Shown here: piece after piece, positions 1 through 64,000 of the stretch
How the letters are laid out: each line of letters begins with the position of its first letter
How positions within the stretch are numbered: the first letter of the stretch is position 1
Source: Acidimicrobiaceae bacterium
GTDB lineage: Bacteria; Actinomycetota; Acidimicrobiia; Acidimicrobiales; Aldehydirespiratoraceae
Assembly (NCBI GenBank): GCA_009843915.1
Contig: VYCM01000110.1
Coordinates: 17,298-81,297, forward strand
DNA length: 64,000 bases
Reading direction: 5' to 3'
Translations under genes and position numbers: made by a program
The notes under the pieces: model-generated
Databases searched by the model: none
What the model saw: the letters and a program-made list of their open reading frames with translations, nothing else
Told to the model about the DNA's origin: nothing

Positions 1-534
1 GACATTGACATCATGGCCGACGCCTACATGGGCTGGGACCTGGAGTATGCGCTGCGGATGTGCCGCGCCCTCGCGCCCTTCGACATGAAGTGGGTCGAGG
101 AGCCCCTGCTGCCCGACCAGCTCCGCGAGTACGCCATCCTGCGGAGCGAGTCGCCGGTGCCGATCGCGGCTGGCGAACACGAGACCACTCGCTACGGATT
201 CACCCAGATCATCGAGGCCCGGGCGCTCGACATCATCCAGTTCGACATCGGCCGGGTGGGGGGCTTCAGCGAGGCCAGGAAGGTGTGCGCGCTGGCACAG
301 GCGGCCGGCCTGCCGGTGTACACCCACGCCTACGGCATGCCGACCCTGCATCTGGCTACCAGCGACCGGGCCGTGAGCATGGTCGAGTACTTTCCCGTCC
401 CGGTCTGGGACGACATCGAGGAGACGACCCATTTCGACGGTACGGCCATACCCGAGGGTGGCCAGGTGTCGATCTCCGATGCCCCGGGCTTGGGCGCCAC
501 CCTGTCCCTCGACGGCTTCACCCCGCTGGTTTGA
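1..534 (+). CDS. Enolase-superfamily dehydratase, L-rhamnonate-dehydratase-like (C-terminal part; 5' end lies outside the window)
   Basis: Frame open from base 1. Motifs WVEEP, AAGEHE, IIQFD..RVGG and THAYG are collinear with the full-length paralogue at 5337-6503. The stop overlaps the next start (TGATG). Confidence 0.8.
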   Translation, partial: DIDIMADAYMGWDLEYALRMCRALAPFDMKWVEEPLLPDQLREYAILRSESPVPIAAGEHETTRYGFTQIIEARALDIIQFDIGRVGGFSEARKVCALAQAAGLPVYTHAYGMPTLHLATSDRAVSMVEYFPVPVWDDIEETTHFDGTAIPEGGQVSISDAPGLGATLSLDGFTPLV

Positions 535-1457
535 TGGAGGAGGTTCGGCTGCGGGGCGTGGTGCCCATCGTTCCGACGCCGTTCGGACCCGACGAGTCGG
601 TAGACATCGAATCGCTGGCCTCGGTCGTCGACTGGATCGCACAGCAGGGGCTAGCGGCAATGTGCCTGCCCGCCTACGGCAGCGAGTTCTACAAGCTCAC
701 CGAGGCTGAGCGCGAACAGGTGGCGGCCGTTGCCGTCGAGGTCAACGCAGGCCGGGTTCCGGTGATCGCTCAGGCCAACCACGTCTCGTCCCGGGTGGCG
801 TCGGGATTGGCTCGGCGCTACACGGAAATGGGTGCCGATGTCGTGTCCTTCGCCATTCCCAGGCAGTTCGCCTCATCGGATGCCGACATCGTCGAGTACT
901 GCGCCGCGATCGCGTCCTCCACCCCGTTGCCCGTCCTGATCCAGGACTTCAACCCAGGCGGTACGACCATGGGAGCAGCCCTCGCCGCCGCGCTCTGCGA
1001 TCGCTGCGAGAATTTCGGGTTCGTCAAGCTCGAGGACCCGATGATGGTCGACAGGCTCATCGCCATCCGGTCGGCCACCGCAGGTCGGATCGGGATTCTC
1101 GAGGGCTGGGGCGGGATGTACATGCTTGAGGGCATCGGCGCCGGCATCGACGGGATCATGCCGGGCGCGGCCATCGCCGACCTACTCGACACGGTGTTCG
1201 ATGCTGCCGTCTCTCAACAGCCAGAGAGGGCTCACGATTTATTCGGTGCGCTATTGCCCTACATCAGCTTCTCGCTCCAGGACTTCGAGCTGTTCCTGCA
1301 GATCGAGAAGCGGGCGCTGGTCCGGCGGGGGCTCATCGCGTCGCCGACCGTCCGGGCCCTGTCGCACACCCCGAGCCCCCCGGTGCTGGCCCATATGGAC
1401 TTCCTGATCGATCAACTGGAGCGCCTCGCCACCGAGGTCTTCGATCAGGTTTGGTAG
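534..1457 (+). CDS. DapA/DHDPS-family class I aldolase (2-keto-3-deoxy-sugar-acid aldolase-like)
   Basis: N-terminus VVPIVPTPF and the GFVKLED Lys motif are typical of the dihydrodipicolinate synthase/N-acetylneuraminate lyase family. Translationally coupled to the upstream dehydratase. Confidence 0.75.
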   Translation: MEEVRLRGVVPIVPTPFGPDESVDIESLASVVDWIAQQGLAAMCLPAYGSEFYKLTEAEREQVAAVAVEVNAGRVPVIAQANHVSSRVASGLARRYTEMGADVVSFAIPRQFASSDADIVEYCAAIASSTPLPVLIQDFNPGGTTMGAALAAALCDRCENFGFVKLEDPMMVDRLIAIRSATAGRIGILEGWGGMYMLEGIGAGIDGIMPGAAIADLLDTVFDAAVSQQPERAHDLFGALLPYISFSLQDFELFLQIEKRALVRRGLIASPTVRALSHTPSPPVLAHMDFLIDQLERLATEVFDQVW

Positions 1458-1494
1458 CGCAGGCCGCCCTGGGGAGCGCTGCGGCCGTGGGTGG

Positions 1495-2286
1495 TCAAGC
1501 CCGGTAGAGCAGGGGGAGGTGCTGGTCGTCGTCGAGGACGTCGCCTGGCTGCAAACGCGCCGTCAACTCGGCGGGCAGGGCTCCGGGCTGGCCGGTGTAG
1601 CGGCAGCGACCCGGGATGAACACCATGGAGAACGCCCGGCGCGGGCGGGGGCTCATGTTGGCCCCGGCGGCATGGGCGGTCATGCCGTTGATGAAGATCC
1701 CGGCTCCGGCCGCCACTTTCGCCATCGCCGGCTCGATCGCCGCGAACTGGGGGTTGGCCTCGAGCAGCGCACCGATGTTGGCCTCGTCGAGCGCGGCGCC
1801 GTCGTCGAGTCTCTCCCTGCGGTGGCTGCCCGGCAGGAAGTGCAGGCAGCCGTTGCGGGCGTCGGCGTCGTCGAGGGCGATCCATAGCATGATTGCCTCA
1901 GGGGAGCGGTAGGGGTCGTACGGGTTGTCGGCGTGCCAGTTGGTGGGATTGGCCCACGGCAGCTTGATGAGGGCATGGTCGTGGTAGAGGCGGACCTCGT
2001 CGGTGCCGGCCAGGGCCGCGACCAGCCGCCCGAACCGCTCGTCGAGAACCAGGGCGCGCACCTCGCGACTGGTCTTCCACATGTTCACCCGCTGCAGGAA
2101 GACCCGGTCGTAGTACTCCGACTGCTCCGGGTCGAAGTCGCGTCCCGACACGCCGTGTCCGGTCACCGCCCGGTCGACGGAGTGGCGCCAGTGCTCGAGC
2201 TCACCCGCGTCCAGCAGGTCCTCGATGACCAGGAACCCATCGTCGCGATAGGAGCGGACCTCCTCGGGCGAAACCTCGGCTCTCAT
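1495..2286 (-). CDS. Phytanoyl-CoA dioxygenase (PhyH) family Fe(II)/2-oxoglutarate dioxygenase
   Basis: 263 aa. HxD (WHADN) and a distal His (MTAHAAGAN) give the facial triad. The DGFLVIEDLL N-terminus is typical of PhyH. Confidence 0.75.
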   Translation of the reverse strand: MRAEVSPEEVRSYRDDGFLVIEDLLDAGELEHWRHSVDRAVTGHGVSGRDFDPEQSEYYDRVFLQRVNMWKTSREVRALVLDERFGRLVAALAGTDEVRLYHDHALIKLPWANPTNWHADNPYDPYRSPEAIMLWIALDDADARNGCLHFLPGSHRRERLDDGAALDEANIGALLEANPQFAAIEPAMAKVAAGAGIFINGMTAHAAGANMSPRPRRAFSMVFIPGRCRYTGQPGALPAELTARLQPGDVLDDDQHLPLLYRA

Positions 2287-2334
2287 CGGGTCGGCCTGAC
2301 CTGCGGCACTGGTTGCTTCCCGTCCGCTCGGCCT

Positions 2335-3123
2335 CTAGCTGTCGGGCACGTCGTAGGTCTGGGCGGTCAGGGCGCCGTCCACGATGAGGTTGATGCCCGA
2401 CACGTACTGGGCCTCGTCGGAGGCCAGGTAAAGGAAGGCCTGGGCAATGTCGTCGACGGACGCCAGCCGGTTGGCGGGCACCACCGGGAAGCCCTCGGTG
2501 CGCCACTTGTCCATCAGTTCCTCGCCGGCGAGGTCGACTGACTGCTGGGTGTCGGCCGGGCCCGGGCCGACAGAGTTGCACCTGATGTTGTACGGGGCGC
2601 ACTCCACCGCGATGGCCTTCGTCAGCGCGGCGACGCCGGCCTTGGCCACGCAGTAGTGGGTGAACCCTCGGCCGTGCCCCAGGGCCGCAATCGAGGACGT
2701 GAACAGGATCACCCCGCCCCCGGTCTCCTTCATCGCCCGGGCCGCCCGGCTGCCCATCACGAAGTAGGCGTCGAGGTTGACCGACAGCACCCTGCGCCAT
2801 TCTTCGTCCGTCATGTCGACGAACTCGGCAATGGTCCACGCGGCCGCGTTGGACACCATCACGTCGAGCTTGGGATCGATGGTCAAGGCCTGGTCAACGG
2901 CCTCTGCACAGTTCTCCATGACTCCCAGATCGGTGTTGATCAGGTGCGGTGTGGCGCCGAGCTCCTCGATCACCGGCGCGACCGCGTCGAGCCGCTCCTG
3001 CTTGTAGTCGAGCAGGTACAGGTTCTTGGCGCCCTCCTCCGCGAACAGCTCAGCGGTGCGGCGTCCGAAGCCGCTGCCCGCCCCCGTCACGAAGACGTTG
3101 CGTCCCTCGAATCGTCGGTTCAT
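2335..3123 (-). CDS. SDR-family oxidoreductase
   Basis: TGAGSGFG Rossmann motif, NAA and YCVAK (YxxxK). Close paralogue at 20753-21541. Confidence 0.9.
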   Translation of the reverse strand: MNRRFEGRNVFVTGAGSGFGRRTAELFAEEGAKNLYLLDYKQERLDAVAPVIEELGATPHLINTDLGVMENCAEAVDQALTIDPKLDVMVSNAAAWTIAEFVDMTDEEWRRVLSVNLDAYFVMGSRAARAMKETGGGVILFTSSIAALGHGRGFTHYCVAKAGVAALTKAIAVECAPYNIRCNSVGPGPADTQQSVDLAGEELMDKWRTEGFPVVPANRLASVDDIAQAFLYLASDEAQYVSGINLIVDGALTAQTYDVPDS

Positions 3124-3273
3124 TCTTGGTACTCCAGTTCTTGATGTCGTCGGGCGCAGGCGCTAGGTAGCCCGTCCTGTCGTGGGTCCGTTCTGACTGC
3201 CCCAGGAGTTGGCGTCGCCATACTCGAAGCGACCGCTGTACGTCGCATCTGTGCAGGTCAGTCTATGAGTTCC

Positions 3274-3301
3274 GTCCGGGCCGCGAGGATTCGGCCCGGA
3301 C
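3274..3301. other. Stable 10-bp stem-loop in a divergent intergenic region
   Basis: GTCCGGGCCG-cgaggatt-CGGCCCGGAC, a perfect inverted repeat, lies in the 250-nt gap between divergent starts at 3123 (-) and 3374 (+). There is no flanking T tract. Confidence 0.5.
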
Positions 3302-3373
3302 CCATCGACCACCCCGATTGCCGTCCGGTCCCGCCCCGGAAGTACTGTCCGCGGACGTGAGCAAGGGGATCGC

Positions 3374-4471
3374 GTGGCAGCCCGGATCGGAGTGGTAGGA
3401 GCGGGCTGGTGGGCGACCCGGGCCCACCTGCCTGCAATCCTCGCCAACCCCGACGCGGAGCTGGCGGCCATCGCCGATCCGATCGACGACAAGCGCGACC
3501 GAGCGGTGGCGGCCTTCCATCCGGAGCGGGCGTACCGGAGCCACACCGAGATGCTCGACGGCGAATCCCTCGACGGGGTCGTCATCGCGGTGCCCCACAT
3601 GGCCCACTACCAGGTGGCGCTAGACGCTCTGGAGGCCGGAGCCCACCTGATGCTGGAGAAGCCGATGGTGGTGGAGTTCGACCATGCGGCCCGGCTGCTG
3701 ACCGAATCGGCTGATCGGGGGCTGGAGATCGTGGTCGGCTACCCCTACCACTACAACCAGCAGGTGCTGGCGGTGCGCGAGTGGATCGCGTCCGGCGAGA
3801 TCGGCGAGCTGCTCTACGTGCACTCGCTGTTCGCGTCAATCGTCTGGGAGCTCTTCCGCGGCGACGTCGACCTGGTGGCCGACGCGGTCGGTTTCACCAT
3901 CACTCCCACCGGAACCGACACCTACGGCGACCCCGCGGTGTCGGGCGGCGGTCAGGCCATCGTGCAGATCACCCACTCGGCCGCCCTGCTGCTGTTCATG
4001 ACCGGCTTGGAGCCCGTCGACGTGTTCGCCTTCATGGAGAACAAGGACCTCCGCGTCGACCTCGTCGATGCCATGGCAGTGCGGTTCGAGGGAGGCTGTA
4101 TAGGGACGATTGGCTCCACCGGATCCACGGTGCGCACTCAGGAGGAGCTCCTCGAGTATCGGCTCTACGGCACCGGGGGCCACATCTTGCTTGACCTGGC
4201 CGCATCGCAGTTGGGGCTGTACCGGGCCGACGGCTCCACCGAGCACAACCCGGCCGGCCCGACCGTCGGAGCTAGGACCTACCGCGAGGCCTATCCGGAG
4301 GACGCTCCGCTCAACAACCTGGTCGACATCGTCCTGGGCCGCGACGGGAACCATTCTCCCCCTCAGCTCGGCGCGGCGGTCGTGGGCCTGCTGGAAGCGG
4401 CCTACGCATCGGCCCGGACCGGCACACGGCAGGCAGTGCCGGGCAATCACAAGCAGAAGGAAGCAATATGA
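3374..4471 (+). CDS. Gfo/Idh/MocA-family NAD(P)-dependent oxidoreductase (sugar dehydrogenase-like)
   Basis: GTG start with AAGGGGA 5 nt upstream. IGVVGAGWWA Rossmann N-terminus and the EKP motif (MLEKPM). Confidence 0.85.
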   Translation: MAARIGVVGAGWWATRAHLPAILANPDAELAAIADPIDDKRDRAVAAFHPERAYRSHTEMLDGESLDGVVIAVPHMAHYQVALDALEAGAHLMLEKPMVVEFDHAARLLTESADRGLEIVVGYPYHYNQQVLAVREWIASGEIGELLYVHSLFASIVWELFRGDVDLVADAVGFTITPTGTDTYGDPAVSGGGQAIVQITHSAALLLFMTGLEPVDVFAFMENKDLRVDLVDAMAVRFEGGCIGTIGSTGSTVRTQEELLEYRLYGTGGHILLDLAASQLGLYRADGSTEHNPAGPTVGARTYREAYPEDAPLNNLVDIVLGRDGNHSPPQLGAAVVGLLEAAYASARTGTRQAVPGNHKQKEAI

Positions 4472-5331
4472 CCGAGCCGTTCGTCGATTCCCACCACCAC
4501 CTGTGGGACATGGACCAGGGCCACTACCACTGGCTGGAGGAGGAGGAGCCGGAGGAGACCGCCGTCGTCGGCGACTACTCCGCTATCCGCCGCAACTACC
4601 TGATCGGGGACCTGCTGGCCGACTTCGAGGGCTCGAGCGTCATCAAGTCGGTCCATGTGCAGGCCGAGTACGGCGGCGACGACCAGGTGTGGGAGACGGC
4701 ATGGCTCCAGCAGGTCGCCGACGCGCACGGCTACCCGCATGCCATCGTGGCCAAGACCGACCTCGCCTCCGAGGGAGCCAGAGCGGAACTGGAACGCCAC
4801 GGTGAGCACGCCAACATGCGGGGTATCCGCAACTTCGTGCAGGGCGAGGACCTGCTGACCCCGGAGTTCCGCCGCGGCCTGCAGGCCCTGAGCGATCTCG
4901 GCTTCTCCTATGACCTCAACTCCACCTGGGAGGGGATGGGGGAGGCTCGCCAGGCCGCCGAGCTGTTCGGTGACCTCCAGTTCATCCTGGGCCACTGCGG
5001 GGTTCCCATGGAACGCACCCCGGAGTACTTCGACGCTTGGCGGGCCGGGATGGCCACATTGGCCGGAGCACCCAACGTGGCGTGCAAGATCTCCGGTCTC
5101 GGCATGACCGACCACTCGTGGACCGTCGAGAGCATCCGCCCGTGGGTGCTGGAGTGCATCGAGGTGTTCGGAGTCGAGCGGTGCATGTTCGGCTCCAACT
5201 GGCCCGTCGACAGCCTGTACAGCTCCTACCGTGCGGTTGTCGAGGCCTATCGCGAGATCACCGCCGACTTCTCAGCCGACGAGCGGTCCGCCCTGTTCCG
5301 GCGCAACGCCGAGCACTACTACAAGGTGTGA
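4468..5331 (+). CDS. Amidohydrolase-2 family protein (sugar lactonase-like, e.g. L-fucono/L-rhamnono-lactonase type)
   Basis: N-terminal DSHHHLW metal motif. ATGA overlap with the upstream gene. Context between a sugar dehydrogenase and an acid-sugar dehydratase. Confidence 0.7.
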   Translation: MTEPFVDSHHHLWDMDQGHYHWLEEEEPEETAVVGDYSAIRRNYLIGDLLADFEGSSVIKSVHVQAEYGGDDQVWETAWLQQVADAHGYPHAIVAKTDLASEGARAELERHGEHANMRGIRNFVQGEDLLTPEFRRGLQALSDLGFSYDLNSTWEGMGEARQAAELFGDLQFILGHCGVPMERTPEYFDAWRAGMATLAGAPNVACKISGLGMTDHSWTVESIRPWVLECIEVFGVERCMFGSNWPVDSLYSSYRAVVEAYREITADFSADERSALFRRNAEHYYKV

Positions 5332-5336
5332 GCAAC

Positions 5337-6503
5337 ATGAAGATCACCGACGTCCGAGTCCGCCACGCCCCCCGGTCGATCTGGGGGCACCTCGCCGAGC
5401 GGGAGAAGACGCTGCCGCTGGTGACGCCGCTGGACATCTACCCCGAGTACCAGGAGACGAGAGGCTCGTGGTTCTGGGACTCGGCTATGGCCGTGGTCGA
5501 GATAGAGACCTCCGACGGCGTGGTCGGCCTGGGATGGTGCGAGGACGGGGTCGGCGCGGTGGAAGGAGTCGTCCAGCGCCATCTGCGCAACCTGCTGGTG
5601 GGCGCCCCGGCATATGAGACCGAGGGCCTTTGGGACCGCATGTACCGGGCAACGCTGCCCTACGGCCGCAAGGGCATCGCCCTGCAGGCCATCAGCGCCA
5701 TCGACATCGCCCTGTGGGACGTCTGCGGCAAGGCCACCGACAGCGCGGTGTACGAGTTGCTGGGCGGGCCGGTGCATCCCGACGTGCCGGTGTATGCGTC
5801 GGCCCTCCACCCCGTCGGCGCTGAGCTGGTTGCCCAGGAGGCCAAGGCCTACGTGGCCGAGGGGTACCAGGCCATGAAGGCCCGCTTCCCCTACGGTCCC
5901 GGCAGCGGGGTGGAGGGCATGGCGGCAAACGAGGACCACGTGGCCAACATCCGCGACGCAGTCGGCCCTGATATCGAGATCATGATCGATGCCTACATGG
6001 GCTGGGACTTCAACTACGCCAAGAAGATGTGCCGGCGGCTGGAGCCCTACAACCTGGCCTGGATCGAGGAGCCCTTCGTCCCCGACGACCTCACCAGCTA
6101 CGCCAAGCTGCGGCGCGAGACCAACATCCCGATCTCGGGCGGCGAGCACGAGTACACCCGGTACGGCTTCGCCGACATCATCGAGCGCGAGGCCATGGAC
6201 ATCCTCCAACCCGATCTGCGGCGTTGCGGTGGCTTCACCGAGGGCCAGAAGATCGCGGCCTTGGCCCAGGCAGCCGGGCTCACCGTCATCCCCCACGCCT
6301 ACGGTGTCGCCCACATCCACTACGCACTGGGTACCGCCAACATTCCCATGGTCGAGTACTTCCCGATGCCGGTGTGGGACTCGATGCCCGAATCCGAGAC
6401 GGTGCCCGTCTTCCTCGGCGAGCCCCAGCCGTCCGGCGGCCGGGTCAGCGCCGAACCCCGGCCCGGTCTGGGCGTCGAGATCAACGAGGCGCTCTTCGCC
6501 TGA
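5337..6503 (+). CDS. Enolase-superfamily dehydratase, L-rhamnonate dehydratase (RhamD)-like
   Basis: PYNLAWIEEP, SGGEHE, ILQPD..RCGG and IPHAYG match my recollection of the E. coli YfaW/RhamD motif order. The ATG at 5337 lies inside the longer track ORF 5037-6503. Confidence 0.75.
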   Translation: MKITDVRVRHAPRSIWGHLAEREKTLPLVTPLDIYPEYQETRGSWFWDSAMAVVEIETSDGVVGLGWCEDGVGAVEGVVQRHLRNLLVGAPAYETEGLWDRMYRATLPYGRKGIALQAISAIDIALWDVCGKATDSAVYELLGGPVHPDVPVYASALHPVGAELVAQEAKAYVAEGYQAMKARFPYGPGSGVEGMAANEDHVANIRDAVGPDIEIMIDAYMGWDFNYAKKMCRRLEPYNLAWIEEPFVPDDLTSYAKLRRETNIPISGGEHEYTRYGFADIIEREAMDILQPDLRRCGGFTEGQKIAALAQAAGLTVIPHAYGVAHIHYALGTANIPMVEYFPMPVWDSMPESETVPVFLGEPQPSGGRVSAEPRPGLGVEINEALFA

Positions 6504-6506
6504 GCA

Positions 6507-6522
6507 GCGCGGTCGCCCGCGC
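6507..6522. terminator. Short GC hairpin between convergent genes (possible bidirectional terminator)
   Basis: GCGCGG-tcgc-CCGCGC (6-bp stem, 4-nt loop) lies in the 24-nt gap between stops at 6503 (+) and 6528 (-). There is no T tract. Confidence 0.3.
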
Positions 6523-6527
6523 CGCCG

Positions 6528-7442
6528 TCAGGCTGTTCCCAGCAGGCGCGACGGCGGGGTGGGCAACTCGGGCAGGGTGTCGTCAAGCATCTCGAACTCG
6601 ACGAAGTCGGGAACCTCGATCGATGCCAGCGAGGTCCATCCCTCGGTCAACTCGGGCCAGTCGACGGAGGGATGCCAGTGGGGGAGGGTCACGGTTGACA
6701 CCACCGCCGGGTCGCTGACCCGCTGGTAGCGGAACTCGCAGGACCTTCTCAACCGGTCGGTGGTGTTGGGTGTGCCGGCGTGGACGGTGAGGCTGTGGAA
6801 GATCAGCACGTCGCCCTGCCGGTAGGACGCGCTGCGCCACCGTGGGTCTTGGTCGTCGATGCTGATCGACTCGGTCTCAGGGTCGAACGGCATCACGCCT
6901 CCGTGCTGGGAGCCCTCCAAGATGCGCAGTCCCCCCATCGGAGGGGGTATGTCGGCCAGTGGTATCCACACGGTGAGGGTGTCGGCCGCGCCCTGGATGG
7001 GTCGCCAGTCCTGGTGGACGTGGGTCGGCTCGATCCGGGCCGACGGCCCCACCACCCGGGCCACATGGTTCGAGTGCACGAAGACCTCGTCGGTGAGCAG
7101 GCTGCTCACCGCAGCGATGACGCGCTGGTGATGGGCGAACTCGTGGAAGCCCTGGATGCTCTGCACCCGGCGGTACATGGCCCAGAAGTCGGGGTCGTCG
7201 TAGCCTTCGGCCGCCACCGACGGACCCGCTATCCATTCGGCCGGGTTGGTGCCTTCGGCCAGCCAGCCCGGAGCGGCCGCCACCGCCTCCAGGATCGCGC
7301 CCTCGACCGCAGCCACGTCTCGAGGCGGCAAGAAGCCCCGCATGAACAGGTAGCCGTCGCGTGCCAGCCGCTGCCGGGCCTCATCGCTGGCGAGGTCTAT
7401 GCCTGTCGACTCGGTGAGCGGACCGGAACTCTTCACGGACAT
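6528..7442 (-). CDS. Phytanoyl-CoA dioxygenase (PhyH) family Fe(II)/2-oxoglutarate dioxygenase
   Basis: 304 aa. HVHQD (HxD) plus SLTVHAGTPN distal His. DGYLFMRGFL N-terminus. Confidence 0.75.
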   Translation of the reverse strand: MSVKSSGPLTESTGIDLASDEARQRLARDGYLFMRGFLPPRDVAAVEGAILEAVAAAPGWLAEGTNPAEWIAGPSVAAEGYDDPDFWAMYRRVQSIQGFHEFAHHQRVIAAVSSLLTDEVFVHSNHVARVVGPSARIEPTHVHQDWRPIQGAADTLTVWIPLADIPPPMGGLRILEGSQHGGVMPFDPETESISIDDQDPRWRSASYRQGDVLIFHSLTVHAGTPNTTDRLRRSCEFRYQRVSDPAVVSTVTLPHWHPSVDWPELTEGWTSLASIEVPDFVEFEMLDDTLPELPTPPSRLLGTA

Positions 7443-7473
7443 GTCTCGCCTTCACGCCTTGAGCGCATCGGGA

Positions 7474-7782
7474 TCAGTCGAGCCGGAAGATCTCGGGGAG
7501 CGCGGGTGCGCCGTCGGCGGGCACCCGGTCGGACAGGAACTCCGCCATCCAGTCCTCCCACCGGATGCAGTCGGGGTCGGCCGCCAGGACGGCGTTGGCC
7601 TCGACCGGGTCGTCACACTCGAAGTACCCGAAGGCGATGTTGTTGTGCAGGAAGATGGTGAAGTTGCGCATGCCGGCCCTCTTGGTGGCCTCGAGTACCT
7701 CGGGCCACACCTGGCGGTGGGCCTCGACGTACTCGGTGACCTTGTCGGGCCGGATCTCCAGGGCGAAGGCTTCGCGGCTCAC
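7474..7782 (-). CDS. rhaM: L-rhamnose mutarotase family protein
   Basis: 102 aa. EYVEAHRQVWPEV and NFTIFL..N..FGYFE are typical of the RhaM/DUF718 family. GTG start with GAGGAGAG upstream. Confidence 0.8.
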   Translation of the reverse strand: MSREAFALEIRPDKVTEYVEAHRQVWPEVLEATKRAGMRNFTIFLHNNIAFGYFECDDPVEANAVLAADPDCIRWEDWMAEFLSDRVPADGAPALPEIFRLD

Positions 7783-7810
7783 GGTGCTCTCCTCTCGGCT
7801 GGGCGTGTGC

Positions 7811-8656
7811 TCATCCGGTCATCCCCGATCGGGCCATGCTCTCCACGAAGCGGCGCTGCATGAACATGAACACGGCCATCACCGGAACCATGGACAGCAG
7901 CGACATGGCCGCCAGGATCTCGGGCCGCAGCGGGCTGGAGCTGGCATTGAAGGTGCCGCCCGCTACGCCGAGTTGGAGGGTCACCACCCACAAGTCGGAG
8001 TCAGCCACCGCCAGGAAGGGCCAGGCGTACAGGTTCCACGCGGCCAGGAACGAGACGATCACGAAGGCGGCCACGGTCGGCCCGGCCAGAGGGGCGTACA
8101 GGCTGCGGAACACCCGGATCGGTCCGGCGCCGTCGAGGATCCCGGCCTCGTAGATCTCTCTGGGGACCGTTCTGAAGAACTGCCGGAACATGAACACCGA
8201 CACGTCGGTGTAGGCCACGATGGGGATGATCAGCCCCCAGTAGGTGTTGTACCAGCCGATCTCGAAGACGTAGATGAACAGCGGGATCATGATCACGTGG
8301 AACGGGACCATCAGGCCACCGATGATCAGCAGCAGCAGCGAGTCCCGCAGCGGGAACCGCAGAGTGCTGAAGGCGTACCCGGCCATCATCCCCAGGATCG
8401 TCTGCCCACCGACCACCACGATGGTCAGCAGCGCGCTGTTGATGAAGGCCCGGGCCCCGATCTTCTCGTAGGCCTCCACGTAGTTGAACCAGGTGAAGGG
8501 GTCCGGGATCCACTCGAACGGGAAGGCGAAGGTCTGCGGGGCGGTCTGTAGCGACTTCGACAGGTTGAAGAGGAACGGCGCGATCATCACCACCGACCCG
8601 ATGGTCAGAACCAGGTAGACCGCGATCCGGCCCCGGTGCTTGACGAGCATCCTCAT
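7811..8656 (-). CDS. Carbohydrate ABC transporter permease (CUT1, MalG-like)
   Basis: Multi-TM protein with an EAA-loop-like EAGILDGAG. Start MRMLVKH at 8656 in ATGA overlap with the upstream permease. The rest of track ORF 7811-9526 is out-of-gene read-through. Confidence 0.9.
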   Translation of the reverse strand: MRMLVKHRGRIAVYLVLTIGSVVMIAPFLFNLSKSLQTAPQTFAFPFEWIPDPFTWFNYVEAYEKIGARAFINSALLTIVVVGGQTILGMMAGYAFSTLRFPLRDSLLLLIIGGLMVPFHVIMIPLFIYVFEIGWYNTYWGLIIPIVAYTDVSVFMFRQFFRTVPREIYEAGILDGAGPIRVFRSLYAPLAGPTVAAFVIVSFLAAWNLYAWPFLAVADSDLWVVTLQLGVAGGTFNASSSPLRPEILAAMSLLSMVPVMAVFMFMQRRFVESMARSGMTG

Positions 8657-9642
8657 CCGTAGTGGCTCCATCGTCTCTGGGCTCTGAACAACCCGACGGT
8701 GAGCAGCAGCAGGATGGCGGTCAGGGCCACGCCCATGGCTGAGCCCAGTCCGATCTCGAACTGCCCCCTGAAGGCCCGCAGATACAGCAGGAAGGCGGTG
8801 GTGGTCGTGCTGAACTCTGGACCTCCGCCGGTGAGGACATGGAGGATGTCCCAAGATCCGACGCTGGTGATAGCCAGGTTCAGGATCACCAGCAGGAACG
8901 TCGTGGGCGCGCACAGCGGCCAGGTGACGTGGAGGGCCTTCTGCCAGAAGTTGGCGCCGTCCACGATGGCCGCGTCGAGTTGGTCCCGGGGGACGGTCTG
9001 GAGGGCGGCCATGTAGAACACGGTGTTGAGGGGTACCAGCGACCACAGCAGAATGACCGCCACCACGTGGGGCGCCCACTGGGGAAGCACCAGGTAGGGC
9101 GTGTCGACATCGACGAAGAAGCTGAGGAACGTGTTGAAGAGGCCGTCGCTGGTGAACACGAACCGCCACATGGTGGCCACCGCCACGCCCGACGCCACCA
9201 GGGGCAGGAAGTAAGCCAGCCGGAGTATGCCGACGCCCTTCAGCCGCTGGTTGAGGAGGTTGGCGAACACGAAGGAGATCAGGATGGCTGGCGGGGTCAC
9301 CTCGAGGAACAGCAGGCCGGTGACCCGCAGGGACTTGAAGAACAGCGGGTCGTTGTGCAGGTTGGCGTAGTTCTCGAACCAGATGAAGCTCGTGTCGGCC
9401 AGCAGGTTCCTGTCGGTGAGGCTGAGATAGATGCCGTACACGAGCGGGCCCAGCAGGAACATCCCGAACATCAGCAGCGCCGGGGCGATCAGGAGGTAGC
9501 CCGCCAGCCGCTCCTGGCCGCGCCAACTCAGGCCACGGTGCTTCAGCGTCGCGGCCTCGCTCGCGGCGTCAACCTCGATCCCGGACATGTCGTCGACGTC
9601 GCTCGGAGCTAAGCCGGCGCGAGCCTTGCGCGTCAGCGCCAT
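8653..9642 (-). CDS. Carbohydrate ABC transporter permease (CUT1, MalF-like)
   Basis: Multi-TM, EAA-loop DAAIVDGAN, typical sugar-permease architecture. Confidence 0.9.
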   Translation of the reverse strand: MALTRKARAGLAPSDVDDMSGIEVDAASEAATLKHRGLSWRGQERLAGYLLIAPALLMFGMFLLGPLVYGIYLSLTDRNLLADTSFIWFENYANLHNDPLFFKSLRVTGLLFLEVTPPAILISFVFANLLNQRLKGVGILRLAYFLPLVASGVAVATMWRFVFTSDGLFNTFLSFFVDVDTPYLVLPQWAPHVVAVILLWSLVPLNTVFYMAALQTVPRDQLDAAIVDGANFWQKALHVTWPLCAPTTFLLVILNLAITSVGSWDILHVLTGGGPEFSTTTTAFLLYLRAFRGQFEIGLGSAMGVALTAILLLLTVGLFRAQRRWSHYG

Positions 9643-9715
9643 GACCGGAAATTACTGTCTGCCCGCCGGCTGCGCCGTCACGGCGCGGTCACGGGGTCTG
9701 TGGCTGCGGGATGTG

Positions 9716-11131
9716 TCAGCCCGGGACTTCGATGGGGATGTCGCGCCGCACGGCCGGGCTCTCGGCCAGGGCCGCGTTCATGTTCTCCTCGTAGGGAGCC
9801 AGGGCGTCGTCCATGGACTGGCCCTCGATGACATAGCGCCGGAACGCTCCGTCGAACTCCGCGTAGTGGATGCCGCCCGCGCTGTCGAAGGGCCCGCCGA
9901 TGGGGCTGATGATGATGGAGCGGGCCGCGTCGATGAACGCCTGGTGGTTGTTGGGCGGTGGTTGGCGCCATCTCGGGTCGTCGGCATAGCGCTTCAGCGG
10001 CGGCACCACTGCGCCGCCCTCCATCCAGGGCACGTAGGCGGGACCGTAGATGTGCTTGATGAGCTCCCAGACGACGTCGGGGTGCTCGGTCTGGGAGCTG
10101 ATTCCCCAGCCGGCAGTGCCGCCGCCCCCGCGGGTGCCGTGGGTGCCATCGGGCAGGGTGTGCACGTCCCACTCGAACTCGGAGGCCCGCAACGCGGGGA
10201 CTGACCACACCGCGCCCTCGACCATGGCGAACCGGCCGCCGATGAAGCCGTCGTGGGGCCCGCCGGCCGCGGTGATCTGCTCGGGAGTGGCGAACACCCC
10301 TTCGATGACCGGGTCCCACAGGGCTCGCAGCCCGGCCCGGAAGTTGTCGTCGATCAGCATGACCTGGGCCTCTTCGTCGAGGAAGTCCCCGCCGAAGGCT
10401 CCGATGGGTCCGTGAGCGTTGTCGGGGTTGTTCGACGCCGGCGCGTAGCCGATCACGTCGCCGGTGGTGAGCACGCGGGCGTACTCGGCCATGTCGTCCC
10501 AGGTGAAGCCTTCTCCGGGAAGCTCAAGGCCGGCCGCCTCCAGCATTGGGATGTTGTAGAAGAAGGTGTTCACGTCGGCGCTCATGCCCTGGCAGTGCAT
10601 CTCGCCGGCCGCCTGGTCGCCCAGGGCCACCGTGGAGCAGACCTGGAGCATCGACGGGTACCACGCGTCAACGTTCAGGTCGGGGTCGGCCTCCAGATAG
10701 GGCCGCATGTCCAGCGTGACCCCCTGCTGGGCGAACAGGTCGACCCAGCCGTTGTGGCTGAAGAAGAGGTCGGGCATGTTCTCGACCGCCATGTAGGACA
10801 CCAGCTTCTCGGTGTAGCCGTCGGGCGCAATCTCCTCCATCTCGATCGACACGCCCGGATGCAGCGCGGTGAACGAGTCGATCGTCGGCTGCACCTCGTC
10901 GAAGTAGGGCAGGCCCTGCAGGCTCATGGCACCCCAGCGCAGCGAGCCGCTCAGTTCCGGGGCAGCCGCCTCCGTTGTGGTCGGGGCCGCGGTAGTTGTT
11001 GGCGCAGCCGTGGTGGTGGGCGCGGGCGCTGGATCATCGTCGCCGCACGCCCCGAGGATGGCGGCGGCACCCAAGCCACCTCCGGTGAGCGTCAAGAACC
11101 TTCGGCGGTCCATACCATTATGTCGAGTCAT
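9716..11131 (-). CDS. Extracellular solute-binding lipoprotein (CUT1 sugar ABC), Tat-type signal
   Basis: Start chosen at MTRHNGMDRRRFL (ATG 11131, GGAGGGAG upstream). Twin-Arg motif plus ILGAC lipobox, then a Pro/Thr/Ala linker. Confidence 0.85.
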   Translation of the reverse strand: MTRHNGMDRRRFLTLTGGGLGAAAILGACGDDDPAPAPTTTAAPTTTAAPTTTEAAAPELSGSLRWGAMSLQGLPYFDEVQPTIDSFTALHPGVSIEMEEIAPDGYTEKLVSYMAVENMPDLFFSHNGWVDLFAQQGVTLDMRPYLEADPDLNVDAWYPSMLQVCSTVALGDQAAGEMHCQGMSADVNTFFYNIPMLEAAGLELPGEGFTWDDMAEYARVLTTGDVIGYAPASNNPDNAHGPIGAFGGDFLDEEAQVMLIDDNFRAGLRALWDPVIEGVFATPEQITAAGGPHDGFIGGRFAMVEGAVWSVPALRASEFEWDVHTLPDGTHGTRGGGGTAGWGISSQTEHPDVVWELIKHIYGPAYVPWMEGGAVVPPLKRYADDPRWRQPPPNNHQAFIDAARSIIISPIGGPFDSAGGIHYAEFDGAFRRYVIEGQSMDDALAPYEENMNAALAESPAVRRDIPIEVPG

Positions 11132-11312
11132 CGCTCCCTCCTCAGAGCCGTCCCCCTGCGCGAGACCGATAAGTCCCGCTGAGCGACACCATACGCGGGT
11201 CAGGAACGCGACGAGAAATCCGCAATCCTTGAGGGTCGCCGTCATCTGGAATGGCGGTTCCTTCGTCGATTAGGTCAATATGGCTGCCCGACCCACGACC
11301 TCGGAGGCCACC

Positions 11313-11678
11313 ATGATCAAGGTGATCGGCACGGCGTACAAGCGCGACGACTTCACGACCCAGGAGTTCTTCGACTACTGGCGGGACGTCCACGCGCCCA
11401 TCTCGGCGAAGATCGGCCCGATGCGCGGCTACGTGGTCTCCGAGGTGATCAGGAAAGTGCAAGGAGAGTTGCAGGCCGAGGCGTTCATCGAGCAGTGGTG
11501 GGACGATCTGGACGCGTTCGAGAAGGCGGGCGAGACGCCCGAGATGGAGGTCGCCTGGGCGGACGTCTCGAACTACGCCAAGACCACCGGGACGTTCTGG
11601 GTGACGAAGGAACACGTCTACATTCCGCCCCCGATACCGCGGGGCGGCACCTTGAGCAGGCAGGCCTGGCTCGCCTAG
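11313..11678 (+). CDS. EthD-domain protein
   Basis: MIKVIG..YKR.D.T.QEFFDYWRDVHAP is the classic EthD N-terminus. GGAGG 5 nt upstream of ATG 11313. An alternative upstream ATG lies at 11280. Confidence 0.7.
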   Translation: MIKVIGTAYKRDDFTTQEFFDYWRDVHAPISAKIGPMRGYVVSEVIRKVQGELQAEAFIEQWWDDLDAFEKAGETPEMEVAWADVSNYAKTTGTFWVTKEHVYIPPPIPRGGTLSRQAWLA

Positions 11679-11688
11679 GGGAAATCCC

Positions 11689-12915
11689 CTACGTGGAGGA
11701 CGCCGGCGCGTCCAGGACCCTTCTCAGTTCGGGAACCCAATTCAGGCGGGTCTCGCCGGTCATCCCGTAGTTGGTGATGCTCAAGTCGTTGAATCCCATC
11801 CCGCTGATGGTGCCGAAGCGGCGCTTGGCGTCGTCGAGGGTGGCCAGGTATTGCGGGGCGAGGTTCAGAACGACGTTGACCTTCGATGGGTCGAAGTAGC
11901 GGCCTACATACTCCAGCTCGGAGCGAGTCCAGCCCTCATCGACTTTGGCCGCGCCGGGACCGCCGGCCGTGTAGCCGAAGACGATCAGCCGGTCAAGGAC
12001 TCGTGACCAGGCGGCGAAGTCGGTGCCCTCGATCCACGTGCTGTGCTCGAGCGTCGGCGGGAAGATGGCCGAGAAGCAGTGGAGCTCCGTGCTCTCGCTG
12101 TGGCATAGCTCTGCCAGCGAGGAGACGAGGGAGGCCACTGTCGCCTGCCTGTACGAGATGAATGCCTGGAGGTCGTCGTTCGCCGCGAGTGCTTCTCGCA
12201 CGTCGTCGGTGCCGACGCTCCAGACGTCGTCGCGCCATCGTCTCTCCAAGTCCCGGCTGATCGCCGCCCGCAGTTCGACCACCGAGATCCCCTCCCGGCG
12301 GGCTCCGGCCATGCACGCATCGCAGAAGCACAGCGACAGGAACAGTTCCTCGAGCGGTCCGTGGCCGACGTACTCCGCCTCATGGTGGTGGAAGTGGCGA
12401 TAGCCGAGGTAGCCGATCGACTCGAGCCTGATGGCACCGAAGATCTGCGACCGGGCCAACTCGCCGACCAGGGACTCGGCGAATCGCCGAGCCTGGGGAT
12501 GGGAGGGGCACAGCGCATACGAATACGGGTTCCCGAAGCAGTTCCGCACGACGCCGAGGGGGAGCCTCCGACCGAGCTCGGAGCCGTGCATCGGCATCGC
12601 CCAGGCGTCGAGCCGGATTCCCCGGTCTGAGAGCGCCTCCGCCAGTCGCTGCCAGAACCGCTTGCCCGATCTGGGTGCGGACTCCGACTCCATCCCGGCA
12701 AAGGGTGCCTCGAGGCTCTCGAACGGGTAGTTCGCCCCGGGCCCGCCCAGGAGACGGACCTTGTGCTCGCGTGCCCGCGGCAGGAGCGCACGGCCGGAGT
12801 GATAGAGGACGCTGGGGCTCGCCGATGTGACGCCCAGCTGTTCGAGGCGTGCCGCGAATCGGTCGATTCCCTCGTCCTCTATGTCCCAAGGGAAGACCCA
12901 GAACCCGACCGGCAT
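11689..12915 (-). CDS. Uncharacterised conserved-looking protein (408 aa; possible glycoside-hydrolase-like or metal-dependent TIM-barrel)
   Basis: Start MPVGFWVFPWD at 12915 with GGACAGGAG upstream, 20 nt after the Gfo gene stop. His cluster YRHFHHHE and Cys cluster LCFCDAC. I recognise no family with confidence. The track ORF extension to 13437 is a shadow frame. Confidence 0.6.
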   Translation of the reverse strand: MPVGFWVFPWDIEDEGIDRFAARLEQLGVTSASPSVLYHSGRALLPRAREHKVRLLGGPGANYPFESLEAPFAGMESESAPRSGKRFWQRLAEALSDRGIRLDAWAMPMHGSELGRRLPLGVVRNCFGNPYSYALCPSHPQARRFAESLVGELARSQIFGAIRLESIGYLGYRHFHHHEAEYVGHGPLEELFLSLCFCDACMAGARREGISVVELRAAISRDLERRWRDDVWSVGTDDVREALAANDDLQAFISYRQATVASLVSSLAELCHSESTELHCFSAIFPPTLEHSTWIEGTDFAAWSRVLDRLIVFGYTAGGPGAAKVDEGWTRSELEYVGRYFDPSKVNVVLNLAPQYLATLDDAKRRFGTISGMGFNDLSITNYGMTGETRLNWVPELRRVLDAPASST

Positions 12916-12935
12916 CCGTGCTCCTGTCCCTGGTC

Positions 12936-13970
12936 TCAGTCCTCGACGGCCGCCGGTGTTCCCGACTCCGCGGCGCGGCCGATCGCTTCCACGACCGCCT
13001 GCACATGCACCGCGTCGTCGATCGAGGCGACGCCAGTGTGGAGGTCGCCCCGGACATGGGCCAGGAAATCGAAGAGCTCGTCGCGCAGCGCTCCGCCCAC
13101 CCCGAGTGCCGAGGCGGGAAACAGCGTGGACTCGGGCACGTAGGTCCGCTCGTCGGTCATCAGCATGAGCGACGGGTCGTACAGGGAGAGCGTCTCGACA
13201 GCCGATGTGCCGTGCACCTCGAAGTGCGCGTCGAGAACGCCGGCGCCCTCGTCCTCGCGGCCCAGCGGGCCGACGATGTTGGCCGGCGCGCCGTCGGGAA
13301 TGAGCCACGACGTCTCCAGCACAGCCAGAGCGCCGCCGTCGAACTCCAGGACGGCCACCACAGCCTCGGGCGGGGGCCCTCCGAGGAACTTCTGGCCCCA
13401 CGCCGACACGCGAACGCAGCGCTGCTTGGTGAGCCACGTCGCCAGATCCAGGTCGTGGACCATGCTCTCAAGCACCGGATGGCTGTGCTTGCCCCATGTC
13501 TCGAACCAGGTGCGGGAGCAATTCCGCTTGGAACGGATCAGCACCACGCGGCCGAGGCGCCCGCTGTTCACATGGTCGTGCAGCAGCTGGTGGCGAGCCT
13601 CGTACCGCAGGATGTAGCCCGCTTGGAATATGAGGCCGGCTTGATCTGCGAGGCTCTTCAGTTCCCGGGCCTCGGCCCAGGACAGGGCTAGCGGCTTCTC
13701 GGAGAACACGTGGATGCCGGCCTCGAGGGCGGCGCGGGTGATCGTGGCATGACTGTTCGACGACGAGGCGACGATCACGCAGTCCGGCTCCATGCCCTGG
13801 AGCATCTCGACCGCGTCGTCGAAGATCCTCGCCTGCGGGTGCTCCCGCGCCGCCTGTTCCCGGCGGTCCGTACTCAACTCGGCGATGGCGAATTCGGTGA
13901 CGAACGGATTGGCCGCTATGACCTGGGCGTGCCGGATAGCGAAGCCGAAGCCTGCGAGTCCTACCTTCAT
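12936..13970 (-). CDS. Gfo/Idh/MocA-family oxidoreductase
   Basis: MKVGLAGFGF Rossmann N-terminus and FSEKPL motif. TAATG 1-nt overlap with the upstream permease. Confidence 0.85.
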   Translation of the reverse strand: MKVGLAGFGFAIRHAQVIAANPFVTEFAIAELSTDRREQAAREHPQARIFDDAVEMLQGMEPDCVIVASSSNSHATITRAALEAGIHVFSEKPLALSWAEARELKSLADQAGLIFQAGYILRYEARHQLLHDHVNSGRLGRVVLIRSKRNCSRTWFETWGKHSHPVLESMVHDLDLATWLTKQRCVRVSAWGQKFLGGPPPEAVVAVLEFDGGALAVLETSWLIPDGAPANIVGPLGREDEGAGVLDAHFEVHGTSAVETLSLYDPSLMLMTDERTYVPESTLFPASALGVGGALRDELFDFLAHVRGDLHTGVASIDDAVHVQAVVEAIGRAAESGTPAAVED

Positions 13971-14845
13971 TACTTGGCGACGCCTTGGGCCAGCCCCCGC
14001 ACGACGTAGCGCTGGAATACGAGCGCTAGCAGCACCGGCGGCACGACCGCGAGTACAGTCGCAGCCGCCAGCGTTGTCCAGTTGAACTGGAAGAAGCCCC
14101 GGAAGCCCGCGAGGACCGGCGGAATCGTCAACTGGTTGGTCAACGTCAGCGCGTAGAAGAACTCTCCCCAGCTCTCGAGGAACACCAGACAGGCGGCCGC
14201 GATGAAGCCGGGCCTAGCGATGGGACGTATCACATACCAGAGCGCCTGAAGCCGCGAGGCCCCGTCCACCAGAGCGGCCTCGTCCAGTTCGCGGGGCAGC
14301 CCGTCGAAGTAGTTCTTGAGGACCAGGATGGTGATCGGCAGCGTGAACGAGATGTAGACGACCACGAGTCCGTAGCGGCTGTTGATGAGGCCCAGGTCGC
14401 GGAGGGCGACGAAGAAGGCGGCCACGATCGCGATCGGGGGCACGAGACGGGCGAAGAGAACGGAGAAGTAGCTCAGCCGGGAGCCTCGGAACCGGAACCG
14501 TGACATCGAATAGGCGGCCGTGCCGCCGAGGGCGAGGTTCGCCACCACGGTGAGGATGCCTACGGCGAAACTCTCTCCCAATGCCGTCAGCACTCTGAGG
14601 CCTACCTGGGCGCCGCCGGGAGCGACTTGGCCGGCGAGGATCGCGCTGTAGTTCCCCAGGGTCGGCTCCTCCGGGATCCAGTGCGGCGGTACCGCCACCG
14701 CCTCGGCGGGAGTCATGAAGCTGCTGTTGACGAGGAACCAGAACGGGAACAGCACCCAGACGGCGAACAGCACGAGAGCCGCGTACAGCAGTGCGGTGAC
14801 CGCCCTCTTCCTGAGAACTGGTCGACTCAGCGTCCTGCTCGCCAT
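13970..14845 (-). CDS. Carbohydrate ABC transporter permease (CUT1)
   Basis: Multi-TM, EAA-loop EAALVDGAS. Confidence 0.9.
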   Translation of the reverse strand: MASRTLSRPVLRKRAVTALLYAALVLFAVWVLFPFWFLVNSSFMTPAEAVAVPPHWIPEEPTLGNYSAILAGQVAPGGAQVGLRVLTALGESFAVGILTVVANLALGGTAAYSMSRFRFRGSRLSYFSVLFARLVPPIAIVAAFFVALRDLGLINSRYGLVVVYISFTLPITILVLKNYFDGLPRELDEAALVDGASRLQALWYVIRPIARPGFIAAACLVFLESWGEFFYALTLTNQLTIPPVLAGFRGFFQFNWTTLAAATVLAVVPPVLLALVFQRYVVRGLAQGVAK

Positions 14846-14855
14846 CGCTTCTCGC

Positions 14856-15731
14856 TCACGCCTGCAACGGGTCGTCTCGTCCGAGCAGTATCAGGGCGAT
14901 CGAACTCACGAGCACCGCGACGACTCCCAGCATCACCGCCAGCGCCGATCCCGCTCCGATGTCAGAGAATATGAACAGCTGCCGGTACAGCAGGATCGGC
15001 AGCAGGGTGGTGGCATCACCGGGCCCGCCCTGGGTCATCACCCAGACCGTGTCGAATTGGAGAACCCCGTAGATCACGTTGATGACGACGACCACCAGCA
15101 GCATGGGACGGATCCAGGGGAAGACGACCCCGCGGAACCGTTGCCACGCCGTGGCCCCGTCGACCTTCGCCGCCTCGACTATCTCGTTGGGGAGGGTCTG
15201 GAGAGAAGCCAGGAACAGCAGGGCTGAGAACGACGCCTGGTGCCAGGCGGCCGCCAGGATCGTGAAGACGAGGGCCCATTCCCGGTCGGCCAGAAACGGC
15301 TTGTAGTCCTCGATCACGCCGATTTCGAACAGGACCGCGTTCAGTCCGCCCACCTGCGGGTCGATGAGCCACTTCCACATCACCCCCGCGATGATGACGG
15401 GCGTGGCCCAGGGGATGATCAGGAGCGCCCGGGCGATGCCCCGCCCTCGCAGCGGCTGGTCGAGCAGCAGTGCGAAGAGCAGCCCGAGGACCGTGGCCAG
15501 GAGGACGTATCCGGCCGTGTACTGCAAGGTGACCACGAGCGATTCGACGAAGGACTCGTCTCCGAGAACCTTCCCGTAGTTGTCGGTGCCGACGAACGTG
15601 GCGGGATCGTCTGAGAGCGGGACCCGCTGGAAGCTGTAGATCAACGTCTGTATGCCTGGAATGCCGACGACCAGGACCAGCGAGATGATGGCGGGGAGCG
15701 CGAGGACCAGGCCGAACTGCCGGTCGCTCAA
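14856..15731 (-). CDS. Carbohydrate ABC transporter permease (CUT1)
   Basis: Multi-TM, EAA-loop EAAKVDGAT. The start appears to be TTG at 15731. Confidence 0.85.
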   Translation of the reverse strand: MSDRQFGLVLALPAIISLVLVVGIPGIQTLIYSFQRVPLSDDPATFVGTDNYGKVLGDESFVESLVVTLQYTAGYVLLATVLGLLFALLLDQPLRGRGIARALLIIPWATPVIIAGVMWKWLIDPQVGGLNAVLFEIGVIEDYKPFLADREWALVFTILAAAWHQASFSALLFLASLQTLPNEIVEAAKVDGATAWQRFRGVVFPWIRPMLLVVVVINVIYGVLQFDTVWVMTQGGPGDATTLLPILLYRQLFIFSDIGAGSALAVMLGVVAVLVSSIALILLGRDDPLQA

Positions 15732-15817
15732 CCGGGACCCGGCTTGGGGTGGCGCCTTGGCGCGCGCCGTCGCCGTCTTTGAAGCTTGAAGCGTTCCCTG
15801 AGGTGAGGTCAGTGCTA

Positions 15818-17182
15818 CTAACCCGCCGCCAGCTCTACCGCGTCGTCGGCCATGTTGGCCACGGTCTCCGCCGGTGTCGCGTCCCCGGCCAGCATGTCGT
15901 TGACGCGCTCACCCACCTTGACCTGGAAGCCCTGATACCAGCTCAGCGCCCTTGCCGCCGGTGTCCCCGCCCTGTCGTACTCCGACGTGATCACGCCGAG
16001 GTCGTAGTAGTCGGGATAGGCGGCCTGGATGGCGGGATCCTCAAAGAAGGACGGGTACGGGACGGCCAGCGCGGCAGCCTCGACCCAGGTCAACGGAACG
16101 GTGAAGTTCCCGTCGTTGTCGGCCCCCGTGTAGAACTTCAGCAGGTCCCAGGCGTCGTTCAGCGCGGTTCCTTCGAGGTCGGGGCCCATCTGGACGACTT
16201 CGCCGGCCAGGAGCGTCTGGCCCGCTCCGGGCATCGGGGCCATCCGCAGGTCGGCGGCCGCCGGTCCCCCGACGTCGTTGAAGATCTTCAGCCAGTAGTC
16301 GTGGCCGGCGTAGAACGCGAACGTTCCCTGCGTCATCCCGCCGATGAGCTCCGGGTTGTCGTCGGTGAGAATCGTCGGCGACGTCAGTCCGTCCTGGTAC
16401 ATCGCCCGCCACCACTCCAGCACGTCGACACTCCTGGGATCATCGGCGAACACCGGCTGGGCAGCATCATCGAACGGGGTGATGCCCTCTCCCAGGAGAG
16501 TGGCCATGAGGTATTCCTCGATCCGCTCGTTGAGCCACGACGACTCGTAGGGCGCGTCCGAGATCCCGTCAGCCTTGATCTTGGCGCACTGGTCGTAGTA
16601 CTCCTGAAGCGTCTGGGGCGGACCGGAGAATCCTGCCTGCTCGACCATCGCCGCGTTGTAGTGGTTCATGAACACGGCCGAGAAGTAGGGCAGGCTGGTG
16701 ATCTGCCCGTCGGCGGTGACGAACCGTGACCGCGCCCCCGGGTAGAGCGCATCGATGCGCTCCTCCACGCCCGGCAAGTCGTTCAGCGTCCGGTTCCACC
16801 CGTTCTCGAGGAACTGGCCCAGCAGGTACGTGAAGTTGTAGAAGAGGTCGGGTCGGTCTCCGCCCCGGAACCTCGTCTGGATCGCGGCCGGATAGCCGGT
16901 TACCGGAAGCACCTCGAGCTCAACGGTGCCGCCCGACACGGCCGCCCACGTGTCCAAGTGCGTCTGGATCGTGTCCGGCAGGAAGTCCCAGCCGACGAAC
17001 CTCAGCGTCCTCCGGGTCGCCTCGGGATCTTCCCCGCTGCAAGCGGCTAGAAGCGCCGCCGCCGCCGGGAGCGAGAGCCCGAGGCCCATCGCCCCCTGGA
17101 GAAAGCCGCGTCGCCCGAAGCTCGCCCGGTCTCCATCACCCCGATCAGAATGCTGGGACTTAGATCCTTCGCGCATTTTCAT
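15818..17182 (-). CDS. Extracellular solute-binding lipoprotein (CUT1 sugar ABC), Tat-type signal
   Basis: Start MKMREG at 17182 with AGGGGGT upstream. GRRGFLQG twin-Arg motif and LLAAC lipobox. The upstream part of the track ORF is not coding. Confidence 0.85.
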   Translation of the reverse strand: MKMREGSKSQHSDRGDGDRASFGRRGFLQGAMGLGLSLPAAAALLAACSGEDPEATRRTLRFVGWDFLPDTIQTHLDTWAAVSGGTVELEVLPVTGYPAAIQTRFRGGDRPDLFYNFTYLLGQFLENGWNRTLNDLPGVEERIDALYPGARSRFVTADGQITSLPYFSAVFMNHYNAAMVEQAGFSGPPQTLQEYYDQCAKIKADGISDAPYESSWLNERIEEYLMATLLGEGITPFDDAAQPVFADDPRSVDVLEWWRAMYQDGLTSPTILTDDNPELIGGMTQGTFAFYAGHDYWLKIFNDVGGPAAADLRMAPMPGAGQTLLAGEVVQMGPDLEGTALNDAWDLLKFYTGADNDGNFTVPLTWVEAAALAVPYPSFFEDPAIQAAYPDYYDLGVITSEYDRAGTPAARALSWYQGFQVKVGERVNDMLAGDATPAETVANMADDAVELAAG

Positions 17183-17309
17183 ACCCCCTAACGCGAAATG
17201 AATAATCCAGTTGCATGGTATACAGCCGCTGAATGGAGTGCCAAAGCGGAAGGCGCTCGAGGGATTGCTTGCAGCGGTCCGGCTACGGGAGTGTGCGTAA
17301 GCTCGTCTG

Positions 17310-18845
17310 GTGCACTCTTTGAGTGTCGAGCTCGGCATCGACGTCCCGATGAGCGACGGGACGAGACTCGCCACCGACGTGATCCGACCAGCAGGCGGCG
17401 GTCCGGTTCCCGCCGTCGTGGTGCGCACCCCCTACAACCGCTGCACTCCGGCGTCGCGCGGTCTCCAGGTCGATGCGTTGGGTCTGGCCGAGGCGGGCTA
17501 CGCCGTGGTGATCCAGGACGTGCGGGGCCGCTTCGCTTCCGGCGGCGACTTCGAGCCGTTCGTCAATGAGGAGGCCGACGGGGTCGACACCGTCGAGTGG
17601 GCGGCCGTGCAGCCCTGGTGCAACGGGCGGGTGGGCATGGCCGGCATCAGCTACCTCGGCTTCTGCCAGCTGGCGACGGCCGTACGCCGCCCGGAGCCGT
17701 TGCAGGCGATCGTGCCCGGACTCACGCCCTGCGATGTGCGTGATGGCTGGATCCAACCGAACGGTGAGGCGAATCACGGGTTCAACCTCGCCTGGATGCT
17801 TGGCGTCCTGCTGCCGGCCGACCCCCGCATGGCCGACCCGGCCGGGGCGCTCGCCGCCTGGGCGCGGCCCGGCGAGACCGCGGCTGGTGGCTCGGCGGTC
17901 GACCGACTCATCGCCGCCAGTCCCCTGGCCGGCGCCTGGCTGGAGTGGAACCGCCCCGACCCGTACGCCGACGCTGAGTCCGTCCCGGTCCGTGACTCCA
18001 TCGCTGGTGTGACGATCCCGGCTCTGGTGGTGGCCGGCTGGTTCGACGTATTCCAGCCCTCGACGTTCGAGCTCGCCGTGGCGCTGGCCGGGTCTGTCCT
18101 GGTTGCCGGTCCCTGGGGCCACGGGGGGCTGCCCTTGGCCCGCGACGCGGGGGCACGCGACCATGGCGCCACCGCCGCGTTCGACCTCGGTGGCGCCCAA
18201 CGGACGTTCCTTGATCGGCACCTGCGCGACGCCGGCACCTCGGCAGCCAAGGCGACGGTGTTCGTGACCGGCGCCAACCGTTGGGAGTCGCTCCCGGCCT
18301 GGCCTGGTCGGACCAGCCGGCTGGCCCTCTTCCCCGCCGCGGGCGGACGGCTCCGCGAAGCTGCCGAGGAGGCAACAGTCGCCGTGGGCCTGGACGCCGG
18401 AGATCCGACGCCCTCGGTCGGGGGGCGGGTCTTCCCCTGGGCACCCGACCTTGTGCCCGGCCCCTTCGACCAGTCGGCACGGGACGCACGCGGCGACGTG
18501 CTCACCTTCACGTCCGAGCCGTTGCCCACCGCCGTGACCGCGGCCGGACCGGTGACGCTCACGGTGGCAACCGACGCGGAGCGCCCTGAGGGGATGGTGT
18601 TCGCGACGCTGAGCGACATGGGGCCCGACGCGGCGGTGTGGAACGTCGCCGACGGCGGCGCGGCCGTCACCGGGCCGAGCACTCGCGTCGAGTTGGGTCA
18701 AGCCGCCCACCAGTTCGGCGCCGGCCACCGTGTACGCCTGACGTTGTCGTTCGGGGCCTTCCCCCGGTACCGGTGGCAACCGGTCGGCGGCCAACGCCAG
18801 ATCAGTCTCGGTTCAGGCACCCGGCTCGAAGTTGGTATCTGGTGA
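17310..18845 (+). CDS. CocE/NonD-family (peptidase S15 / X-Pro dipeptidyl-peptidase fold) hydrolase
   Basis: GTG start. DVRGRF.S.G and the nucleophile elbow GISYLG. 511 aa. Paralogue at 45059-46792. Confidence 0.85.
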   Translation: MHSLSVELGIDVPMSDGTRLATDVIRPAGGGPVPAVVVRTPYNRCTPASRGLQVDALGLAEAGYAVVIQDVRGRFASGGDFEPFVNEEADGVDTVEWAAVQPWCNGRVGMAGISYLGFCQLATAVRRPEPLQAIVPGLTPCDVRDGWIQPNGEANHGFNLAWMLGVLLPADPRMADPAGALAAWARPGETAAGGSAVDRLIAASPLAGAWLEWNRPDPYADAESVPVRDSIAGVTIPALVVAGWFDVFQPSTFELAVALAGSVLVAGPWGHGGLPLARDAGARDHGATAAFDLGGAQRTFLDRHLRDAGTSAAKATVFVTGANRWESLPAWPGRTSRLALFPAAGGRLREAAEEATVAVGLDAGDPTPSVGGRVFPWAPDLVPGPFDQSARDARGDVLTFTSEPLPTAVTAAGPVTLTVATDAERPEGMVFATLSDMGPDAAVWNVADGGAAVTGPSTRVELGQAAHQFGAGHRVRLTLSFGAFPRYRWQPVGGQRQISLGSGTRLEVGIW

Positions 18846-19966
18846 TGAGGATCGACCGCATCGAGGTCCGGCACGTCACGATGCCGCTGCTGTACCCCTG
18901 GCGAACGGCGTCACACGAGATCTCAGCGATCGACAGCCTCCTGGTAAGGGTCACCAGCGGAGAACTCGAAGCGTGGGCCGAATCGTGTCCCTTCGGGACG
19001 CCCGACTACAGCCCCGAGTACGCCGCGGGCGCCTTCGCGATGCTGCGCGACTGGCTTGCGCCTGCTGTCGTCGGCACCGGGATCGATTCCGGCGGGCTGC
19101 TCCAGCAGCGGCTCTCCCGCTTCAAGGGCAACTACTTCGCCAAGGCAACCCTCGATGCGGCTTGGTGGGTGCTCGAAGCACGCCGTGTCGGCCACCCCCT
19201 CCACACTCTCCTCGGTGGCCGGCGCAATCGGGTGGAGGTCGGAGCCGACTTCGGCGTCATGGACTCGCTCGACGATCTCGTGGCCGCGGTGGACGATGCC
19301 GTCAGGACCGGCTGCCGGCGAGTGAAGCTCAAGTTCCGGCCGGGCTGGGACCTCAACATGCTGGAGGCCGTGCGCTCCACCTTCCCCGACCTCACCGCTC
19401 ACATCGACTGCAACGCGGCCTTCCGGCTGTCCGACCTGGATCTCTTCCGTGCGGTCGATCGATACGAACTCGCCATGATCGAGCAGCCGTTGCAGCACGA
19501 CGACCTTCTGGACCATGCGAAGCTTCAGGAACGGATCGACACTCCGATCTGTCTCGACGAGAGCATCGTCTCGGTCAAGAGCGCCGAGCATGCCATCGAA
19601 CTGGGAAGCTGCCGGTATGTCAACGTGAAGCCGGGCCGGGTGGGCGGGCTGACGGTGGCGAAATCGATCCACGATCTGTGCCGGGACGCCGGCATCGGAT
19701 GCTGGGTAGGCGGAATGCTGGAGAGCGGTGTAGGAGCGGCTATCTGCCTCGCGCTGGCCACGCTCGAGAACTTCACCTATCCGGCCGACATCTTTCCCGC
19801 ATCGCGCTTCTACGCTGAGGACCTGGCGGAACCGGCCGTGTCCTTCGAGACGTCGAGCGACGGCGGGTGGTACGCGGTCGCCGGGGATGAGCCCGGCATT
19901 GCGCCGGCGCCCAAGCCCGACCTATTGGAGCAGCTGACGGCAGGCCGGTTCGTGATCGAGGCGTAG
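18845..19966 (+). CDS. Enolase-superfamily OSBS / N-succinylamino-acid racemase (NSAR/NAAAR)-type enzyme
   Basis: KxK (VKLKF), metal ligands in DCNAA / MIEQP / CLDES, and second catalytic Lys in NVKPGRVGG. TGATG overlap with the CocE/NonD gene. No men genes nearby. Confidence 0.8.
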   Translation: MRIDRIEVRHVTMPLLYPWRTASHEISAIDSLLVRVTSGELEAWAESCPFGTPDYSPEYAAGAFAMLRDWLAPAVVGTGIDSGGLLQQRLSRFKGNYFAKATLDAAWWVLEARRVGHPLHTLLGGRRNRVEVGADFGVMDSLDDLVAAVDDAVRTGCRRVKLKFRPGWDLNMLEAVRSTFPDLTAHIDCNAAFRLSDLDLFRAVDRYELAMIEQPLQHDDLLDHAKLQERIDTPICLDESIVSVKSAEHAIELGSCRYVNVKPGRVGGLTVAKSIHDLCRDAGIGCWVGGMLESGVGAAICLALATLENFTYPADIFPASRFYAEDLAEPAVSFETSSDGGWYAVAGDEPGIAPAPKPDLLEQLTAGRFVIEA

Positions 19967-19990
19967 TCCTGCGCTTCGACGCTCTTCGGC

Positions 19991-20740
19991 TCAGACCAGT
20001 CTCGGCGGCACGGCGAGCTGATCGATCGCGTCCTTGGCCATTCCGATGTGTGCCTTGCCGTCATGGAGGGCGATGGCGCCGTGGCCCGGGAGGAGTGCAT
20101 CGAACTCCAACTCGGCCAGCGCCAGCACGGTCGCGAGCGAGGCCTGAAGGTCACAGTCCGGAATCGCCTGCAAGTGCAGCTTGCCCCACGCGAACACAGC
20201 ATCGCCGGCGAAGAGGTACGTCTGCTCGCCCCCTTCCACCAGATACGACCCGTGCCCGCCGCAGTGGCCCGGCGTGTCGAGATAGGTGAGCGTCAACCGG
20301 CCCACCGATCGTTGGGCGCCGTCGGTCAGCAGGTCATCGACAGGACAGGGCTCGTAGGAGTAGCCGTCGGGGAAGATCCCGGCGGCCTGAGCCAGCGCAA
20401 AGGACGTGGCCTCATGGTCGCCCTCCTCGAGCGCCCGCCCAGTGGCGGCTCCGGTCGCGACAGCCAGTCCCAGGCGCTCGCGGTAGACCGACGCGCCCCC
20501 TGCGTGGTCGGTGTGGTGGTGGGTCAGGAACAGCCTCGTGATCGCAGCCGGATCGCAGCCGGCCTCCCGGATGTTGGCGGTGACTCGCTGGTAACCGGTC
20601 TCCGTTCCCATGCCGCACTCGACGAGCACCTTCTCGTCGCCGCCGTCCAGCAGGTAGCAGTGCGCGTCGAAGTCTGACGAGACCCCGAAGCCGCTGAGCG
20701 TGCCGCCGCCCACCAGATGAACATCAGATGTGAGTCTCAC
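19991..20740 (-). CDS. MBL-fold metallo-hydrolase
   Basis: HHHTDHAGG (HxHxDH) motif. GTG start with GGGGAGA upstream. Confidence 0.85.
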   Translation of the reverse strand: MRLTSDVHLVGGGTLSGFGVSSDFDAHCYLLDGGDEKVLVECGMGTETGYQRVTANIREAGCDPAAITRLFLTHHHTDHAGGASVYRERLGLAVATGAATGRALEEGDHEATSFALAQAAGIFPDGYSYEPCPVDDLLTDGAQRSVGRLTLTYLDTPGHCGGHGSYLVEGGEQTYLFAGDAVFAWGKLHLQAIPDCDLQASLATVLALAELEFDALLPGHGAIALHDGKAHIGMAKDAIDQLAVPPRLV

Positions 20741-20752
20741 GAGGTTCTCCCC

Positions 20753-21541
20753 TTAGCTCTCGGGTACGTCGTAGGTCTGGGCGCTGAGGGCGCCGTCCAC
20801 GACGAGGTTGATTCCGGACACGTAGGCGGCTTCGTCGGAGGCGAGGTACAGAAAGGCGTTGGCGATGTCGTCGACCGACGTGAGCCGGTTGGCGGGCACG
20901 GCCGGGAAGCCCTCGGCGCGCCACCTGTCCATCAACTCCTCACCCACGATGTCGACCGACTGCTGGGTGTCGCCCGGACCCGGCGAGACGCAGTTGCACC
21001 GGATGTTGTAGGGGGCGCACTCGACGGCGATCGCCTTGGCCAGGGCCACTACGCCGGTCTTGGCCACGCAGTAGGGCGTGCACCCTCGACCGTGCCCGAG
21101 AGCGGCGATCGACGACGTGAACAGGATCACGCCGCCGCCGGTCTCCTTCATCGCCCGGGCCGCCCGGTTGCTCAGCACGAAGTAGGCGTCGAGGTTCACA
21201 GACAGGATCCGACGCCAGGTCGTGTCGCTCACGTCAACGAACTCGGACAGGTCCCAGGCGGCGGCGTTCGACACCATGACGTCGAGCTTGGGGTCGATGG
21301 CCAGAGCCCGCTCCACCGCTTCGGCGCAGTTCTCCATGACGCTGAGATCGCAGTTGAGCAGGTGGGGCGTGGCCCCCAACTCCTCGATCACCGGCGCGAC
21401 CGCGTCCAGACGTTCCTGCTGGTAGTCGACCAAGTAGAGGTTCCTGGCGCCCTCGGCCGCGAAGAGTTCGGCGGTGCGGCGCCCGAAGCCGCTCCCGGCT
21501 CCGGTCACGAAGACGTTGCGTCCTTCGAATCGTCGGCTCAT
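20753..21541 (-). CDS. SDR-family oxidoreductase (close paralogue of 2335-3123)
   Basis: Start MSRRFEGRNVFVTGAGSGFG at 21541. Collinear with 2335-3123 and, by eye, identical at well over three quarters of residues. The DNA is also recognisably alignable. Confidence 0.9.
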   Translation of the reverse strand: MSRRFEGRNVFVTGAGSGFGRRTAELFAAEGARNLYLVDYQQERLDAVAPVIEELGATPHLLNCDLSVMENCAEAVERALAIDPKLDVMVSNAAAWDLSEFVDVSDTTWRRILSVNLDAYFVLSNRAARAMKETGGGVILFTSSIAALGHGRGCTPYCVAKTGVVALAKAIAVECAPYNIRCNCVSPGPGDTQQSVDIVGEELMDRWRAEGFPAVPANRLTSVDDIANAFLYLASDEAAYVSGINLVVDGALSAQTYDVPES

Positions 21542-21575
21542 TCCTGATTCCCCCTGTACTTGATGCTTCCCGTTG

Positions 21576-22424
21576 CTAATGGGCGGTCCAGCCGCCATCC
21601 ACCGTCAACACCGAGCCGGTCACGTACGACGACGCGTCGGAGGCCAGGTAGATCACCGCCCCGGCGATCTCGGGCAACTCACCCCAGCGTTGCAGCGCCA
21701 CCTCCTGTCCGATCACCCTGACGCTGTGCTCGCTGTGCTGGTGGGCCCGGTTCATATCGGTCAGGAACGGGCCGGGAGCGATGGTGTTCACGTTCACTCC
21801 CCGCGGCGCCCACTCCATGGCCAGGGCTCGCGTCAGTTGGACGACGGCGCCCTTGGAGGAGGTGTAGGCGGTGCGGTCGGGTGCGGCCACCAGCCCGAAC
21901 GTCGACGACACGTTGATCACCCGCCCACAGCCGGATTCCCACAGGTACGGGGCCGCCGCCCGGCAGATCAGCCAGGGGCCGGTCACGTTGACGGCCAGAG
22001 ACTCCTCGAACTGGTCCGGCTCGAGATCGCCGATGGCGCCTCGCACGAGGATCCCGGCGTTGTTGACCAGGATGTCGAGACCGCCCAGGCGATTGACCGC
22101 CGCGGCCACCGCGGCCTCGACCGAGTCTCCGTCGGTTGCCTCCATCTCCACACCCGACGTCAGGCCTCCGGTGGTGGAGGCGATCTCGGCTGCCTTGGCC
22201 TTGGCGTCACCGAGGCTGCGGCTGGTCACGGCCACGCGTGCGCCGGCGAAGCTCAACGCCTCGGCCATCACCGCGCCGAGCCCCCTGGAGCCTCCGGTTA
22301 TCAGGGCGGCGCGTCCGTCGAGGCGGAACAGGTCGAGCGGATTGGGCGCTTGGGGCCTCCTAGGAAATCTCGGGTTGGTTTTGTGCGGTATATCCGAGGA
22401 ATCGTCCCGAGATTCTGCGGTCAG
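21576..22424 (-). CDS. SDR-family oxidoreductase (start codon unresolved)
   Basis: ITGGSRGLG, NNAG and YTSSK motifs. There is no in-frame ATG/GTG/TTG between the upstream stop (22421) and the Rossmann motif. The upper bound given is a CTG overlapping that stop (CTGA) with GAGGAGG 10 nt upstream. The only canonical start is ATG 22538, 118 nt inside the upstream gene. Confidence 0.75.
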   Translation of the reverse strand: MTAESRDDSSDIPHKTNPRFPRRPQAPNPLDLFRLDGRAALITGGSRGLGAVMAEALSFAGARVAVTSRSLGDAKAKAAEIASTTGGLTSGVEMEATDGDSVEAAVAAAVNRLGGLDILVNNAGILVRGAIGDLEPDQFEESLAVNVTGPWLICRAAAPYLWESGCGRVINVSSTFGLVAAPDRTAYTSSKGAVVQLTRALAMEWAPRGVNVNTIAPGPFLTDMNRAHQHSEHSVRVIGQEVALQRWGELPEIAGAVIYLASDASSYVTGSVLTVDGGWTAH

Positions 22425-22957
22425 GTGGCGTGGGCCTCCTCGTAGGACGGGCCCCCGCTGTCCTCGACCCAGTAGCGCCGGGCCCAGCCGACACCCTTCC
22501 AGGTCTTGATCTTGGTGGGGACCATCTTCACCAGCCAACGCGGCTGCTGGAGAGTGGAGACCAGGTAGGTGGGCCCGTTGGGACCGAGGTACCGGTACGA
22601 CATCTGCTCGGCGACCTGCACCCAGCGGCCCCCGATGTTGGGCTCCTCCTCGATGGTGGCGATGCCCTCCATGTAGACCTTGGGGATCTCCATCGCCTGG
22701 CCGGCCTCGTCAGGGTCGCTGTGGGGGGCGTCGATGACCACGCTGACCCGGCCGTCGGCCTTGATGTACTGGCACCACAGGGCCCGCTGGCGGCCGACGA
22801 AGTACAGCGCCTCGCCGTCCCACTGGTACCACACCGGCATCACGTAGGGCGACCCGTCGGGCTTGAGGGTGGCGAGCCGGGCGACGGGGTTGCCCGCCAG
22901 GAACTGCTCCATCTCCTCGGCCGTCAAGCCGCCCAGATCGCCTCGGAAACTGCTCAT
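22421..22957 (-). CDS. Pyridoxamine 5'-phosphate oxidase-like (FMN/F420-binding split-barrel) family protein
   Basis: 178 aa. LATL.PDGSPYVMPVWYQWDGEALYFVG is typical of the PPOX-like split barrel. Paralogue at 46865-47428. Confidence 0.65.
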   Translation of the reverse strand: MSSFRGDLGGLTAEEMEQFLAGNPVARLATLKPDGSPYVMPVWYQWDGEALYFVGRQRALWCQYIKADGRVSVVIDAPHSDPDEAGQAMEIPKVYMEGIATIEEEPNIGGRWVQVAEQMSYRYLGPNGPTYLVSTLQQPRWLVKMVPTKIKTWKGVGWARRYWVEDSGGPSYEEAHAT

Positions 22958-23009
22958 AGTCGACCGCTCCTTTTCTCACTGGTCGAGGCCGCACAGTACC
23001 ATCGCGTCG

Positions 23010-24089
23010 ATGGACCCGACCAAGCCGGTCGACGGCGTTGTGGAGGCCAACGAGGCCAACGGCTCCGGCGGTGATGCAGCCCTCTCGGTGCGCGACCTCG
23101 TCAAGACCTTCGAGGTGGGCGGAGGCTGGCTGGGCGGCGAGAAGGGCGAGGTCTCCGCGGTGGCCGGCCTGTCCTTCGATATCGGTTTCGGGCGCACGCT
23201 GGGCCTGGTGGGGGAGTCGGGCTGCGGAAAGTCCACCACCGCGCGGTGCATCCTTCGGCTGATCGAACCGACCTCGGGTGAAGTGGTCCTGCGGCGCCCG
23301 ATCGACGACGGCACGACCGAGAGGATCGACATCATCGCCAGCAGCCGGGCCGACCTTCGCCGGCTGCGCCGCGACATGCAGATCGTGTTCCAGGATCCCT
23401 TCGCCTCGCTGAACCCGCGCATGACGGTGGGCCAGGCCCTGCGGGAGCCGCTGAAGGTGCACACCTCGATGCCCCGTACCGAGCAGGACACCAGGGTGGG
23501 CGAACTGCTGCGGCTGGTCGGCCTCAATCCCCGCATCATCGACCGCTACCCCCACGAGTTCTCCGGCGGGCAGCGCCAGCGCATCGGCGTGGCCCGGGCT
23601 CTGGCCTTCGATCCCGGCTTCCTGGTGCTCGACGAGCCGGTGTCCGCCCTCGACGTGTCGATCCAGGCCCAGGTGTTGAACCTCCTCGACGAACTCCAGC
23701 AGGAGCTGGGCCTCACTTACCTGTTCATCGCCCACGACCTGGCGGTGGTGCGCCATGTGTGCGACGACATCGCAGTGATGTACCTGGGCAAGATCGTGGA
23801 GCGCACCTCCGCGGAGCGGCTGTTCGCGGAGTCGATGCACCCCTACACCCACGCCCTGCTCTCGGCCGTCCCGGTGCCCGACCCGGACCTGGAGCGGGGA
23901 AGGCTGCGCATCCTGCTCGAGGGGGATGTCCCCAGCCCGCTGAACCCCCCGTCCGGATGCCGCTTCCACACTCGTTGCCATGTGGGGCGTGACCAGGAGG
24001 TGTGCCGGGTCCAGGAGCCGCCCCTGGAAGAGGTGACCGAAGGCCACTGGGTGGCCTGCCACTTCCCCGAGGCCCGCCAGGTCGTATAG
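23010..24089 (+). CDS. Oligopeptide/dipeptide ABC transporter ATP-binding protein (OppF/DppF type)
   Basis: Walker A GESGCGKST, signature FSGGQRQR, Walker B LVLDEPVSALD, and the C-terminal Opp-type extension (HPYT..L, CRFHTRC). Confidence 0.9.
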   Translation: MDPTKPVDGVVEANEANGSGGDAALSVRDLVKTFEVGGGWLGGEKGEVSAVAGLSFDIGFGRTLGLVGESGCGKSTTARCILRLIEPTSGEVVLRRPIDDGTTERIDIIASSRADLRRLRRDMQIVFQDPFASLNPRMTVGQALREPLKVHTSMPRTEQDTRVGELLRLVGLNPRIIDRYPHEFSGGQRQRIGVARALAFDPGFLVLDEPVSALDVSIQAQVLNLLDELQQELGLTYLFIAHDLAVVRHVCDDIAVMYLGKIVERTSAERLFAESMHPYTHALLSAVPVPDPDLERGRLRILLEGDVPSPLNPPSGCRFHTRCHVGRDQEVCRVQEPPLEEVTEGHWVACHFPEARQVV

Positions 24090-24101
24090 AGGTCGTATAG
24101 A
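24080..24101 (+). repeat. Perfect 11-bp tandem duplication GGTCGTATAGA x2 spanning the oppF-type stop codon
   Basis: Read directly: 24080-24090 is identical to 24091-24101. The first copy carries the TAG stop (24087-24089). The second forms most of the 14-nt spacer before ATG 24104. Confidence 0.9.
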
Positions 24102-24103
24102 GA

Positions 24104-25255
24104 ATGAGGCCATCGCAGCCCATCGCGGGGATGCCGCGCTCGGGCATACGCGAGGTTATGGAGCTGGCCAACTCCATCGACGGCGCTATCCGCCTGGAGA
24201 CGGGCGAGCCCAACTTCAACACCCCCCGCCATGTCTGCGAGGCCGCGTCCGAAGCCGCCTTCAACGGTTTCACCAAGTACACCTCCAACGCCGGGATCCC
24301 ACCGCTGCGCGAGGCGCTGGCGGCCAAGGTCACCGAGCGCAACGGCATCAATGCCACCGCTGATCAGGTGGTGGTCACCTCTGGCGCGGTGGCCGGGATC
24401 TACAGCGCCATGGTCTCGCTGGTGGACCCCGGCGCGGAGATGCTGCTGGGCGATCCGAGCTGGCCCAACTACGCCCAGATGATGACGCTGCTGAAGATTG
24501 CGCCGGTCCATTTCCCGCTGCGGTCCGAGGCCGATCTGGTCCCGCAGGCCGCCGACGTCGAGCCTCTGATCACGGAGCGTACGCAGGCCATCCTGCTCAA
24601 CTCTCCGGGCAACCCGACCGGCGCGGTCACCGATGCCGCCGCCATGGCCGAGTTGATGGAACTGGCCCGCCGGCATGACCTGATGGTCTTCTCCGACGAG
24701 GTCTACGACGAGATCTCCTTCGACGGGCCGTACACCCCGGCGGCGCCGCTCGACACCGACGGCCGGGTGATCACGTTCTTCAGCTTCTCCAAGACCTACG
24801 CCATGACCGGCTGGCGGGTGGGCTACCTGGTGGTGCCGCCGGGCGTGTCGCCCCTGATCGTGCGGGCCCAGGAGCCGATCACGTCATGCGTCAACGCTCC
24901 CGCGCAGATGGGCGCCCTGGCCGCGGTCACCGGCCCGCAGGAGTGCGTGGCCGAGATGCGCGACGCCTACCGGCAGAGGCGAGACATGGTCACCGAGTTC
25001 CTCGCCGGCCGGGGCATCCCCCACGTGAGGCCACGGGGCGCCTTCTACCTGATGATCGACGTGAGCGGCAGCGGCAGTTCGGGCAAGGACTTCGTGCTGC
25101 GCCTACTGAACGAGAAGCATGTGGCGGTGGTGCCGGGCGACACCTTCGGCCCCGGCTCGGGCCGGTTCGTGCGCATCTCGCTGGCCACTGCGCCGGATCT
25201 CTTGATGGAGGGCGTGCAGCGCCTGGCCGATGCCGTCGAGGAGTGGGGCGGCTAG
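24104..25255 (+). CDS. Class I/II pyridoxal-phosphate-dependent aminotransferase
   Basis: NSPGNPTG and the PLP-Lys motif SFSKTYAMTGWRVGY. Paralogue at 47425-48582. Confidence 0.9.
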   Translation: MRPSQPIAGMPRSGIREVMELANSIDGAIRLETGEPNFNTPRHVCEAASEAAFNGFTKYTSNAGIPPLREALAAKVTERNGINATADQVVVTSGAVAGIYSAMVSLVDPGAEMLLGDPSWPNYAQMMTLLKIAPVHFPLRSEADLVPQAADVEPLITERTQAILLNSPGNPTGAVTDAAAMAELMELARRHDLMVFSDEVYDEISFDGPYTPAAPLDTDGRVITFFSFSKTYAMTGWRVGYLVVPPGVSPLIVRAQEPITSCVNAPAQMGALAAVTGPQECVAEMRDAYRQRRDMVTEFLAGRGIPHVRPRGAFYLMIDVSGSGSSGKDFVLRLLNEKHVAVVPGDTFGPGSGRFVRISLATAPDLLMEGVQRLADAVEEWGG

Positions 25256-28200
25256 CTCGGGTGAAGGGCCGCTGGGTCGACCGCTACGTCGATCCGAGCT
25301 ATTGCACCGGTACGGGCGAAGAGGGCCCGGCTGGTGTCGCGGTCCAGCCCGTCGACACCGGCGACCTCCTGACCGTCGGTCAGCACGGCGCGCGTCCACG
25401 GCGCGGAGTCATCCAGGCGATACACCACCGGCGCGCCGCAGTATGTGAAGCCGAGCATTCCCTCTTCGAGGCGTCCGCCTTGGCCCAGCGGCAGCCACGG
25501 GCGCGCCGCGGCCAGGAACTCTGCCGGGTCCAGCAGCACGGGGGCGAAGCGCAGGCATCCGTCCTCGACCTGCAGGCCGAGCTCTCCCCAGCGCAGCAGG
25601 ATGCCCTCCTTGACGGCACCGGTCATGCCCGGCTGTTGAGCACCGGTGTGGCCCGGTGTGTGCGAATGGGGGTCGAGCGGGAAGGCGCCGTGGTCTGCGA
25701 CCGTCTTGGACGGACCGAGACCTGATCTGACTCGCCGGTAGCGCTGGACCATCTCCGCCACGAGGCTGCGGTCGGCGCCGGCATCGGCCGCCGCGAAGAT
25801 GCACTGCTGCAAGCGGAACATCAGCTTCATCACCATGTGCCAGTAGACGCAGCCAAGCCCCTCGTAGCGGTACATCGTCTGTGACCGGCCCGCGGACTCC
25901 CGGTGCCTGAAGACCGCCTCGTACGCGTCGAGTACCTCGCAGCGGCCGGCGGAGTCCAGCCGATGTGCCGGGTCCAGCGAATCGAGGGCATCCTCGAGGT
26001 CCTGCTCCCGGCGCAGGTGGGCCGCGAAGCGCACGCTGCCCTCCTCGTCGCGGTGCGCGATGCCGTGGCGGTCACCGATCAGGCTGCTCAGAGCTGGCCC
26101 GACCAGGCCGTCAGGCACCCGGTTCTTCTCCATGAACGCCGGCGGCGGAGTGTCCGGGTGCAGCAGGAAGGAACGCTGGTCGGGGCGGTACAGCTCGCTG
26201 CCGAAGAGGGCGTCGACCAGTTCGATCACCTCCCGCGGGCCTGCGAGAGATGAGCTCATGGCCGCTGCCTGGCCCTCGAGCATCGCGTAGAGGGGCGCCA
26301 GTTCAGCGGTATCCGGCCGGAGCCGCAGCAGCTGGTAGGCGTGCGCCAGGCCGTCAGTCCGCCAGGCTTCGGCCACGATCCTGTCGAGGTGCGGTAGGGC
26401 AGCCTGGATGCATCGCCGCAACCCGTCGACGCTCGCCCCGGCTGCAGGCTCGGGCGCCCGGCCGTAGACGCGGGAGCGGTACGAGGAGCCACAGCGACCG
26501 AGCTGGTCGAGCAGGCCTCGGCGAGCCTCGGCAGTGATCGGGCCCTCCTGGGCCAGGACGCGGTGGGCTTCGAGAGCCGCTTCAACGCCGTCCAGCCACT
26601 CCAGCACCGCCGGCGAGACCGGCACCTCCGCCACCGGCGACCGTCCCAGGAGACCATCGAGGAACGCCAGGTACTCGCGCAGATGGAACACGGTCACCAC
26701 CGACACGCCGATGCCCACCAGGGCGTTGTTGGCGTCGTTCCACTCGGGTCGCTGCGTGTTGAGCCAGATCCCCCCGCCCGGGACCAGGCTCGAGAGCTTC
26801 GCCAGGGCTGGTACCAGCAGCTTTTCCGTCAGAGAAGCGTGATGCACCCCTCCGTCAGCGCCTGGGACCAACCGCCCGTCGGCGCCGATCTCCGCCACCC
26901 GCTCGTCGACGCTCGCCTGGGCGGCGTGATCGAACTCCAGAGTGTTCTTCGGATCGCTCACCATGATGTCGTAGGGCAGTATCCGGTAGGGCACGTCGGC
27001 GTACGAGAACTCGAGCCGGTCGAGCCTCGCCTCCAGCGAGTCCGGATGGAACCGGTGCACCGCGTCGAGGATGCTGTGCAGGTAGACGATCTGGTGATCG
27101 CCCCAGTAGCCGAAGTTCGACCAGGCCCCTTCCCCGGGCGTCTCCCAGTCGATTCCCTCGCTGCTGATCCGGTAGGGGTTGTGGCCGTCCATCGTGGAGG
27201 CGTTGAGGAACTTGGCGAGAAAGGACTCGGCGAAGCCGGGGAAGCTGTGCACGAGCGCCTGCCAGTTCTGGAATATGTCGCGCCAGTTGCCCTCGTACGC
27301 GAAGAGCCGATCACTCGCCGAGGTGCCATCGCCGATCTGGAAGGTGTTCCAGGGGCGGCTCGGGTCGCCGTGGCGGCGGCTGAACGTCAGCGGTAGGTAC
27401 TCGTTGACCAGCCGGACCAGCGTCGCATCCTGTGACACGGCATCCCGCAGGCTGTCGAGCTCGACGACGGCTTCGATCTCGCCGGTGAGCTGCTCGAAAC
27501 GAACAGCGGCGGGGCGGTTGCGGGAGGCCACGAAGCGGCCCACCTCGGCCACTGCCACCCGGTGGTCGTCCACCGGCGCGCCGCCGCGCATGCAGTTGTA
27601 CGTCACGTTGGCCAGGTGGCTTGCGACCGCGGCCCGGTCGGCGGTCTCCTGCCGGGCGTCGGCGTAGGAGATCAGGCTCATCACCTCGTGGTGGGCCCGG
27701 TCGAGCGCCGCGCTGGTGGCCGCCCCGGACGCGCTGGCGTCGGCGGTGCGCAGCCACCGGCGCAGGCGGGCTGCGTCGGCGTGGTCGCGGTCGACGTCGG
27801 CCACGATCGTCCACCGCAGGGGCGACTCCGGGCTGATGCGGGCCGCCGCGGAGGTGAGGAAGGCGCCCTTGACGCCGGTAGCCAGGTGCTCGGTCTCGAG
27901 GGCCTTGCCCGAGCGGAAGCTGCGGATCTGGCGGTCGGACATGGCCGTGACCGCGCCGTCGAGCCCGCGTGACCACACCACCGAGGCCAGCAGTGACTCG
28001 GCCGGCTCGGCGAGGTCGCCGACCAGGGCCTCGAGGGTGAACAGGGCCAGACCCGACTCGGGGTCGAACTCCGAGCGCCGGTAGGCGTCGATGAGCGTGC
28101 TCGACGTTTGCTGGGTCTCGAGATCCACGCCGGCCGGCAGCACGTCGATTAGCCCGTCCAGCAACTCGACATCGCATCCGGAGGCGTCCGCCGATGCGGT

Positions 28201-28659
28201 CAGCTCGCAAGTGCGCACCAGTCCGTAGTCGGCCGCGGCGGCCCACGTGTAGCGGAAGGTGAGGCCCAGGTCCGGGTTGTGCTCCTCGAACGTGAGCCGG
28301 TCCCCGCAGAGCGTCTTGGCCACCGACCTGCGCACCCGGCCGCAGGGCGCATGGGGCGCGAACGGCTCCCATGGGTCCGCGGCGCCGCCGACCCTGACAA
28401 GGGTGAATGGGCCGGTCCGGCCGCCGCTGCGGTGCAGGCGGTCGTCGGTCTCGTAGGCGAACAGGGCGTGCCCCGGGCTGCGTCGCCCCGCGGTCAGCGC
28501 GCCCGTGCTGGACACGAACAGCCAGAGGTCGCCCGGGCTGGTCACGTTGACCAGGAACGGGTCGAGCAGGTCGTAGTTCTCGACCCGGTACCACTCGATG
28601 CCCTCGGAGACGCAGACCCCTCCCTGGGGCTGGGAGCCGGCGGTCGGTGCGCGGTTCAA
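25252..28659 (-). CDS. Large cytoplasmic (alpha/alpha)6-type glycoside phosphorylase-like protein (GH94-clan-like; candidate GH149/GH161-type beta-1,3-glucan phosphorylase)
   Basis: About 1135 aa with no signal peptide. The only canonical in-frame start after the GH16 stop is TTG 28659 (TTGA overlap). Ordered motifs NWRDIFQNW, RPEWNDANNAL, GCVYWH and QQPGMTGA resemble, from memory, the GH94 RD..QD, DWND (catalytic Asp), phosphate-His and TG(T/S)A motifs. The gene sits directly downstream of a GH16 gene. The function is an inference. Confidence 0.5.
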   Translation of the reverse strand: MNRAPTAGSQPQGGVCVSEGIEWYRVENYDLLDPFLVNVTSPGDLWLFVSSTGALTAGRRSPGHALFAYETDDRLHRSGGRTGPFTLVRVGGAADPWEPFAPHAPCGRVRRSVAKTLCGDRLTFEEHNPDLGLTFRYTWAAAADYGLVRTCELTASADASGCDVELLDGLIDVLPAGVDLETQQTSSTLIDAYRRSEFDPESGLALFTLEALVGDLAEPAESLLASVVWSRGLDGAVTAMSDRQIRSFRSGKALETEHLATGVKGAFLTSAAARISPESPLRWTIVADVDRDHADAARLRRWLRTADASASGAATSAALDRAHHEVMSLISYADARQETADRAAVASHLANVTYNCMRGGAPVDDHRVAVAEVGRFVASRNRPAAVRFEQLTGEIEAVVELDSLRDAVSQDATLVRLVNEYLPLTFSRRHGDPSRPWNTFQIGDGTSASDRLFAYEGNWRDIFQNWQALVHSFPGFAESFLAKFLNASTMDGHNPYRISSEGIDWETPGEGAWSNFGYWGDHQIVYLHSILDAVHRFHPDSLEARLDRLEFSYADVPYRILPYDIMVSDPKNTLEFDHAAQASVDERVAEIGADGRLVPGADGGVHHASLTEKLLVPALAKLSSLVPGGGIWLNTQRPEWNDANNALVGIGVSVVTVFHLREYLAFLDGLLGRSPVAEVPVSPAVLEWLDGVEAALEAHRVLAQEGPITAEARRGLLDQLGRCGSSYRSRVYGRAPEPAAGASVDGLRRCIQAALPHLDRIVAEAWRTDGLAHAYQLLRLRPDTAELAPLYAMLEGQAAAMSSSLAGPREVIELVDALFGSELYRPDQRSFLLHPDTPPPAFMEKNRVPDGLVGPALSSLIGDRHGIAHRDEEGSVRFAAHLRREQDLEDALDSLDPAHRLDSAGRCEVLDAYEAVFRHRESAGRSQTMYRYEGLGCVYWHMVMKLMFRLQQCIFAAADAGADRSLVAEMVQRYRRVRSGLGPSKTVADHGAFPLDPHSHTPGHTGAQQPGMTGAVKEGILLRWGELGLQVEDGCLRFAPVLLDPAEFLAAARPWLPLGQGGRLEEGMLGFTYCGAPVVYRLDDSAPWTRAVLTDGQEVAGVDGLDRDTSRALFARTGAIARIDVAVDPAALHPS

Positions 28660-29744
28660 CTGGCCGCCTCCGCTGTCTCGGTGACGGGCTGCCACACCCG
28701 GACGTGATCGACGTAGAGGGCGACGGGGAACTCGAGGTCCAGCGCTATTGGACCGGGGAACTGGCCGCCCACGGCCAGGTTCAGGATCATGAAGAACTCG
28801 TGGTCGAAGACCCATTCCCGGTTGCCGGTCGCGTCCCGGGTGAGGGTGTAGTACGGCTCGCCGTCGTAGAACCAGGTGATGCCCTCGTAGTCCCACTCGA
28901 CCGCGTATGTGTGGTAGTCGTCGGCGATGAGGTAGTCCTGCCGGTTCCATCTGGTCAGGCCGACCGCCCCCGCGTAGCCGGGTCCGTGGATGGTGCCGAG
29001 GATCAAGTCCGGCTCGCGCCCGACGTACTCCATGATGTCGATCTCGCCCACGAACGGCCAGTGGTTCTGGGGGTCGTCGGAATGGCGGTCGAAATGGGCG
29101 CCGAGCATCCAGAACGCGGGCCACAGCCCCGCGCCGGAGGGCACCTTCAGGCGGGCCTCGAAGCGCCCGTACTTGAACTCCCTCAGTCCCTTCGTCAGCA
29201 TGCGGGCCGAGGTGTAGTAGGAGTTCTCGTACTTCTCCTGGTGGGCCTCGATGACCAGCAGCCCGTTCTCGAGCCGGGCGTTCTTGGGCCGCGACGTGTA
29301 GTACTGGGCCTCGCCGTTGCCCCAGCCCCAGCCTCCGATGTCGTAGGTCCAGTTGGTGAGGTCGATGGCGTCGCCGTCGAACTCGTCGTGCCAGACGAGT
29401 TCCCATCCCTCGATTTCGGGGATGGGAACCGGGTCCGGAGCGGTGACCGTCGGCGGGGGCGGCGGCAGCGTGGTGGTTGTCGTCGTGGTTGTTGTCGTCG
29501 TTGTGGACGTTGTGGTTGTCGTCGTGGTCGTGGATGTCGTTGTGGTGGTGGAGGTTGTTGTGGTCGCGGGCGTTGTTGTGGATGTCGTTGTCGTTGTGGT
29601 GGTGGGCGCGGAGCTGGTGGTGGCGACCGTCGGCGCGGCCGAGGCCGGAGCCTCCTGCGAAGGCGGCGACTGGTCGGATCCGCAGCCTGCGGCCAACGCG
29701 GCCGCAAGCGCGGCACCCAGGGCGAGCCCGGACAGCCGGCTCAT
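28656..29744 (-). CDS. GH16-family beta-glucanase (laminarinase/licheninase-like) lipoprotein with poly-Thr linker
   Basis: Start MSRLSGLALGAALAAALAAGC at 29744 (GGGAG upstream). Catalytic ExDxxE as GEIDIMEY. About 50 aa of Thr-rich linker follow the lipobox-like Cys. Confidence 0.85.
   Translation of the reverse strand: MSRLSGLALGAALAAALAAGCGSDQSPPSQEAPASAAPTVATTSSAPTTTTTTTSTTTPATTTTSTTTTTSTTTTTTTTSTTTTTTTTTTTTLPPPPPTVTAPDPVPIPEIEGWELVWHDEFDGDAIDLTNWTYDIGGWGWGNGEAQYYTSRPKNARLENGLLVIEAHQEKYENSYYTSARMLTKGLREFKYGRFEARLKVPSGAGLWPAFWMLGAHFDRHSDDPQNHWPFVGEIDIMEYVGREPDLILGTIHGPGYAGAVGLTRWNRQDYLIADDYHTYAVEWDYEGITWFYDGEPYYTLTRDATGNREWVFDHEFFMILNLAVGGQFPGPIALDLEFPVALYVDHVRVWQPVTETAEAAS
29469..29621 (-). 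repeat. Low-complexity ACN-codon tract encoding the poly-Thr linker of the GH16 lipoprotein
   Basis: The plus strand shows degenerate GTNGTNGTN periodicity (gtggttgtcgtcgtggttgttgtc...). The translation is about 50 residues that are almost all Thr with occasional Ser/Pro/Ala, followed by PPPPP. Confidence 0.9.
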
Positions 29745-29787
29745 GCGGGGGCTCCCATGCGGTCGGGTCGGACAGGGTTCACGGCTG

Positions 29788-30594
29788 CTACAGGGCCAGC
29801 GGCCCGGGCGGGCTGAGCTGCGCGGTGATGCCCCCGTCCACATAGAGCACCTGGCCGGTGATGTAGCTCGCTTCACAGGAAGCGAGGAAGGCCACCGCCG
29901 ACGCGATGTCGTCGACCGTGCCCGGACGCTTCAGCGGGATCTGCGTCACGATCTCGGGCGGCCCGGTGGTGCTGTCCTCCGGCTGCCACCGGTAAGTGCG
30001 AGTCACGCCCGGCCCGACCGCGTTCACCCGGATCCCGAGCGGCCCGAGCTCCACCGCCATGGCCCGGGTCATCGCGTTGACGGCACCCTTGGTCATGTCG
30101 TAGGGGAGGCCGTGCTGGTGGGCCCGGTCGGCTCCTACCGACGACACCAGCACGATGCTCCCGCCGCCATTGGCGCTCATGGCCGAAGCGGCCCTCTGCG
30201 AGCACAGGTACGGGCTGCGCACGTTGGTGGCGAGCTGGAGGTCGAGCAGGTCGCGGTGCTCCTCGAGAAGGTGCCGCCGCTGGAGGTCGGCGGCGTTGTT
30301 CACTAGGACGTCGATGGCGCCGAAGCGCTCCAGGGTGACGTCGAACACGGCGTCCACCGCGTCCTGGACCGTCAGGTCCGCGCAAACCGCCTCGACAGCC
30401 GCTCCCAGCTCCTCGAGGGTCCGCACCGTGTCGTCGAGGGACGCGCAGTCCTTGTCGGCCGCGACCAGGTTCATGCCTTCGTGGGCCAGGCGGCAGGCGA
30501 TGCTCTGGCCGATGCCCTTGGCCGCGCCGGTGACGACTGCGGTCCGGCCTGCGAGGTCGGGGTACCGGCCGGCGCGGCCTTCAGTGTTCGGCAT
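29788..30594 (-). CDS. SDR-family oxidoreductase
   Basis: Start MPNTEGR at 30594. VTGAAKGIG, NNAA and YDMTK motifs. Confidence 0.85.
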   Translation of the reverse strand: MPNTEGRAGRYPDLAGRTAVVTGAAKGIGQSIACRLAHEGMNLVAADKDCASLDDTVRTLEELGAAVEAVCADLTVQDAVDAVFDVTLERFGAIDVLVNNAADLQRRHLLEEHRDLLDLQLATNVRSPYLCSQRAASAMSANGGGSIVLVSSVGADRAHQHGLPYDMTKGAVNAMTRAMAVELGPLGIRVNAVGPGVTRTYRWQPEDSTTGPPEIVTQIPLKRPGTVDDIASAVAFLASCEASYITGQVLYVDGGITAQLSPPGPLAL

Positions 30595-30599
30595 GGCGG

Positions 30600-31796
30600 T
30601 CACGGCCGGGCCGGGGTGCCGTCGGGCAGACGGGTCTGGGTCCATTGCTCCACCGTCTCGTCGCAGGGATGCTCGGCGGCGAGCCTCTCGTCGATGTCGA
30701 TTCCGAGACCGGGGCTGTCGCCGGGGTACAGGTAGCCGTCGACCGGGCGGGGCAGTCCCGGGAACATCTCGTAGGTGAGGTCGGACGGCTGCGGCCATTC
30801 CTGGATCCCGAAGTTCGGGGCCCACATGTTCAGGTGCAGGTTGGCCGCGTGGCCCACCGGCGACGTGTCGTCGGGCCCGTGCCAGGCCGTGCGGATCCCG
30901 AACATTGCGGCGAAGGAGGCCACGCCCCGCGCCGGGGTGATGCCGCCGATCTGGCTCACGTGCATGCGCACGAAATCGATGAGCCGGCCGGTGATCAGCG
31001 GACGCCACTCGTGGGGGTTGTTGAACAACTCGCCCATCGCCAGCGGCGTGGCGCACTGCTGCCTGAGCGTCGAGAACCACCCGGTGTCCTCGGGCGCGAA
31101 CGGGTCCTCGAGGAAGAAGAGCCGGTATTGCTCCAGGTCCTTGGCGAACTGCACCGCGTCGATGGGGTGCAGCCGCTCGTGGACGTCGTGCAGCAGCTCG
31201 ATGTCGTCGCCCACCGTGCTGCGGAGATGGTCGATCATCCCGAGCATTGCCCGGCCGTAGCCGCGGGGGTCGAAGTAGTTCCCCGGGGGCGCGGTCGGCG
31301 GCAGGCGCAGCCCGTCGGCAGGGCCGCCGTAGCCGCCCATCTGGACTCGCACGTGCGCGAACCCCTGCTCGATCAGCGCCACGGCGTTGTCGGCCACCTC
31401 GTGGGCGTCGCGGCCGTCGGCGTGCACGTAGGTGGCGGCGGCCTCGCGGGTTCGCCCGCCGAGCAGCTGGTACACGGGCATTCCCGCCTGCTTGCCCTTG
31501 ATGTCCCAAAGGGCCTGGTCCACGCCGGAGACGGCGTTGTTGAGCACCGGGCCGTTGCGCCAGTAGCCGTGGTTCATCGACATCTGCCAGATCTCCTCGA
31601 TGCGGTCGACGTCGCGTCCCACCAGAACGGGGGCCAGGTGGCGCTCGATGGCCGCCTGCACCGCGAAGGCGCGCTGGGTGAACGTCGCGCAGCCGAGCCC
31701 GAACAGTCCCGGCTCGGAGGTGTCGACCCTCACCACAACCAGCCGGCAGGCGTCCGGCTGGGTGAGGATGGCCCTGACGTCTGTGATCTTGACCAT
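30600..31796 (-). CDS. Enolase-superfamily D-mannonate/D-gluconate dehydratase (ManD subgroup)
   Basis: MVKITDV.., ALWDIKGKQAGMPVYQLLGG, HDVHERL and FLEDP. Length of 398 aa is typical of ManD/RspA-like proteins. Confidence 0.8.
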   Translation of the reverse strand: MVKITDVRAILTQPDACRLVVVRVDTSEPGLFGLGCATFTQRAFAVQAAIERHLAPVLVGRDVDRIEEIWQMSMNHGYWRNGPVLNNAVSGVDQALWDIKGKQAGMPVYQLLGGRTREAAATYVHADGRDAHEVADNAVALIEQGFAHVRVQMGGYGGPADGLRLPPTAPPGNYFDPRGYGRAMLGMIDHLRSTVGDDIELLHDVHERLHPIDAVQFAKDLEQYRLFFLEDPFAPEDTGWFSTLRQQCATPLAMGELFNNPHEWRPLITGRLIDFVRMHVSQIGGITPARGVASFAAMFGIRTAWHGPDDTSPVGHAANLHLNMWAPNFGIQEWPQPSDLTYEMFPGLPRPVDGYLYPGDSPGLGIDIDERLAAEHPCDETVEQWTQTRLPDGTPARP

Positions 31797-31867
31797 CAGC
31801 GGTGGGTCACGTCAGCAACACAGCGGGAGGGCGGGGGAAGGGACGATCGAGCCATCGCGGGTGGGCC

Positions 31868-32770
31868 TCAGCCCTTCACCGCCCCTGCGGTCAGGCCCGA
31901 CACGATATAGCGCTGCAGGAACAGGAACAGCACCACCATCGGCGTCATCAGGATCAGGACCGCGGCGGCCATCGGCGGCCAGTTAGCGCCGTAGAGGCCC
32001 TCGAAAGCGATCAGGCCCCGCGTCACCGGGTAGAGGTCGTCGTTGGTCAGGTAGATGATCGCCAGCACCAGTTCGTTCCAGAGGCCTATGGCGTGCAGGA
32101 CAGTAACCGTGGCGATGGCCGGGCGGATCAGCGGCACGATGATCTTGAACACGAAGCGGTAGTACCCGCACCCGTCGATGGCCGCCGACTCGTCCAGCTC
32201 GCGGGGGATCGCCTTGATGTAGTTGACGAGGATGATGATCCCGATCGGGTTGACCAGGAACAGCAGGATGTAGCCGGCGCGGGTGTTGAACAGGCCCAGG
32301 TTGAGGATCAACTGGAATTGCGGGATGAGCGCCGGGGGCAGGAACAGCGCGATCACGTAGAGCAGCAGGATGTACCGCCCGCCCTTGAGGTAGCCGCGGG
32401 CGATCGGGAACGCCACCAGCACCGACGTGACCACGCAGACCGCAGTGGCCACCGTGGTGTAGACGACGGAGTTGACCAGGTAGCGGGCGAACTGGGCTTC
32501 GTTCCAGGCCTCGGTGAAGTTCTCGAAGCGGAGCGACTCCGGCATGCCGGTGGGGTTCTGGAAGAACTCGGGCAGCGTCTTGAACGCCGTGGTGACCAGC
32601 ATCAGCAGCGGCCCGATGTACAGCACCGCGAACACCAGAAGGATCACGTACGACGCCAGCTTCTGCCGCTTGAGCCGGACGAGCCATCCGGGCGGCTCGC
32701 CGCGGCCAGCGCGCTCGGGCCCGTGCGGCGTGGTCTTGCGGGGCGCCTGGGGCGTCTCGACGGCGGTCAT
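31868..32770 (-). CDS. Carbohydrate ABC transporter permease (CUT1)
   Basis: Multi-TM, EAA-loop ESAAIDGCG. ATGA overlap with the upstream permease. Confidence 0.9.
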   Translation of the reverse strand: MTAVETPQAPRKTTPHGPERAGRGEPPGWLVRLKRQKLASYVILLVFAVLYIGPLLMLVTTAFKTLPEFFQNPTGMPESLRFENFTEAWNEAQFARYLVNSVVYTTVATAVCVVTSVLVAFPIARGYLKGGRYILLLYVIALFLPPALIPQFQLILNLGLFNTRAGYILLFLVNPIGIIILVNYIKAIPRELDESAAIDGCGYYRFVFKIIVPLIRPAIATVTVLHAIGLWNELVLAIIYLTNDDLYPVTRGLIAFEGLYGANWPPMAAAVLILMTPMVVLFLFLQRYIVSGLTAGAVKG

Positions 32771-33753
32771 CCGATGTACCTCTTCTCGCGGCGGGACAGC
32801 CAGGCGTGGGTCACCAGCGCGAACACCAGCACCAGGATGAACAGCGCGATGGACGCGGCCGCGGCGTAGCCCTGCCGGAAGGCGGACGACACCGACCCCG
32901 AGGTCTGCCCGAAGCCCTCGGCGAACACCAGGTAGCCGAGCACTTGGGTGCCCGGGCGGTACCCGATGAGCACCAGGAACAGCTGCCAGGCCTGCAGCGA
33001 CCCGATGATGTTGAGCAACAGGTTGGTGTTGACGGCTGGCGTCAGCAGCGGCCAGGTGACGTTACGGAACAGTTGCCACTTGCCGGCGCCGTCGATGCGG
33101 GCGGCCTCGTAGAGCTCGTTCGGGATGGTCTGCATCCCGGCGAGGAAGATCACCATCGTGATGCCGGCGTTCGCCCAGATCTGCACCACGATCACCCAGG
33201 CGAACGCTTGCCGGGGCTGGCCGCCCAGGAGCTCCGACGTCCAGCCGAAGAGCTGGAAGAACTCGGCGGCCGGGCCGCCCCGCGGCAGCAGAAACAGCTT
33301 CCAGATGAGACCCTGGATGGCGACACCGAGGATCACCGGCATGAAGAACAGCGTCCTGAAGAACTTCTTGCCCCGGATCTTCTGGTTCAGCAGCACCGCG
33401 AACAGCAGGCCGATGCCGAACTGGATCACGGTGACGAAGAGGCAGAAGTAGACGGTCCTGCGCAGCGCGGCGATGTTGTCGCGCGAGGCCGCCCCCCGCA
33501 GCAGGAACTCGTCGTAGTTCTCGAAGCCGATCCAGTTGATGGCTATGCCGCGGATGCCGGTGGCGTCGGTGAACGAGTAGACGGCGGTGGCCAGAGAGGG
33601 CCCGACCGCCATCACCAGGTACAGCAGGAAGCCGGGCAGCAACAGCAGGACCGGAGTCGCGCTCCGCCAACCCCTGGCGAACAGGTAGCTTCGGTGGATC
33701 ACAGTCGTGGTGTGCGGGATCCCTGGGTTCCCCCCGGTGGGGGACTCCCGCAC
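32767..33753 (-). CDS. Carbohydrate ABC transporter permease (CUT1)
   Basis: Multi-TM, EAA-loop EAARIDGAG. Start uncertain (GTG 33753 or GTG 33702). Confidence 0.85.
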   Translation of the reverse strand: MRESPTGGNPGIPHTTTVIHRSYLFARGWRSATPVLLLLPGFLLYLVMAVGPSLATAVYSFTDATGIRGIAINWIGFENYDEFLLRGAASRDNIAALRRTVYFCLFVTVIQFGIGLLFAVLLNQKIRGKKFFRTLFFMPVILGVAIQGLIWKLFLLPRGGPAAEFFQLFGWTSELLGGQPRQAFAWVIVVQIWANAGITMVIFLAGMQTIPNELYEAARIDGAGKWQLFRNVTWPLLTPAVNTNLLLNIIGSLQAWQLFLVLIGYRPGTQVLGYLVFAEGFGQTSGSVSSAFRQGYAAAASIALFILVLVFALVTHAWLSRREKRYIG

Positions 33754-33807
33754 CCGGCGGTGCCGGGGAGGAGCCCCCCACGGTGGGAGGGGAACGGTGC
33801 GGTTTGT

Positions 33808-35436
33808 CTAGCCGGCGTCGAGCCCGGCCTGGAGGTCGGCCTGGGCCTGGGCTGCCAGCGCGGCCGCGTCGGTCCACTCGTTGAACGGAGCGAACCAGGC
33901 CGGGGCCTGCGATGCGTTGGACCACTGGCCTGCGCCTGCGGGCGCCGCCCAGTACTGCTCGAAGCCGACCCGGTAGTTGGCCAGGTACGGCGCGACCTCA
34001 GCGCCGAGCTTGGTGTTCAGGCCGGCCGTGGGCTGCGTCGGGATGAAGCCGACCGCGTTCGCGAACGCCTGGTAGTTGTCCGGCTCCGAGAAGGCGGCCA
34101 GGTAGGCGAGCGACTCCTCGGGGTGCGGGGTGTCGGCCGCGATGGCCCAGCCCTGGTCGTACTTCCCGAACAGGTACTTGTTGTCCTCGGGGTCGTCGCT
34201 GCCCGGGAACGGGATGTAGGTCCAGTCGAACCCGACGTCGTCGAGGGCGGGTGCCTGCCACACGCCAGTGGGCATCATGGCGACGTCGCCGGCCGCGAAC
34301 CGGGCCGGAGCGGCGTCATGGGAGAGGCCGGAGACGCCGTCCTCGAGCATCTCGGTGGTGAACACCTGCATCCGGCGCAGCATCTCGGTGGAGCGCTCGT
34401 CGTCCCAGCGGATGGCGCCGGTCCACAGTCCCTCCACCAGGGCCTCCTGGTCGGGGTACATCGCGCCGAGCAGGCCGTAGGCGCCGACGAAGATCGGCCA
34501 GCCGTCGCCGCCGCCTAGCGTCATGCACTCGTTGCCGGAGGCCTTGAACGTGTCGCATGCGGCGACCAGCTCGCCCCAGGTCGTCGGGACATCCACCCCG
34601 ACCGAGTCGAACAGGTCGAGGTTCAGGAACATGCCGCTGTAGGACACCCGTCCGAGGTTGATCGCGTACAGCCTGCCCTCGAACGAGCCCGCGTCGTCGA
34701 GGGTCGCCCTGTCGTAGTGGTCGACGAACGGCTGGCGGGTGAGATCCATCAGCAGGCCCGCCTCTATGAGGGTCTGCCAGTTCGGGGGCTGAATGCCCGA
34801 CATGTACGGCTGGGCCGCGTTGGAGAAGCCGAAGATGTCGATGACGTCGATGTCGCCCGCGGTCAGGCGGGTCTGCGTCGAGATGCTGAGGTCGCCCGGC
34901 GCCACCACCGACATGTCGACGGTGACGTGCGGGTTGGCCGCCTCGAAGGAATCGTTGAACGCCTCCATGAACTCCACCATCGGCGGGTTCTGGTGCACCA
35001 GCACGCGCAGCGCCACGTCCTCCTTGGGGGGCTCGGCAGCCGCGGCTGCGGCCGCTGCAGCCTCTTCGGCTGCGGCCTCGGCGGCGGCTGCTTGTTCGGC
35101 CGCTGCGGTCGCCTCGGCGTCGGCGGCGTCCGCCGCTGCTTGCGCCTCGGCCAGCTGAGCCTCGAGATCCGCGACCGCGCCAGCGTCAGCGTCGGCGTCG
35201 GCCTGCGCAGCCGCCAGCGCGGCCTCGGCCTCTTCGGCTGCGGCCTCGGCGGCTGCGGCCTCTGCAGCGGCCTCGTCGGCCATCGCCTGGGCCGCGGCGG
35301 CGTCAGCCTGGGCCTGGTCCACTGCCGCGGTATCAACTACGGCGACGGGGGCTGGCTCGTCGTCGCCGCAGGCCACAGCCACTAGGCATATGGCCAGCAG
35401 CACGGCGAGCAGCCTGCCGATGGATGATTTAAGCAT
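33808..35436 (-). CDS. Extracellular solute-binding lipoprotein (CUT1 sugar ABC) with about 100-aa Ala/Glu/Asp-rich N-terminal spacer
   Basis: ATG 35436 with AGGAGGA upstream. Signal peptide ending LVAVAC, a low-complexity A/E/D/Q region, then a typical SBP domain. Confidence 0.85.
   Translation of the reverse strand: MLKSSIGRLLAVLLAICLVAVACGDDEPAPVAVVDTAAVDQAQADAAAAQAMADEAAAEAAAAEAAAEEAEAALAAAQADADADAGAVADLEAQLAEAQAAADAADAEATAAAEQAAAAEAAAEEAAAAAAAAAEPPKEDVALRVLVHQNPPMVEFMEAFNDSFEAANPHVTVDMSVVAPGDLSISTQTRLTAGDIDVIDIFGFSNAAQPYMSGIQPPNWQTLIEAGLLMDLTRQPFVDHYDRATLDDAGSFEGRLYAINLGRVSYSGMFLNLDLFDSVGVDVPTTWGELVAACDTFKASGNECMTLGGGDGWPIFVGAYGLLGAMYPDQEALVEGLWTGAIRWDDERSTEMLRRMQVFTTEMLEDGVSGLSHDAAPARFAAGDVAMMPTGVWQAPALDDVGFDWTYIPFPGSDDPEDNKYLFGKYDQGWAIAADTPHPEESLAYLAAFSEPDNYQAFANAVGFIPTQPTAGLNTKLGAEVAPYLANYRVGFEQYWAAPAGAGQWSNASQAPAWFAPFNEWTDAAALAAQAQADLQAGLDAG
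35032..35331 (-). repeat. Low-complexity GCN/GAR tract encoding an Ala/Glu/Asp/Gln-rich spacer of the SBP
   Basis: About 100 codons dominated by Ala with periodic Glu/Asp/Gln. It contains an internal direct repeat, gcctcttcggctgcggcctcggcggc, at about 35058 and about 35228. Confidence 0.85.
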
Positions 35437-35507
35437 GTTGTTGTCTCCTCCTGTTGGTTAGATGACGTCTTGCGACGCAATGGGAGATCGGGGAACTGCG
35501 GCGGGCA

Positions 35508-36536
35508 TCACGCCTCCGGCTCCGCAGTGGGGGTGGCGCCGCACGACTCGCGCACGGCTAGTTCGGTCGGGAACACCACGTGCTCAGGCGTGGAGGCGCC
35601 AGCGATCACGGTCGTGAGCAGGCGCACAGCCCGCTCGCCGACCTCGGTCACGGGCTGCACGACCGACGTCAGCTGGGGCGCGGTGAGGTCCGGCGGCACG
35701 ATGCCGTCGAACGACACCACCGAGATGTCGCCGGGGCAGTTGAGTCCGGCCTCCCTGATGGCTCTCAACGCTCCGACAGCCATGCGGTCCGAGGCCACGA
35801 AGACGGCGTCGGGCCGCTCGGCCAGCAGCCGGTCCATCGCCCTGCGGCCTGACTCCTGGGACCAGTCGCCCTCGACGATGCGGTCCTCGACGCTCAAGCC
35901 CGCTTCGGCCAACCCTTCGAGGAAGCCGCTGCGGCGATCCACTCCGGCGGTCGTGTTCGAGGGCGCCGCAATGAGAGCGGGACGGCGGCACCCGAGCCCG
36001 GCGAGGTGCAGGGCCGCGGTCCGGGCGCCGGCGCGGTTGTCAACGTCGACGCAGAAGGTGGAGCCGGCGTTGTCGGGCCGCCCGACCACCACGAAGGGCA
36101 TGTTGGTGCCCTGCATGTGGTCTATCAGGGGGTCGCCCCTGGTGGTGGCGGTGACGATCACGCCGTCGACGAGGCCGGGCGTGACGACCCGGGAGATGAT
36201 CGAGCGTTCGTCGGGCCCGTCGCCGAACAGGAACAGGGCCAGCGTCATGTCGACTTCGTTGGTCGCGCTGCTGATGCCCAGGATGAGCCGGCCGAAGTAG
36301 GGGTCGTCGAACAGGGTCCCGGCCGCACTGGGTATCACGAGCCCGATGACGCCGGTGCTGTTCGACGCGAGCGAGCGGGCCGCCGCGTGGGGGCGGTAGC
36401 CGGTCTCGGCGATCACGGCCTCCACCCGCCGCTTGGTCTCGGAACTCACGTGCCCACCGTTGACGACCCGCGAGACGGTGGAGCGCGAGACGCCGGCGCG
36501 GCGCCCGACATCCTCCAAGTTCAGCCGTCGTTCCAT
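35508..36536 (-). CDS. LacI-family transcriptional regulator (CelR/CebR-like by operator)
   Basis: HTH LEDVGRRAGVSRSTVSRVVNG. Start MERRLN at 36536 with AAGGAG upstream. A perfect TGGGAGCGCTCCCA palindrome lies in its own promoter. Confidence 0.9.
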   Translation of the reverse strand: MERRLNLEDVGRRAGVSRSTVSRVVNGGHVSSETKRRVEAVIAETGYRPHAAARSLASNSTGVIGLVIPSAAGTLFDDPYFGRLILGISSATNEVDMTLALFLFGDGPDERSIISRVVTPGLVDGVIVTATTRGDPLIDHMQGTNMPFVVVGRPDNAGSTFCVDVDNRAGARTAALHLAGLGCRRPALIAAPSNTTAGVDRRSGFLEGLAEAGLSVEDRIVEGDWSQESGRRAMDRLLAERPDAVFVASDRMAVGALRAIREAGLNCPGDISVVSFDGIVPPDLTAPQLTSVVQPVTEVGERAVRLLTTVIAGASTPEHVVFPTELAVRESCGATPTAEPEA

Positions 36537-36547
36537 GGATCTCCTTT

Positions 36548-36563
36548 TTGGGAGCGCTCCCAA
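36548..36563. promoter_or_regulatory. LacI-family operator O1, perfect 16-bp palindrome TTGGGAGCGCTCCCAA (CelR/CebR-box core TGGGAGCGCTCCCA)
   Basis: Perfect palindrome read directly. It abuts the -10 hexamer and covers the expected transcription start. The core is identical to the published Thermobifida CelR / Streptomyces CebR operator as I recall it. Confidence 0.8.
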
Positions 36564-36591
36564 CCATATGAAGACAGTTGAAGCTTGTCAA
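36563..36591 (-). promoter_or_regulatory. Sigma-70/HrdB-like promoter of the lacI-family gene and downstream glycan operon
   Basis: Minus strand reads TTGACA (36591-36586), a 17-nt spacer, then TATGGT (36568-36563), about 27 nt upstream of ATG 36536. It sits in the most AT-rich stretch of the region. Confidence 0.7.
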
Positions 36592-36615
36592 GTCCACAAC
36601 TATTCGAAGTAAGTG

Positions 36616-36629
36616 TGAGAGCGCTCTCA
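36616..36629. promoter_or_regulatory. Second LacI-type operator O2, perfect 14-bp palindrome TGAGAGCGCTCTCA
   Basis: Perfect palindrome 25 nt upstream of the -35 hexamer. It shares the central GAGCGCTC core with O1. The centre-to-centre distance to O1 is 67 bp. Confidence 0.65.
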
Positions 36630-36685
36630 GGCTATGGGAGCCAAAGCGACGGCTCGTTCAGCTGCCTCGCTGCGCTCGGTCTGGC

Positions 36686-37552
36686 TCAGAAGTTGAACAG
36701 CGACATGGCGGTGCCGCCCCGGATCATTTCGCGCTCGGCCTCGCTGATGCCGCCGAGCAGCTGGTCGATCACGCCGAGGGTCTCGGGGTAGCCGGGCTCC
36801 TCGCGGATCCAGGGCCAGTCCGAGGCCATCACCATTCGCTCCGCGCCGAAGGCGGCGTAGATCCGGTCGGTGGTCTCCTGGAGGTCCCGGTAGGGATAGG
36901 GGGCGCCGCTGAAGGCGTAGTGCCCGGAGAGATGGACGTGAACGCTGGGGTGCTTGGCCGCCAGCGCCTCCACCACCTCCAGGCCGGGCGGGGGCAGCGG
37001 CATGTCGAACCGGGGCCTCCGGTAGTCGTCCACCCGCAGCTCCAGGTGCATGTTGGGCAGGAACCCCAGATGGTTGAGCACCACCTTCAAGCCGGGCAGC
37101 AGCTCCAGGCAGCCGTCGAGCAGGGCCACCTGGTCGGCCGGCCCGTAGAACCAGGCCTTCATGCCGGCGTCGCGCATGGCGGCCAGAGCCGGGAACACCG
37201 CCAGCGATTCGGGGTCGGAGCCGGGCTCGCCCTCCAGGCCGTAGAACCTGACGCCCTCGATTCCGGCGTCGATTCTGCGCTGCAGAGTGGCCAGCGGATC
37301 GGAGTCCTCGAAGTCGTAGACAGCGACGCCCGCGAACTTGCCCGGGTGGTCGGCGAGCACCTCGGCCAGGAAGCGGTCGTGCGGGGACAGGGCGCAGAAG
37401 ACGGCCCGGTCCACCCCGGCGGCGTCCATCGCTTCGAGCAGGCGCGCCGCGGTCTCCTCCCGCTCGGGCGGCGCCATGATGTCGAAGATGGCCCGCGGGT
37501 AGTCGTCACTGACGGGCTTGAAGAGATGGAGGTGGCCATCCACTACGTCCAT
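36686..37552 (-). CDS. Amidohydrolase-2 family metal-dependent hydrolase
   Basis: N-terminal DGHLHLF, with later His and Asp (HLSGH, SDWPW) typical of PF04909-like TIM-barrel hydrolases. Confidence 0.7.
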   Translation of the reverse strand: MDVVDGHLHLFKPVSDDYPRAIFDIMAPPEREETAARLLEAMDAAGVDRAVFCALSPHDRFLAEVLADHPGKFAGVAVYDFEDSDPLATLQRRIDAGIEGVRFYGLEGEPGSDPESLAVFPALAAMRDAGMKAWFYGPADQVALLDGCLELLPGLKVVLNHLGFLPNMHLELRVDDYRRPRFDMPLPPPGLEVVEALAAKHPSVHVHLSGHYAFSGAPYPYRDLQETTDRIYAAFGAERMVMASDWPWIREEPGYPETLGVIDQLLGGISEAEREMIRGGTAMSLFNF

Positions 37553-37577
37553 GGCGATTCGCCTTTCTGTTCGTCCG

Positions 37578-38279
37578 CTACTCGTCTGTGCCTTGTTCTT
37601 CGGAGTCTTGCCCGTGGGCGGTCTGCTCGGCGATCCAGGCGAGGTGGTGGGAGGTGAGGTGCCGGCGCATGAACATCACCAGCTGCTCCACCAGGTGAGG
37701 GTGCTCCTGTAGCAGGGTCGGTCCGCGCAGCGCGGTGCCCGTAGAGATCCACATGTTCTGGCCTCGCATCTTCGAATGGCTCGTTCGCACATGCTCATGG
37801 ACGGGCTCGTCGTGAGCGCCGGTGAACAGCACCCGCATGGAGGGGACCGAGCCGATGCCGTCGTCGCTGTCGTCAGCGGTGCCTGATCCGGGCGCGGGGC
37901 TGATCACCGCATGGACCGGAGCTCCGTGCTCGCCGCCGAGTTCGAAGGCGGCGCCGGCCGCGGTCCCGTGGACCACGAGCCCGCAGGGGCCGAAGGCACC
38001 CTGTACCTCGGCCAGCGCGCCGGTCACGTCATTGACGGTGGCGGACGGGTCGGGCTCGCCATCGGACAGGCCGTGGCCCCGCAGCTCCAGGCAGATCACC
38101 CGGAAGCCCTCCGACCTCACTGCGGGCGCCACCGAACCCCATGCGTCCAGGTCTTCGCCGAGGTCGTGCACGAACAGCAGCGGCGGTCCGTCGGCAGGAT
38201 GCTCGATCCCCCGCAGCACCGTCCCGTCGGCCAGGGCGACCTCGATCGGAAATGGCTTCGACAGCGCCATGTCAGCCAC
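37578..38279 (-). CDS. Alpha/beta-hydrolase-fold protein with degenerate nucleophile elbow
   Basis: PLLFVHDLG...RGHGLSDG is a typical alpha/beta-hydrolase N-terminal half. The expected GxSxG elbow reads VVHGTAAG (no Ser). GTG 38279 or ATG 38270 start. Confidence 0.65.
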   Translation of the reverse strand: MADMALSKPFPIEVALADGTVLRGIEHPADGPPLLFVHDLGEDLDAWGSVAPAVRSEGFRVICLELRGHGLSDGEPDPSATVNDVTGALAEVQGAFGPCGLVVHGTAAGAAFELGGEHGAPVHAVISPAPGSGTADDSDDGIGSVPSMRVLFTGAHDEPVHEHVRTSHSKMRGQNMWISTGTALRGPTLLQEHPHLVEQLVMFMRRHLTSHHLAWIAEQTAHGQDSEEQGTDE

Positions 38280-38282
38280 CGG

Positions 38283-39293
38283 CTAGAACGGCTGGGGGTT
38301 GAAGCAGCGGAAGCCCACTCCGGCCTCCACCTCGTGGGGCGGGTGGTCGCTCCAGCACTGCTCCAGAGCGTGGGGGCATCGGGGGGCGAAGCGGCATCCC
38401 GGGGGCATCATCTGCATGGGCGGGACCAGCCCCGGAATCGGAACCAGCTCCCGGCGTTTGCGGCTCACGTGGGGGAGGGCCCGCAGCAGGCCCTGCGTGT
38501 AGGGATGGCGCGGGTTGGAGAACAGCTCGTCGACCGGACCCTCCTCCACGATCTCGCCCGCGTACATCACCGCCACCCGGTCGGCGATCGAAGCCACCAC
38601 AGCCAGGTCGTGAGTGATGAGCAGCATCGACATGTGGCGGTCCTGCTGCTCGGAGCGCAGCCGCTCGAGGATCTGGGCCTGCACGGTCACGTCGAGCGCG
38701 GTGGTGGGCTCGTCGGCGATGAGGATCTCGGGGTCCAGCACCAGGGCGGTGGCGATCATCACCCGCTGGCGCATCCCGCCCGACAGCTCGTGCGGGTAGG
38801 AGTCGAAGCGCTCGGTGGGGGCGGGCAGGCCGACGGCGCGCAGGATCTCGACGCTCATTTCGCGGGCCTCGGCCTTGGTGGCGTCCCGGTGCGTGCGGAT
38901 CACCTCGGTCATCACCTGACCCACTGTGAACACCGGATCGAGCGATGTCAGCGGATCCTGGAAGATCATCGAGATCCGCTCCGAGCGCACGTCGCGAACC
39001 CGGCGCTCGGGCAACTCGGTGAGGTCGGTTCCGTCGAAAACGACCTCACCGGACGTGATCCGCACGGGGGGAGTGGGCAGCAGCCGCATGATCGACAGCG
39101 CGGTGATCGTCTTGCCGCAGCCGCTCTCGCCCACCAGGCACAGCACCTCGTTGGGGTTGATGTCGAAGGACACGTCTCGGACCACGTCGAAGGATCCCTC
39201 CGGCGTGGCCACCGCGGTGTGGAGGTTGCGGACCGACAGGACCGGCGCCTTGGTCGAGCCGTTGGTGGCGGCCTGAACTGAGGACATGCTCAC
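38283..39293 (-). CDS. Oligopeptide/dipeptide ABC transporter ATP-binding protein (OppD/DppD type)
   Basis: Walker A GESGCGKT, signature LSGGMRQR, Walker [12 protein letters not shown], and C-terminal HPYTQGLL / CRFAPRC. Confidence 0.9.
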
Positions 39294-39300
39294 GGCGGGC

Positions 39301-40218
39301 TCATGCCTTGCGCAGCCTGGGGTTGGCCACGGTGTAGCCGACGTCGGCTGCCCAGTTGCTCAGCACGACGATGGCGATCAGCACCAGCGAGAAGAACTGG
39401 GCCACCGGGTAGTCGCGCCTCAGCACCGCGTTGACCAGCACCTGGCCCAGGCCGGGCCAGCCGAAGATCGTCTCCACCACCAGCGCGTAGCCGACGATCT
39501 GGCCGATCCGCAGCCCGGCCAGCGAGATGATCGGCACCATGGCGTTGCGCAGCACGTGCTTGCCGATGATGCTCGTCTCCGACAGGCCGCCCGCCCGCAG
39601 CGTTCTAACGAAGTCCTGGCCGAGGTTCTCCAGCATGGCCGAGCGGGTCATCCTCACGGTCAGGGCGATCCCCTCCATGGCCAGCACCACCGCGGGCAGG
39701 ATCAACTGCTTGAAGCTGCAGCACCCCGCCGAAGGCAGCCATCCCAGCGTGGACGCGAATAACCACACCGTCAGCAGGGCCAGCCAGAAGTTGGGCACGG
39801 CCATGCCGGCCACCGAGAACGTCATCACCGAGCCGTCTGCCCAACTGTTTCGTCTGACCGCGGCCAGGATGCCCAACGGGACCCCGATGGCGAAAACCAG
39901 CCCGAAGGCGGCCGCGCCCAGTATCAGGCTGTTCTTGCCGTGGTGGGTGAGCATGTCGAAGATGTCGGCGTTGTTGGTGAGCGACTTGCCGAGGTCGAAG
40001 GTGAGCAGGCGGCCCATGTAGCGGAAGTACTGCTCGTGGACCGGGTCGTTGAGGCCCAGCAGCTCCCGGAACTCCTCGCGCTCCTCGAAGGAGGCCGAGG
40101 CGGGAAGCCGGGCCGACACCGCGTCGCCGCCCGAGAGCCGGATGGCGTAGAAGACCGCGATCGACGACAGCAGCAGCACGATGAGCGTGTAAATGGAGCG
40201 GGCCGCGATGCGCTTCAT
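39301..40218 (-). CDS. Peptide ABC transporter permease (DppB/OppB-like)
   Basis: MKRIAARSIYTLIVLL N-terminus and multi-TM organisation typical of DppB. Confidence 0.9.
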   Translation of the reverse strand: MKRIAARSIYTLIVLLLSSIAVFYAIRLSGGDAVSARLPASASFEEREEFRELLGLNDPVHEQYFRYMGRLLTFDLGKSLTNNADIFDMLTHHGKNSLILGAAAFGLVFAIGVPLGILAAVRRNSWADGSVMTFSVAGMAVPNFWLALLTVWLFASTLGWLPSAGCCSFKQLILPAVVLAMEGIALTVRMTRSAMLENLGQDFVRTLRAGGLSETSIIGKHVLRNAMVPIISLAGLRIGQIVGYALVVETIFGWPGLGQVLVNAVLRRDYPVAQFFSLVLIAIVVLSNWAADVGYTVANPRLRKA

Positions 40219-40237
40219 GCCAGGGTGCCCCGGGTGC

Positions 40238-41197
40238 TCATTGCTCGTCCACCGACTTGGCCTCGTGGCGCAGGCGGGGGTCGAACACGTCCCGCAGCCC
40301 GTCGCCGATGAGGCTCACCGACAGCACCACCAGCACGATGGCGATGCCGGGGATGGTCGACTCCCAGTGGTTGAGCCGCAGGAAGTTGCGGCCGTCGGCC
40401 ACCATCTGCCCCAGGCTCGGGGTGGGAGGCTGGGCGCCCAGGCCGATGAACGACAGGGCGGCCTCGGCGATCACGGCCACCGCCACGTAGTAGGACGCCA
40501 GCACGAAGGCGGGGGCCAGGATGTTGGGGAAGATGTGGCGCCACATGATGCGCATGGACGAGTAGCCGCCGGCCCGGGCCGCCTCCACGAACTCCCGCTG
40601 CGACAGGGTCAGCACCTCGCCCCGCACCACGCGGGCGATGGCCGCGGTGTTGACCAGCCCCACGGCCAGGATCACCGGGAACAGGCCGCCGCCCATCCCA
40701 CCGACGAACAGCACGGCCAGCAGGATCAGCGGGAAGCCCCAGATGAAGTCGACAGCCCCTCCGATGGAGCGGTCGGTCCAGCCCCGCAGGTAGCCGGCCA
40801 GCATGCCTAGCACGATGCCGGCTATCAGCGCGAGCAGGGTCACCCCGGCGGCCACGGTCAGGCTCACCCTGATGCCCACGAAGACCCTTACCGCCATATC
40901 CCGTCCGAGGGCGTCGGTGCCGAAGATGTGGCCGTCGCTGAGCGGCTTGAGGTGGATGGCCGAGTAGTCCTGGGAGACGTAGTCGCCGCCAGTGATCCAC
41001 GGCCCCAAGATTCCCGCGGCCAGCACGACCACGCCGAGGGCCGACCCCAGCAGCAGCAGCCGGTTGTGGCGCATGCGGCGAAGGCTGCGCCGCATGCTGC
41101 CGATGTGCTGGGCCTCCTCCAGCTCCAGGAGCCGGTGCTCCCAGTCGAGACGGCGCGCCTCGACTACTGCCGTTGCGCCGTCCGTGGCGGCGGTCAC
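40238..41197 (-). CDS. Peptide ABC transporter permease (DppC/OppC-like)
   Basis: Multi-TM, FVEAARAGG EAA-loop. Start uncertain (GTG 41197 or the internal MRRSLRR). Confidence 0.85.
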   Translation of the reverse strand: MTAATDGATAVVEARRLDWEHRLLELEEAQHIGSMRRSLRRMRHNRLLLLGSALGVVVLAAGILGPWITGGDYVSQDYSAIHLKPLSDGHIFGTDALGRDMAVRVFVGIRVSLTVAAGVTLLALIAGIVLGMLAGYLRGWTDRSIGGAVDFIWGFPLILLAVLFVGGMGGGLFPVILAVGLVNTAAIARVVRGEVLTLSQREFVEAARAGGYSSMRIMWRHIFPNILAPAFVLASYYVAVAVIAEAALSFIGLGAQPPTPSLGQMVADGRNFLRLNHWESTIPGIAIVLVVLSVSLIGDGLRDVFDPRLRHEAKSVDEQ

Positions 41198-41240
41198 GGC
41201 GCCGCCGCTGTGCTCGTCAGGCTCGTGGCCCCTATGCCCC

Positions 41241-43046
41241 CTAGCCCTCGATCCACGTGTCGTTGTAGTACGGGTAGAGGTTCCACACGAACGGCTGCCA
41301 GCCGTGCACCTTGTTGTGGTGCACGAACGTGGCGTTCTGGTTCATGATCGGCAGGTAGGGCAGCTGCTCGGCCCAGGCCAGCTGGAACTCCGACGACGCG
41401 GCCTGCGCCTCGGCCTCGGTGCCCGACTGCTGCCACGCGGCGATGGCGTCGTCGATGCGGGGCTCGACCGCGTGCGAGAAGTTCGGCACCGGGATGGTGG
41501 CCGACCAGCCGAACAGGATGAGCACATCGAGGGGAATAGGCCACAGCCAGAAGAACAGCGACATCTCTACCGAGTCGCGTCCCGGCCGGCTCTGCTCGGC
41601 GAAGGCGAGGCCGCGGTCGACGACGTTGAGGTTGGCCCTCACGCCGACCTTGGCGAACTGGGCCGACACCGCGGCGGCCACGTTCTTCTGCACCGACTCG
41701 TCCTCGACCAGGTAGCGGAACTCGAAGCGGACGCCGTCGCGCACCCGCACGCCGTCGTCGCCCATCACCCAGCCGGCCTCGTCGAGCTTCGCGTTGGCCA
41801 GATCCACGTCGAACTGGTTGAACTGCTCCACCGCGGGGTCGTATTGGCGGTCGGTGGTGGGGAACGGCCCGTAGGTGGCCGCTCCGTTGCCGGCCAGGAT
41901 GGCGTTGACCATGCCCTCGCGGTCCAGCGAGTGCGACAGCCCCTGGCGGGTCAGCACGTCGCCGAACAGCTCGTCGTAGTCCCGGTTCATGGCCAGGTGG
42001 AAGCCCGACCACTCGGGATGGCGGATCACCGTCAGGTCGGAGTTGTTCTCCAGCCTGGAGATGTCGATGTGGGCCGGGTTGATGAGCGTGTCGATGTCGC
42101 CGTTCTCGAGCTGGGTGGCCCGCTGGCCTTCCTCGGTGATGACCGTCCAGCGGATGCCGTCGAGGTAGGCCGGGCCCTTATTCTCGAAGAACGGGGTGTT
42201 CGAGCCGGGGTAGTCGGCCCAGCGGCTCACCGACACGTGGCTGCCCGGCACCCACTCCTCGTGGGTGAACGGCCCGGTGCCGTCGGCGAACTCGGTCCCG
42301 TAGGTGGACTCGGGATTCAGCGTGCCGTCGGCATTGAGCGAGCTTTCCTTCCAGGTGTTGATGTTGAGGATGCGCCAGTAGCCGGTCTTGTGCGGCCCGA
42401 GCGCGCCCAACCAGGCGTTCTTCATCTTCATGACCACGGTGTTGCCGTCGGCCTCGTATGTGTCGACCGGAGCCGCCAGGCCCGCGATGAAGCTGTAGGC
42501 CTGAACCGAGCGGTAGAACTCGGCTACCGCCTCGGCGTCGACCGTCCCGCCTGAGTGGGAGATCTTGCCCTCGGGAATATCGAAGGTGTAGGTCAGCCCG
42601 TCGTCTGAGACGGAGAAGCCCGATGCGAACTGGGGCACATCGGCGCCCGACGGGTCGTTGGACAGGATGGCTTCGTAGATGGCGAAGAAGGCTGGGTCGT
42701 ACCAGTTGGTGGTGAGCGGGTCGTGCTTGGAGACGTCCCGGTTGTAGCCCTCCCGCAGGGTGCCGCCCTGGGTGGGACCGGTGGCGGCCGGCTCCTCCGG
42801 GGCAGCGGTGGTGGCCGGAGCGGCGTCGTCGGTGTCGGCCGGCTCGGCCGGGGCCGCAGTGGTGGTAGGTGCGGCCTCCTCGTCGTCGCCGCAGGCGGCC
42901 AGGATGCTGGCCGCGGCCGCAACTCCTACGCCTGTCATACCCAGGCGCTTCATGAACGCCCGGCGGTCGAGCTGGTTGGCCTGGTACTGATCGGCGAGCT
43001 CGGCGACCTCCGGCCCGTACTCGTCTCTAATCCACGAAGTCCCCAT
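41241..43046 (-). CDS. Peptide/nickel-type (family 5) ABC substrate-binding lipoprotein, Tat-type signal
   Basis: Start MGTSWIRD at 43046 with AAGGGGG upstream. DRRAFMKRLG twin-Arg motif, ILAAC lipobox, Pro/Thr/Ala/Asp linker, then a family-5 SBP-length body. Confidence 0.85.
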   Translation of the reverse strand: MGTSWIRDEYGPEVAELADQYQANQLDRRAFMKRLGMTGVGVAAAASILAACGDDEEAAPTTTAAPAEPADTDDAAPATTAAPEEPAATGPTQGGTLREGYNRDVSKHDPLTTNWYDPAFFAIYEAILSNDPSGADVPQFASGFSVSDDGLTYTFDIPEGKISHSGGTVDAEAVAEFYRSVQAYSFIAGLAAPVDTYEADGNTVVMKMKNAWLGALGPHKTGYWRILNINTWKESSLNADGTLNPESTYGTEFADGTGPFTHEEWVPGSHVSVSRWADYPGSNTPFFENKGPAYLDGIRWTVITEEGQRATQLENGDIDTLINPAHIDISRLENNSDLTVIRHPEWSGFHLAMNRDYDELFGDVLTRQGLSHSLDREGMVNAILAGNGAATYGPFPTTDRQYDPAVEQFNQFDVDLANAKLDEAGWVMGDDGVRVRDGVRFEFRYLVEDESVQKNVAAAVSAQFAKVGVRANLNVVDRGLAFAEQSRPGRDSVEMSLFFWLWPIPLDVLILFGWSATIPVPNFSHAVEPRIDDAIAAWQQSGTEAEAQAASSEFQLAWAEQLPYLPIMNQNATFVHHNKVHGWQPFVWNLYPYYNDTWIEG

Positions 43047-43129
43047 GGGACGCCCCCTTTTCCAGAGTGATGAGTGTGCGGCCGACACGGTGTGGCTACG
43101 GCCGGAGCCGAAACCGTATACCAAATCGT

Positions 43130-43162
43130 GAGACGGCGACTAGTCGCGGCCGGCGCCGTCTC
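43130..43162 (-). terminator. Stem-loop downstream of the Ntn-hydrolase gene (candidate intrinsic terminator or attenuator ahead of the peptide-ABC operon)
   Basis: The 9-bp GC-rich stem GAGACGGCG / CGCCGTCTC encloses a 15-nt loop that contains the palindrome GCGACTAGTCGC. On the minus strand it is followed by ACGATTTGG, a weak T run. Confidence 0.4.
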
Positions 43163-43172
43163 GATTCCGCTC

Positions 43173-43982
43173 TCAGAGGTCGTTGACGGCCTGAGCCGAC
43201 GGGTATGAACTCCTGAAGTCGCTCGCCGCGCCCGCGGACCAGAGTGCGCCTAGAGGCACGGTCAATTCGACGACTTCGGGCTTGGTGCACGGCTGGCCCT
43301 GGGCCACGCGCAGCGAAGTAGATCCCGCTCGGTGCCGCAGGACGTAGGAGTACACGGTCCGGTAGCCCTGGTGGTTGCAGATGCCGGTGTCGCCGTCGTC
43401 GTGGGAGCGCTGCAGGGCGAAGATGTCGTCGATCCCGCCAGCTTCGTCCAGCCTGCGCTGGGCCGAGGCCAGGCGCCTCTGGGTGGTGACGGTGTCGTCG
43501 TCATCGGGGTGAGGCTTGAGGGCGATGTGGTGGTTGGAGCGAGCCGCCGGACCGGCGAGCGCGGTTACCTCGGTCCGGTCGCCCCGCACCTCCACCGCCG
43601 CAGCCGCGACTGCGTCGATCATGATCAGGTTGGCCCACAGGTAGGGCTTCGACTCGACTGCCTCCTGCACGGCCGAGACGGCCGAGTCGACGTCACGTCC
43701 CTCGCGCAGGGCGATCTCGGTCAGTTCGTCGTAGTTGGCGTGCCCGTCCAGGGTGCGCACGTTGGAGTCGCAGCACAGCAGTCCGTGCTCGTTGGCTCCG
43801 ATCGAGAATCCCGAGAACTCGTCGAGGTCCGGATCGGTCCCGGCCCAGGTGGTCACGCCCTGCACGCCGAAGACGTCGGGTTCGGTCACGAGCCGGTCAT
43901 CGAAGTGGGTCCGCCCGAAGTCCTTATTCTTGAACAGCAGGTAATCGCCCTCACCGATCCTCAGCACTCCGGTCGTGCACAT
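43173..43982 (-). CDS. Ntn-hydrolase superfamily protein (choloylglycine hydrolase / peptidase C45-C59-like, N-terminal Cys)
   Basis: Begins MCT......G..LLFKNKD, paralleling the MCT...GRNxD N-terminus of linear-amide C-N hydrolases. At 269 aa it is shorter than characterised members. Confidence 0.55.
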   Translation of the reverse strand: MCTTGVLRIGEGDYLLFKNKDFGRTHFDDRLVTEPDVFGVQGVTTWAGTDPDLDEFSGFSIGANEHGLLCCDSNVRTLDGHANYDELTEIALREGRDVDSAVSAVQEAVESKPYLWANLIMIDAVAAAAVEVRGDRTEVTALAGPAARSNHHIALKPHPDDDDTVTTQRRLASAQRRLDEAGGIDDIFALQRSHDDGDTGICNHQGYRTVYSYVLRHRAGSTSLRVAQGQPCTKPEVVELTVPLGALWSAGAASDFRSSYPSAQAVNDL

Positions 43983-44025
43983 GGTGTCTTCTCACCTGCC
44001 CCCGTAGCCCTCTAGCCTCGGCCCG

Positions 44026-45036
44026 ATGCGGGCCATGGTAATGACGGACCAGCCGGACGGCCTCTCACGCCAACCGCTGATCCAGCAGGACCGGCCCCAG
44101 CCGGAGCCGGAGGGACCCTTCGACGTCGTGGTGCGGGTCGCGGCCGCGGGAGTGTGCCGCAGCGACCTGCACATACTGATGGGGGAGCTGCCGGTGAGCG
44201 TCCCCCACGTCCTCGGCCACGAGAACAGCGGTTGGGTGCATGCGGTGGGATCGATGGTGTCCAGCGTCGGCGTCGGGGACCGGGTGCTCTGTTATCCGTT
44301 CGTGTCCGACGGTCTCAGCGCGCCCGAGCGCCGCGGCGTCGACTCGGCTGCGCCGGGGAGGCGCACTCCCGGCATCGACTGCGACGGCGGCTACGCCGAG
44401 TACTTGCTGGTGACGGAGCGGTCACTGATCCCGCTGCCAATCGACGCCGACTTGGCCGCCATAGCCACCCTCAGCGACGCCGGCCTAGCCGCCTACCGCG
44501 CCTGCCGCAAGGCGGCCACCGCTCTCGAGCCGGGAAGTCTCGCCGTGGTGGTGGGCGTGGGTGGGCTCGGACACCTCGCGGTGCAGATCCTGCGCTCGAC
44601 TTCGACGGCCCGGATCCTGGCCGTCGACACCCGCGCCGAAGCCCGCGGTCTGGCGATGTCATGCGGGGCGCACCACGCCTGCTCACCAGGGGAACTACCT
44701 GCAGCGGCAGGATCGGAGGCCGCCGCCGTGATCGACTTCGTCGGAAGCGACGAGTCGGCTTCCTCCGCCCTGTCCTGCCTCGGCTTCGGCGGCGCATACT
44801 TCGCAGTGGGGGTAGGAGGCTCGCTGTCGACCCCGATCCTGCCGCTCGTCGCCAACGAGACCCGAATCGAGGGCGTATACGTCGGCACCTACCCGGAGTT
44901 GGTGGAACTGACACGGCTGGCCCTGCGCGGCGACATCCGCCCCGTGGTCGTGCCCTACGCGCTGAGCGACGCCGACCAAGCCTTACACGACCTCGCTGCC
45001 GGCGCCTTCCTAGGCCGGGCGGTGCTCATCCCCTGA
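44026..45036 (+). CDS. Zinc-dependent medium-chain alcohol dehydrogenase/reductase family
   Basis: GVCRSDLH, GHENSG and the GVGGLGH Rossmann motif. Confidence 0.85.
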   Translation: MRAMVMTDQPDGLSRQPLIQQDRPQPEPEGPFDVVVRVAAAGVCRSDLHILMGELPVSVPHVLGHENSGWVHAVGSMVSSVGVGDRVLCYPFVSDGLSAPERRGVDSAAPGRRTPGIDCDGGYAEYLLVTERSLIPLPIDADLAAIATLSDAGLAAYRACRKAATALEPGSLAVVVGVGGLGHLAVQILRSTSTARILAVDTRAEARGLAMSCGAHHACSPGELPAAAGSEAAAVIDFVGSDESASSALSCLGFGGAYFAVGVGGSLSTPILPLVANETRIEGVYVGTYPELVELTRLALRGDIRPVVVPYALSDADQALHDLAAGAFLGRAVLIP

Positions 45037-45058
45037 GCGCGGCGCTCCCGGCCGCCCC

Positions 45059-46792
45059 CTACGGCCGGCGAACGGGCAGGGTGATGCGCGTCGGGTGATC
45101 GGCGTCGTGGAGCACGGTCTGGGTGGCCGGGGCGGCTACCAGGGCGCTGTCCTGAAGGGGCGTTCCGCCGGTGTTGAGGTTGCGGTCCCATTGGGGGAAG
45201 TCCGAGCTGGAGATGTCCAGCCGCAGCCGCGATCCGGCCGGGACGTGGGCGCCGACGGGGCCGAGGTCGATGCGCAGCTCGTAGACCTCGCCGGGAACGA
45301 GAGGCTCGGGCTCGCTGAGCGAGTGGCGGTAGCGGGCCCGCAGGATGCCCTCCTGGAGGTTGACGCTGCGGCCGTCGGGATCGACGATGCACAGCCGGGC
45401 GGTGAAGTCGGTGTCGGCGGCGGTGCTGGCTGCGTGCAACGTCACCGACACATCGCCGAGCAGCTCGATGTCGTCCGCTAGGGGCTCGGACGTGTACACG
45501 AGGATCATGCGCGACACCTCGGCCTGGTGCTGGTCGGCCGGACCCATCGGTGTGATGGTGTCGAAGCAGCAGGAATGGCCGCCCATGCTGGGAATGGGCA
45601 CGCCGGGGTCGTAGACGAAGATGTCGGGCGGCTCGGCGGCGGCTGGGACCCGGTCGAGGGTGCCGTCCCCGAACTTGGAGTTGGCCCGCCCCCTCGAGTG
45701 GATGAACCAGTCCTCGGCGGCGGTGTCGGAGGGGGGCCACCAGTCGAGGTCTCGCCATCCGCCGTCGAGGGTGAACACCGTCACCGGCGAGTCGAGCACT
45801 CCGGTGTCGATGCCCTTGAGCGTGTGGTCGAACCAGCGCAGCTGCCAGTCGTCGATCTCGTTGGTGCTCGGGCCGTCACCGCCGCAGCGGCTCACCGGTG
45901 TCCACGGCATGTGGGTCCACGGGCCCACCAGCAGCTTCTGGGTCCGCCGGGCCGCCTCCGTTCCGGCTGAGGTCCGCAGCCCGGTGAAGTTCTTCACCGT
46001 TCCGCTCAGGAACACGTCCCACCAGCCCCCGAAGTGCAGGGCCGGGACCTCGATGCGGCTGTAGTCGGAGTCGATGCTCCAGCGCTTCCAATAGTCGTCG
46101 TAGGTGCAGTGCTCCACCCAGTCGTAGAAGTAGGGGGCGTAGCCGCCCTGCAGCGGCGGGAACTCCGACAGCGGCAGCGACCAGAACCACCCTTCGGCTG
46201 CGCCGAGCGACGCGCCGAGGGCGTCGACCGCGGCCCGGTCCCCGGCCCGCACCGCCGACCCGAGGGCCAGCAGGTTGGCCCAGTAGCACACGAAAGCCGC
46301 GGCCAGCGCGCCGCCGTTGTAGGTCCAGCCCTCGTAGTACTGCGAGGCGGTGAAGCCCGGCGCGATGCAGCGCAGCGATGGGGGTCGGGTCACTGCGGCC
46401 AGCAGCTGGGTGGCGCCCACATAGGAGAACCCGAACATGCCCACGTCGCCGTTCGAGCCCGGGAGGGTCGCCGCCCACTCGACGGTGTCGTAGCCGTCGT
46501 CCATCTCGTGCGCGAACGGGTAGAAGTCTCCCTCGGAGGTGTAGCGGCCCCTGGTGTCCTGGATGACGACCATGTAGCCAGCGGACGCGTACCACGCCGA
46601 GTGGGCGTTGCCGAACGTGGAAACGTTGATCCGCTTGTCATAGGGGCTGCGGGCCAGCAGCACTGGATTGCCGTCCGCCGGCTGATCCGCGGGTCGGTAC
46701 ACGTCGGCCCGCAGCACTGTGCCGTCTCGCATGGTGGCGGGCACGTCCCGCTCGACGGTGACCGGCAATCCGGGAAGGTTCTCGATTGTCAT
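45059..46792 (-). CDS. CocE/NonD-family (peptidase S15 fold) hydrolase
   Basis: 577 aa. DTRGRY.SEG and the nucleophile elbow GFSYVG. Paralogue of 17310-18845. Confidence 0.85.
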   Translation of the reverse strand: MTIENLPGLPVTVERDVPATMRDGTVLRADVYRPADQPADGNPVLLARSPYDKRINVSTFGNAHSAWYASAGYMVVIQDTRGRYTSEGDFYPFAHEMDDGYDTVEWAATLPGSNGDVGMFGFSYVGATQLLAAVTRPPSLRCIAPGFTASQYYEGWTYNGGALAAAFVCYWANLLALGSAVRAGDRAAVDALGASLGAAEGWFWSLPLSEFPPLQGGYAPYFYDWVEHCTYDDYWKRWSIDSDYSRIEVPALHFGGWWDVFLSGTVKNFTGLRTSAGTEAARRTQKLLVGPWTHMPWTPVSRCGGDGPSTNEIDDWQLRWFDHTLKGIDTGVLDSPVTVFTLDGGWRDLDWWPPSDTAAEDWFIHSRGRANSKFGDGTLDRVPAAAEPPDIFVYDPGVPIPSMGGHSCCFDTITPMGPADQHQAEVSRMILVYTSEPLADDIELLGDVSVTLHAASTAADTDFTARLCIVDPDGRSVNLQEGILRARYRHSLSEPEPLVPGEVYELRIDLGPVGAHVPAGSRLRLDISSSDFPQWDRNLNTGGTPLQDSALVAAPATQTVLHDADHPTRITLPVRRP

Positions 46793-46864
46793 GGCTCCTC
46801 TGCGGTGTGTCAGTATCGGCCCGGCCTGCCGCGGGCGGACCGCGAACTACCGGGGAGTGTGTCG

Positions 46865-47428
46865 ATGAGCGAATTCAAGCAGGAGCGGTACTACGAGGAG
46901 GACTCCGGCGCCGGCGGGATTCCCGCGGCGCAGGTCGGGGACTTCCTGGCCAGCGCCGACAGCACCTGGCTGCTCAAGCTGGCCCACCTCAAGGCCGACG
47001 GCTGGCCCATGGTGGTACCGCTCTGGTACCAGTGGGACGGCGAGGCGTTTCTGGTGGTGGGGCGCAAGCGCTCGGAGTGGGTCGATGACCTGCGACGCGA
47101 TCCCCGCTGCGCGGTGTGCATAGAGGAGCTGGCCCACCCCCGGATCCGCAAGGTGCTGGCCCAGTGCACGGCCGAGATCGTCGAGGGCCCGGCCGTTGGC
47201 GAGGGCTCGCAGTGGGTGCCCGTGGCTGAGGAGATGGCCGTCCGCTACACCGGTCCGGACGGGCCGGAGCAGCTCAAGATGTCCTGGGGCTGGGAGCGAT
47301 ACCTGGTGCGGCTCGTGCCGCGTGACGGCCGCCTGGTGACCTGGCAGGGGGCGGACTGGGCGCTGCGTTATTTCGATCCCGGCCAGCGCCCCGACCTCGA
47401 AGTCAAGGCCGCGGCTCGGTCCCAGTGA
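46865..47428 (+). CDS. Pyridoxamine 5'-phosphate oxidase-like (FMN/F420-binding split-barrel) family protein
   Basis: Start MSEFKQ at 46865. LAHLKADGWPMVVPLWYQWDGEAFLVVG is collinear with 22421-22957. Confidence 0.65.
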   Translation: MSEFKQERYYEEDSGAGGIPAAQVGDFLASADSTWLLKLAHLKADGWPMVVPLWYQWDGEAFLVVGRKRSEWVDDLRRDPRCAVCIEELAHPRIRKVLAQCTAEIVEGPAVGEGSQWVPVAEEMAVRYTGPDGPEQLKMSWGWERYLVRLVPRDGRLVTWQGADWALRYFDPGQRPDLEVKAAARSQ

Positions 47429-48582
47429 CGAGGCCTCCCGCCGACCGGGCCGATTCTCTGCGCCGGTCGGAGATCAGGGTCCTCTTCGACGCCGCCGCTC
47501 GTCTCGGCGACGACGTGATCAGGTTGGAGGTGGGCGAGCCCAGCTTCACCACCCCCGTCCATGTCATCGAGGCGGCGGCCAGGGCTGCCCGCGACGGTCA
47601 CACCGGCTACGGCCCCAACGGGGGCCTGTTGAGCTTGCGTGAACTGCTGGCCGACAAGCTGCGCCGGGTGAACGGCATCGAAGCCTCCGTTGACGAGATC
47701 GTGGTGACACCCGGGGCCATGAACGCGCTGTACTCCGTGTATCTGGCTCTGCTTTCCGCCGGCGACGAGGTGCTGCTGCCTACGCCGGGCTTCCCCAACA
47801 TGGACGAGACCATCCGGTTGTTGGGGGGCGCGCCGGTGTTCTACCCCCTGTCGGCCGATGCCGACTTCCTTCCCGACGTGGGAGCTCTCGAGGCGCTGGT
47901 GACGGAACGGACGAGGATCCTGTTCGTCAACACACCGGCCAACCCGACCGGCGCGGTGTATCCGGCCCCGCTGATGGAAGACCTCGTGGAGTTCGCCGCA
48001 CGCCACGACATCTGGCTTCTGTGCGACGAGGTGTACGACGAGATGGTGCTGTCGCCCGGCTGCGTCCACACGGCGGCCGCGCCCCTGGATGCCGACGGGC
48101 GGGTGATCACCGTTTGCAGCTTCTCCAAGGTGTACGCCATGACCGGATGGCGCGTGGGATATGCGGCCGCGCCGCGGCCGGTGGCCGATCTGCTGCGCAA
48201 ACTGCAGGAGCCTCTGGTGTCGTGCCCCAGCACCATCTCCCAGAAGGCGGCCGAGGCTGCCCTCACGGGACCGCGCGCACCCTATGACGAGATGCTGGCC
48301 GCCTACCGGTGCCGCCGGAGCGCGGCCTTGGATGCCGCGGCCGCGGCCGGCGTGCGGGCGGTGCCCTCCGACGGCACCCTCTACATGCTGCTGGACGTCT
48401 CCGCGGCGGGCGTCGACGACCTCGAATTCGCTCTGGCGCTGCTGGAATCCGAATCGGTGAGCGTGGCGCCCGGCTCGGTGTTCGGTCCCGCCGGCCGCGG
48501 CTGGGCCCGCATCTCCCTGGCCGCGGAGGAGACGGCCATAACCGAGGGTGTCCGTCGGCTGGCCAAGGCGCTGCACCGGTAG
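47425..48582 (+). CDS. Class I/II pyridoxal-phosphate-dependent aminotransferase
   Basis: GTG start in GTGA overlap. NTPANPTG and SFSKVYAMTGWRVGY. Confidence 0.9.
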   Translation: MTRPPADRADSLRRSEIRVLFDAAARLGDDVIRLEVGEPSFTTPVHVIEAAARAARDGHTGYGPNGGLLSLRELLADKLRRVNGIEASVDEIVVTPGAMNALYSVYLALLSAGDEVLLPTPGFPNMDETIRLLGGAPVFYPLSADADFLPDVGALEALVTERTRILFVNTPANPTGAVYPAPLMEDLVEFAARHDIWLLCDEVYDEMVLSPGCVHTAAAPLDADGRVITVCSFSKVYAMTGWRVGYAAAPRPVADLLRKLQEPLVSCPSTISQKAAEAALTGPRAPYDEMLAAYRCRRSAALDAAAAAGVRAVPSDGTLYMLLDVSAAGVDDLEFALALLESESVSVAPGSVFGPAGRGWARISLAAEETAITEGVRRLAKALHR

Positions 48583-48617
48583 AGAGAATCACGGACAACA
48601 GGAAGGAACACGGCGCA

Positions 48618-49892
48618 ATGAACTCGACTGAAGCGAACGGGGTGGCCGAGCGGGTCCGCGCCTATCTCGACGGGCGGGACGGCGAGGTGCTGGAGCTGGC
48701 CCGAGACCTGATCCGGACCCCGTCGCCCAACCCTCCCGGCGACGAGCGAGCCGTGGCCGACCTGGTCACCGAGAGGCTTCGGGAACTCGGCATCGACGAC
48801 ATAACCCGGGTGGGAGCCGAGGAGACCCGGCCCAACGTGCTGGCCCGGGTGAAGGGCGCGGCACCGGGGCCGACGCTGATCCTGTCGGGCCATCTCGACA
48901 CCAAGCCGGCCGGTGACATGGACGCCTGGGAGACCGATCCCTGGGACCCGGTGCTGCGCGACGGCCACCTGATCGGGCTGGGCTCCGGCGACATGAAGGC
49001 GGCGGTGGCCGGGATGATGTACGCCGCGGCCGCCTTGCACCACGCTCAGGAGGCCGGCGGAGCCGGCGGGGGATTCGCGGGCGAGGTGGTACTGGTGTTC
49101 ACCGCAGACGAGGAGGCCGGCGCCCAGTTCGGATCCAAGTGGCTGGCCGAGAACGGCCACCTAAGCGCCGACGCCGCGATCATCGGCGAGCCCAGCGGCA
49201 TCACCTCCGAATGGCAGTCGGTCCACCTGGTGTCGAGGGGTGCGGCCCTGTTCAAGGTGGCCATCACCGGAACGCAGATGCACTCGTCCATCTCGGACCG
49301 CCTTCCGTGCGTCAACGCCACCGTCAAGATGGCCCGCCTGATCGACCGTATGGACCGCGAGCTCAAGTCCTATCTCACCTACGACGACCATCCCCTGTGC
49401 CCCGTCGGTCCCACCGTCAACGTCGGGGTGATGGCCGAGGCGGGAGTGTTCTACGGCGTGTATCCCGGCAACGCCGAGTTCGCCTGCGATGTGCGGACTC
49501 TGCCGGGAATGACCGAGGAGTCGCTGAAGGCGGACGTCGGACGCTTCCTGGCTGACGCCATGGCCGACGATCCTGATCTGCGAGCGGAGCTGAACTGGTT
49601 CTTGACGGTTCCCCCGGTCGAGATCGATGCCGACCACCCGGTGGTGGGCGCTCTCGTCGAGGCGGGTCGCGAGGTCTTGGGCATCTCACCCGAGCTCGAC
49701 GCCTTCCCCGGAGCCACCGACGCGCCCTACTTCCAGCTGACCGCCGGCATCCCCACCGTGGCCGCCTTCGGCCCGGGGATGCTGCCGAGGGCCCACAGCC
49801 CCAACGAGTACATGGACGCCGACGGCGCGGCCCTGTCGGCCAGCATCTACGCCCTGGCCGCGTTGCGCTACCTCGGCGAGGCCGAGAGCTAG
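48618..49892 (+). CDS. M20-family metallopeptidase / N-acyl-amino-acid deacylase (ArgE/DapE-like)
   Basis: ATG 48618 with AGGAAGGA upstream. SGHLDTKP, GSGDMKAA and TADEEAG metal-ligand motifs. Confidence 0.85.
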   Translation: MNSTEANGVAERVRAYLDGRDGEVLELARDLIRTPSPNPPGDERAVADLVTERLRELGIDDITRVGAEETRPNVLARVKGAAPGPTLILSGHLDTKPAGDMDAWETDPWDPVLRDGHLIGLGSGDMKAAVAGMMYAAAALHHAQEAGGAGGGFAGEVVLVFTADEEAGAQFGSKWLAENGHLSADAAIIGEPSGITSEWQSVHLVSRGAALFKVAITGTQMHSSISDRLPCVNATVKMARLIDRMDRELKSYLTYDDHPLCPVGPTVNVGVMAEAGVFYGVYPGNAEFACDVRTLPGMTEESLKADVGRFLADAMADDPDLRAELNWFLTVPPVEIDADHPVVGALVEAGREVLGISPELDAFPGATDAPYFQLTAGIPTVAAFGPGMLPRAHSPNEYMDADGAALSASIYALAALRYLGEAES

Positions 49893-49902
49893 GGGAGGGT
49901 TC

Positions 49903-50574
49903 ATGACCATTCCTAAGTCGGAGCTCTGCGCCCGCTACCGGCGCATCTGCGTGTCGGTGGTGTGCGACGCGCTGTACGAGTTGGGCCTGCCCGAGCGGGT
50001 GCTGTCCAGCGGGCTGAAGCCTCTGCTGCCCGACGTGCGCATGGCCGGCATCGCCTACACGCTGGAGGGCCGGGCCATCCGCCCCGGCGTGGGCTGGGAC
50101 CGGGGCCTGGACCGCATCAAGTCGTATCTTGAGATGTTCAAGGAGCTGACGCCGGACTCGGTGCTGGTGTCGTGCAACCCCGACAGCGAGGTGGGCCACT
50201 TCGGGGAGCTGACCGGCAACTCGGCCCAGCAGTACGGCTGTACGGGCGTGGTGCTCGAAGGCAACTTGCGCGACCTTGACGGCCTTCTCGACATCGGCCT
50301 GCAGGTCTTCTACCGGGACCTGTCGCCGCTGAACGCCATCGGGCGCTGGGAGATGGTGGCCTCCCAGGTGCCGGTGACCATCGGCGACGTGACCGTGGAG
50401 CCCGGCGATCTGGTCGTCGGCGACCGCGACGGCGTCCTGGTGGTGGCCGGGTCCGAGGCGGAGCGCGTGCTGCTGCAGTCCGAATCGATTGTGGGGTCCG
50501 AGGAGCTGGTGCGGGCCGACATGCGGGCCGGTGCCACCCCGTGGGAGGGTCTTGAGCGCCATGGCCACATCTGA
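49903..50574 (+). CDS. RraA-family protein (HMG/CHA aldolase / oxaloacetate decarboxylase-like)
   Basis: GELTGNSAQQYGCTGVVLEGNLRD and the DRDGVLVV motifs of the RraA/DlpA fold. Confidence 0.8.
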   Translation: MTIPKSELCARYRRICVSVVCDALYELGLPERVLSSGLKPLLPDVRMAGIAYTLEGRAIRPGVGWDRGLDRIKSYLEMFKELTPDSVLVSCNPDSEVGHFGELTGNSAQQYGCTGVVLEGNLRDLDGLLDIGLQVFYRDLSPLNAIGRWEMVASQVPVTIGDVTVEPGDLVVGDRDGVLVVAGSEAERVLLQSESIVGSEELVRADMRAGATPWEGLERHGHI

Positions 50575-50836
50575 GGAAGGGGCCGCGCCCGCCGGGCCCG
50601 CCGGCGCCGAGTTGACGATTCCCCAGATGGGGGTGGTGGAGCAGGTGCTGGTCGTGGAATGGCTGGTCGAGGACGGCTCTCTGGTGACCGCGGGCGAGTC
50701 CGTGGTGGTCATCGACACCGACAAGGCCGAGACCGAGTTGGAGGCCCCGGCTTCGGGCCGCCTCCATGTCCTTGTGCCGGCCGGCGACGAAGAGGTGGCG
50801 GTGGGAACAGTCCTGGCGACCGTTTCGACAGGATGA
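50561..50836 (+). CDS. Free-standing lipoyl (biotinyl/lipoyl attachment) domain protein
   Basis: 91 aa. IPQMGVVEQVLVVEWLVEDGSLVTAGESVVVIDTDKAETELEAP has the canonical xDK(A) lipoyl-lysine hairpin. It overlaps the RraA-like gene by 14 nt and the next SDR by ATGA. Confidence 0.75.
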   Translation: MATSEEGAAPAGPAGAELTIPQMGVVEQVLVVEWLVEDGSLVTAGESVVVIDTDKAETELEAPASGRLHVLVPAGDEEVAVGTVLATVSTG

Positions 50837-51594
50837 GCGGGACTTTCTCGTTGGAGGGCCGGGTGGCGGTGGTCACCGGCGCGGCCGGTGGTCTGGGCGC
50901 GCCCATCGTTGAAGGGCTGGCCGACGCCGGTGCCTTCGTTGTGTGTGCCGATGCGGCCGGCGAGCCCAACCGGGCGCTGGTCGAGCACCTGGGACCGGAC
51001 CGGTCCGAGGCCATCACCGTCGATGTGCGCGACGAGGTGTCGGTGCAGGACCTCGCGGCCCGGGCCGCGGCTGTGACCGGGAGCATCGACGCGCTGGTGA
51101 CCTGCGCCGGGATCGGCGGTCGCGGACCGGCCGCGGACTACGACGACGGGACCTGGGCCAACGTGATCGACGTGAACCTCACCGGAGCGTTCCGCACTTG
51201 CCGCGCCGTGGGCCGCCGCATGATCGCTCAGCCGCACGGCGGCTCCATCGTCAACATCGCCTCGGTGGTCGGCGAGGTCGGCTTCGCGGGCAGTGTCGGC
51301 TACCAGGCCTCGAAGGGCGGGGTGATCCAGATGACCCGCACGCTGGCGGTGGAGTGGGCCCCGTACAACGTCAGGGTCAACGCCATCTCGCCGGGCCACG
51401 TGGCCACCCCGCTGGTGCGCCGCCAGTGGGAGCTCGAGCCGGAGCTGAAGGACTACTTCGAGAGCCGCACGCCGCTGGGCCGGCTGGCTGAGCCGGTCGA
51501 CATGGTGGGTGCCGCGGTGTTCCTGGCCGGGCCTGCGTCGGCCATGGTCACCGGCCAGATCCTTGCCGTCGATGGCGGCTACACCGCGCAGTGA
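50833..51594 (+). CDS. SDR-family oxidoreductase
   Basis: VTGAAGGLG and YQASK (YxxxK). ATGA and GTGA overlaps on either side. Confidence 0.9.
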   Translation: MSGTFSLEGRVAVVTGAAGGLGAPIVEGLADAGAFVVCADAAGEPNRALVEHLGPDRSEAITVDVRDEVSVQDLAARAAAVTGSIDALVTCAGIGGRGPAADYDDGTWANVIDVNLTGAFRTCRAVGRRMIAQPHGGSIVNIASVVGEVGFAGSVGYQASKGGVIQMTRTLAVEWAPYNVRVNAISPGHVATPLVRRQWELEPELKDYFESRTPLGRLAEPVDMVGAAVFLAGPASAMVTGQILAVDGGYTAQ

Positions 51595-53618
51595 CGGGCA
51601 CGATGCCTGCTCTGGAGCGGTCCGAGGCCTTGGCCCTGCACCGGACCATGGTGCTGATCAGGGTGTTCGAGAGCCGCGTCGAGGAGCTGTTCAAGGCGGG
51701 CAAGCTGCCGGGGTTCGTCCACACCTACCTGGGCGAGGAGGCGATCGCCACCGGGGTCTGCGCCCAGCTGAGCCCCGACGACTACATCACCTCCACCCAC
51801 CGGGGTCACGGGCACGCGTTGGCCAAGGGCATGTCGCCCGCCGCGCTGATGGCCGAGCTCTACGGGCGGGTTGAGGGCGCCTGCCGGGGCCGGGGAGGCT
51901 CGATGCACGTGGCCGACTTCTCGCTGGGGATGCTGGGCGCCAACGGCATCGTCGGCGGTGGGTTCGGGATAGCCGCGGGTGCCGCGCTGGCGGCCCGTCA
52001 CCGCGGAACCGATCACGTGGCGGTGTGCTTCTTCGGCGACGGCGGGATCAACAAGGGAACGTTCCACGAGGCCCTCAACTTCGCTTCGGTGCACCGGCTG
52101 GGCGTGGTGTACGTGTGCGAGAACAACCAGTACGCCCAGTTCACCGCCCGCAGCCGGACCACATCGGTCGAGGACCTGGCCGTGCGGGCCACCGCCTATG
52201 GCATGGCAGGGGCCACTGTCGACGGCAACGACGTGGCCGCGGTGTCCGCCGCGGCGGCCGAGGCGGTTCAGCGAGCCCGGGACGGGGAGGGCCCGACCCT
52301 GCTGAACATGGTCACCTACCGTCTCGGGGGCCACTACGTGGGCGACGCCGAGGTGTACCGGGACGCTTCCGAGGTGGAGGAGTATCGCGGCCGCGATCCG
52401 ATCCAGCGCTGGGAGGAGACGCTGGCCGAGCGGGGCTGGCTCGACTCCGAGAGCCGGGCGACGGTGTGGGACGAAGCGGCCGCAGCGGTGGGCGACGCCG
52501 AGGAGCGGGCCGAGGCGGGATCCCTCCCAGATCCCGAGAGCGCGCTGGACGACGTGTTCACTCCCGTGCCGGCCGCGACCGAGGGCTTCCGGAGGGGAGC
52601 CGTCCAGGCTCCCCCGGCCGGCGATCCCGACGGTGAGACGCCCGAGACCCGACGAATGACCTTCGGTCAGGCCACCGTCGATGCCATGGGCCGGGCCATG
52701 CGGGCCGACGACAGCGTGGTCGTGCTGGGAGAGGACATCTCCTGGGGCGGCAACTTCGGGCAGTTCCGCGGCCTGGTCGACGAGTTCGCATCCCGCCGGG
52801 TCATCGACATGCCCATCTCGGAGGCGATCATCGTGGCCGTTGCCGTGGGGGCGGCCACGGCGGGGTTGCGTCCGGTGGCGTCGATGAGCTTCGTGGAGTT
52901 CACGCTGGGGGCCATGGACGAGATCGTCAACCAGGCCTCGAAGTTCCGGTACATGTTCGGCGGCCAGGTGTCGGTCCCGCTGGTGCTGCGGGCCTCCGAC
53001 GGTGTGCTGCGCTCGTCTGCGTCCCAGCACTCCTCCAGCCTGGAGGGACTGTTCACCCACCTGCCCGGCCTGAAGGTGGTGGCGCCGTCGAACCCGGCCG
53101 ACGCCAAGGGCCTGCTGCGAACGGCCATCGACGATCCCGATCCGGTCATCTACCTGGAGCACAAGAAGATCACCGCCCAGCGGGGCCCGGTTCCCACCGG
53201 CGATTACCGGGTGCCGTTGGGATCGGCTGCGGTGGTCCGCGCCGGCGCTGACGTGACCGTGGTGGCCTACTCGGCGATGGCCCTGAACGCGCTGGCGGCG
53301 GCGGAGCGGCTGGCCGCCGACGGCATAGACGTCGAGGTGATCGACCTGCGGTCGCTCGTGCCGCTCGACTTCGACACCGTCGTGCAGTCGGTGGCCCGCA
53401 CTCGCCGGGCGGTGGTGGCCCACGAGGCGTGGTGCTTCGGCGGCTTCGGCGCCGAGTTGGCCGCCCAACTGCACTCCGAGCTATTCGGGGAGCTGGAGGC
53501 GCCGGTGGCGCGGGTCGGCGCGGCCCCGGCGCCGATCCCGTTCAGCCCGCCGCTGGAAGCGGCCGTGGTCCCGGGCGCCGACGCCGTGGAGGCGGCGGTG
53601 CGGACCGTGCTGGGTTAG
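51591..53618 (+). CDS. Fused thiamine-diphosphate-dependent 2-oxoacid (pyruvate/acetoin/branched-chain type) dehydrogenase E1 alpha-beta
   Basis: N-terminal half has the E1-alpha TPP motif GDGGINKG...CENNQYA. The C-terminal half (from about MTFGQATVDAM) is E1-beta-like (VIDMPISEA, pyrimidine-binding and transketolase C-terminal domains). Start is GTG 51591 or ATG 51603. Confidence 0.85.
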   Translation: MTGTMPALERSEALALHRTMVLIRVFESRVEELFKAGKLPGFVHTYLGEEAIATGVCAQLSPDDYITSTHRGHGHALAKGMSPAALMAELYGRVEGACRGRGGSMHVADFSLGMLGANGIVGGGFGIAAGAALAARHRGTDHVAVCFFGDGGINKGTFHEALNFASVHRLGVVYVCENNQYAQFTARSRTTSVEDLAVRATAYGMAGATVDGNDVAAVSAAAAEAVQRARDGEGPTLLNMVTYRLGGHYVGDAEVYRDASEVEEYRGRDPIQRWEETLAERGWLDSESRATVWDEAAAAVGDAEERAEAGSLPDPESALDDVFTPVPAATEGFRRGAVQAPPAGDPDGETPETRRMTFGQATVDAMGRAMRADDSVVVLGEDISWGGNFGQFRGLVDEFASRRVIDMPISEAIIVAVAVGAATAGLRPVASMSFVEFTLGAMDEIVNQASKFRYMFGGQVSVPLVLRASDGVLRSSASQHSSSLEGLFTHLPGLKVVAPSNPADAKGLLRTAIDDPDPVIYLEHKKITAQRGPVPTGDYRVPLGSAAVVRAGADVTVVAYSAMALNALAAAERLAADGIDVEVIDLRSLVPLDFDTVVQSVARTRRAVVAHEAWCFGGFGAELAAQLHSELFGELEAPVARVGAAPAPIPFSPPLEAAVVPGADAVEAAVRTVLG

Positions 53619-53623
53619 CGGCC

Positions 53624-54421
53624 TCAGATCCCCTCTTCACCCCCGTCGGTGGGGGAGTGGAGCCACTCGGTGCTCAGATTGCCGAAGGCGCGGTGGAAGG
53701 CGAGCATGGTGTCGTCGCAGCGCGATCCGGGGCCGCAGTGCAGCACGCCCGCAGGGCGGAAGAAGTAGGTGCCTGCCCCGGCCGTGATCATCTCGTCGGT
53801 ATCGGTGGACTGCTCCCGCAGGACAGTCTCGCCGTCGATCACGAAACACTCTTCATGGTGAGGATGGTGGTGCCAACCGCTATCGCCATGGTCCCATTCA
53901 CGAGCGCCCGCCAGCCAGACGTCGCCGACCGGACCCTGGCCCAGAGACTTGACGTGTCGACCGGGCATCTCTGGAACCGGCACCCAGTCCTGCTCGGAAG
54001 CCCGGCCAGGCACCAGCTCGGCAGGCGGACCCATGAAGGTCGGGTCGTATCGCACCGGAGCGGCCGTCATCAGCAGGGCAGCGCCGTCGGCTGTGATCCG
54101 CAGCCGGGGGACGGTCCGCCCCTTCGGGAGGTGGACGTAGTCCCCGGCCTCCAGGGCGTGCGGTCCGACCTCGAGCGCGCCCTGGATCACGAAGAGCTCC
54201 ACCTCGGCGGTGAACGCGCCTCGTGCCTCCGTTCCCCAGCCCGCCCGCAGGCGCACAAGCCGGGTGCTCGAGCCCCTCAGGTCGGTCGACAGGATCCGGG
54301 CCCCGAGGGCGCCGTCGATCCCTGGGATGGTCATCGGTCTGGTCGGCAGCGAAGCGTCCTGGATCCCGGCCAGGTGTGTGGCCGTCCTGTCGACCAGAGC
54401 CGGGTCCACGCCGCTCGCCAC
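53624..54421 (-). CDS. Cupin-domain (bicupin-like) protein
   Basis: WHHHPHHEECFVIDGE matches the cupin G(x)5HxH(x)3-4E metal motif. A second beta-barrel-like half lies upstream. GTG start. Confidence 0.65.
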   Translation of the reverse strand: MASGVDPALVDRTATHLAGIQDASLPTRPMTIPGIDGALGARILSTDLRGSSTRLVRLRAGWGTEARGAFTAEVELFVIQGALEVGPHALEAGDYVHLPKGRTVPRLRITADGAALLMTAAPVRYDPTFMGPPAELVPGRASEQDWVPVPEMPGRHVKSLGQGPVGDVWLAGAREWDHGDSGWHHHPHHEECFVIDGETVLREQSTDTDEMITAGAGTYFFRPAGVLHCGPGSRCDDTMLAFHRAFGNLSTEWLHSPTDGGEEGI

Positions 54422-54439
54422 GGCTGTCAGCCCTTGCTC

Positions 54440-54952
54440 TCAGGCGTCGAGCACTTGGAAGCCCACCTCGGCCAGGTCGACTACCGGCGGCAGGGTGGAC
54501 CACGGGAAGTTGATCCACAGGTCGGTGCGCCTCCACACGTAGTCGCACTTCACCAGCGAGTGCGACTTCTCGTACAGCACCGCGGAGCGGACCTCGGCCA
54601 CCTCGTCGAGGCAGTAGTCGCGCACCAGCTTGAGGGTGTGGCCGGTGTCGGCCACATCGTCGGCGATCAGGATCCTGGACTGGCGGTGGTCGACCAGGTC
54701 GAGCTGGGGGGGCAGCACGACCGGGACCTCAAGACGCTCGCCCACCCCGGTGTAGTACTCGCAGTTCATCACATAGACGTTCTTGACCGACAGCGCGTAG
54801 CCCAGCGACCCGGCGCAGAACAGCCCGCCGCGGGCGATGGCCAGGATCATGTCGGGCCGGTACCCGTCGTCGGCGACCATCTGTGCCAGTTCGCGGACGC
54901 CGCGCCCGTAAAGCGCCCAGTCCATCTCCTCCCGTGCCGAATCGTCACCCAT
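54440..54952 (-). CDS. Purine phosphoribosyltransferase (xanthine/hypoxanthine-guanine PRTase-like)
   Basis: PRPP-binding motif ILIADDVADTGHTL. 170 aa. Confidence 0.8.
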   Translation of the reverse strand: MGDDSAREEMDWALYGRGVRELAQMVADDGYRPDMILAIARGGLFCAGSLGYALSVKNVYVMNCEYYTGVGERLEVPVVLPPQLDLVDHRQSRILIADDVADTGHTLKLVRDYCLDEVAEVRSAVLYEKSHSLVKCDYVWRRTDLWINFPWSTLPPVVDLAEVGFQVLDA

Positions 54953-55029
54953 GCTCAGCCGTCCTCCTGTGGTTCCTGGCGGGTTCGCTAGTTCCTACTA
55001 GCTCCCGCCGGCTCGCGGTGGGATGTCCG

Positions 55030-56400
55030 CTACGCCTGTATGGCTTCGGCGATGCGGCGGTGGTCGCGGAGCATCTGCTCGGTGCCTGAGGCTCGAAGTT
55101 CGCCGTCCTCCACCACCAGGCGGCCAGCGACGATGGTGTGGTGCGCCGACAGCGGGCCGCAGCGCAGCCATGCCTCCACCGGGTCGGACCAGGCCCCTGC
55201 GAAGGCGACGCCGTCAAGGCGCCAGACCGCGATGTCACCGCAGGTGCCCACCGTCAGCTCTCCGATCTCGCCGGCGCGCCCCAAGCATGAGGCGCCTCCG
55301 CGGGTGGCCATCTCCAGCGCCTCGCGTGCGGTGAACAGGCTCCCTCGTCCGGCCTGGCCGTCGCGCAGGCGGGCCATGAGCATGGCGTTGCGGGCCTCGG
55401 TCCACATCGAGCCCGAGTCGGCCGACGCCGAGCCGTCCACCCCGAGGCCCACCGGCACCCCCGCGGCCCGCAGTTCCCGCACCGGCGCCATCCCCGCGCC
55501 CAGGATCATGTTGGAGCTCGGACAGTGGGCCACACCGGTTCCCCAGCGGCCCAGCCGGGATATCTCGGCGGCGTTGGGCTGCACGCAGTGGGCGATCCAG
55601 GACCGGTCCGTGCCCCAGCCGCAGTGCTCGAAGTAGTCCACCGGGCGCATCCCGAAAGCCTCCAGGCAGAAGCCGTCCTCGCCGATGTCCTCGGCCAGGT
55701 GGGTGTGCAGCCGCACGTCGAGGCGCTCGGCCAGTTCCGCGGTGGCCGTCATCAATTCCGTCGACACCGAGAACGGCGAGCACGGGGCCAGCGCGATGCG
55801 CACCATGGCGTCTGGCGACGGGTCGTGGTGAGCGGCGACCAGGCGCTCGGACTCGGCCAGGATCACGTCGTCGGTCTGCACCACCGAGTCGGGGGGCAGC
55901 CCGCCGTCCTTGACGCTGAGCGACATCGAGCCCCGGGTGGGGTGGAAGCGCACGCCCAGGTCGGCCGCGGCCGCGATCTCGGCCGAGATCAGGTCGCCGC
56001 CGCCGGCCGGGTGGACATAGAGGTGGTCGGTGCTGGTGGTGCACCCGCTCAGGGCCAACTCGGCCAAGCCCACCCAGGCCGACACGTGGGCCGCCTCCTC
56101 GTCCAGCCGGGCCCACAGCGGGTAGAGCGTGCGCAGCCAGTCGAACAGGCTGCCGTCCAGGGCGGGGCGGAAGGCTCGGGTCAGGTTCTGGTAGAGGTGG
56201 TGGTGGGTGTTGACCAGCCCCGGCGTGACCAGGCAGTCGGCCGCGTCGACGGTGCGTCTCGCGCCGGCGGGCTCGGATCCGGCCGGACCCACTCCCGACA
56301 CGAGCCCGTCGGTGACCGCCACCCAGCCCCCGGCGATCTCGGAACGCGCCGCGTCCACCGTCGCCACGAGCCGGGCGTTGCGGACGAGTAGATCGGTCAC
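55030..56400 (-). CDS. Amidohydrolase-superfamily deaminase, 8-oxoguanine deaminase-like
   Basis: PGLVNTHHHLYQNLTRA....LF.WL..LYP.WARL closely follows the N-terminal signature I recall for 8-oxoguanine deaminases. HTHLAE and a later His/Asp complete the metal site. Confidence 0.65.
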   Translation of the reverse strand: MTDLLVRNARLVATVDAARSEIAGGWVAVTDGLVSGVGPAGSEPAGARRTVDAADCLVTPGLVNTHHHLYQNLTRAFRPALDGSLFDWLRTLYPLWARLDEEAAHVSAWVGLAELALSGCTTSTDHLYVHPAGGGDLISAEIAAAADLGVRFHPTRGSMSLSVKDGGLPPDSVVQTDDVILAESERLVAAHHDPSPDAMVRIALAPCSPFSVSTELMTATAELAERLDVRLHTHLAEDIGEDGFCLEAFGMRPVDYFEHCGWGTDRSWIAHCVQPNAAEISRLGRWGTGVAHCPSSNMILGAGMAPVRELRAAGVPVGLGVDGSASADSGSMWTEARNAMLMARLRDGQAGRGSLFTAREALEMATRGGASCLGRAGEIGELTVGTCGDIAVWRLDGVAFAGAWSDPVEAWLRCGPLSAHHTIVAGRLVVEDGELRASGTEQMLRDHRRIAEAIQA

Positions 56401-56422
56401 GGCGAGGTGTGGGGCGCGGGCG

Positions 56423-57442
56423 TCAGATCTCCCAGTCGGCGAAGGCGTCGATCATCATCTCCGCGTCCGGCCCCAACGGGTAGAGGATCGGTGTGGTGCA
56501 GCCGTTGTCGATGTAGTGGCGCACCTTGGCCCGGCACTCGTCGGCGGTGCCGGCCGCGCAGAGCAGCTGCACCACGTCGTCGGGTACCAGCTTCGAGGCT
56601 TCCTCGACCTGTTCGAGGGTGGCCGGCCAGGTCAGCACCGAGCCGACCTCGTCGAGCAGCGACTGCGATACGCCCGAAGCCTTCATGATGTGGGGCTGCT
56701 GGCCCAGGTACTGGGTGATCAGCATGCGTCCACCGTCGAGCGCCTCGGTCCGCTCGGCCTCGGAGTCGCCCGATGCCATCGAGCACACGATCAACTGGGG
56801 CCGGTCCAGGTCGTCGACGGTGCGGCCCACGCGGGCCGCTCCCTCCGCCAGGTGCTCCATGGCCTGCGCGTTGTACTGGGGCGACACCAGGTAGTTGAAC
56901 ACCACGCCGTCGGCGATCTCGCCGGTGAGAGCCATCATCTTGGCGCCGGTCGCGCCTACGTAGATGGGCACGTCCTTGGGGCGGCGCTCCTGCTGCACAT
57001 AGTCGAGTTCCACCCCGTCGAACTGCACGAACTCGCCCTGGAAGGTGACGGTCTGATCGTTGAGAAGGCCGCGGCACGCCTCGACGATCTCCCGCATCGC
57101 CTTCAACGGGCGCACCCGGTTCACGCCCACCTTCGACGCCAGCGGCTCCCACCAGGCTCCTATGCCGAGCAGGATGCGGCCCGGGGCCAGGTCGTCGAGG
57201 GTGGAGAAGGTGGAGGCCAGCCGGGCCGGATTGCGGGTCCAGCAGTCCACCACGCCGCTGCCCACCTTGATCGTGTCGGTGACCGCGGCGATGGCGGCCA
57301 TGGGCACCACCGCGTCGCGCACCAGCCGGGAGTCGGCCTGCCACACGGCGTCGAAGCCCTTGGACTCCGCGTAACGAGACAGATCCATCGACTCTGCGAG
57401 GGTGTGGGCGTCCTGGATGTAGAGGGCTACGGGCTGAGTCAT
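56423..57442 (-). CDS. Luciferase-like (LLM class) flavin/F420-dependent oxidoreductase
   Basis: 339 aa. [10 protein letters not shown] and [10 protein letters not shown] are typical of LLM TIM-barrel proteins. Confidence 0.7.
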
Positions 57443-57468
57443 GGCGTCTCCTAATGCGGCTCTTCCGC

Positions 57469-58557
57469 CTACGGCATCTGTTCGAGCTTGGTGAACAGTC
57501 TGGCGGCTGCTTCGGCGGCTTTGGCTCTGATCTCGGTGGCGTCCACCCGGGTCGGCCGGCCGTCGCGCAGCACGGTCTCGCCGTCGACCGTCACTTCCAG
57601 GGCCCGGACGCCTGTGGTGAAGGCCAGCGACCAGGGGTCCATGCGGTCATACGACCAGACCACCGTGTCGTCTAGGGCCTCGGGGAACAGTCTCCAGCCG
57701 GCTTCCAGCCAGCTCCATGCCGTCTCGGGGGTGGCGGTCACGTCGTCTTCACGGTGACGCACGTAGGCCACCCGGAACTCGTCGAGCATGGCCGCGCCGA
57801 TCCCGTCGGTGCCCAGGGCCACCAGGTTCCGCCGGCCGGCGGGCCGGGCGTAGCCGACCCGGTTGTTCATGTTCGAGCGGGGATTGTGCACGATCGTGCC
57901 CGGGAGGTCTCGGTCGAGGTGCACGGCGTGGACCACCAGCCAGTCGTCGCGGGCCAGCTGCTCCAGGCGGTACCCGGCCTCCAGGTCGGCGGTGCCCTCC
58001 GATACGTGGATGTGGACTCCGGTGCTGTGGTCGGCTGCCAATCCCGCGGCGGCTTCCAGCGTGTCGTCGGAGCAGGTGAACGCGGCGTGGACACCGACAT
58101 GGCCCCGCCCCCCGGCTCGAAGGAACCGGTCATTCTCGACGAGGCCTGCTCGGGCGCCCGCCGATCCGTGCCTGTCGGTCACCCCGTAGGCGCAGTCGAC
58201 CCTCACTCCGACTTCGGCGCAGGCTCGGGCGATCACGTCCAGCGACCCTTCGATGGCGTTGGGGGATTCGTGATGGTCGATGATGGCGGTGGTGCCCGAC
58301 TCAAGGGCTTCCAGCGCGCCGAGCTTCGCCGACCACTCGATGATGTCTAGGTCGAGGGCCCGGTCCAGGCGCCACCAGATCAGCTCCAGGATCTCCAGGA
58401 ATCCCGTGGGGGTGCGGGGCGGCGCGGGCATGCCCCGGGCCAGGGCGGAGTACAGGTGGTGGTGGGCGCACACCATCCCCGGCGTGGTGTGGCTGTCGCC
58501 TCCGTCCACTTGCGAGGGCGCGGCGACGTTCCCGGGATCTGGGGCCGTGCCGGTCAC
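57469..58557 (-). CDS. SsnA-like amidohydrolase (short form lacking most of the usual N-terminal beta-sandwich)
   Basis: GTG 58557 in GTGA overlap with the upstream Mo-enzyme stop. The HxH motif ([13 protein letters not shown]) appears only about 35 aa after the start, with later HIHVSE and H..H/D ligands. The track ORF extension to 60060 is a shadow frame. Confidence 0.7.
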
Positions 58558-61232
58558 GGTTGGGGTACTACCGGCTGATGAGTGTTGATAGGCAGGCGGT
58601 TGCGCCACTGGCCGTCCACCTGGCGCATGGCTTCGGCCACCGCTCCTGCGGTGGGCACCAGTCCGATCTCGCCCACACCCTTGATGCCGTAGGGCGAGTC
58701 GGGCTGGGGTGCCTCGACGAGGATCACGTCGACCGGCGGCATGTCCTTGGCCCGGATGATGTCGAGCCCTCTCAGCGTGTCGAAGCGGGGCCGGCCGTCG
58801 GTGTCGCAGGGAAAGTCCTCGCTCAGTGCGTAGCCCAGGCCCATGTGGACGCTGCCCTCGATCTGGCCCTCGCACAGCAGCGGGTTGACTGCCCGCCCCA
58901 CGTCGTGGGCGGCCACCACCTTCTCCACCTTGCCGGTCTTCGGGTCGGCGATCACCATCTGGGCCGCGTAGCCGAAAGTTGAGTGGATGACCGGGTTCTC
59001 CAGGCCGTCGCTGAGCTTGTTGGTCCAGTCCACCCGGTACTCGCCCTCGTAGTCGACCCCGGTGAGGCAGCCACCGTCCTTGGCCGCCTGGCACGCGTCG
59101 GCGACCGATCCGGCCCCCATCAGCGTTCCCCGCGAGCCGGTGGTCTGGCCGGCGCCCAACTCCCGGCTGGTGTCGACGTGGACCCTTACCTGGTCGGGGC
59201 GCACGCCGAGTTCCTCCACCGCCACCTGGAGGGCGACGGTATGCACGCCCTGGCCCATCTCCGTCCAGCAGTGGCGCACCTCCACGACGGTGTCGGGACC
59301 GGCCGGGGTTCCGGCCGGGTGGGCCGCGTCGGCCACGAAATGCACCACCGCCTTGCTGATCTCCTTGAAACCGTTGCCGAGCCCTGAGTTCTTGAGACCC
59401 AGCCCGAGTCCGACGGCCTTGCCGGCTGCGACAGCCTCGTCGTAGGCCGGCTTGATCGCCTCCAGGCAGTCCATGGCCCCGAGGCTGCCGCCGTCCATGA
59501 TCTGGCCCGGACCCCAGACGGCGCCCGGGTAGACCGCGTTGCGCCGGCGGATCTCCCAGCCGCTGATGCCCACCGCGTCGGCCAGGCGGTCCAGAGCGCC
59601 CTCCATGGCGAACTGGGCCTGGTTGGCGCCGAAGCCCCGGAAGGCGCCGCAGACGCTGTTGTTGGTGCGGGCCGCCACCGCCTCGACGTCCACGACCGGC
59701 ACAACGTAGGGGCCGCAGGCATGGCCGGCGGCGCGCTCCAGCACCTTCATCCCCACCGAGGCGTAGGGGCCGGAGTCGCCCAGCATCCGGGCCCGCAGGG
59801 CGGTGAGCCGCCCCTCGGCGTCGCAGCCGACGGCCAGTTCGATGCGCACCGGGTGACGCTTGGGATGGACCAGCAGCGACTCCTCGCGCGAGAACGTCGT
59901 CTTCACAGGACGGTCCAGCAGCCAGGCCGCCAGCGCGGTCTGGGTCTGGTTGGAGCAGTCCTCCTTGCCGCCGAAGGCCCCGCCGTTGGCGACCTGCTCG
60001 GCCCAGATGCGGCTGCTGTCGATCCCCAGCACGGCCGCGGTCTGGTCGCGGTCGTCCCACACGCCCTGGCCGCCTGAGTACAGGTCCAGGCCGCGCTCGC
60101 CGTCGACGACCTTGGGCACGGCCAGCGTCGACTCGGGCTCCAGGAAGGCCTGCTCCACCCGCTGGGTCTGGAACGTCTCACGCACGACGTGGACCGACGC
60201 CGCCAGCGCATCTTCCACGTCGCCGCCCCGAGCGTAGGTCGACACCGACAGGATGTTGCCGTCCAGTCCCCAGACAGCGTCCTCGGCGCCGTCGGCCACG
60301 GCCGCGGCCGGGTCGGTGATCGGGGGCAGCGGCTCGTAGACGACGTCGACCAGCTCCGCCGCCCGGCGGGCCGTCTCGCGGCTGTCGGCCACTACCAGGG
60401 CCATGATGTCGCCGAGGTAGGACGTGCGGCCGCCCTCGGGGATGAACACCGGCCAGTCCTTGTGGATCAGCCCGATGCGCAGGTCGCCGGGCACGTCGTC
60501 CCCGGTGAACACGGCCACTACGCCGGGCTGGGCCTCCGCCCGGCTGGTATCGATGGAGATCACGTCGGCCCGGGCGTGCTCGGCCAGATGCACCGCGCCG
60601 TGGAGCATTCCCGGCGCGGTCATGTCGTCGATGTAGAGCTTGTCGCCCATCGCCAGGTCGGTGGACTCGTAGCGGGCGGCCCTGGATCCCACGCCCCGAA
60701 CGACCTCGACGGCAGTCCCGTCGGCGCCGGCCATCCCGTCGGCCCCGGTGGCCAGCATGTCGACCGCGTCGAGGATCTTCAGATAGCCGGTGCAGCGGCA
60801 GAGGTGGGCGCCGAGATGGCGGGAGGCCTGCTCGCGGGTGAGGCCGGCGCCCTTGTTGTCGATCAGCGCCTTGACCCGCATCACGATGCCCGGCGTGCAG
60901 AAGCCACACTGCACGGCTCCGGCTGCGCCGAAGGCGGCCGCGTAGCGGTGGCGCTCCTCGTCGCTCAGGCCCTCGGGGGTGACGATCTCGGCACCTTGAG
61001 CCTTCTCGAGAGGGATCTGGCAAGCGACACGGGCCTTGCCGTTGAGCAGCACGGTGCAGCAGCCGCACTGGCCCGACGGGGAGCAGCCGTCCTTGGCCGC
61101 GATCAGCCCGAGCTCCTCCCGCAGGGCGGCGAGCAGGTGGGGATGGTCGCCGACGCGCACGGTCGAGCCGTTGCAGACGAACTCCGTCACCGTCGGCGCG
61201 GCAGGTTCAGTGCGTTCCTGAAGGTCGGTCAT
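58554..61232 (-). CDS. Molybdenum-cofactor hydroxylase with fused 2x[2Fe-2S] domain (aldehyde oxidoreductase Mop / XdhD-type, no FAD domain)
   Basis: N-terminal CSPSGQCGCC..C and QCGFCTPG...CRCTGY clusters, the GGAFGGK Moco motif, and the C-terminal GVGEIG catalytic-Glu motif. About 890 aa. ATG 61232 (alternative TTG 61262). Confidence 0.85.
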   Translation of the reverse strand: MTDLQERTEPAAPTVTEFVCNGSTVRVGDHPHLLAALREELGLIAAKDGCSPSGQCGCCTVLLNGKARVACQIPLEKAQGAEIVTPEGLSDEERHRYAAAFGAAGAVQCGFCTPGIVMRVKALIDNKGAGLTREQASRHLGAHLCRCTGYLKILDAVDMLATGADGMAGADGTAVEVVRGVGSRAARYESTDLAMGDKLYIDDMTAPGMLHGAVHLAEHARADVISIDTSRAEAQPGVVAVFTGDDVPGDLRIGLIHKDWPVFIPEGGRTSYLGDIMALVVADSRETARRAAELVDVVYEPLPPITDPAAAVADGAEDAVWGLDGNILSVSTYARGGDVEDALAASVHVVRETFQTQRVEQAFLEPESTLAVPKVVDGERGLDLYSGGQGVWDDRDQTAAVLGIDSSRIWAEQVANGGAFGGKEDCSNQTQTALAAWLLDRPVKTTFSREESLLVHPKRHPVRIELAVGCDAEGRLTALRARMLGDSGPYASVGMKVLERAAGHACGPYVVPVVDVEAVAARTNNSVCGAFRGFGANQAQFAMEGALDRLADAVGISGWEIRRRNAVYPGAVWGPGQIMDGGSLGAMDCLEAIKPAYDEAVAAGKAVGLGLGLKNSGLGNGFKEISKAVVHFVADAAHPAGTPAGPDTVVEVRHCWTEMGQGVHTVALQVAVEELGVRPDQVRVHVDTSRELGAGQTTGSRGTLMGAGSVADACQAAKDGGCLTGVDYEGEYRVDWTNKLSDGLENPVIHSTFGYAAQMVIADPKTGKVEKVVAAHDVGRAVNPLLCEGQIEGSVHMGLGYALSEDFPCDTDGRPRFDTLRGLDIIRAKDMPPVDVILVEAPQPDSPYGIKGVGEIGLVPTAGAVAEAMRQVDGQWRNRLPINTHQPVVPQP

Positions 61233-61344
61233 GGCCGCGTACGTCGCCCCACATTCGCACAATACACAAGTTCGACCCCCGATCTAGAAAAAAAGTCCCA
61301 CCAGGCCAGCCACCGAGCGCCGGCCGGCCATGAACGGCAATGGG

Positions 61345-63078
61345 TCAGGTTCCCACCGTGACCGTGACGGTGTGCCATCCCTCGGCGCCGTTGGGGGCGG
61401 GATCGACCGGCTCGCCGCTCTGGGTGATGCCGTCGCCGTCGGTGGCCCGCACCTGGATCCGGTGCCGGCCCTCGGTGGGCGTCCACTCGCGGTGCCACTG
61501 AACCCAGCTCTCGTCACCCAGGGCCTCGCCCAGCTGGCAGGGCAGCCATCCCTCGTTGTCGATGTTGACCTCGACCCGCTCGATGCCGCGGGTCGGCGCC
61601 CAGGCGATGCCGGCGATCGGAGTGGTCTGGCCGGCGACGATGCCGCGGCCGGCGTCCGGAACGTCGATGCGGCTCTGGGTCTTCATCGGCCCCTCCTTGG
61701 ACCAGCCCCTCGGCACCCAGTAGCCGTCGAAGCCGTCCCAAGTGGTGAGGTGGATCTCATCGATCCACTTCACGGCCGACACGTAGCCGTACAGGCCGGC
61801 CACCACCAGCCGGGCCGGGAAGCCGTGGTTGGTCGGCAGGAACTCGTCGTTCATGCCGATGGCGAGGATGGCGTTGCGTCCGTCGTACACCAGCGGGGTC
61901 GGGAAGCCGGCCGTCCAGTCGTCCACCGAGCGGCCCACCACCTGGTCCGCGCCGGCCTGAACCCCGGCCCGGTCCAGCAGCACCGAGAGCGGCACCCCGG
62001 TCCAGACCGCGTTGCCGACCAGGTTGCCTCCCACCCGGTTCGACACGCACGACAGGGTGATGACGTAGTCGGAGAGGTCCATGGCCTGGATCTCGTCGAA
62101 GGTGAGTTCGTAGGGATTGTCGACCATGCCGGTGAACCGCAGCCGCCAGCTGGTCGGGTCGATCTGAGGCACCTGGCCGAAGGCTGTGTCGATCCGGTAG
62201 AAGCTGTCGTTGGGCGTCACGTAGGACGAGATGCCGGCCACGTCGTCGTCCAGCGTGTCGAGCGCGGCCACCTGCTCCTGAATGGATGGCCCAGCCGGCG
62301 CCGGCGCGGTCGTGCTGGTGGTGGACGCCGGTGCTGCGGCCGCGTCAGTGGTGGACGGCCGGGGGGCCGTGGTGGTGGCCGCCGACCGCAGCGTGTTCGT
62401 CTCCAGGAACTGCTCCGCGGCCGACTGGCCCCGCAATGCCCGGCCCAGGCCGACCATGGCCAGCGCGGCGGCACCGGCGCCGACCGCATACGCGAAGAAG
62501 GCCCGCCGGGTCTGCACCTCTCCAGGTGCTGCCACCTCGGCAGCGGGCTCCGGCTGCCCCTGGTCCACCGGCAGGGTCGCCGGCGACCGGACAGCTCGCT
62601 TGGCCAGGCGGCCTACCAGCAGCAGCGTTGTCCCCGCGGCGAGCGCGGCGGCCGCCAGCCCCACCACCCATGATCCGGCTGCCGGGCTTATCGGGTTGCG
62701 GGCCGCGGCCCAACCGCCCAGCAGACCGAACAGCGCGAACCCGGCCAGCATCGCCCGCGGACGCCCGCGTGCTGCGAAGCGCCCCAGCACCCCGCCGAGA
62801 ACCAACGAGCCCACGATGATGCCTGCCGTGAGCAGGGTCTTCTGGCTGGCGCCGAAGTTGGCGATGCTGAACCTCACGACGTCGCCGGGGGTGTAGTCGC
62901 TGAGCAGCTCGCTCACCGCCACCACCAGCGACGGGATGGACTCCGAAGCCCCTTCCACGAGTTCGCCGAACCCCAGGCCGACGGCCGCGCCCGCAGTACC
63001 CGCCAGTGCGCCCATGAGTGAGGGAACGGCGTCGGGCGAGGATCCCGGATGCTCCCCGGTGGATTCTTGGTCTCTCAC
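61345..63078 (-). CDS. Membrane-anchored molybdopterin oxidoreductase of the sulfite-oxidase (SUOX) fold
   Basis: N-terminal multi-TM region, Ala/Thr/Pro linker, then an oxidoreductase Mo-binding domain with the conserved Cys in LSCVSNRVGG and a C-terminal Ig-like dimerisation-type domain. Start GTG 63078 or an internal ATG. Confidence 0.75.
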   Translation of the reverse strand: MRDQESTGEHPGSSPDAVPSLMGALAGTAGAAVGLGFGELVEGASESIPSLVVAVSELLSDYTPGDVVRFSIANFGASQKTLLTAGIIVGSLVLGGVLGRFAARGRPRAMLAGFALFGLLGGWAAARNPISPAAGSWVVGLAAAALAAGTTLLLVGRLAKRAVRSPATLPVDQGQPEPAAEVAAPGEVQTRRAFFAYAVGAGAAALAMVGLGRALRGQSAAEQFLETNTLRSAATTTAPRPSTTDAAAAPASTTSTTAPAPAGPSIQEQVAALDTLDDDVAGISSYVTPNDSFYRIDTAFGQVPQIDPTSWRLRFTGMVDNPYELTFDEIQAMDLSDYVITLSCVSNRVGGNLVGNAVWTGVPLSVLLDRAGVQAGADQVVGRSVDDWTAGFPTPLVYDGRNAILAIGMNDEFLPTNHGFPARLVVAGLYGYVSAVKWIDEIHLTTWDGFDGYWVPRGWSKEGPMKTQSRIDVPDAGRGIVAGQTTPIAGIAWAPTRGIERVEVNIDNEGWLPCQLGEALGDESWVQWHREWTPTEGRHRIQVRATDGDGITQSGEPVDPAPNGAEGWHTVTVTVGT

Positions 63079-63202
63079 GACTGGCTCCTTGGCCGCTTCG
63101 GTTCGATTGTTTCGCTCGTCGAGATCGTACGCCTTTCGTCACCGAGCGCAATGGGCCATAGTGAACAGATGGAGACAGGGATCCGGCGCCGGTGAAGCAC
63201 CG

Positions 63203-64000
63203 ATGACAGGCGGCTCCGGCGACCTGCGTCTCTGGGGCTACGACGACCGGGTGGCCGGTTCCGCAGAGGACGGAGCCCGGGTCGGGCGGGTCGTGCAGGT
63301 GGATCGAGGCGAATGCGACGTGGTGACGGCCGCGGGCATGGTGCGGGCCGGCTCCGACTCCGTGCGGGCCCAGGCTGAGACAGCTCCCGTCACCGGCGAC
63401 TGGGTGCAGGTGACAAGCCGACACGAGGTGGTGCTTATCGGCCGGGTGCTGCCCCGGCTCACGGCCCTGACCCGCCGGGATCCCGCCGAACGCGACGCCG
63501 AGCAGGTGCTGGCGGCCAACTTCGACGTCGTGGGCATCGTCGCCGGCCTCGATCGGCCCCTGCCGCCGGGACGATTCGAGCGCATGCTGGTGATGGCTCG
63601 TGACAGCGGGGCCGCCATAGCGATCTTGCTCACCAAGGCTGATCGGGCCCCGGATGCCGCCGCGGCGGCTGAGACGGTCCGGGCTGTGGCCGGCGATGTC
63701 GATGTCCTGACTCTGAGCGCGCGCCGCGACCTGGGCCTGGATCACCTGCGGTCCCGGCTCGGACCCGGTCGAACCATGGCCCTCGTGGGTGCTAGCGGAT
63801 CGGGAAAGTCGACCCTGGTGAACGCCCTGGCCCGTGCTGAGGTTGCCGTCACCGCGAAGGTCCGGTCGTCCGACCGGCGGGGCCGGCACACCACCGTGGC
63901 ACGCCGGCTCGTGCTCCTGCCCGACGGCGGCGGCATGGTGCTCGACACGCCGGGCGTGCGCGCCCTCGGCCTGATCGACGCGCAGGAGGCGTTGAGCCGC
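63203..64000 (+). CDS. rsgA: Ribosome small-subunit-dependent GTPase A (3' end outside the window)
   Basis: Translated by hand: MTGGSGDLRLWGYDD..., circularly permuted GTPase motifs LLTKAD, VGASGSGKSTLVNAL, GRHTT and DTPG. The frame is open to base 64000. It is absent from the ORF track because no stop lies in the window. Confidence 0.85.
   Translation, partial: MTGGSGDLRLWGYDDRVAGSAEDGARVGRVVQVDRGECDVVTAAGMVRAGSDSVRAQAETAPVTGDWVQVTSRHEVVLIGRVLPRLTALTRRDPAERDAEQVLAANFDVVGIVAGLDRPLPPGRFERMLVMARDSGAAIAILLTKADRAPDAAAAAETVRAVAGDVDVLTLSARRDLGLDHLRSRLGPGRTMALVGASGSGKSTLVNALARAEVAVTAKVRSSDRRGRHTTVARRLVLLPDGGGMVLDTPGVRALGLIDAQEALSR

Follow-up and report, generated by a model that had tools for sequence, protein, structure and literature searches.

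A GH149-family phosphorylase, predicted to act on β-1,3-glucans, encoded at the end of a putative laminarin-utilisation operon in an Acidimicrobiia bacterium

Results

A conserved cluster of sugar-uptake and glucan-degrading genes

Eight genes follow one another on the same strand of the window, that is, the whole stretch of 64,000 nt that was analysed. They encode a LacI-family repressor, a solute-binding lipoprotein, two permeases, a dehydratase of the ManD type, a short-chain dehydrogenase (SDR), a GH16 glucanase and, in the last position, a GH149 protein (Table 1). The identical eight-gene order was found in two orthologous loci (L082 and L081), while the locus L001, from Ca. Poriferisocius, has the order LacI-SBP-permease-permease-GH16-GH149 with partner proteins that are 75-81% identical. 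Of 82 GH149 loci, which come from several phyla, 17 have a GH16 gene directly upstream of the GH149 gene and on the same strand, and 47 have one within 10 kb. The other window ORFs tested encode peptide transporters, S15 peptidases and oxidoreductases with no relation to glucans, and among the tested ORFs there was neither an ABC ATPase of matching type nor a phosphoglucomutase or β-glucosidase.

Table 1. Positions of genes, regulatory elements and active-site motifs in the window.
Feature	Position	Strand	Basis or remark
GH149 β-1,3-glucan (laminaridextrin) phosphorylase (predicted)	25252..28659	-	1135 aa, cytoplasmic; NF058639, PDB 6HQ6, Foldseek
E933 to H941 (YEGLGCVYWH), donor-site Glu and phosphate-site His	25837..25863	-	Pro_7066 E951, H959
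W640-N641-D642 catalytic loop, D642 predicted catalytic Asp	26734..26742	-	Pro_7066 W651-N652-D653 by alignment
R460-D461, RD motif recognising sugar-1-phosphate	27277..27282	-	Pro_7066 R470/D471 by alignment; role from PMC6771811
GGAGG, putative ribosome-binding site of the GH149 gene	28667..28671	-	inside the GH16 3′ end, 7 nt before TTG; read from sequence
GH16 endo-β-1,3-glucanase, laminarinase type	28656..29744	-	362 aa; Pfam PF00722, PDB matches
Short-chain dehydrogenase (SDR)	29788..30603	-	271 aa; NF005559; GTG start overlaps dehydratase stop by 4 nt
Enolase-superfamily acid-sugar dehydratase, D-mannonate dehydratase (ManD) subgroup	30600..31796	-	398 aa; Pfam MR_MLE_N/C
Sugar ABC permease, MalG/UgpE-like	31868..32770	-	300 aa; Pfam BPD_transp_1, NCBIfam; 81% identical in L001
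Sugar ABC permease, MalF/UgpA-like	32767..33753	-	328 aa; Pfam, NCBIfam, L001 comparison
Extracellular solute-binding lipoprotein (SBP_bac_8)	33808..35436	-	542 aa; Pfam PF13416; signal MLKSSIGRLLAVLLAICLVAVA/C
LacI-family repressor, start ATG 36536	35508..36536	-	342 aa; Pfam LacI and Peripla_BP_3
Perfect 14-bp palindrome TGGGAGCGCTCCCA	36549..36562	.	directly after the -10 element; identical to Streptomyces CebR box
Putative sigma-70-like promoter TTGACA, 17 nt, TATGGT	36563..36591	-	read from sequence
Second 14-bp palindrome TGAGAGCGCTCTCA	36616..36629	.	upstream of the -35 element; counterpart in L082 and L081

The neighbour of the GH149 gene had been described as a GH16 glucanase, and three lines of evidence agree on this: the Pfam match (PF00722, E = 1.5e-20), the catalytic motif EIDIME at aa 234 (E-x-D-x-x-E), and its closest solved relatives, which are endo-β-1,3-glucanases/laminarinases (3ATG, 3AZX, 2HYK, 3ILN and 2VY0; E = 1e-58 to 1e-64). 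Its signal peptide is of the lipoprotein type (MSRLSGLALGAALAAALAAG/C), and about 90 aa of linker rich in Thr and Pro follow it. The gene of the solute-binding lipoprotein has a strong AGGAGG ahead of its ATG. For the LacI repressor (343 aa in the L082 orthologue), TTG 36563 was rejected as the start in favour of ATG 36536, because it falls inside the operator. The dehydratase resembles PDB 3T6C, 3TW9 and 4IHC (E about 1e-153), and the ManD and galactonate-dehydratase models match it below their own cut-offs; the SDR, whose gene is intact in the window and also present in L082 and L081, scores 223 bits against NF005559, a 'glucose 1-dehydrogenase' subfamily model with a cut-off of 215. These two genes, whose role is uncertain, break up the block that runs from the transporter to GH16.

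Ahead of the cluster, two palindromes resembling the CebR box flank the putative promoter, TTGACA-17-TATGGT. The TTGACA is kept in L082 and L081, as is the palindrome TGGGAGCGCTCCCA, the sequence of which is that of the CebR box of Streptomyces (PMC4358012, PMC5332605). The LacI repressor thus probably controls the cluster promoter through these two palindromes.

The long ORF, its start codon and its junction with GH16

The ORF that closes the cluster runs from TTG to TAG with no internal stop, and its GC3 of 0.89 is similar to that of the neighbouring genes. The four motifs singled out in the preliminary description of this DNA are all present, displaced by no more than 1-2 nt: NWRDIFQNW (aa 458-466, nt 27262-27288), RPEWNDANNAL (aa 637-647, nt 26719-26751), GLGCVYWH (aa 934-941, nt 25837-25860) and QQPGMTGA (aa 1008-1015, nt 25615-25638). 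That description had also held that the protein has no signal peptide, and indeed a hydrophobic core is missing from the N-terminus (LNRAPTAGSQPQGGVCVSEGIEWYRV); the top 15-residue Kyte-Doolittle mean within the first 60 aa is 1.2, compared to 2.1 in the GH16 signal peptide. Likewise, the TTG (28659-28657) and the TGA of GH16 (28658-28656) form the reported TTGA, in which the two genes have 4 nt in common. What did not hold was the claim that this TTG is the sole in-frame start: the frame is open to 29406, with further start codons at GTG 28695, ATG 28815, GTG 28896, ATG 28950, GTG 29124 and ATG 29406, all of which fall within the GH16 coding sequence.

The best start, and the most likely one, is TTG 28659, because a GGAGG precedes it by 7 nt, orthologues at 89-98% identity are likewise 1135 aa long with 100% coverage, and the gene calls in the two orthologous contigs (L082 and L081) begin at this same TTG, again with an overlap of 4 nt. 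Comparable sites (GGAG/GAGGAGG) were found in these two contigs, where the overlap and its upstream GGAGG-type site are retained although the surrounding bases differ; the L001 junction has a 2-nt spacer instead of the overlap. Taken with the TTGA and GGAGG themselves, this conservation argues, as had been proposed, that synthesis of GH149 is probably coupled to the translation of GH16. A start that is uncoupled at the TTGA, either at GTG 28695, 12 codons upstream, or by independent initiation, seems improbable. In its favour, GTG 28695 shares the reading frame, which stays open further upstream, and TTG is a weak start codon, but the placement of the GGAGG and the persistence of TTG and its overlap amid differing flanking bases speak against such a start, and nothing in the homologues matches the 12 additional residues, which makes GTG 28695 the less likely codon. 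Coupling and independent initiation at the same TTG are not separable by sequence alone.

The long ORF belongs to the GH149 family

The protein passes the NCBIfam equivalog model NF058639 ('1,3-beta-D-glucan phosphorylase, GH149 family'; cut-off 1150 bits) with 1190.9 bits, and the alignment joins its aa 15-1127 to model positions 9-1133 of 1134. The score is just 41 bits over the cut-off. With phmmer, it matched PDB 6HQ6 in one stretch (aa 19-1127 aligned to residues 47-1169 of the chain; E = 1e-254), and a profile built from an alignment of 23 sequences (A1) matched the same chain with 1426 bits. This chain is Pro_7066 (PDB 6HQ6/6HQ8), a bacterial GH149 β-1,3-oligosaccharide phosphorylase from a metagenome (PMC6484121, PMC6771811). 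Pfam returned no family for the long protein at E <= 1 except two noise hits, which does not count against homology since Pfam has no matching model. Wherever the source names the relatives of the protein, the label is only 'hypothetical protein'.

The AlphaFold model of the monomer (mean pLDDT 84, pTM 0.85) gave a TM of 0.91 to 6HQ6/6HQ8 in Foldseek, over about 1145 columns at about 36-37% identity, and the order of its secondary structure fits an N-terminal beta-sandwich, a helical linker, an (alpha/alpha)6 barrel and, at the C-terminus, a jelly roll. The lowest-confidence parts of the model are the active-site loops (aa 446-453, 637-645, 923-935 and 1003-1011). The preliminary description had remarked on the large spacing between the motifs and suspected extra domains; these correspond to the Dom 1 and Dom 2 insertions of Pro_7066 (PMC6771811), and both regions align to Pro_7066 with short gaps only. 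It had further left the choice between GH149 and GH161, or else a new phosphorylase or hydrolase family. The HMM search favours GH149, and the end-to-end matches by NF058639, 6HQ6 and Foldseek exclude a new family. Both the sequence comparisons and the predicted structure clearly point to a member of the known GH149 family.

In the active site, the residues singled out for Pro_7066 (PMC6771811) correspond here to R460, D461, W640, N641, D642, E933 and H941, which are invariant across A1 (23 sequences, 44-92% identity), including the WND aspartate that a phosphorylase of the kind first described would have to conserve. The surface oligosaccharide site of Pro_7066, E990/Y993/E994, is replaced in the alignment by Q972, R975 and R976, so that the handling of long chains may differ from that of Pro_7066; conservation of this motif is poor once identity falls below 60%, and it is variable and does not define the family (PMC6771811).

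The absence of this site bears on whether the GH149 fold serves another substrate or direction here than in Pro_7066, such as a branched or mixed-linkage β-glucan, another β-1,3-linked sugar, or intracellular β-1,3-glucan synthesis driven by glucose-1-phosphate. The equivalog score barely above the cut-off, the reversibility of GH149 reactions in vitro (PMC5827456) and the fact that just two members have been characterised point the same way. We nevertheless regard such a departure as quite unlikely, given that every donor-site and phosphate-site residue is invariant and that the layout is catabolic, with the gene tied to a secreted GH16 of the laminarinase type behind an uptake system. Very unlikely is a hydrolase, that is, a GH-Q-like barrel that would have shed its phosphate dependence as some GH65 and GH15-related enzymes have: phosphorylase and hydrolase activities do occur together in some related barrel families, but no homologue aligned here departs from the phosphorylase arrangement of one catalytic Asp and a phosphate-site His, and both characterised GH149 enzymes are phosphorylases. 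Placement in GH161, GH94 or an unclassified family of clan GH-Q is scarcely conceivable. The clan-level motifs are common to GH161 and GH94 and Pfam has no match whatever, but the GH149 matches run end to end, whereas GH161 chains match in fragments only (E = 7.5e-10; by profile E = 6e-26, confined to about 300 positions, 515-823; TM 0.67 at 14-15% identity) and no chain named GH94 appeared in the single-sequence search of PDB chains or, at E <= 0.01, in the profile search. The likeness to GH94 is at the level of the fold (TM 0.45-0.59), which fits clan GH-Q.

Discussion

We estimate a probability of about 0.88 that the long ORF encodes a cytoplasmic inverting phosphorylase of GH149 (clan GH-Q) acting on β-1,3-glucans (laminaridextrins), as the last gene of a putative laminarin-utilisation operon whose structure is read from the sequence. 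This reading builds on established family membership, catalytic residues, fold, and gene order with its conservation. We infer from it the substrate, the direction of the reaction in vivo, the specificity of the transporter, the regulation and the coupling.

In this monoderm host, the GH16 enzyme, anchored to the membrane on a long Thr-rich stalk, would cut laminarin outside the cell; the lipoprotein binding protein and the two permeases would then take up the oligosaccharides, served by an ATPase encoded elsewhere; and GH149 would phosphorolyse the imported β-1,3-gluco-oligosaccharides in the cytoplasm to glucose-1-phosphate and glucose. The LacI repressor would act on the promoter through the two palindromes. 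At the active site, D642 in the WND loop is predicted to be the general acid, with R460/D461 and E933 holding the -1 glucose and H941 at the phosphate site. EgP1, the GH149 enzyme of Euglena gracilis, and Pro_7066 phosphorolyse β-1,3-gluco-oligosaccharides with a DP of at least 2 (PMC5827456, PMC6484121), and by analogy the protein would use Pi to release the non-reducing-end glucose as alpha-glucose-1-phosphate, acting down to laminaribiose so that one free glucose is left.

A protein whose named relatives read as hypothetical is thus given a specific predicted function, and Acidimicrobiia, some of them apparently sponge-associated, would carry a compact laminarin-utilisation operon around a phosphorylase, which bears on which organisms consume algal β-1,3-glucan in the sea. 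What is new is of small measure, namely the Actinomycetota host, the layout of the cluster and the embedded dehydratase/SDR pair; knowledge of the GH149 family itself is unchanged. A literature search on GH149 with Acidimicrobiia, sponge or Actinobacteria showed no relevant paper among the matches listed.

The protein shares with Pro_7066 full-length homology, the four-domain architecture with the Dom 1 and Dom 2 insertions, and the RD, WND, Glu and His residues of the active site; it differs at the surface site, where E990/Y993/E994 read Q/R/R, and in its host, a high-GC member of the Acidimicrobiia (Actinomycetota) rather than the Gram-negative marine groups of the family description (PMC5827456, PMC6484121). 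With EgP1 it has the family and the predicted mechanism in common (PMC5827456), but EgP1 is a eukaryotic enzyme that carries a targeting peptide and whose substrate is the organism's own paramylon-type glucan, whereas the present protein comes from a bacterium and its gene is part of an operon for uptake and degradation. The cluster combines traits of both types of GH149 cluster (PMC5827456): like type I, it has a LacI regulator and an ABC importer beside the phosphorylase, and like type II and the PULs of Bacteroidetes, an extracellular GH16 clustered with it. Type I clusters differ in having an Opp/Dpp-type transporter with two ATPases of its own and no laminarinase, and type II clusters in having a TonB-dependent receptor; here, an SBP_bac_8 sugar importer lacking an ATPase stands alongside a lipoprotein GH16 overlapping GH149 and a ManD-type dehydratase with an SDR.

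GH161 enzymes (PapP; PDB 9QQK, 9GY9) belong to the same clan and act on the same substrate class, and they typically occur in Gram-positive bacteria whose ABC importers are devoid of ATPase genes (PMC6484121). Their similarity to the protein is only distant, however, and they cannot cleave laminaribiose, for which they need a β-glucosidase or a GH94 enzyme as partner; neither turned up among the genes of the cluster and the tested window ORFs, which fits a GH149 enzyme acting down to DP 2. The CebR-CebEFG system of Streptomyces resembles the cluster in that a LacI-family repressor adjoins a sugar ABC importer with no ATPase and the operator TGGGAGCGCTCCCA is identical, but that system handles cello-oligosaccharides, whereas the cluster enzymes here are predicted to be specific for β-1,3-glucan.

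Because the importer is separated from GH16-GH149 by a dehydratase of the ManD subgroup and an SDR of the glucose-1-dehydrogenase subfamily, it is conceivable, if doubtful, that the operon splits the oligosaccharides two ways. Glucose-1-phosphate would enter glycolysis, and oxidation of the one free reducing-end glucose would yield gluconate, whose dehydration would give 2-keto-3-deoxygluconate, a branch of the non-phosphorylative Entner-Doudoroff type. The thought of gluconate comes from the gluconate dehydratases of the ManD subgroup; to our knowledge, no pairing of a dehydratase and an SDR with GH149 clusters has been described. Alternatively, and as part of the same tentative suggestion, the clade, which lacks the surface site of Pro_7066, may differ in the chain length or branching that it prefers.

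The 1135-residue protein belongs to family GH149

Translation of the minus-strand frame ending at position 25252, which is open for 1384 codons, gave a protein of 1135 aa without internal stops when begun at the TTG at 28659. Its third-position GC (0.89) is similar to that of the adjacent genes. The long ORF and the order of four motifs reported in the preliminary description were both borne out (see table), as was the absence of a signal peptide, since the N-terminus has no hydrophobic core. That description had proposed a GH149/GH161-type phosphorylase or a new family, to be examined by HMM search and structure prediction, and both approaches support GH149. A Pfam search with the protein returned no match. 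The NCBIfam equivalog NF058639 ('1,3-beta-D-glucan phosphorylase, GH149 family') matched it end to end at 1190.9 bits (cut-off 1150). The sole strong match among solved structures was the crystallised GH149 enzyme Pro_7066 (6HQ6/6HQ8; E = 1e-254, a single stretch covering aa 19-1127), whereas in this single-sequence search GH161 chains gave only fragmentary matches (E = 7.5e-10). When a profile built from 23 homologues was searched against structure chains, 6HQ6 scored 1426 bits versus 94 bits for GH161, and no chain named as GH94 was found.

An AlphaFold model built on the 23-sequence alignment (mean pLDDT 84, pTM 0.85) gave, on superposition, TM scores of 0.91 against 6HQ6/6HQ8, 0.67 against GH161, 0.59 against laminaribiose phosphorylase of GH94, and 0.44-0.49 against the phosphorylases for cellobiose and chitobiose. 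Such a descent from GH149 through GH161 to GH94 in the similarity of the predicted fold is what membership of GH149 within clan GH-Q would lead one to expect. By every feature open to testing, the protein is a member of GH149.

Active-site residues, insertions and start codon

The residues named in Pro_7066 are W651-N652-D653, R470/D471, E951 and H959, with D653 the predicted catalytic residue (PMC6771811). After correcting for the PDB chain numbering, which runs 19 ahead of that in the paper, the alignment placed their counterparts at W640-N641-D642, R460/D461, E933 and H941, and all seven were invariant in the 23-sequence alignment at identities down to 44%. Dom 1 and Dom 2, the insertions specific to GH149, can each be aligned with short gaps only, matching the larger spacing between motifs remarked on earlier. 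In contrast to Pro_7066, the surface oligosaccharide site (E990/Y993/E994) is not kept, the aligned residues being Q972, R975 and R976; the authors of the structure describe this site as variable in distant family members (PMC6771811).

The lowest-confidence regions of the AlphaFold monomer (aa 446-453, 637-645, 923-935 and 1003-1011) carry or flank the motifs, lying before NWRD, in the WND loop, before YEGLG and at QQPGMTG. The low confidence may reflect loops that gain order only in the dimer or once substrate is bound.

The TTG at 28659-28657 does share bases with the GH16 stop (TGA, 28658-28656) in a TTGA overlap, but it is not the sole in-frame start as had been claimed: six more lie upstream, the closest being GTG 28695. 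Judged from sequence, TTG 28659 remains the best choice because GGAGG lies 7 nt before it, because the closest homologues are of equal length with full coverage, and because the gene calls in two orthologous contigs (L082 and L081) share both this TTG start and its overlap.

Features of the GH149 locus (window coordinates)
Feature	Position (nt)	Strand	Residues	Remark
S15 X-Pro dipeptidyl-peptidase	17310-18845
Class I/II aminotransferase	24104-25255	plus
GH149	25252-28659	minus	1135 aa
QQPGMTGA	25615-25638	minus	1008-1015	GH149 motif
GLGCVYWH	25837-25860	minus	934-941	GH149 motif
RPEWNDANNAL	26719-26751	minus	637-647	GH149 motif
NWRDIFQNW	27262-27288	minus	458-466	GH149 motif
GH16	28656-29744	minus		EIDIME catalytic motif present
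SDR	29788-30603	minus		'glucose 1-dehydrogenase' subfamily; start overlaps dehydratase stop by 4 nt
Dehydratase	30600-31796	minus		ManD subgroup, enolase superfamily
Sugar ABC permease	31868-32770	minus
Sugar ABC permease	32767-33753	minus
CCCATTGCGTCGCAAGACGTCAT	35458-35480			LacI-SBP intergenic
Solute-binding protein (SBP)	33808-35436	minus		lipoprotein
LacI-family regulator	35508-36536	minus		start set at ATG 36536
Promoter-like region	36549-36629	minus		upstream of LacI gene
Opp/Dpp-type peptide ABC transporter set	38283-43124
S15 X-Pro dipeptidyl-peptidase	45059-46846

A conserved gene cluster predicted to act on beta-1,3-glucan

The GH16 protein encoded directly upstream carries a lipoprotein signal peptide and a linker of ~90 residues (85% Thr/Ser/Pro/Ala); among solved structures, endo-beta-1,3-glucanases and laminarinases are closest to it (E about 1e-63). 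The unusually long linker joins the lipobox Cys to the catalytic domain (aa 22-112) and is near-pure poly-Thr, with as many as 12 Thr in a row and then PPPPP. It probably serves as a stalk that keeps GH16 away from the membrane, and is possibly O-glycosylated.

The eight-gene order is identical in both orthologous contigs, where the GH149 proteins share 89% and 81% identity with that of the window. In Ca. Poriferisocius, the nearest species representative (62% identity), the genes run LacI, SBP, permease, permease, GH16, GH149, with partner proteins 75-81% identical and the dehydratase and SDR missing, indicating that the transporter and regulator belong with the GH16-GH149 pair. This pairing is common, since GH16 lies within 10 kb in 47 of 82 GH149 loci spanning many phyla and directly upstream on the same strand in 17, and it has been described before in type II clusters and in PULs (PMC5827456).

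The dehydratase/SDR pair sits between the permeases and GH16, and is shared with L082 and L081, the L081 dehydratase being truncated (204 aa). The dehydratase also occurs in two other GH149 loci (L002 and L052). The pair may convert free glucose via gluconate to KDG.

In the mechanism that we propose, the tethered GH16 would cut laminarin-type beta-1,3-glucan outside the cell, and the lipoprotein SBP would bind the oligosaccharides for import, with the ATPase encoded elsewhere. GH149 would then use inorganic phosphate to release glucose units as alpha-glucose-1-phosphate, by analogy continuing down to laminaribiose, as demonstrated for Pro_7066 and the Euglena gracilis enzyme EgP1 (PMC5827456, PMC6484121). 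Such activity would account for the beta-glucosidase missing from the cluster, where none was seen. Synthesis of GH149 would be coupled to translation of GH16 by the 4-nt overlap together with the ribosome-binding site inside the GH16 gene.

Candidate promoter and operators

Upstream of the LacI gene we found a promoter-like TTGACA-17 nt-TATGGT, with a perfect 14-bp palindrome, TGAGAGCGCTCTCA, just upstream of the -35 element and another, TGGGAGCGCTCCCA, directly after the -10 element. The latter is identical to the CebR box described in Streptomyces (PMC4358012, PMC5332605). The two palindromes around the promoter-like site, which recur in both orthologous contigs, suggest that LacI to GH149 form one repressor-controlled transcript; a CebR-type candidate operator would head a beta-1,3-glucan cluster in Acidimicrobiia. 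The longest LacI ORF, from TTG 36563, was rejected because that start falls within the candidate operator; the ATG is preceded by AAGGAG and fits the orthologues (342-343 aa) better.

In the LacI-SBP spacer, CCCATTGCGTCGCAAGACGTCAT is near-identical in L082 and L081, and the remaining spacer is divergent. It includes the palindromes TTGCG-T-CGCAA and GACGTC, and might function as an internal promoter element or as another operator.

Relatives and genomic surroundings

Those close relatives that carry a name come from metagenome-assembled genomes labelled Acidimicrobiaceae, Acidimicrobiales or Acidimicrobiia, and window GC is 65-71%. Published GH149 members come mainly from Proteobacteria, Bacteroidetes and Euglenophyceae, whereas the host here is an actinomycetotan. 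The layout also differs from published clusters in combining type I and type II features and in embedding the dehydratase/SDR pair, although these departures are modest. Every named homologue returned by the protein search carried the label 'hypothetical protein', so the GH149 annotation is useful, yet will not surprise specialists.

The aminotransferase gene converges on GH149, here and in L082, and their stop codons overlap (25252-25255), leaving no space for a terminator between them. Otherwise, the surroundings of the glucan cluster comprise peptide and amino-acid use, including two S15 X-Pro dipeptidyl-peptidase genes and a peptide transporter set, together with oxidoreductases.

Follow-up and report, generated by a model that had tools for sequence, protein, structure and literature searches.

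The archaeon Haloferax volcanii reportedly carries an operon in which separate genes for E1 alpha and E1 beta are followed by a lipoyl-only gene encoding an unattached lipoyl domain, and this operon is said to contain no gene for an E2, an E3, an SDR, an aldolase, an aminotransferase, or an M20 protein. In the QncN/QncL/QncM system of the tetrahydroisoquinoline antibiotics, which transfers the C2 unit of a ketose, an E1-type ThDP enzyme loads an acyl or hydroxyacyl group onto a lipoyl group. It is also known that E3 is routinely common to several complexes and GcvH, and that free dihydrolipoamide is accepted by E2 cores in assays. For acyl-branched sugars, E1-like enzymes that act in the absence of an E2 have been described (PMC9306805). 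In the literature, we found no account of an architecture that pairs a fused E1 with a stand-alone lipoyl protein. Here, we describe such a pair within a conserved seven-gene operon, in a nutrient-breakdown setting, from a sponge-symbiont actinobacterium (sponge-associated Acidimicrobiia).

The operon lies in the window, by which we mean the whole 64-kb stretch of DNA that was analysed, and its genes are ordered PNPOx-like, aminotransferase, M20 deacylase, RraA-like aldolase, lipoyl protein, SDR, and E1, with every junction being an overlap or a gap of at most 10 nt. A preliminary description of this DNA had recognised the last three genes at 50561-53618, and all three are located there; the actual unit, however, comprises seven. 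The first gene (46865..47428, + strand) encodes a 187-aa PNPOx-like (PPOX-class) oxidoreductase, possibly F420/FMN-dependent, that was assigned from its translation and weak NCBIfam PPOX-class matches. Its orthologues in loci L081-L084 belong to PF01243 and occupy the same operon position, and the L084 orthologue is 76% identical. The second gene (47425..48582, +) encodes a 385-aa class I/II PLP aminotransferase (PF00155, E 1.6e-68) with no NCBIfam equivalog at or above cutoff, and it is kept in all operon copies. The M20 metallohydrolase of the ArgE/DapE deacylase type that follows (48582..49892, +; ~436 aa; PF01546 and M20_dimer) is likewise kept across operon copies and scores 213 bits against TIGR01910 (ArgE/DapE), slightly below the cutoff of 217.6. 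The fourth gene (49903..50574, +) encodes a 223-aa RraA-like protein (PF03737, E 3.2e-26) of the class II pyruvate aldolase/oxaloacetate decarboxylase family, whose nearest named PDB relative is 4-carboxy-4-hydroxy-2-oxoadipate aldolase (3noj) and whose dN/dS is 0.25-0.33. The sixth gene (50833..51594, +) encodes a 253-aa classical SDR of the polyol/sugar-acid dehydrogenase type (adh_short_C2, E 2e-62; dN/dS 0.15-0.20). Its top NCBIfam match is the GolD/DthD family, under cutoff, and its nearest PDB relatives are galactitol dehydrogenase (2wdz), gluconate 5-dehydrogenase, polyol dehydrogenase, and sorbitol dehydrogenase, so that by sequence it resembles enzymes that produce alpha-hydroxyketones.

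The identical seven genes are found in identical order in L001/L002, L081-L083, and L084/L085. These copies represent two differing genomic contexts, since the flanks of L084/L085 differ and E1 identity there is only 64-65%. Sponge metatranscriptome contigs map over the operon, including the RraA/lipoyl junction (50335-50681) and the lipoyl/SDR junction (50708-50981), although these are assembled contigs from related strains with 90-99% identity and may contain DNA.

The setting of the operon is catabolic, comprising an importer, a CocE/NonD hydrolase, peptidases, the M20 deacylase, and an Ntn amidase-like protein. The importer is a Dpp/Opp-type ABC system identified by Pfam (SBP_bac_5 binding protein, two permeases, and ATPase; 38283..43124, - strand). 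The same transporter is found beside the operon in L081-L083, and an SBP_bac_5 ABC system is also near it in L084. The divergent CocE/NonD (S15) family hydrolase (45059..46792, -; PF02129 and PF08530) scores 426 bits against TIGR00976, over the cutoff, and is syntenic in L081-L083. An accessory 269-aa Ntn (Cys2) amidohydrolase/acyltransferase-like protein (43173..43982, -) travels with the operon: a 61% identical orthologue adjoins it in the differently flanked L084. This protein has a weak NCBIfam C45 match and no Pfam match, and its Cys2 is invariant in 26 homologues. Its AF2 model (pLDDT 82.5, pTM 0.88) retrieves with Foldseek acyl-CoA:isopenicillin N acyltransferase (2x1d) first, followed by C69 dipeptidase and bile-salt hydrolases.

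The fifth gene (50561..50836, +) encodes a 91-aa protein with PF00364 as its only Pfam match (E 2.4e-16, residues 17-87). It consists of a variable N-terminal tail of ~16 aa and a conserved domain of ~72 aa that carries the predicted lipoyl-lysine, K55, within DTDKAE, and no C-terminal linker, PSBD, or core is present past the lipoyl domain. This agrees with the preliminary description, which had called the ORF essentially only a lipoyl domain. Its first 14 nt are shared with the end of the upstream RraA-like gene (stop codon at 50572-50574), and its own stop lies in an ATGA overlap with the start of the SDR gene. The top NCBIfam match is the AcoC lipoyl domain. The family comprises 216 matches, of which the best 120 are all 69-107 aa in length with PF00364 only; DTDKAE is kept in 119 of these 120, so that the lipoyl lysine is effectively invariant. 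The gene is under purifying selection, with dN/dS of 0.15-0.25, on par with the SDR and E1 genes, across pairs with dS up to ~0.96. Because of its strong coding signal and conservation, we regard the 91-aa ORF as a real gene and not a chance ORF of high-GC DNA, and the sequence data support its being a functional stand-alone lipoyl protein. The protein is at most 40% identical to any sampled E2 lipoyl domain, and its beta1-beta2 loop is clade-specific, lacking the usual E-G and being one residue shorter, which suggests that the protein and its E1 are co-adapted. Its structure model was of low confidence (pLDDT 41).

The seventh gene (51591..53618, +) encodes a ThDP-dependent E1 in which, as previously described, the alpha and beta halves form one polypeptide: E1_dh (19-315), Transket_pyr (356-527), and Transketolase_C (544-666) lie in one frame, and a Pro/Ala-rich linker at approximately residues 325-355 connects the halves. 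Translation may start at GTG 51591, yielding 675 aa and a GTGA overlap with the SDR stop, or at ATG 51603, yielding 671 aa. Gene callers place the start of the identical protein (P0121) four codons downstream, at ATG 51603, and an exact look-up of the 675-aa form was unmatched because the gene-called protein has 671 aa. Of the two overlaps reported earlier, ATGA at the lipoyl/SDR junction stands, and GTGA at the SDR/E1 junction is uncertain because of this alternative start. Residues GDG149-151, NN178-179, H248, E411, F437, and H480 are invariant in 15 fused homologues, and the last three correspond in the alignment to E59, F85, and H128 in the beta subunit of E1p from G. stearothermophilus. 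H128beta has been proposed as the general acid/base in the reductive acetylation of lipoate, and the His equivalent to H480 is reported to be conserved in all known E1s (PMC2663715). The alignment thus indicates that the fused E1, whose dN/dS is 0.16-0.19, retains the ThDP motif (GDG...NN) and the residues for ThDP activation and lipoate acylation. It is probably a homodimer equivalent to alpha2beta2.

All six frames of the window were scanned, taking each stop-to-stop ORF with a length of 40 aa or more, with HMMs that we derived from 15 canonical E2 cores, 38 AcoC-type hydrolase domains, 9 E3s, and 66 lipoyl domains. Even at E<=10, neither an E2 core nor an E3 was detected, and the 64 kb yielded a single lipoyl domain. 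Likewise, Pfam annotation of ~57 ORFs of the window revealed no E2, E3, LplA, LipB, LipA, ACP, NRPS, or PKS. The two analyses confirm the earlier claim that E2 core and E3 genes are absent from the window. AcoC-like alpha/beta-hydrolases are encoded close to the operon both in the window (at 37578-38282, with E 2.5e-9) and in L084, but they are not mutual orthologues, and no conserved candidate for acyl off-loading emerged.

The nearest relatives of the fused E1 are split AcoA/AcoB-type E1s, which are 42-49% identical over both halves and in whose neighbourhoods the alpha and beta genes are followed by a lipoyl-bearing partner. Among the 53 partner ORFs of the nearest homologues that were scanned, 38 combine a lipoyl domain with an alpha/beta-hydrolase (AcoC type), and 15 combine it with an E3-binding domain and 2-oxoacid_dh. 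Therefore, the lipoyl domain is constant and the off-loading domain is interchangeable, and the premise of the preliminary description that an E2 core is required is too strong, given the 38 partners that carry an alpha/beta-hydrolase and no 2-oxoacid_dh core. The survey of neighbourhoods that it had proposed found the lipoyl gene with the fused E1 in every clade member, in two genomic contexts. In a sister clade (L086-L088; E1 identity 59-61%), the fused E1 is present and retains H480. It adjoins HpcH/HpaI aldolases, enolase-superfamily dehydratases, and an SDR, and the surrounding 9 kb contain no lipoyl domain. Therefore, the E1 lineage may not strictly need a dedicated lipoyl protein, and it can apparently function either with a partner from another locus or without a partner. 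Lipoyl-only partners also adjoin unrelated E1 branches (L014, L019, L108, L118, L143, and L167), and L155 naturally encodes E1alpha-beta-lipoyl as a single 799-aa fusion next to an SDR. Since these loci fall on separate branches of the E1 tree, lipoyl-only partners had several independent origins, one of them in the form of the E1-lipoyl triple fusion. In Neisseria dentiae (L014), the lipoyl-only ORF lies at the acoC position, is followed by 300 bp of non-coding DNA, and could be a recent truncation. A pyruvate-aldolase-family gene is found together with E1 in the window clade (RraA-like), L086/L087 (HpcH), and L118 (DHDPS family). Co-occurrence throughout the clade and the lipoyl-E1 fusion in a distant relative support a functional tie between the lipoyl protein and the fused E1.

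We estimate a probability of roughly 0.6 that the locus encodes a catabolic, E2-less E1/lipoyl-carrier derivative of an acetoin/pyruvate-dehydrogenase-type system, with off-loading and re-oxidation in trans. In such a pathway, the fused E1 with its ThDP would cleave a 2-oxoacid or alpha-hydroxyketone made by the upstream enzymes: the aminotransferase could yield a 2-oxoacid, the polyol-type SDR a ketol, and the RraA-like aldolase could interconvert a 4-hydroxy-2-oxoacid with pyruvate and an aldehyde. Acetoin itself is an unlikely substrate. The E1 would then transfer the acyl group onto the lipoyl-lysine K55 of the free 91-aa protein by reductive acylation. Because this protein lacks a subunit-binding domain and a catalytic core, it may act as a diffusible, GcvH-like swinging arm. 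The acyl-dihydrolipoyl protein would be unloaded in trans, to CoA or water, and the dihydrolipoyl form would likewise be re-oxidised in trans, for which the housekeeping dihydrolipoamide dehydrogenase is the simplest choice. The locus would thus represent a stripped-down, rare yet recurrent form of acetoin/pyruvate dehydrogenase machinery in which a tiny lipoyl protein replaces the usual E2 scaffold.

A distinctly less probable explanation is that the lipoyl protein is a detached arm and the fused E1 feeds the housekeeping PDH/OGDH E2 core, through the arm or directly, making this a functionally normal 2-oxoacid dehydrogenase with its parts encoded apart. It would account for the E2 core and E3 not being encoded locally and for a sister clade that lacks even the lipoyl gene and nonetheless keeps H480, and it accords with the established sharing of E3 and the acceptance of free dihydrolipoamide by E2 cores. 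However, neither a peripheral subunit-binding domain nor a linker is present in the lipoyl protein for docking on a core, and its low identity to sampled E2 lipoyl domains (<=40%) and clade-specific loop suggest co-adaptation with its own E1. This explanation overlaps with the step of unloading in trans, the sole difference being that the housekeeping E2 is the unloader.

It is doubtful that the fused E1 acts chiefly as an independent ThDP lyase or carboligase working with the aldolase and SDR, with the lipoyl protein in an accessory (e.g. redox or regulatory) role. The sister-clade E1s that lie beside aldolases, dehydratases, and an SDR without a lipoyl gene would fit such an enzyme, as would the recurrent pyruvate-aldolase-family neighbour and the precedent of the acyl-branched sugars (PMC9306805). 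Against this, the lipoyl gene matches E1 in its level of purifying selection and is translationally coupled in the operon, its lysine is invariant, as is H480, the His tied to lipoate acylation, and L155 joins the lipoyl domain covalently to E1.

It is very improbable that the 91-aa ORF has no current role alongside E1 and is a decaying AcoC/E2 remnant or else a biotin carrier. The closest E1 relatives do have full-length partners, L014 offers a possible recent truncation at the acoC position, and PF00364 is not exclusive to lipoyl domains but includes biotinyl domains too. However, the protein carries the lipoyl motif DKA and not the biotinyl motif MKM, E2/AcoC lipoyl domains are its best family matches, and the gene lies upstream of E1 with the SDR between them, not at the acoC position. 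The remnant and biotin-carrier reading is contradicted by the conservation data: more than 200 homologues, the best 120 all similarly short, K55 conserved, and dN/dS of 0.15-0.25 across pairs with dS up to ~0.96, which uphold the earlier view that the ORF is not a decayed E2. Equally remote is a secondary-metabolite module that, like the QncN/QncL/QncM or Nap systems, would load a carrier protein with a C2 or acyl unit. The secondary-metabolite analogy, raised in the preliminary description, draws on the general resemblance of an E1 and lipoyl unit outside central metabolism and is unsupported because the setting is catabolic (importers, peptidases, amidases, and sugar-acid catabolic genes) and no ACP/PP-binding, NRPS, PKS, or condensation genes occur in the 64 kb or the L081-L085 flanks.

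Among known systems, AcoA/AcoB/AcoC(/AcoL) of Pseudomonas, Cupriavidus, and Bacillus is the closest by E1 sequence. It also provides the best NCBIfam match to the window lipoyl domain, often has an SDR adjoining the E1 genes (e.g. L024, L046, and L051), and often lacks E3 in the operon. In contrast to it, the window E1 is fused, the lipoyl domain is a separate upstream protein with no attached alpha/beta-hydrolase or 2-oxoacid_dh domain and with the SDR before E1, and the operon adds aminotransferase, M20 deacylase, RraA-like aldolase, and PNPOx-like genes. The Haloferax volcanii operon, going by its reported gene content, shares the combination of E1 and a lipoyl-only gene without an E2 core or E3, and is said to differ in being archaeal, in its unfused E1 subunits, and in lacking the SDR, aldolase, aminotransferase, and M20 genes. 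The Qnc system likewise pairs an E1-type ThDP enzyme with a lipoyl group outside central metabolism, but it includes a catalytic-domain E2 together with an ACP and an NRPS, all absent from the window. The sporadic lipoyl-only loci (Neisseria dentiae L014, Brooklawnia L019, metagenomic L108, L118, L143, and L167, and the fusion L155) have an E1 of the same family and a lipoyl domain without any catalytic domain, with an SDR adjoining in L014, L108, and L155 and a pyruvate-aldolase-family gene in L118; however, most of them have split E1 genes and, downstream at the acoC position, the lipoyl gene, and none has the seven-gene operon. GcvH and the GcvH-like LbpA of sulfur oxidisers (PMC6067878) are small, free, lipoylated shuttles between separate enzymes that are re-oxidised by dihydrolipoamide dehydrogenase, the same working principle. 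GcvH, however, belongs to PF01597, whereas the window protein matches only PF00364, and its partner is the PLP-dependent P protein, whereas that in the window is a ThDP-dependent E1.

Gene calls combined third-position GC, a reading of the sequence, and Pfam and NCBIfam matches. They place seven genes in one operon on the forward strand: a PNPOx-like oxidoreductase (46865-47428), a class I/II aminotransferase (47425-48582), an M20 ArgE/DapE-type deacylase (48582-49892), an RraA-like aldolase/decarboxylase (49903-50574), a 91-aa lipoyl-domain protein (50561-50836), an SDR (50833-51594), and a fused E1 (51591-53618) in which E1_dh, Transket_pyr and Transketolase_C domains form one polypeptide. 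By sequence and by Pfam, the preliminary description was right in its anatomy of a lipoyl-only ORF, an SDR and a fused E1. Every junction in the operon is an overlap or a gap of at most 10 nt. The ATGA overlap between the lipoyl and SDR genes is exactly as claimed; the GTGA overlap claimed between the SDR and E1 genes is present in the sequence, but public gene calls put the E1 start at an ATG four codons later (671 aa). A cupin gene lies 3' of the operon in convergent orientation, a divergent CocE/NonD hydrolase gene lies 5' of it, and on the far side of this hydrolase are genes for a 269-aa protein (43173-43982, reverse strand) and a Dpp/Opp-type ABC importer, whose SBP_bac_5 protein is encoded at 41241-43124.

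What is conserved as a unit is the whole operon of seven genes. Gene order is identical for all seven genes in the homologous loci L001 and L002, and the same seven genes in the same order, together with syntenic flanks, are found in L081-L083. The operon appears again in L084 and L085, with only 64-65% E1 identity and with other flanks, which comprise an FAH-family hydrolase, an MlrC-like peptidase and another SBP_bac_5 ABC system. The nearest public relatives are MAGs labelled Acidimicrobiaceae or Acidimicrobiia (E1 identities of 96% and 93%), and some homologues of a gene neighbouring the operon carry the label 'Candidatus Spongiisocius'. Nearly all of the window, which has a GC content of approximately 69%, is contained in sponge metagenome runs. 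Contigs assembled from a sponge metatranscriptome, in which DNA carry-over is possible, cover the entire operon at 90-99% identity and span both the RraA/lipoyl junction (50335-50681) and the lipoyl/SDR junction (50708-50981). These contigs are consistent with co-transcription of the operon in related strains.

HMMs built from 15 canonical E2 cores, 38 AcoC-type hydrolase domains, 9 E3s and 66 lipoyl domains were run against all stop-to-stop ORFs of 40 aa or more in the six reading frames of the whole 64 kb. No E2 core or E3 was found in the 64 kb even at E ≤ 10, which bears out the earlier claim that both are absent, and exactly one lipoyl domain was found. The window's remaining genes, which are mostly for sugar-acid and peptide catabolism and ABC transport, include by Pfam no lipoate ligase, lipoate synthase or other attachment gene and no ACP, NRPS or PKS. 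A split-off AcoC hydrolase was also considered as the missing 'E2'. The window's candidate (37578-38282), located 12 kb away, is weakly AcoC-like (E = 2.5e-9), and L084 has an AcoC-like alpha/beta-hydrolase (E = 8.6e-15) that gives no BLAST match to it; since the two hydrolases are not orthologous, this idea was dropped.

The reading that we favor, with a probability of roughly 0.6, is that the fused E1 transfers an acyl group to the free lipoyl protein by reductive acylation. Because the lipoyl protein lacks a docking domain, it would act much as GcvH does, as a freely diffusing arm, with both unloading and re-oxidation taking place in trans. A dispersed but otherwise ordinary complex, in which housekeeping E2 and E3 complete the reaction, overlaps this model and is unlikely.

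The fused E1 has the domains of an alpha2beta2-type ThDP-dependent E1, with E1_dh (PF00676, E = 1.1e-81) representing alpha, and Transket_pyr (PF02779, E = 7e-38) and Transketolase_C (PF02780, E = 7.3e-36) representing beta. It does not consist of two polypeptides, as one stop-free frame spans both halves. Such fusion is not unique, occurring in 39 of 166 sampled loci. The ThDP/Mg motif GDG-X(24-27)-NN is present as G149-D150-G151 ... N178-N179 and is invariant in 15 fused homologues. Alignment to the E1p beta subunit of G. stearothermophilus (1w85_B) equates E59beta with E411, F85beta with F437 and H128beta with H480, and these three residues are likewise unchanged across the 15 fused homologues. 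E59beta is the ThDP activator, and H128beta is the proposed general acid/base in reductive acetylation of lipoate (PMC2663715). The ThDP motif and the invariant E411, F437 and H480 argue that the fused E1 retains reductive acylation, and argue against a pure decarboxylase or carboligase role. The invariant H480 also speaks against the proposal that it is chiefly a stand-alone lyase or carboligase, which we consider improbable. Because its scores lie below the curated NCBIfam cutoffs for PDH E1 (342.2 versus 393.85 for TIGR03182, 316.2 versus 321 for PRK09212 and 321.4 versus 454 for PRK11892), the fused E1 is not a named PDH equivalog.

The lipoyl protein scores 59.8 bits against PF00364 (Pfam cutoff, 22.1). 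Among 5.8 billion proteins searched, 216 are homologues, and the best 120 of these are all 69-107 aa long and match PF00364 only. The predicted lipoyl-lysine, K55, is conserved (lack of its conservation had been named in the preliminary description as a refutation), and the DTDKAE hairpin is found in 119 of these best 120. Its D-K-A is that of the lipoyl subtype, as opposed to the M-K-M of biotinyl domains, and the best NCBIfam matches are to AcoC/E2 lipoyl domains; on this sequence evidence the domain is assigned to the lipoyl type and not the biotinyl type. In the alignment, a variable, low-complexity N-terminal tail of 0-40 aa precedes a highly conserved domain of approximately 72 aa, and the C-terminus falls 4-6 residues past the domain in 28 of 28 aligned members, with no subunit-binding domain or acyltransferase core. 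Pairwise dN/dS values between the window and three diverged relatives are 0.15-0.25 for the lipoyl gene, 0.15-0.20 for the SDR gene and 0.16-0.19 for the E1 gene, so the lipoyl gene cannot be told apart from the other two by this measure. The 91-aa ORF is a real gene, and the earlier argument that it is not a decayed E2 remnant holds. That it might nevertheless be a remnant, a pseudogene or a biotin carrier is hardly credible, as these readings are ruled out by dN/dS, family size and the DKA motif. Some members are currently named 'lipoyl domain-containing protein' (NCBI) and others 'dihydrolipoamide acyltransferase'; the latter name is misleading because the protein lacks a transferase domain.

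An AlphaFold model of the lipoyl protein, generated with a 28-sequence alignment, has a pLDDT of 41.5, which is too low for fold comparison. At residues ~16-34 (50606-50660), the loop ahead of the conserved Trp reads PQMGVVEQVLVVEW in the window and PQLGLVESVVLLEW in L084 (8013-8249). Its counterpart in E2/AcoC lipoyl domains is P-K-W-G-L-S-M-x-E-G-x-V-x-x-W; the window's loop lacks the E-G and is one residue shorter. In lipoyl domains this loop sits beside the hairpin that carries the lipoyl-lysine and helps the E1 to recognize the domain, so its change may reflect co-adaptation with the fused E1.

Among loci from species-representative genomes, with E1 identities of 42-49%, alpha and beta are separate genes in 76 of 80, and in nearly all of these split loci a lipoyl-domain-led ORF comes after the E1 genes. 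The preliminary description had taken a canonical E2 core to be a requirement of such E1s. Of the partners scanned with Pfam, however, 38 of 53 combine the lipoyl domain with an alpha/beta-hydrolase (AcoC type), and 15 of 53 combine it with an E3-binding domain and a 2-oxoacid_dh core. This split indicates that the lipoyl domain is the constant partner in this E1 family and that the domain behind it is interchangeable. We added 80 metagenomic loci from the 41-52% relatives listed, which serve for architecture counts and are not close relatives, to give a total of 166 including the window. Split E1s have an alpha/beta-hydrolase-type partner in 59 loci, a 2-oxoacid_dh core-type partner in 32, no lipoyl domain nearby in 24 and a lipoyl-only partner in 5 (L014 from Neisseria dentiae, L019 from Brooklawnia, L108, L143 and L167). 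Fused E1s have a 2-oxoacid_dh core-type partner in 17 loci, no lipoyl domain nearby in 10 and a lipoyl-only partner in 9 (the window clade and L118); in one more, L155, the lipoyl domain is fused onto the E1 (799 aa, confirmed by Pfam). The other 9 loci, split or fused, have a lipoyl ORF cut by a contig end or are unclassified.

In a rough neighbor-joining tree, the window clade is monophyletic and its sister is L086-L088, whose fused E1s have no lipoyl gene within 9 kb. The other lipoyl-only loci are scattered in the tree and so have independent origins. An exhaustive profile search of 1.84 billion representatives found, among its top 150, 11 single-domain proteins of 69-86 aa and the 816-aa protein P0468, which has a C-terminal lipoyl domain (734-807). 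Together, the architecture counts and profile search indicate that E2-less E1/lipoyl pairs are a minor but recurrent theme; of the cases found, that of the window clade is the best conserved and the most elaborate.

L155 (8950-11349, forward strand) encodes a natural E1alpha-E1beta-lipoyl triple fusion with its Pfam lipoyl domain at 735-794; an SDR lies upstream in divergent orientation, a 2-hydroxyacid dehydrogenase lies downstream, and no E2 core adjoins it. P0468 may share this architecture. In L014 (12039-12455) and L019 (a MAG; 3797-4114), the acoC position of otherwise classical acoX-acoA-acoB clusters encodes only a lipoyl domain of ~105 aa and a short tail, which can be read as a recent truncation or as a functional partner. 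After the L014 gene come ~300 bp of non-coding DNA and then a butanediol-dehydrogenase-like SDR.

Several genes offer clues to the chemistry. The solved structures nearest to the SDR are galactitol, gluconate-5, polyol and sorbitol dehydrogenases. Such dehydrogenases oxidize a secondary alcohol beside another hydroxyl, yielding alpha-hydroxyketones, the acetoin-type class of E1 substrate. The independent lipoyl-only loci L014, L108 and L155 likewise have a neighboring SDR gene. In four cases the E1 is found with a member of a pyruvate-aldolase family: RraA-like in the window clade, HpcH/HpaI in L086 and L087, and DHDPS family in L118. The aminotransferase, the M20 deacylase, the Ntn-type 269-aa protein, the CocE/NonD hydrolase and the Dpp-type importer suggest uptake of an amino compound that is N-acylated or peptide-like. 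This compound would be converted to a (hydroxy-)2-oxoacid, and the E1 would act either on this 2-oxoacid itself or on a ketol produced by the SDR. The operon's substrate may originate from the host or from seawater, as a peptide-like or hydroxylated amino or sugar acid.

The 269-aa protein co-travels with the operon, a 61% identical orthologue adjoining it in L084, and Cys2 is invariant among its homologues. Its predicted model (pLDDT 82.5, pTM 0.88) has an Ntn-hydrolase fold, with acyl-CoA:isopenicillin-N acyltransferase as the nearest structural neighbor, followed by a C69 dipeptidase and bile-salt hydrolases. Acyl-CoA:isopenicillin-N acyltransferase takes its acyl group from a thioester. 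We considered the 269-aa protein as the missing acyltransferase; an ordinary amidase role suits the peptidase-rich context at least equally well, and the idea survives only in a bolder version of the model. This version, in which the lipoyl protein stands in for CoA as a true acyl carrier in one pathway step, being loaded by the E1 and relieved of its acyl group by a non-E2 enzyme travelling with the operon (the 269-aa protein being the best candidate), strikes us as a long shot. If true, it would constitute a new protein-bound thioester route that runs from the E1 through the lipoyl carrier to an Ntn acyltransferase and does not depend on any 2-oxoacid dehydrogenase complex.

Elsewhere, the window contains four enolase-superfamily (MR_MLE) genes (13-534, 5334-6503, 18848-19966 and 30600-31796). 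Near them are GFO/IDH/MocA oxidoreductases, lactonase-like Amidohydro_2 proteins, a rhamnose-mutarotase-like protein (7474-7782), PhyH dioxygenases, a LacI regulator and three sugar-type ABC systems. This gene content makes the window a dense island of sugar-acid catabolism. The lipoyl-less fused E1s of L086 and L087 likewise have enolase-superfamily genes on their flanks. A second, partial and scrambled copy of the operon gene set, without an E1 or lipoyl gene, occupies 17310-25255: an S15/CocE-NonD hydrolase (17310-18845), a metallo-beta-lactamase (19991-20740), an SDR (20753-21598), a PNPOx-like protein (22421-22957), an oligopeptide ABC ATPase (22863-24089) and an aminotransferase (24104-25255). 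These paralogues are 38-45% identical to L084 operon proteins. An EthD-domain protein (11280-11678, forward strand) and another SDR (2335-3123, reverse strand) are 73% and 77% identical, respectively, to genes immediately upstream of the L084 operon, and may belong to the same pathway although dispersed far from the window's operon. Downstream of the operon, a reverse-strand cluster (53624-63078) encodes a DUF4437/cupin protein, a phosphoribosyltransferase, an amidohydrolase, a likely second amidohydrolase (~57469-58557), a luciferase-like monooxygenase, a xanthine-dehydrogenase-type molybdoenzyme with a 2Fe-2S domain and a sulfite-oxidase-type Mo-binding protein. It looks like a set for catabolism of N-heterocycles (purine- or pyrimidine-like), and is syntenic in L081-L083 and not beside the operon in L084. 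A stop-free reverse-strand frame of ~1500 aa (25252-29778) has a GH16 domain in its N-terminal part (28656-29876) and ~1130 aa without a Pfam match at E ≤ 1e-5; its product may be a large secreted protein that binds or degrades glycans. A 536-aa reverse-strand ORF (15818-17428) with good coding statistics and no Pfam match at E ≤ 1e-5 adjoins two ABC permease genes, and by position may encode a divergent solute-binding protein.

The 2-oxoacid and acetoin dehydrogenase systems are the textbook case of substrate channelling on an E2 scaffold. A conserved and selected E1 with a free lipoyl domain alone would mean that the scaffold is dispensable; the trait has arisen repeatedly. Such a system would also offer a minimal, tractable pair for studying E1-lipoyl domain recognition and how acyl-dihydrolipoyl proteins unload without an E2 core, and for engineering small ThDP/lipoyl acyl-transfer modules. 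The operon itself is an uncharacterized catabolic gene set that is widespread in sponge-symbiont Acidimicrobiia.

Our search of the literature library found no description of this architecture. Operons in haloarchaea that combine E1 alpha and E1 beta with an 'unattached lipoyl domain' were reportedly described some twenty years ago, their function being left unresolved. The preliminary description had drawn an analogy to biosynthetic modules that is wrong or unsupported: Qnc/Nap-type systems have an E2 with a catalytic domain, an ACP and an NRPS, whereas the 64 kb has none of these adjacent or elsewhere, and a biosynthetic role is exceedingly improbable. The lipoyl protein may work like GcvH, yet it lies outside the GcvH family, matching PF00364 only and not GCV_H (PF01597) at E ≤ 0.001. 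The acetoin system differs in sequence and in operon context. The window's E1 is only 42-49% identical to those of Aco-type loci, and whereas AcoC joins a lipoyl domain to a hydrolase or 2-oxoacid_dh domain and is encoded after acoB, the partner here is lipoyl-only and is encoded upstream of the E1.
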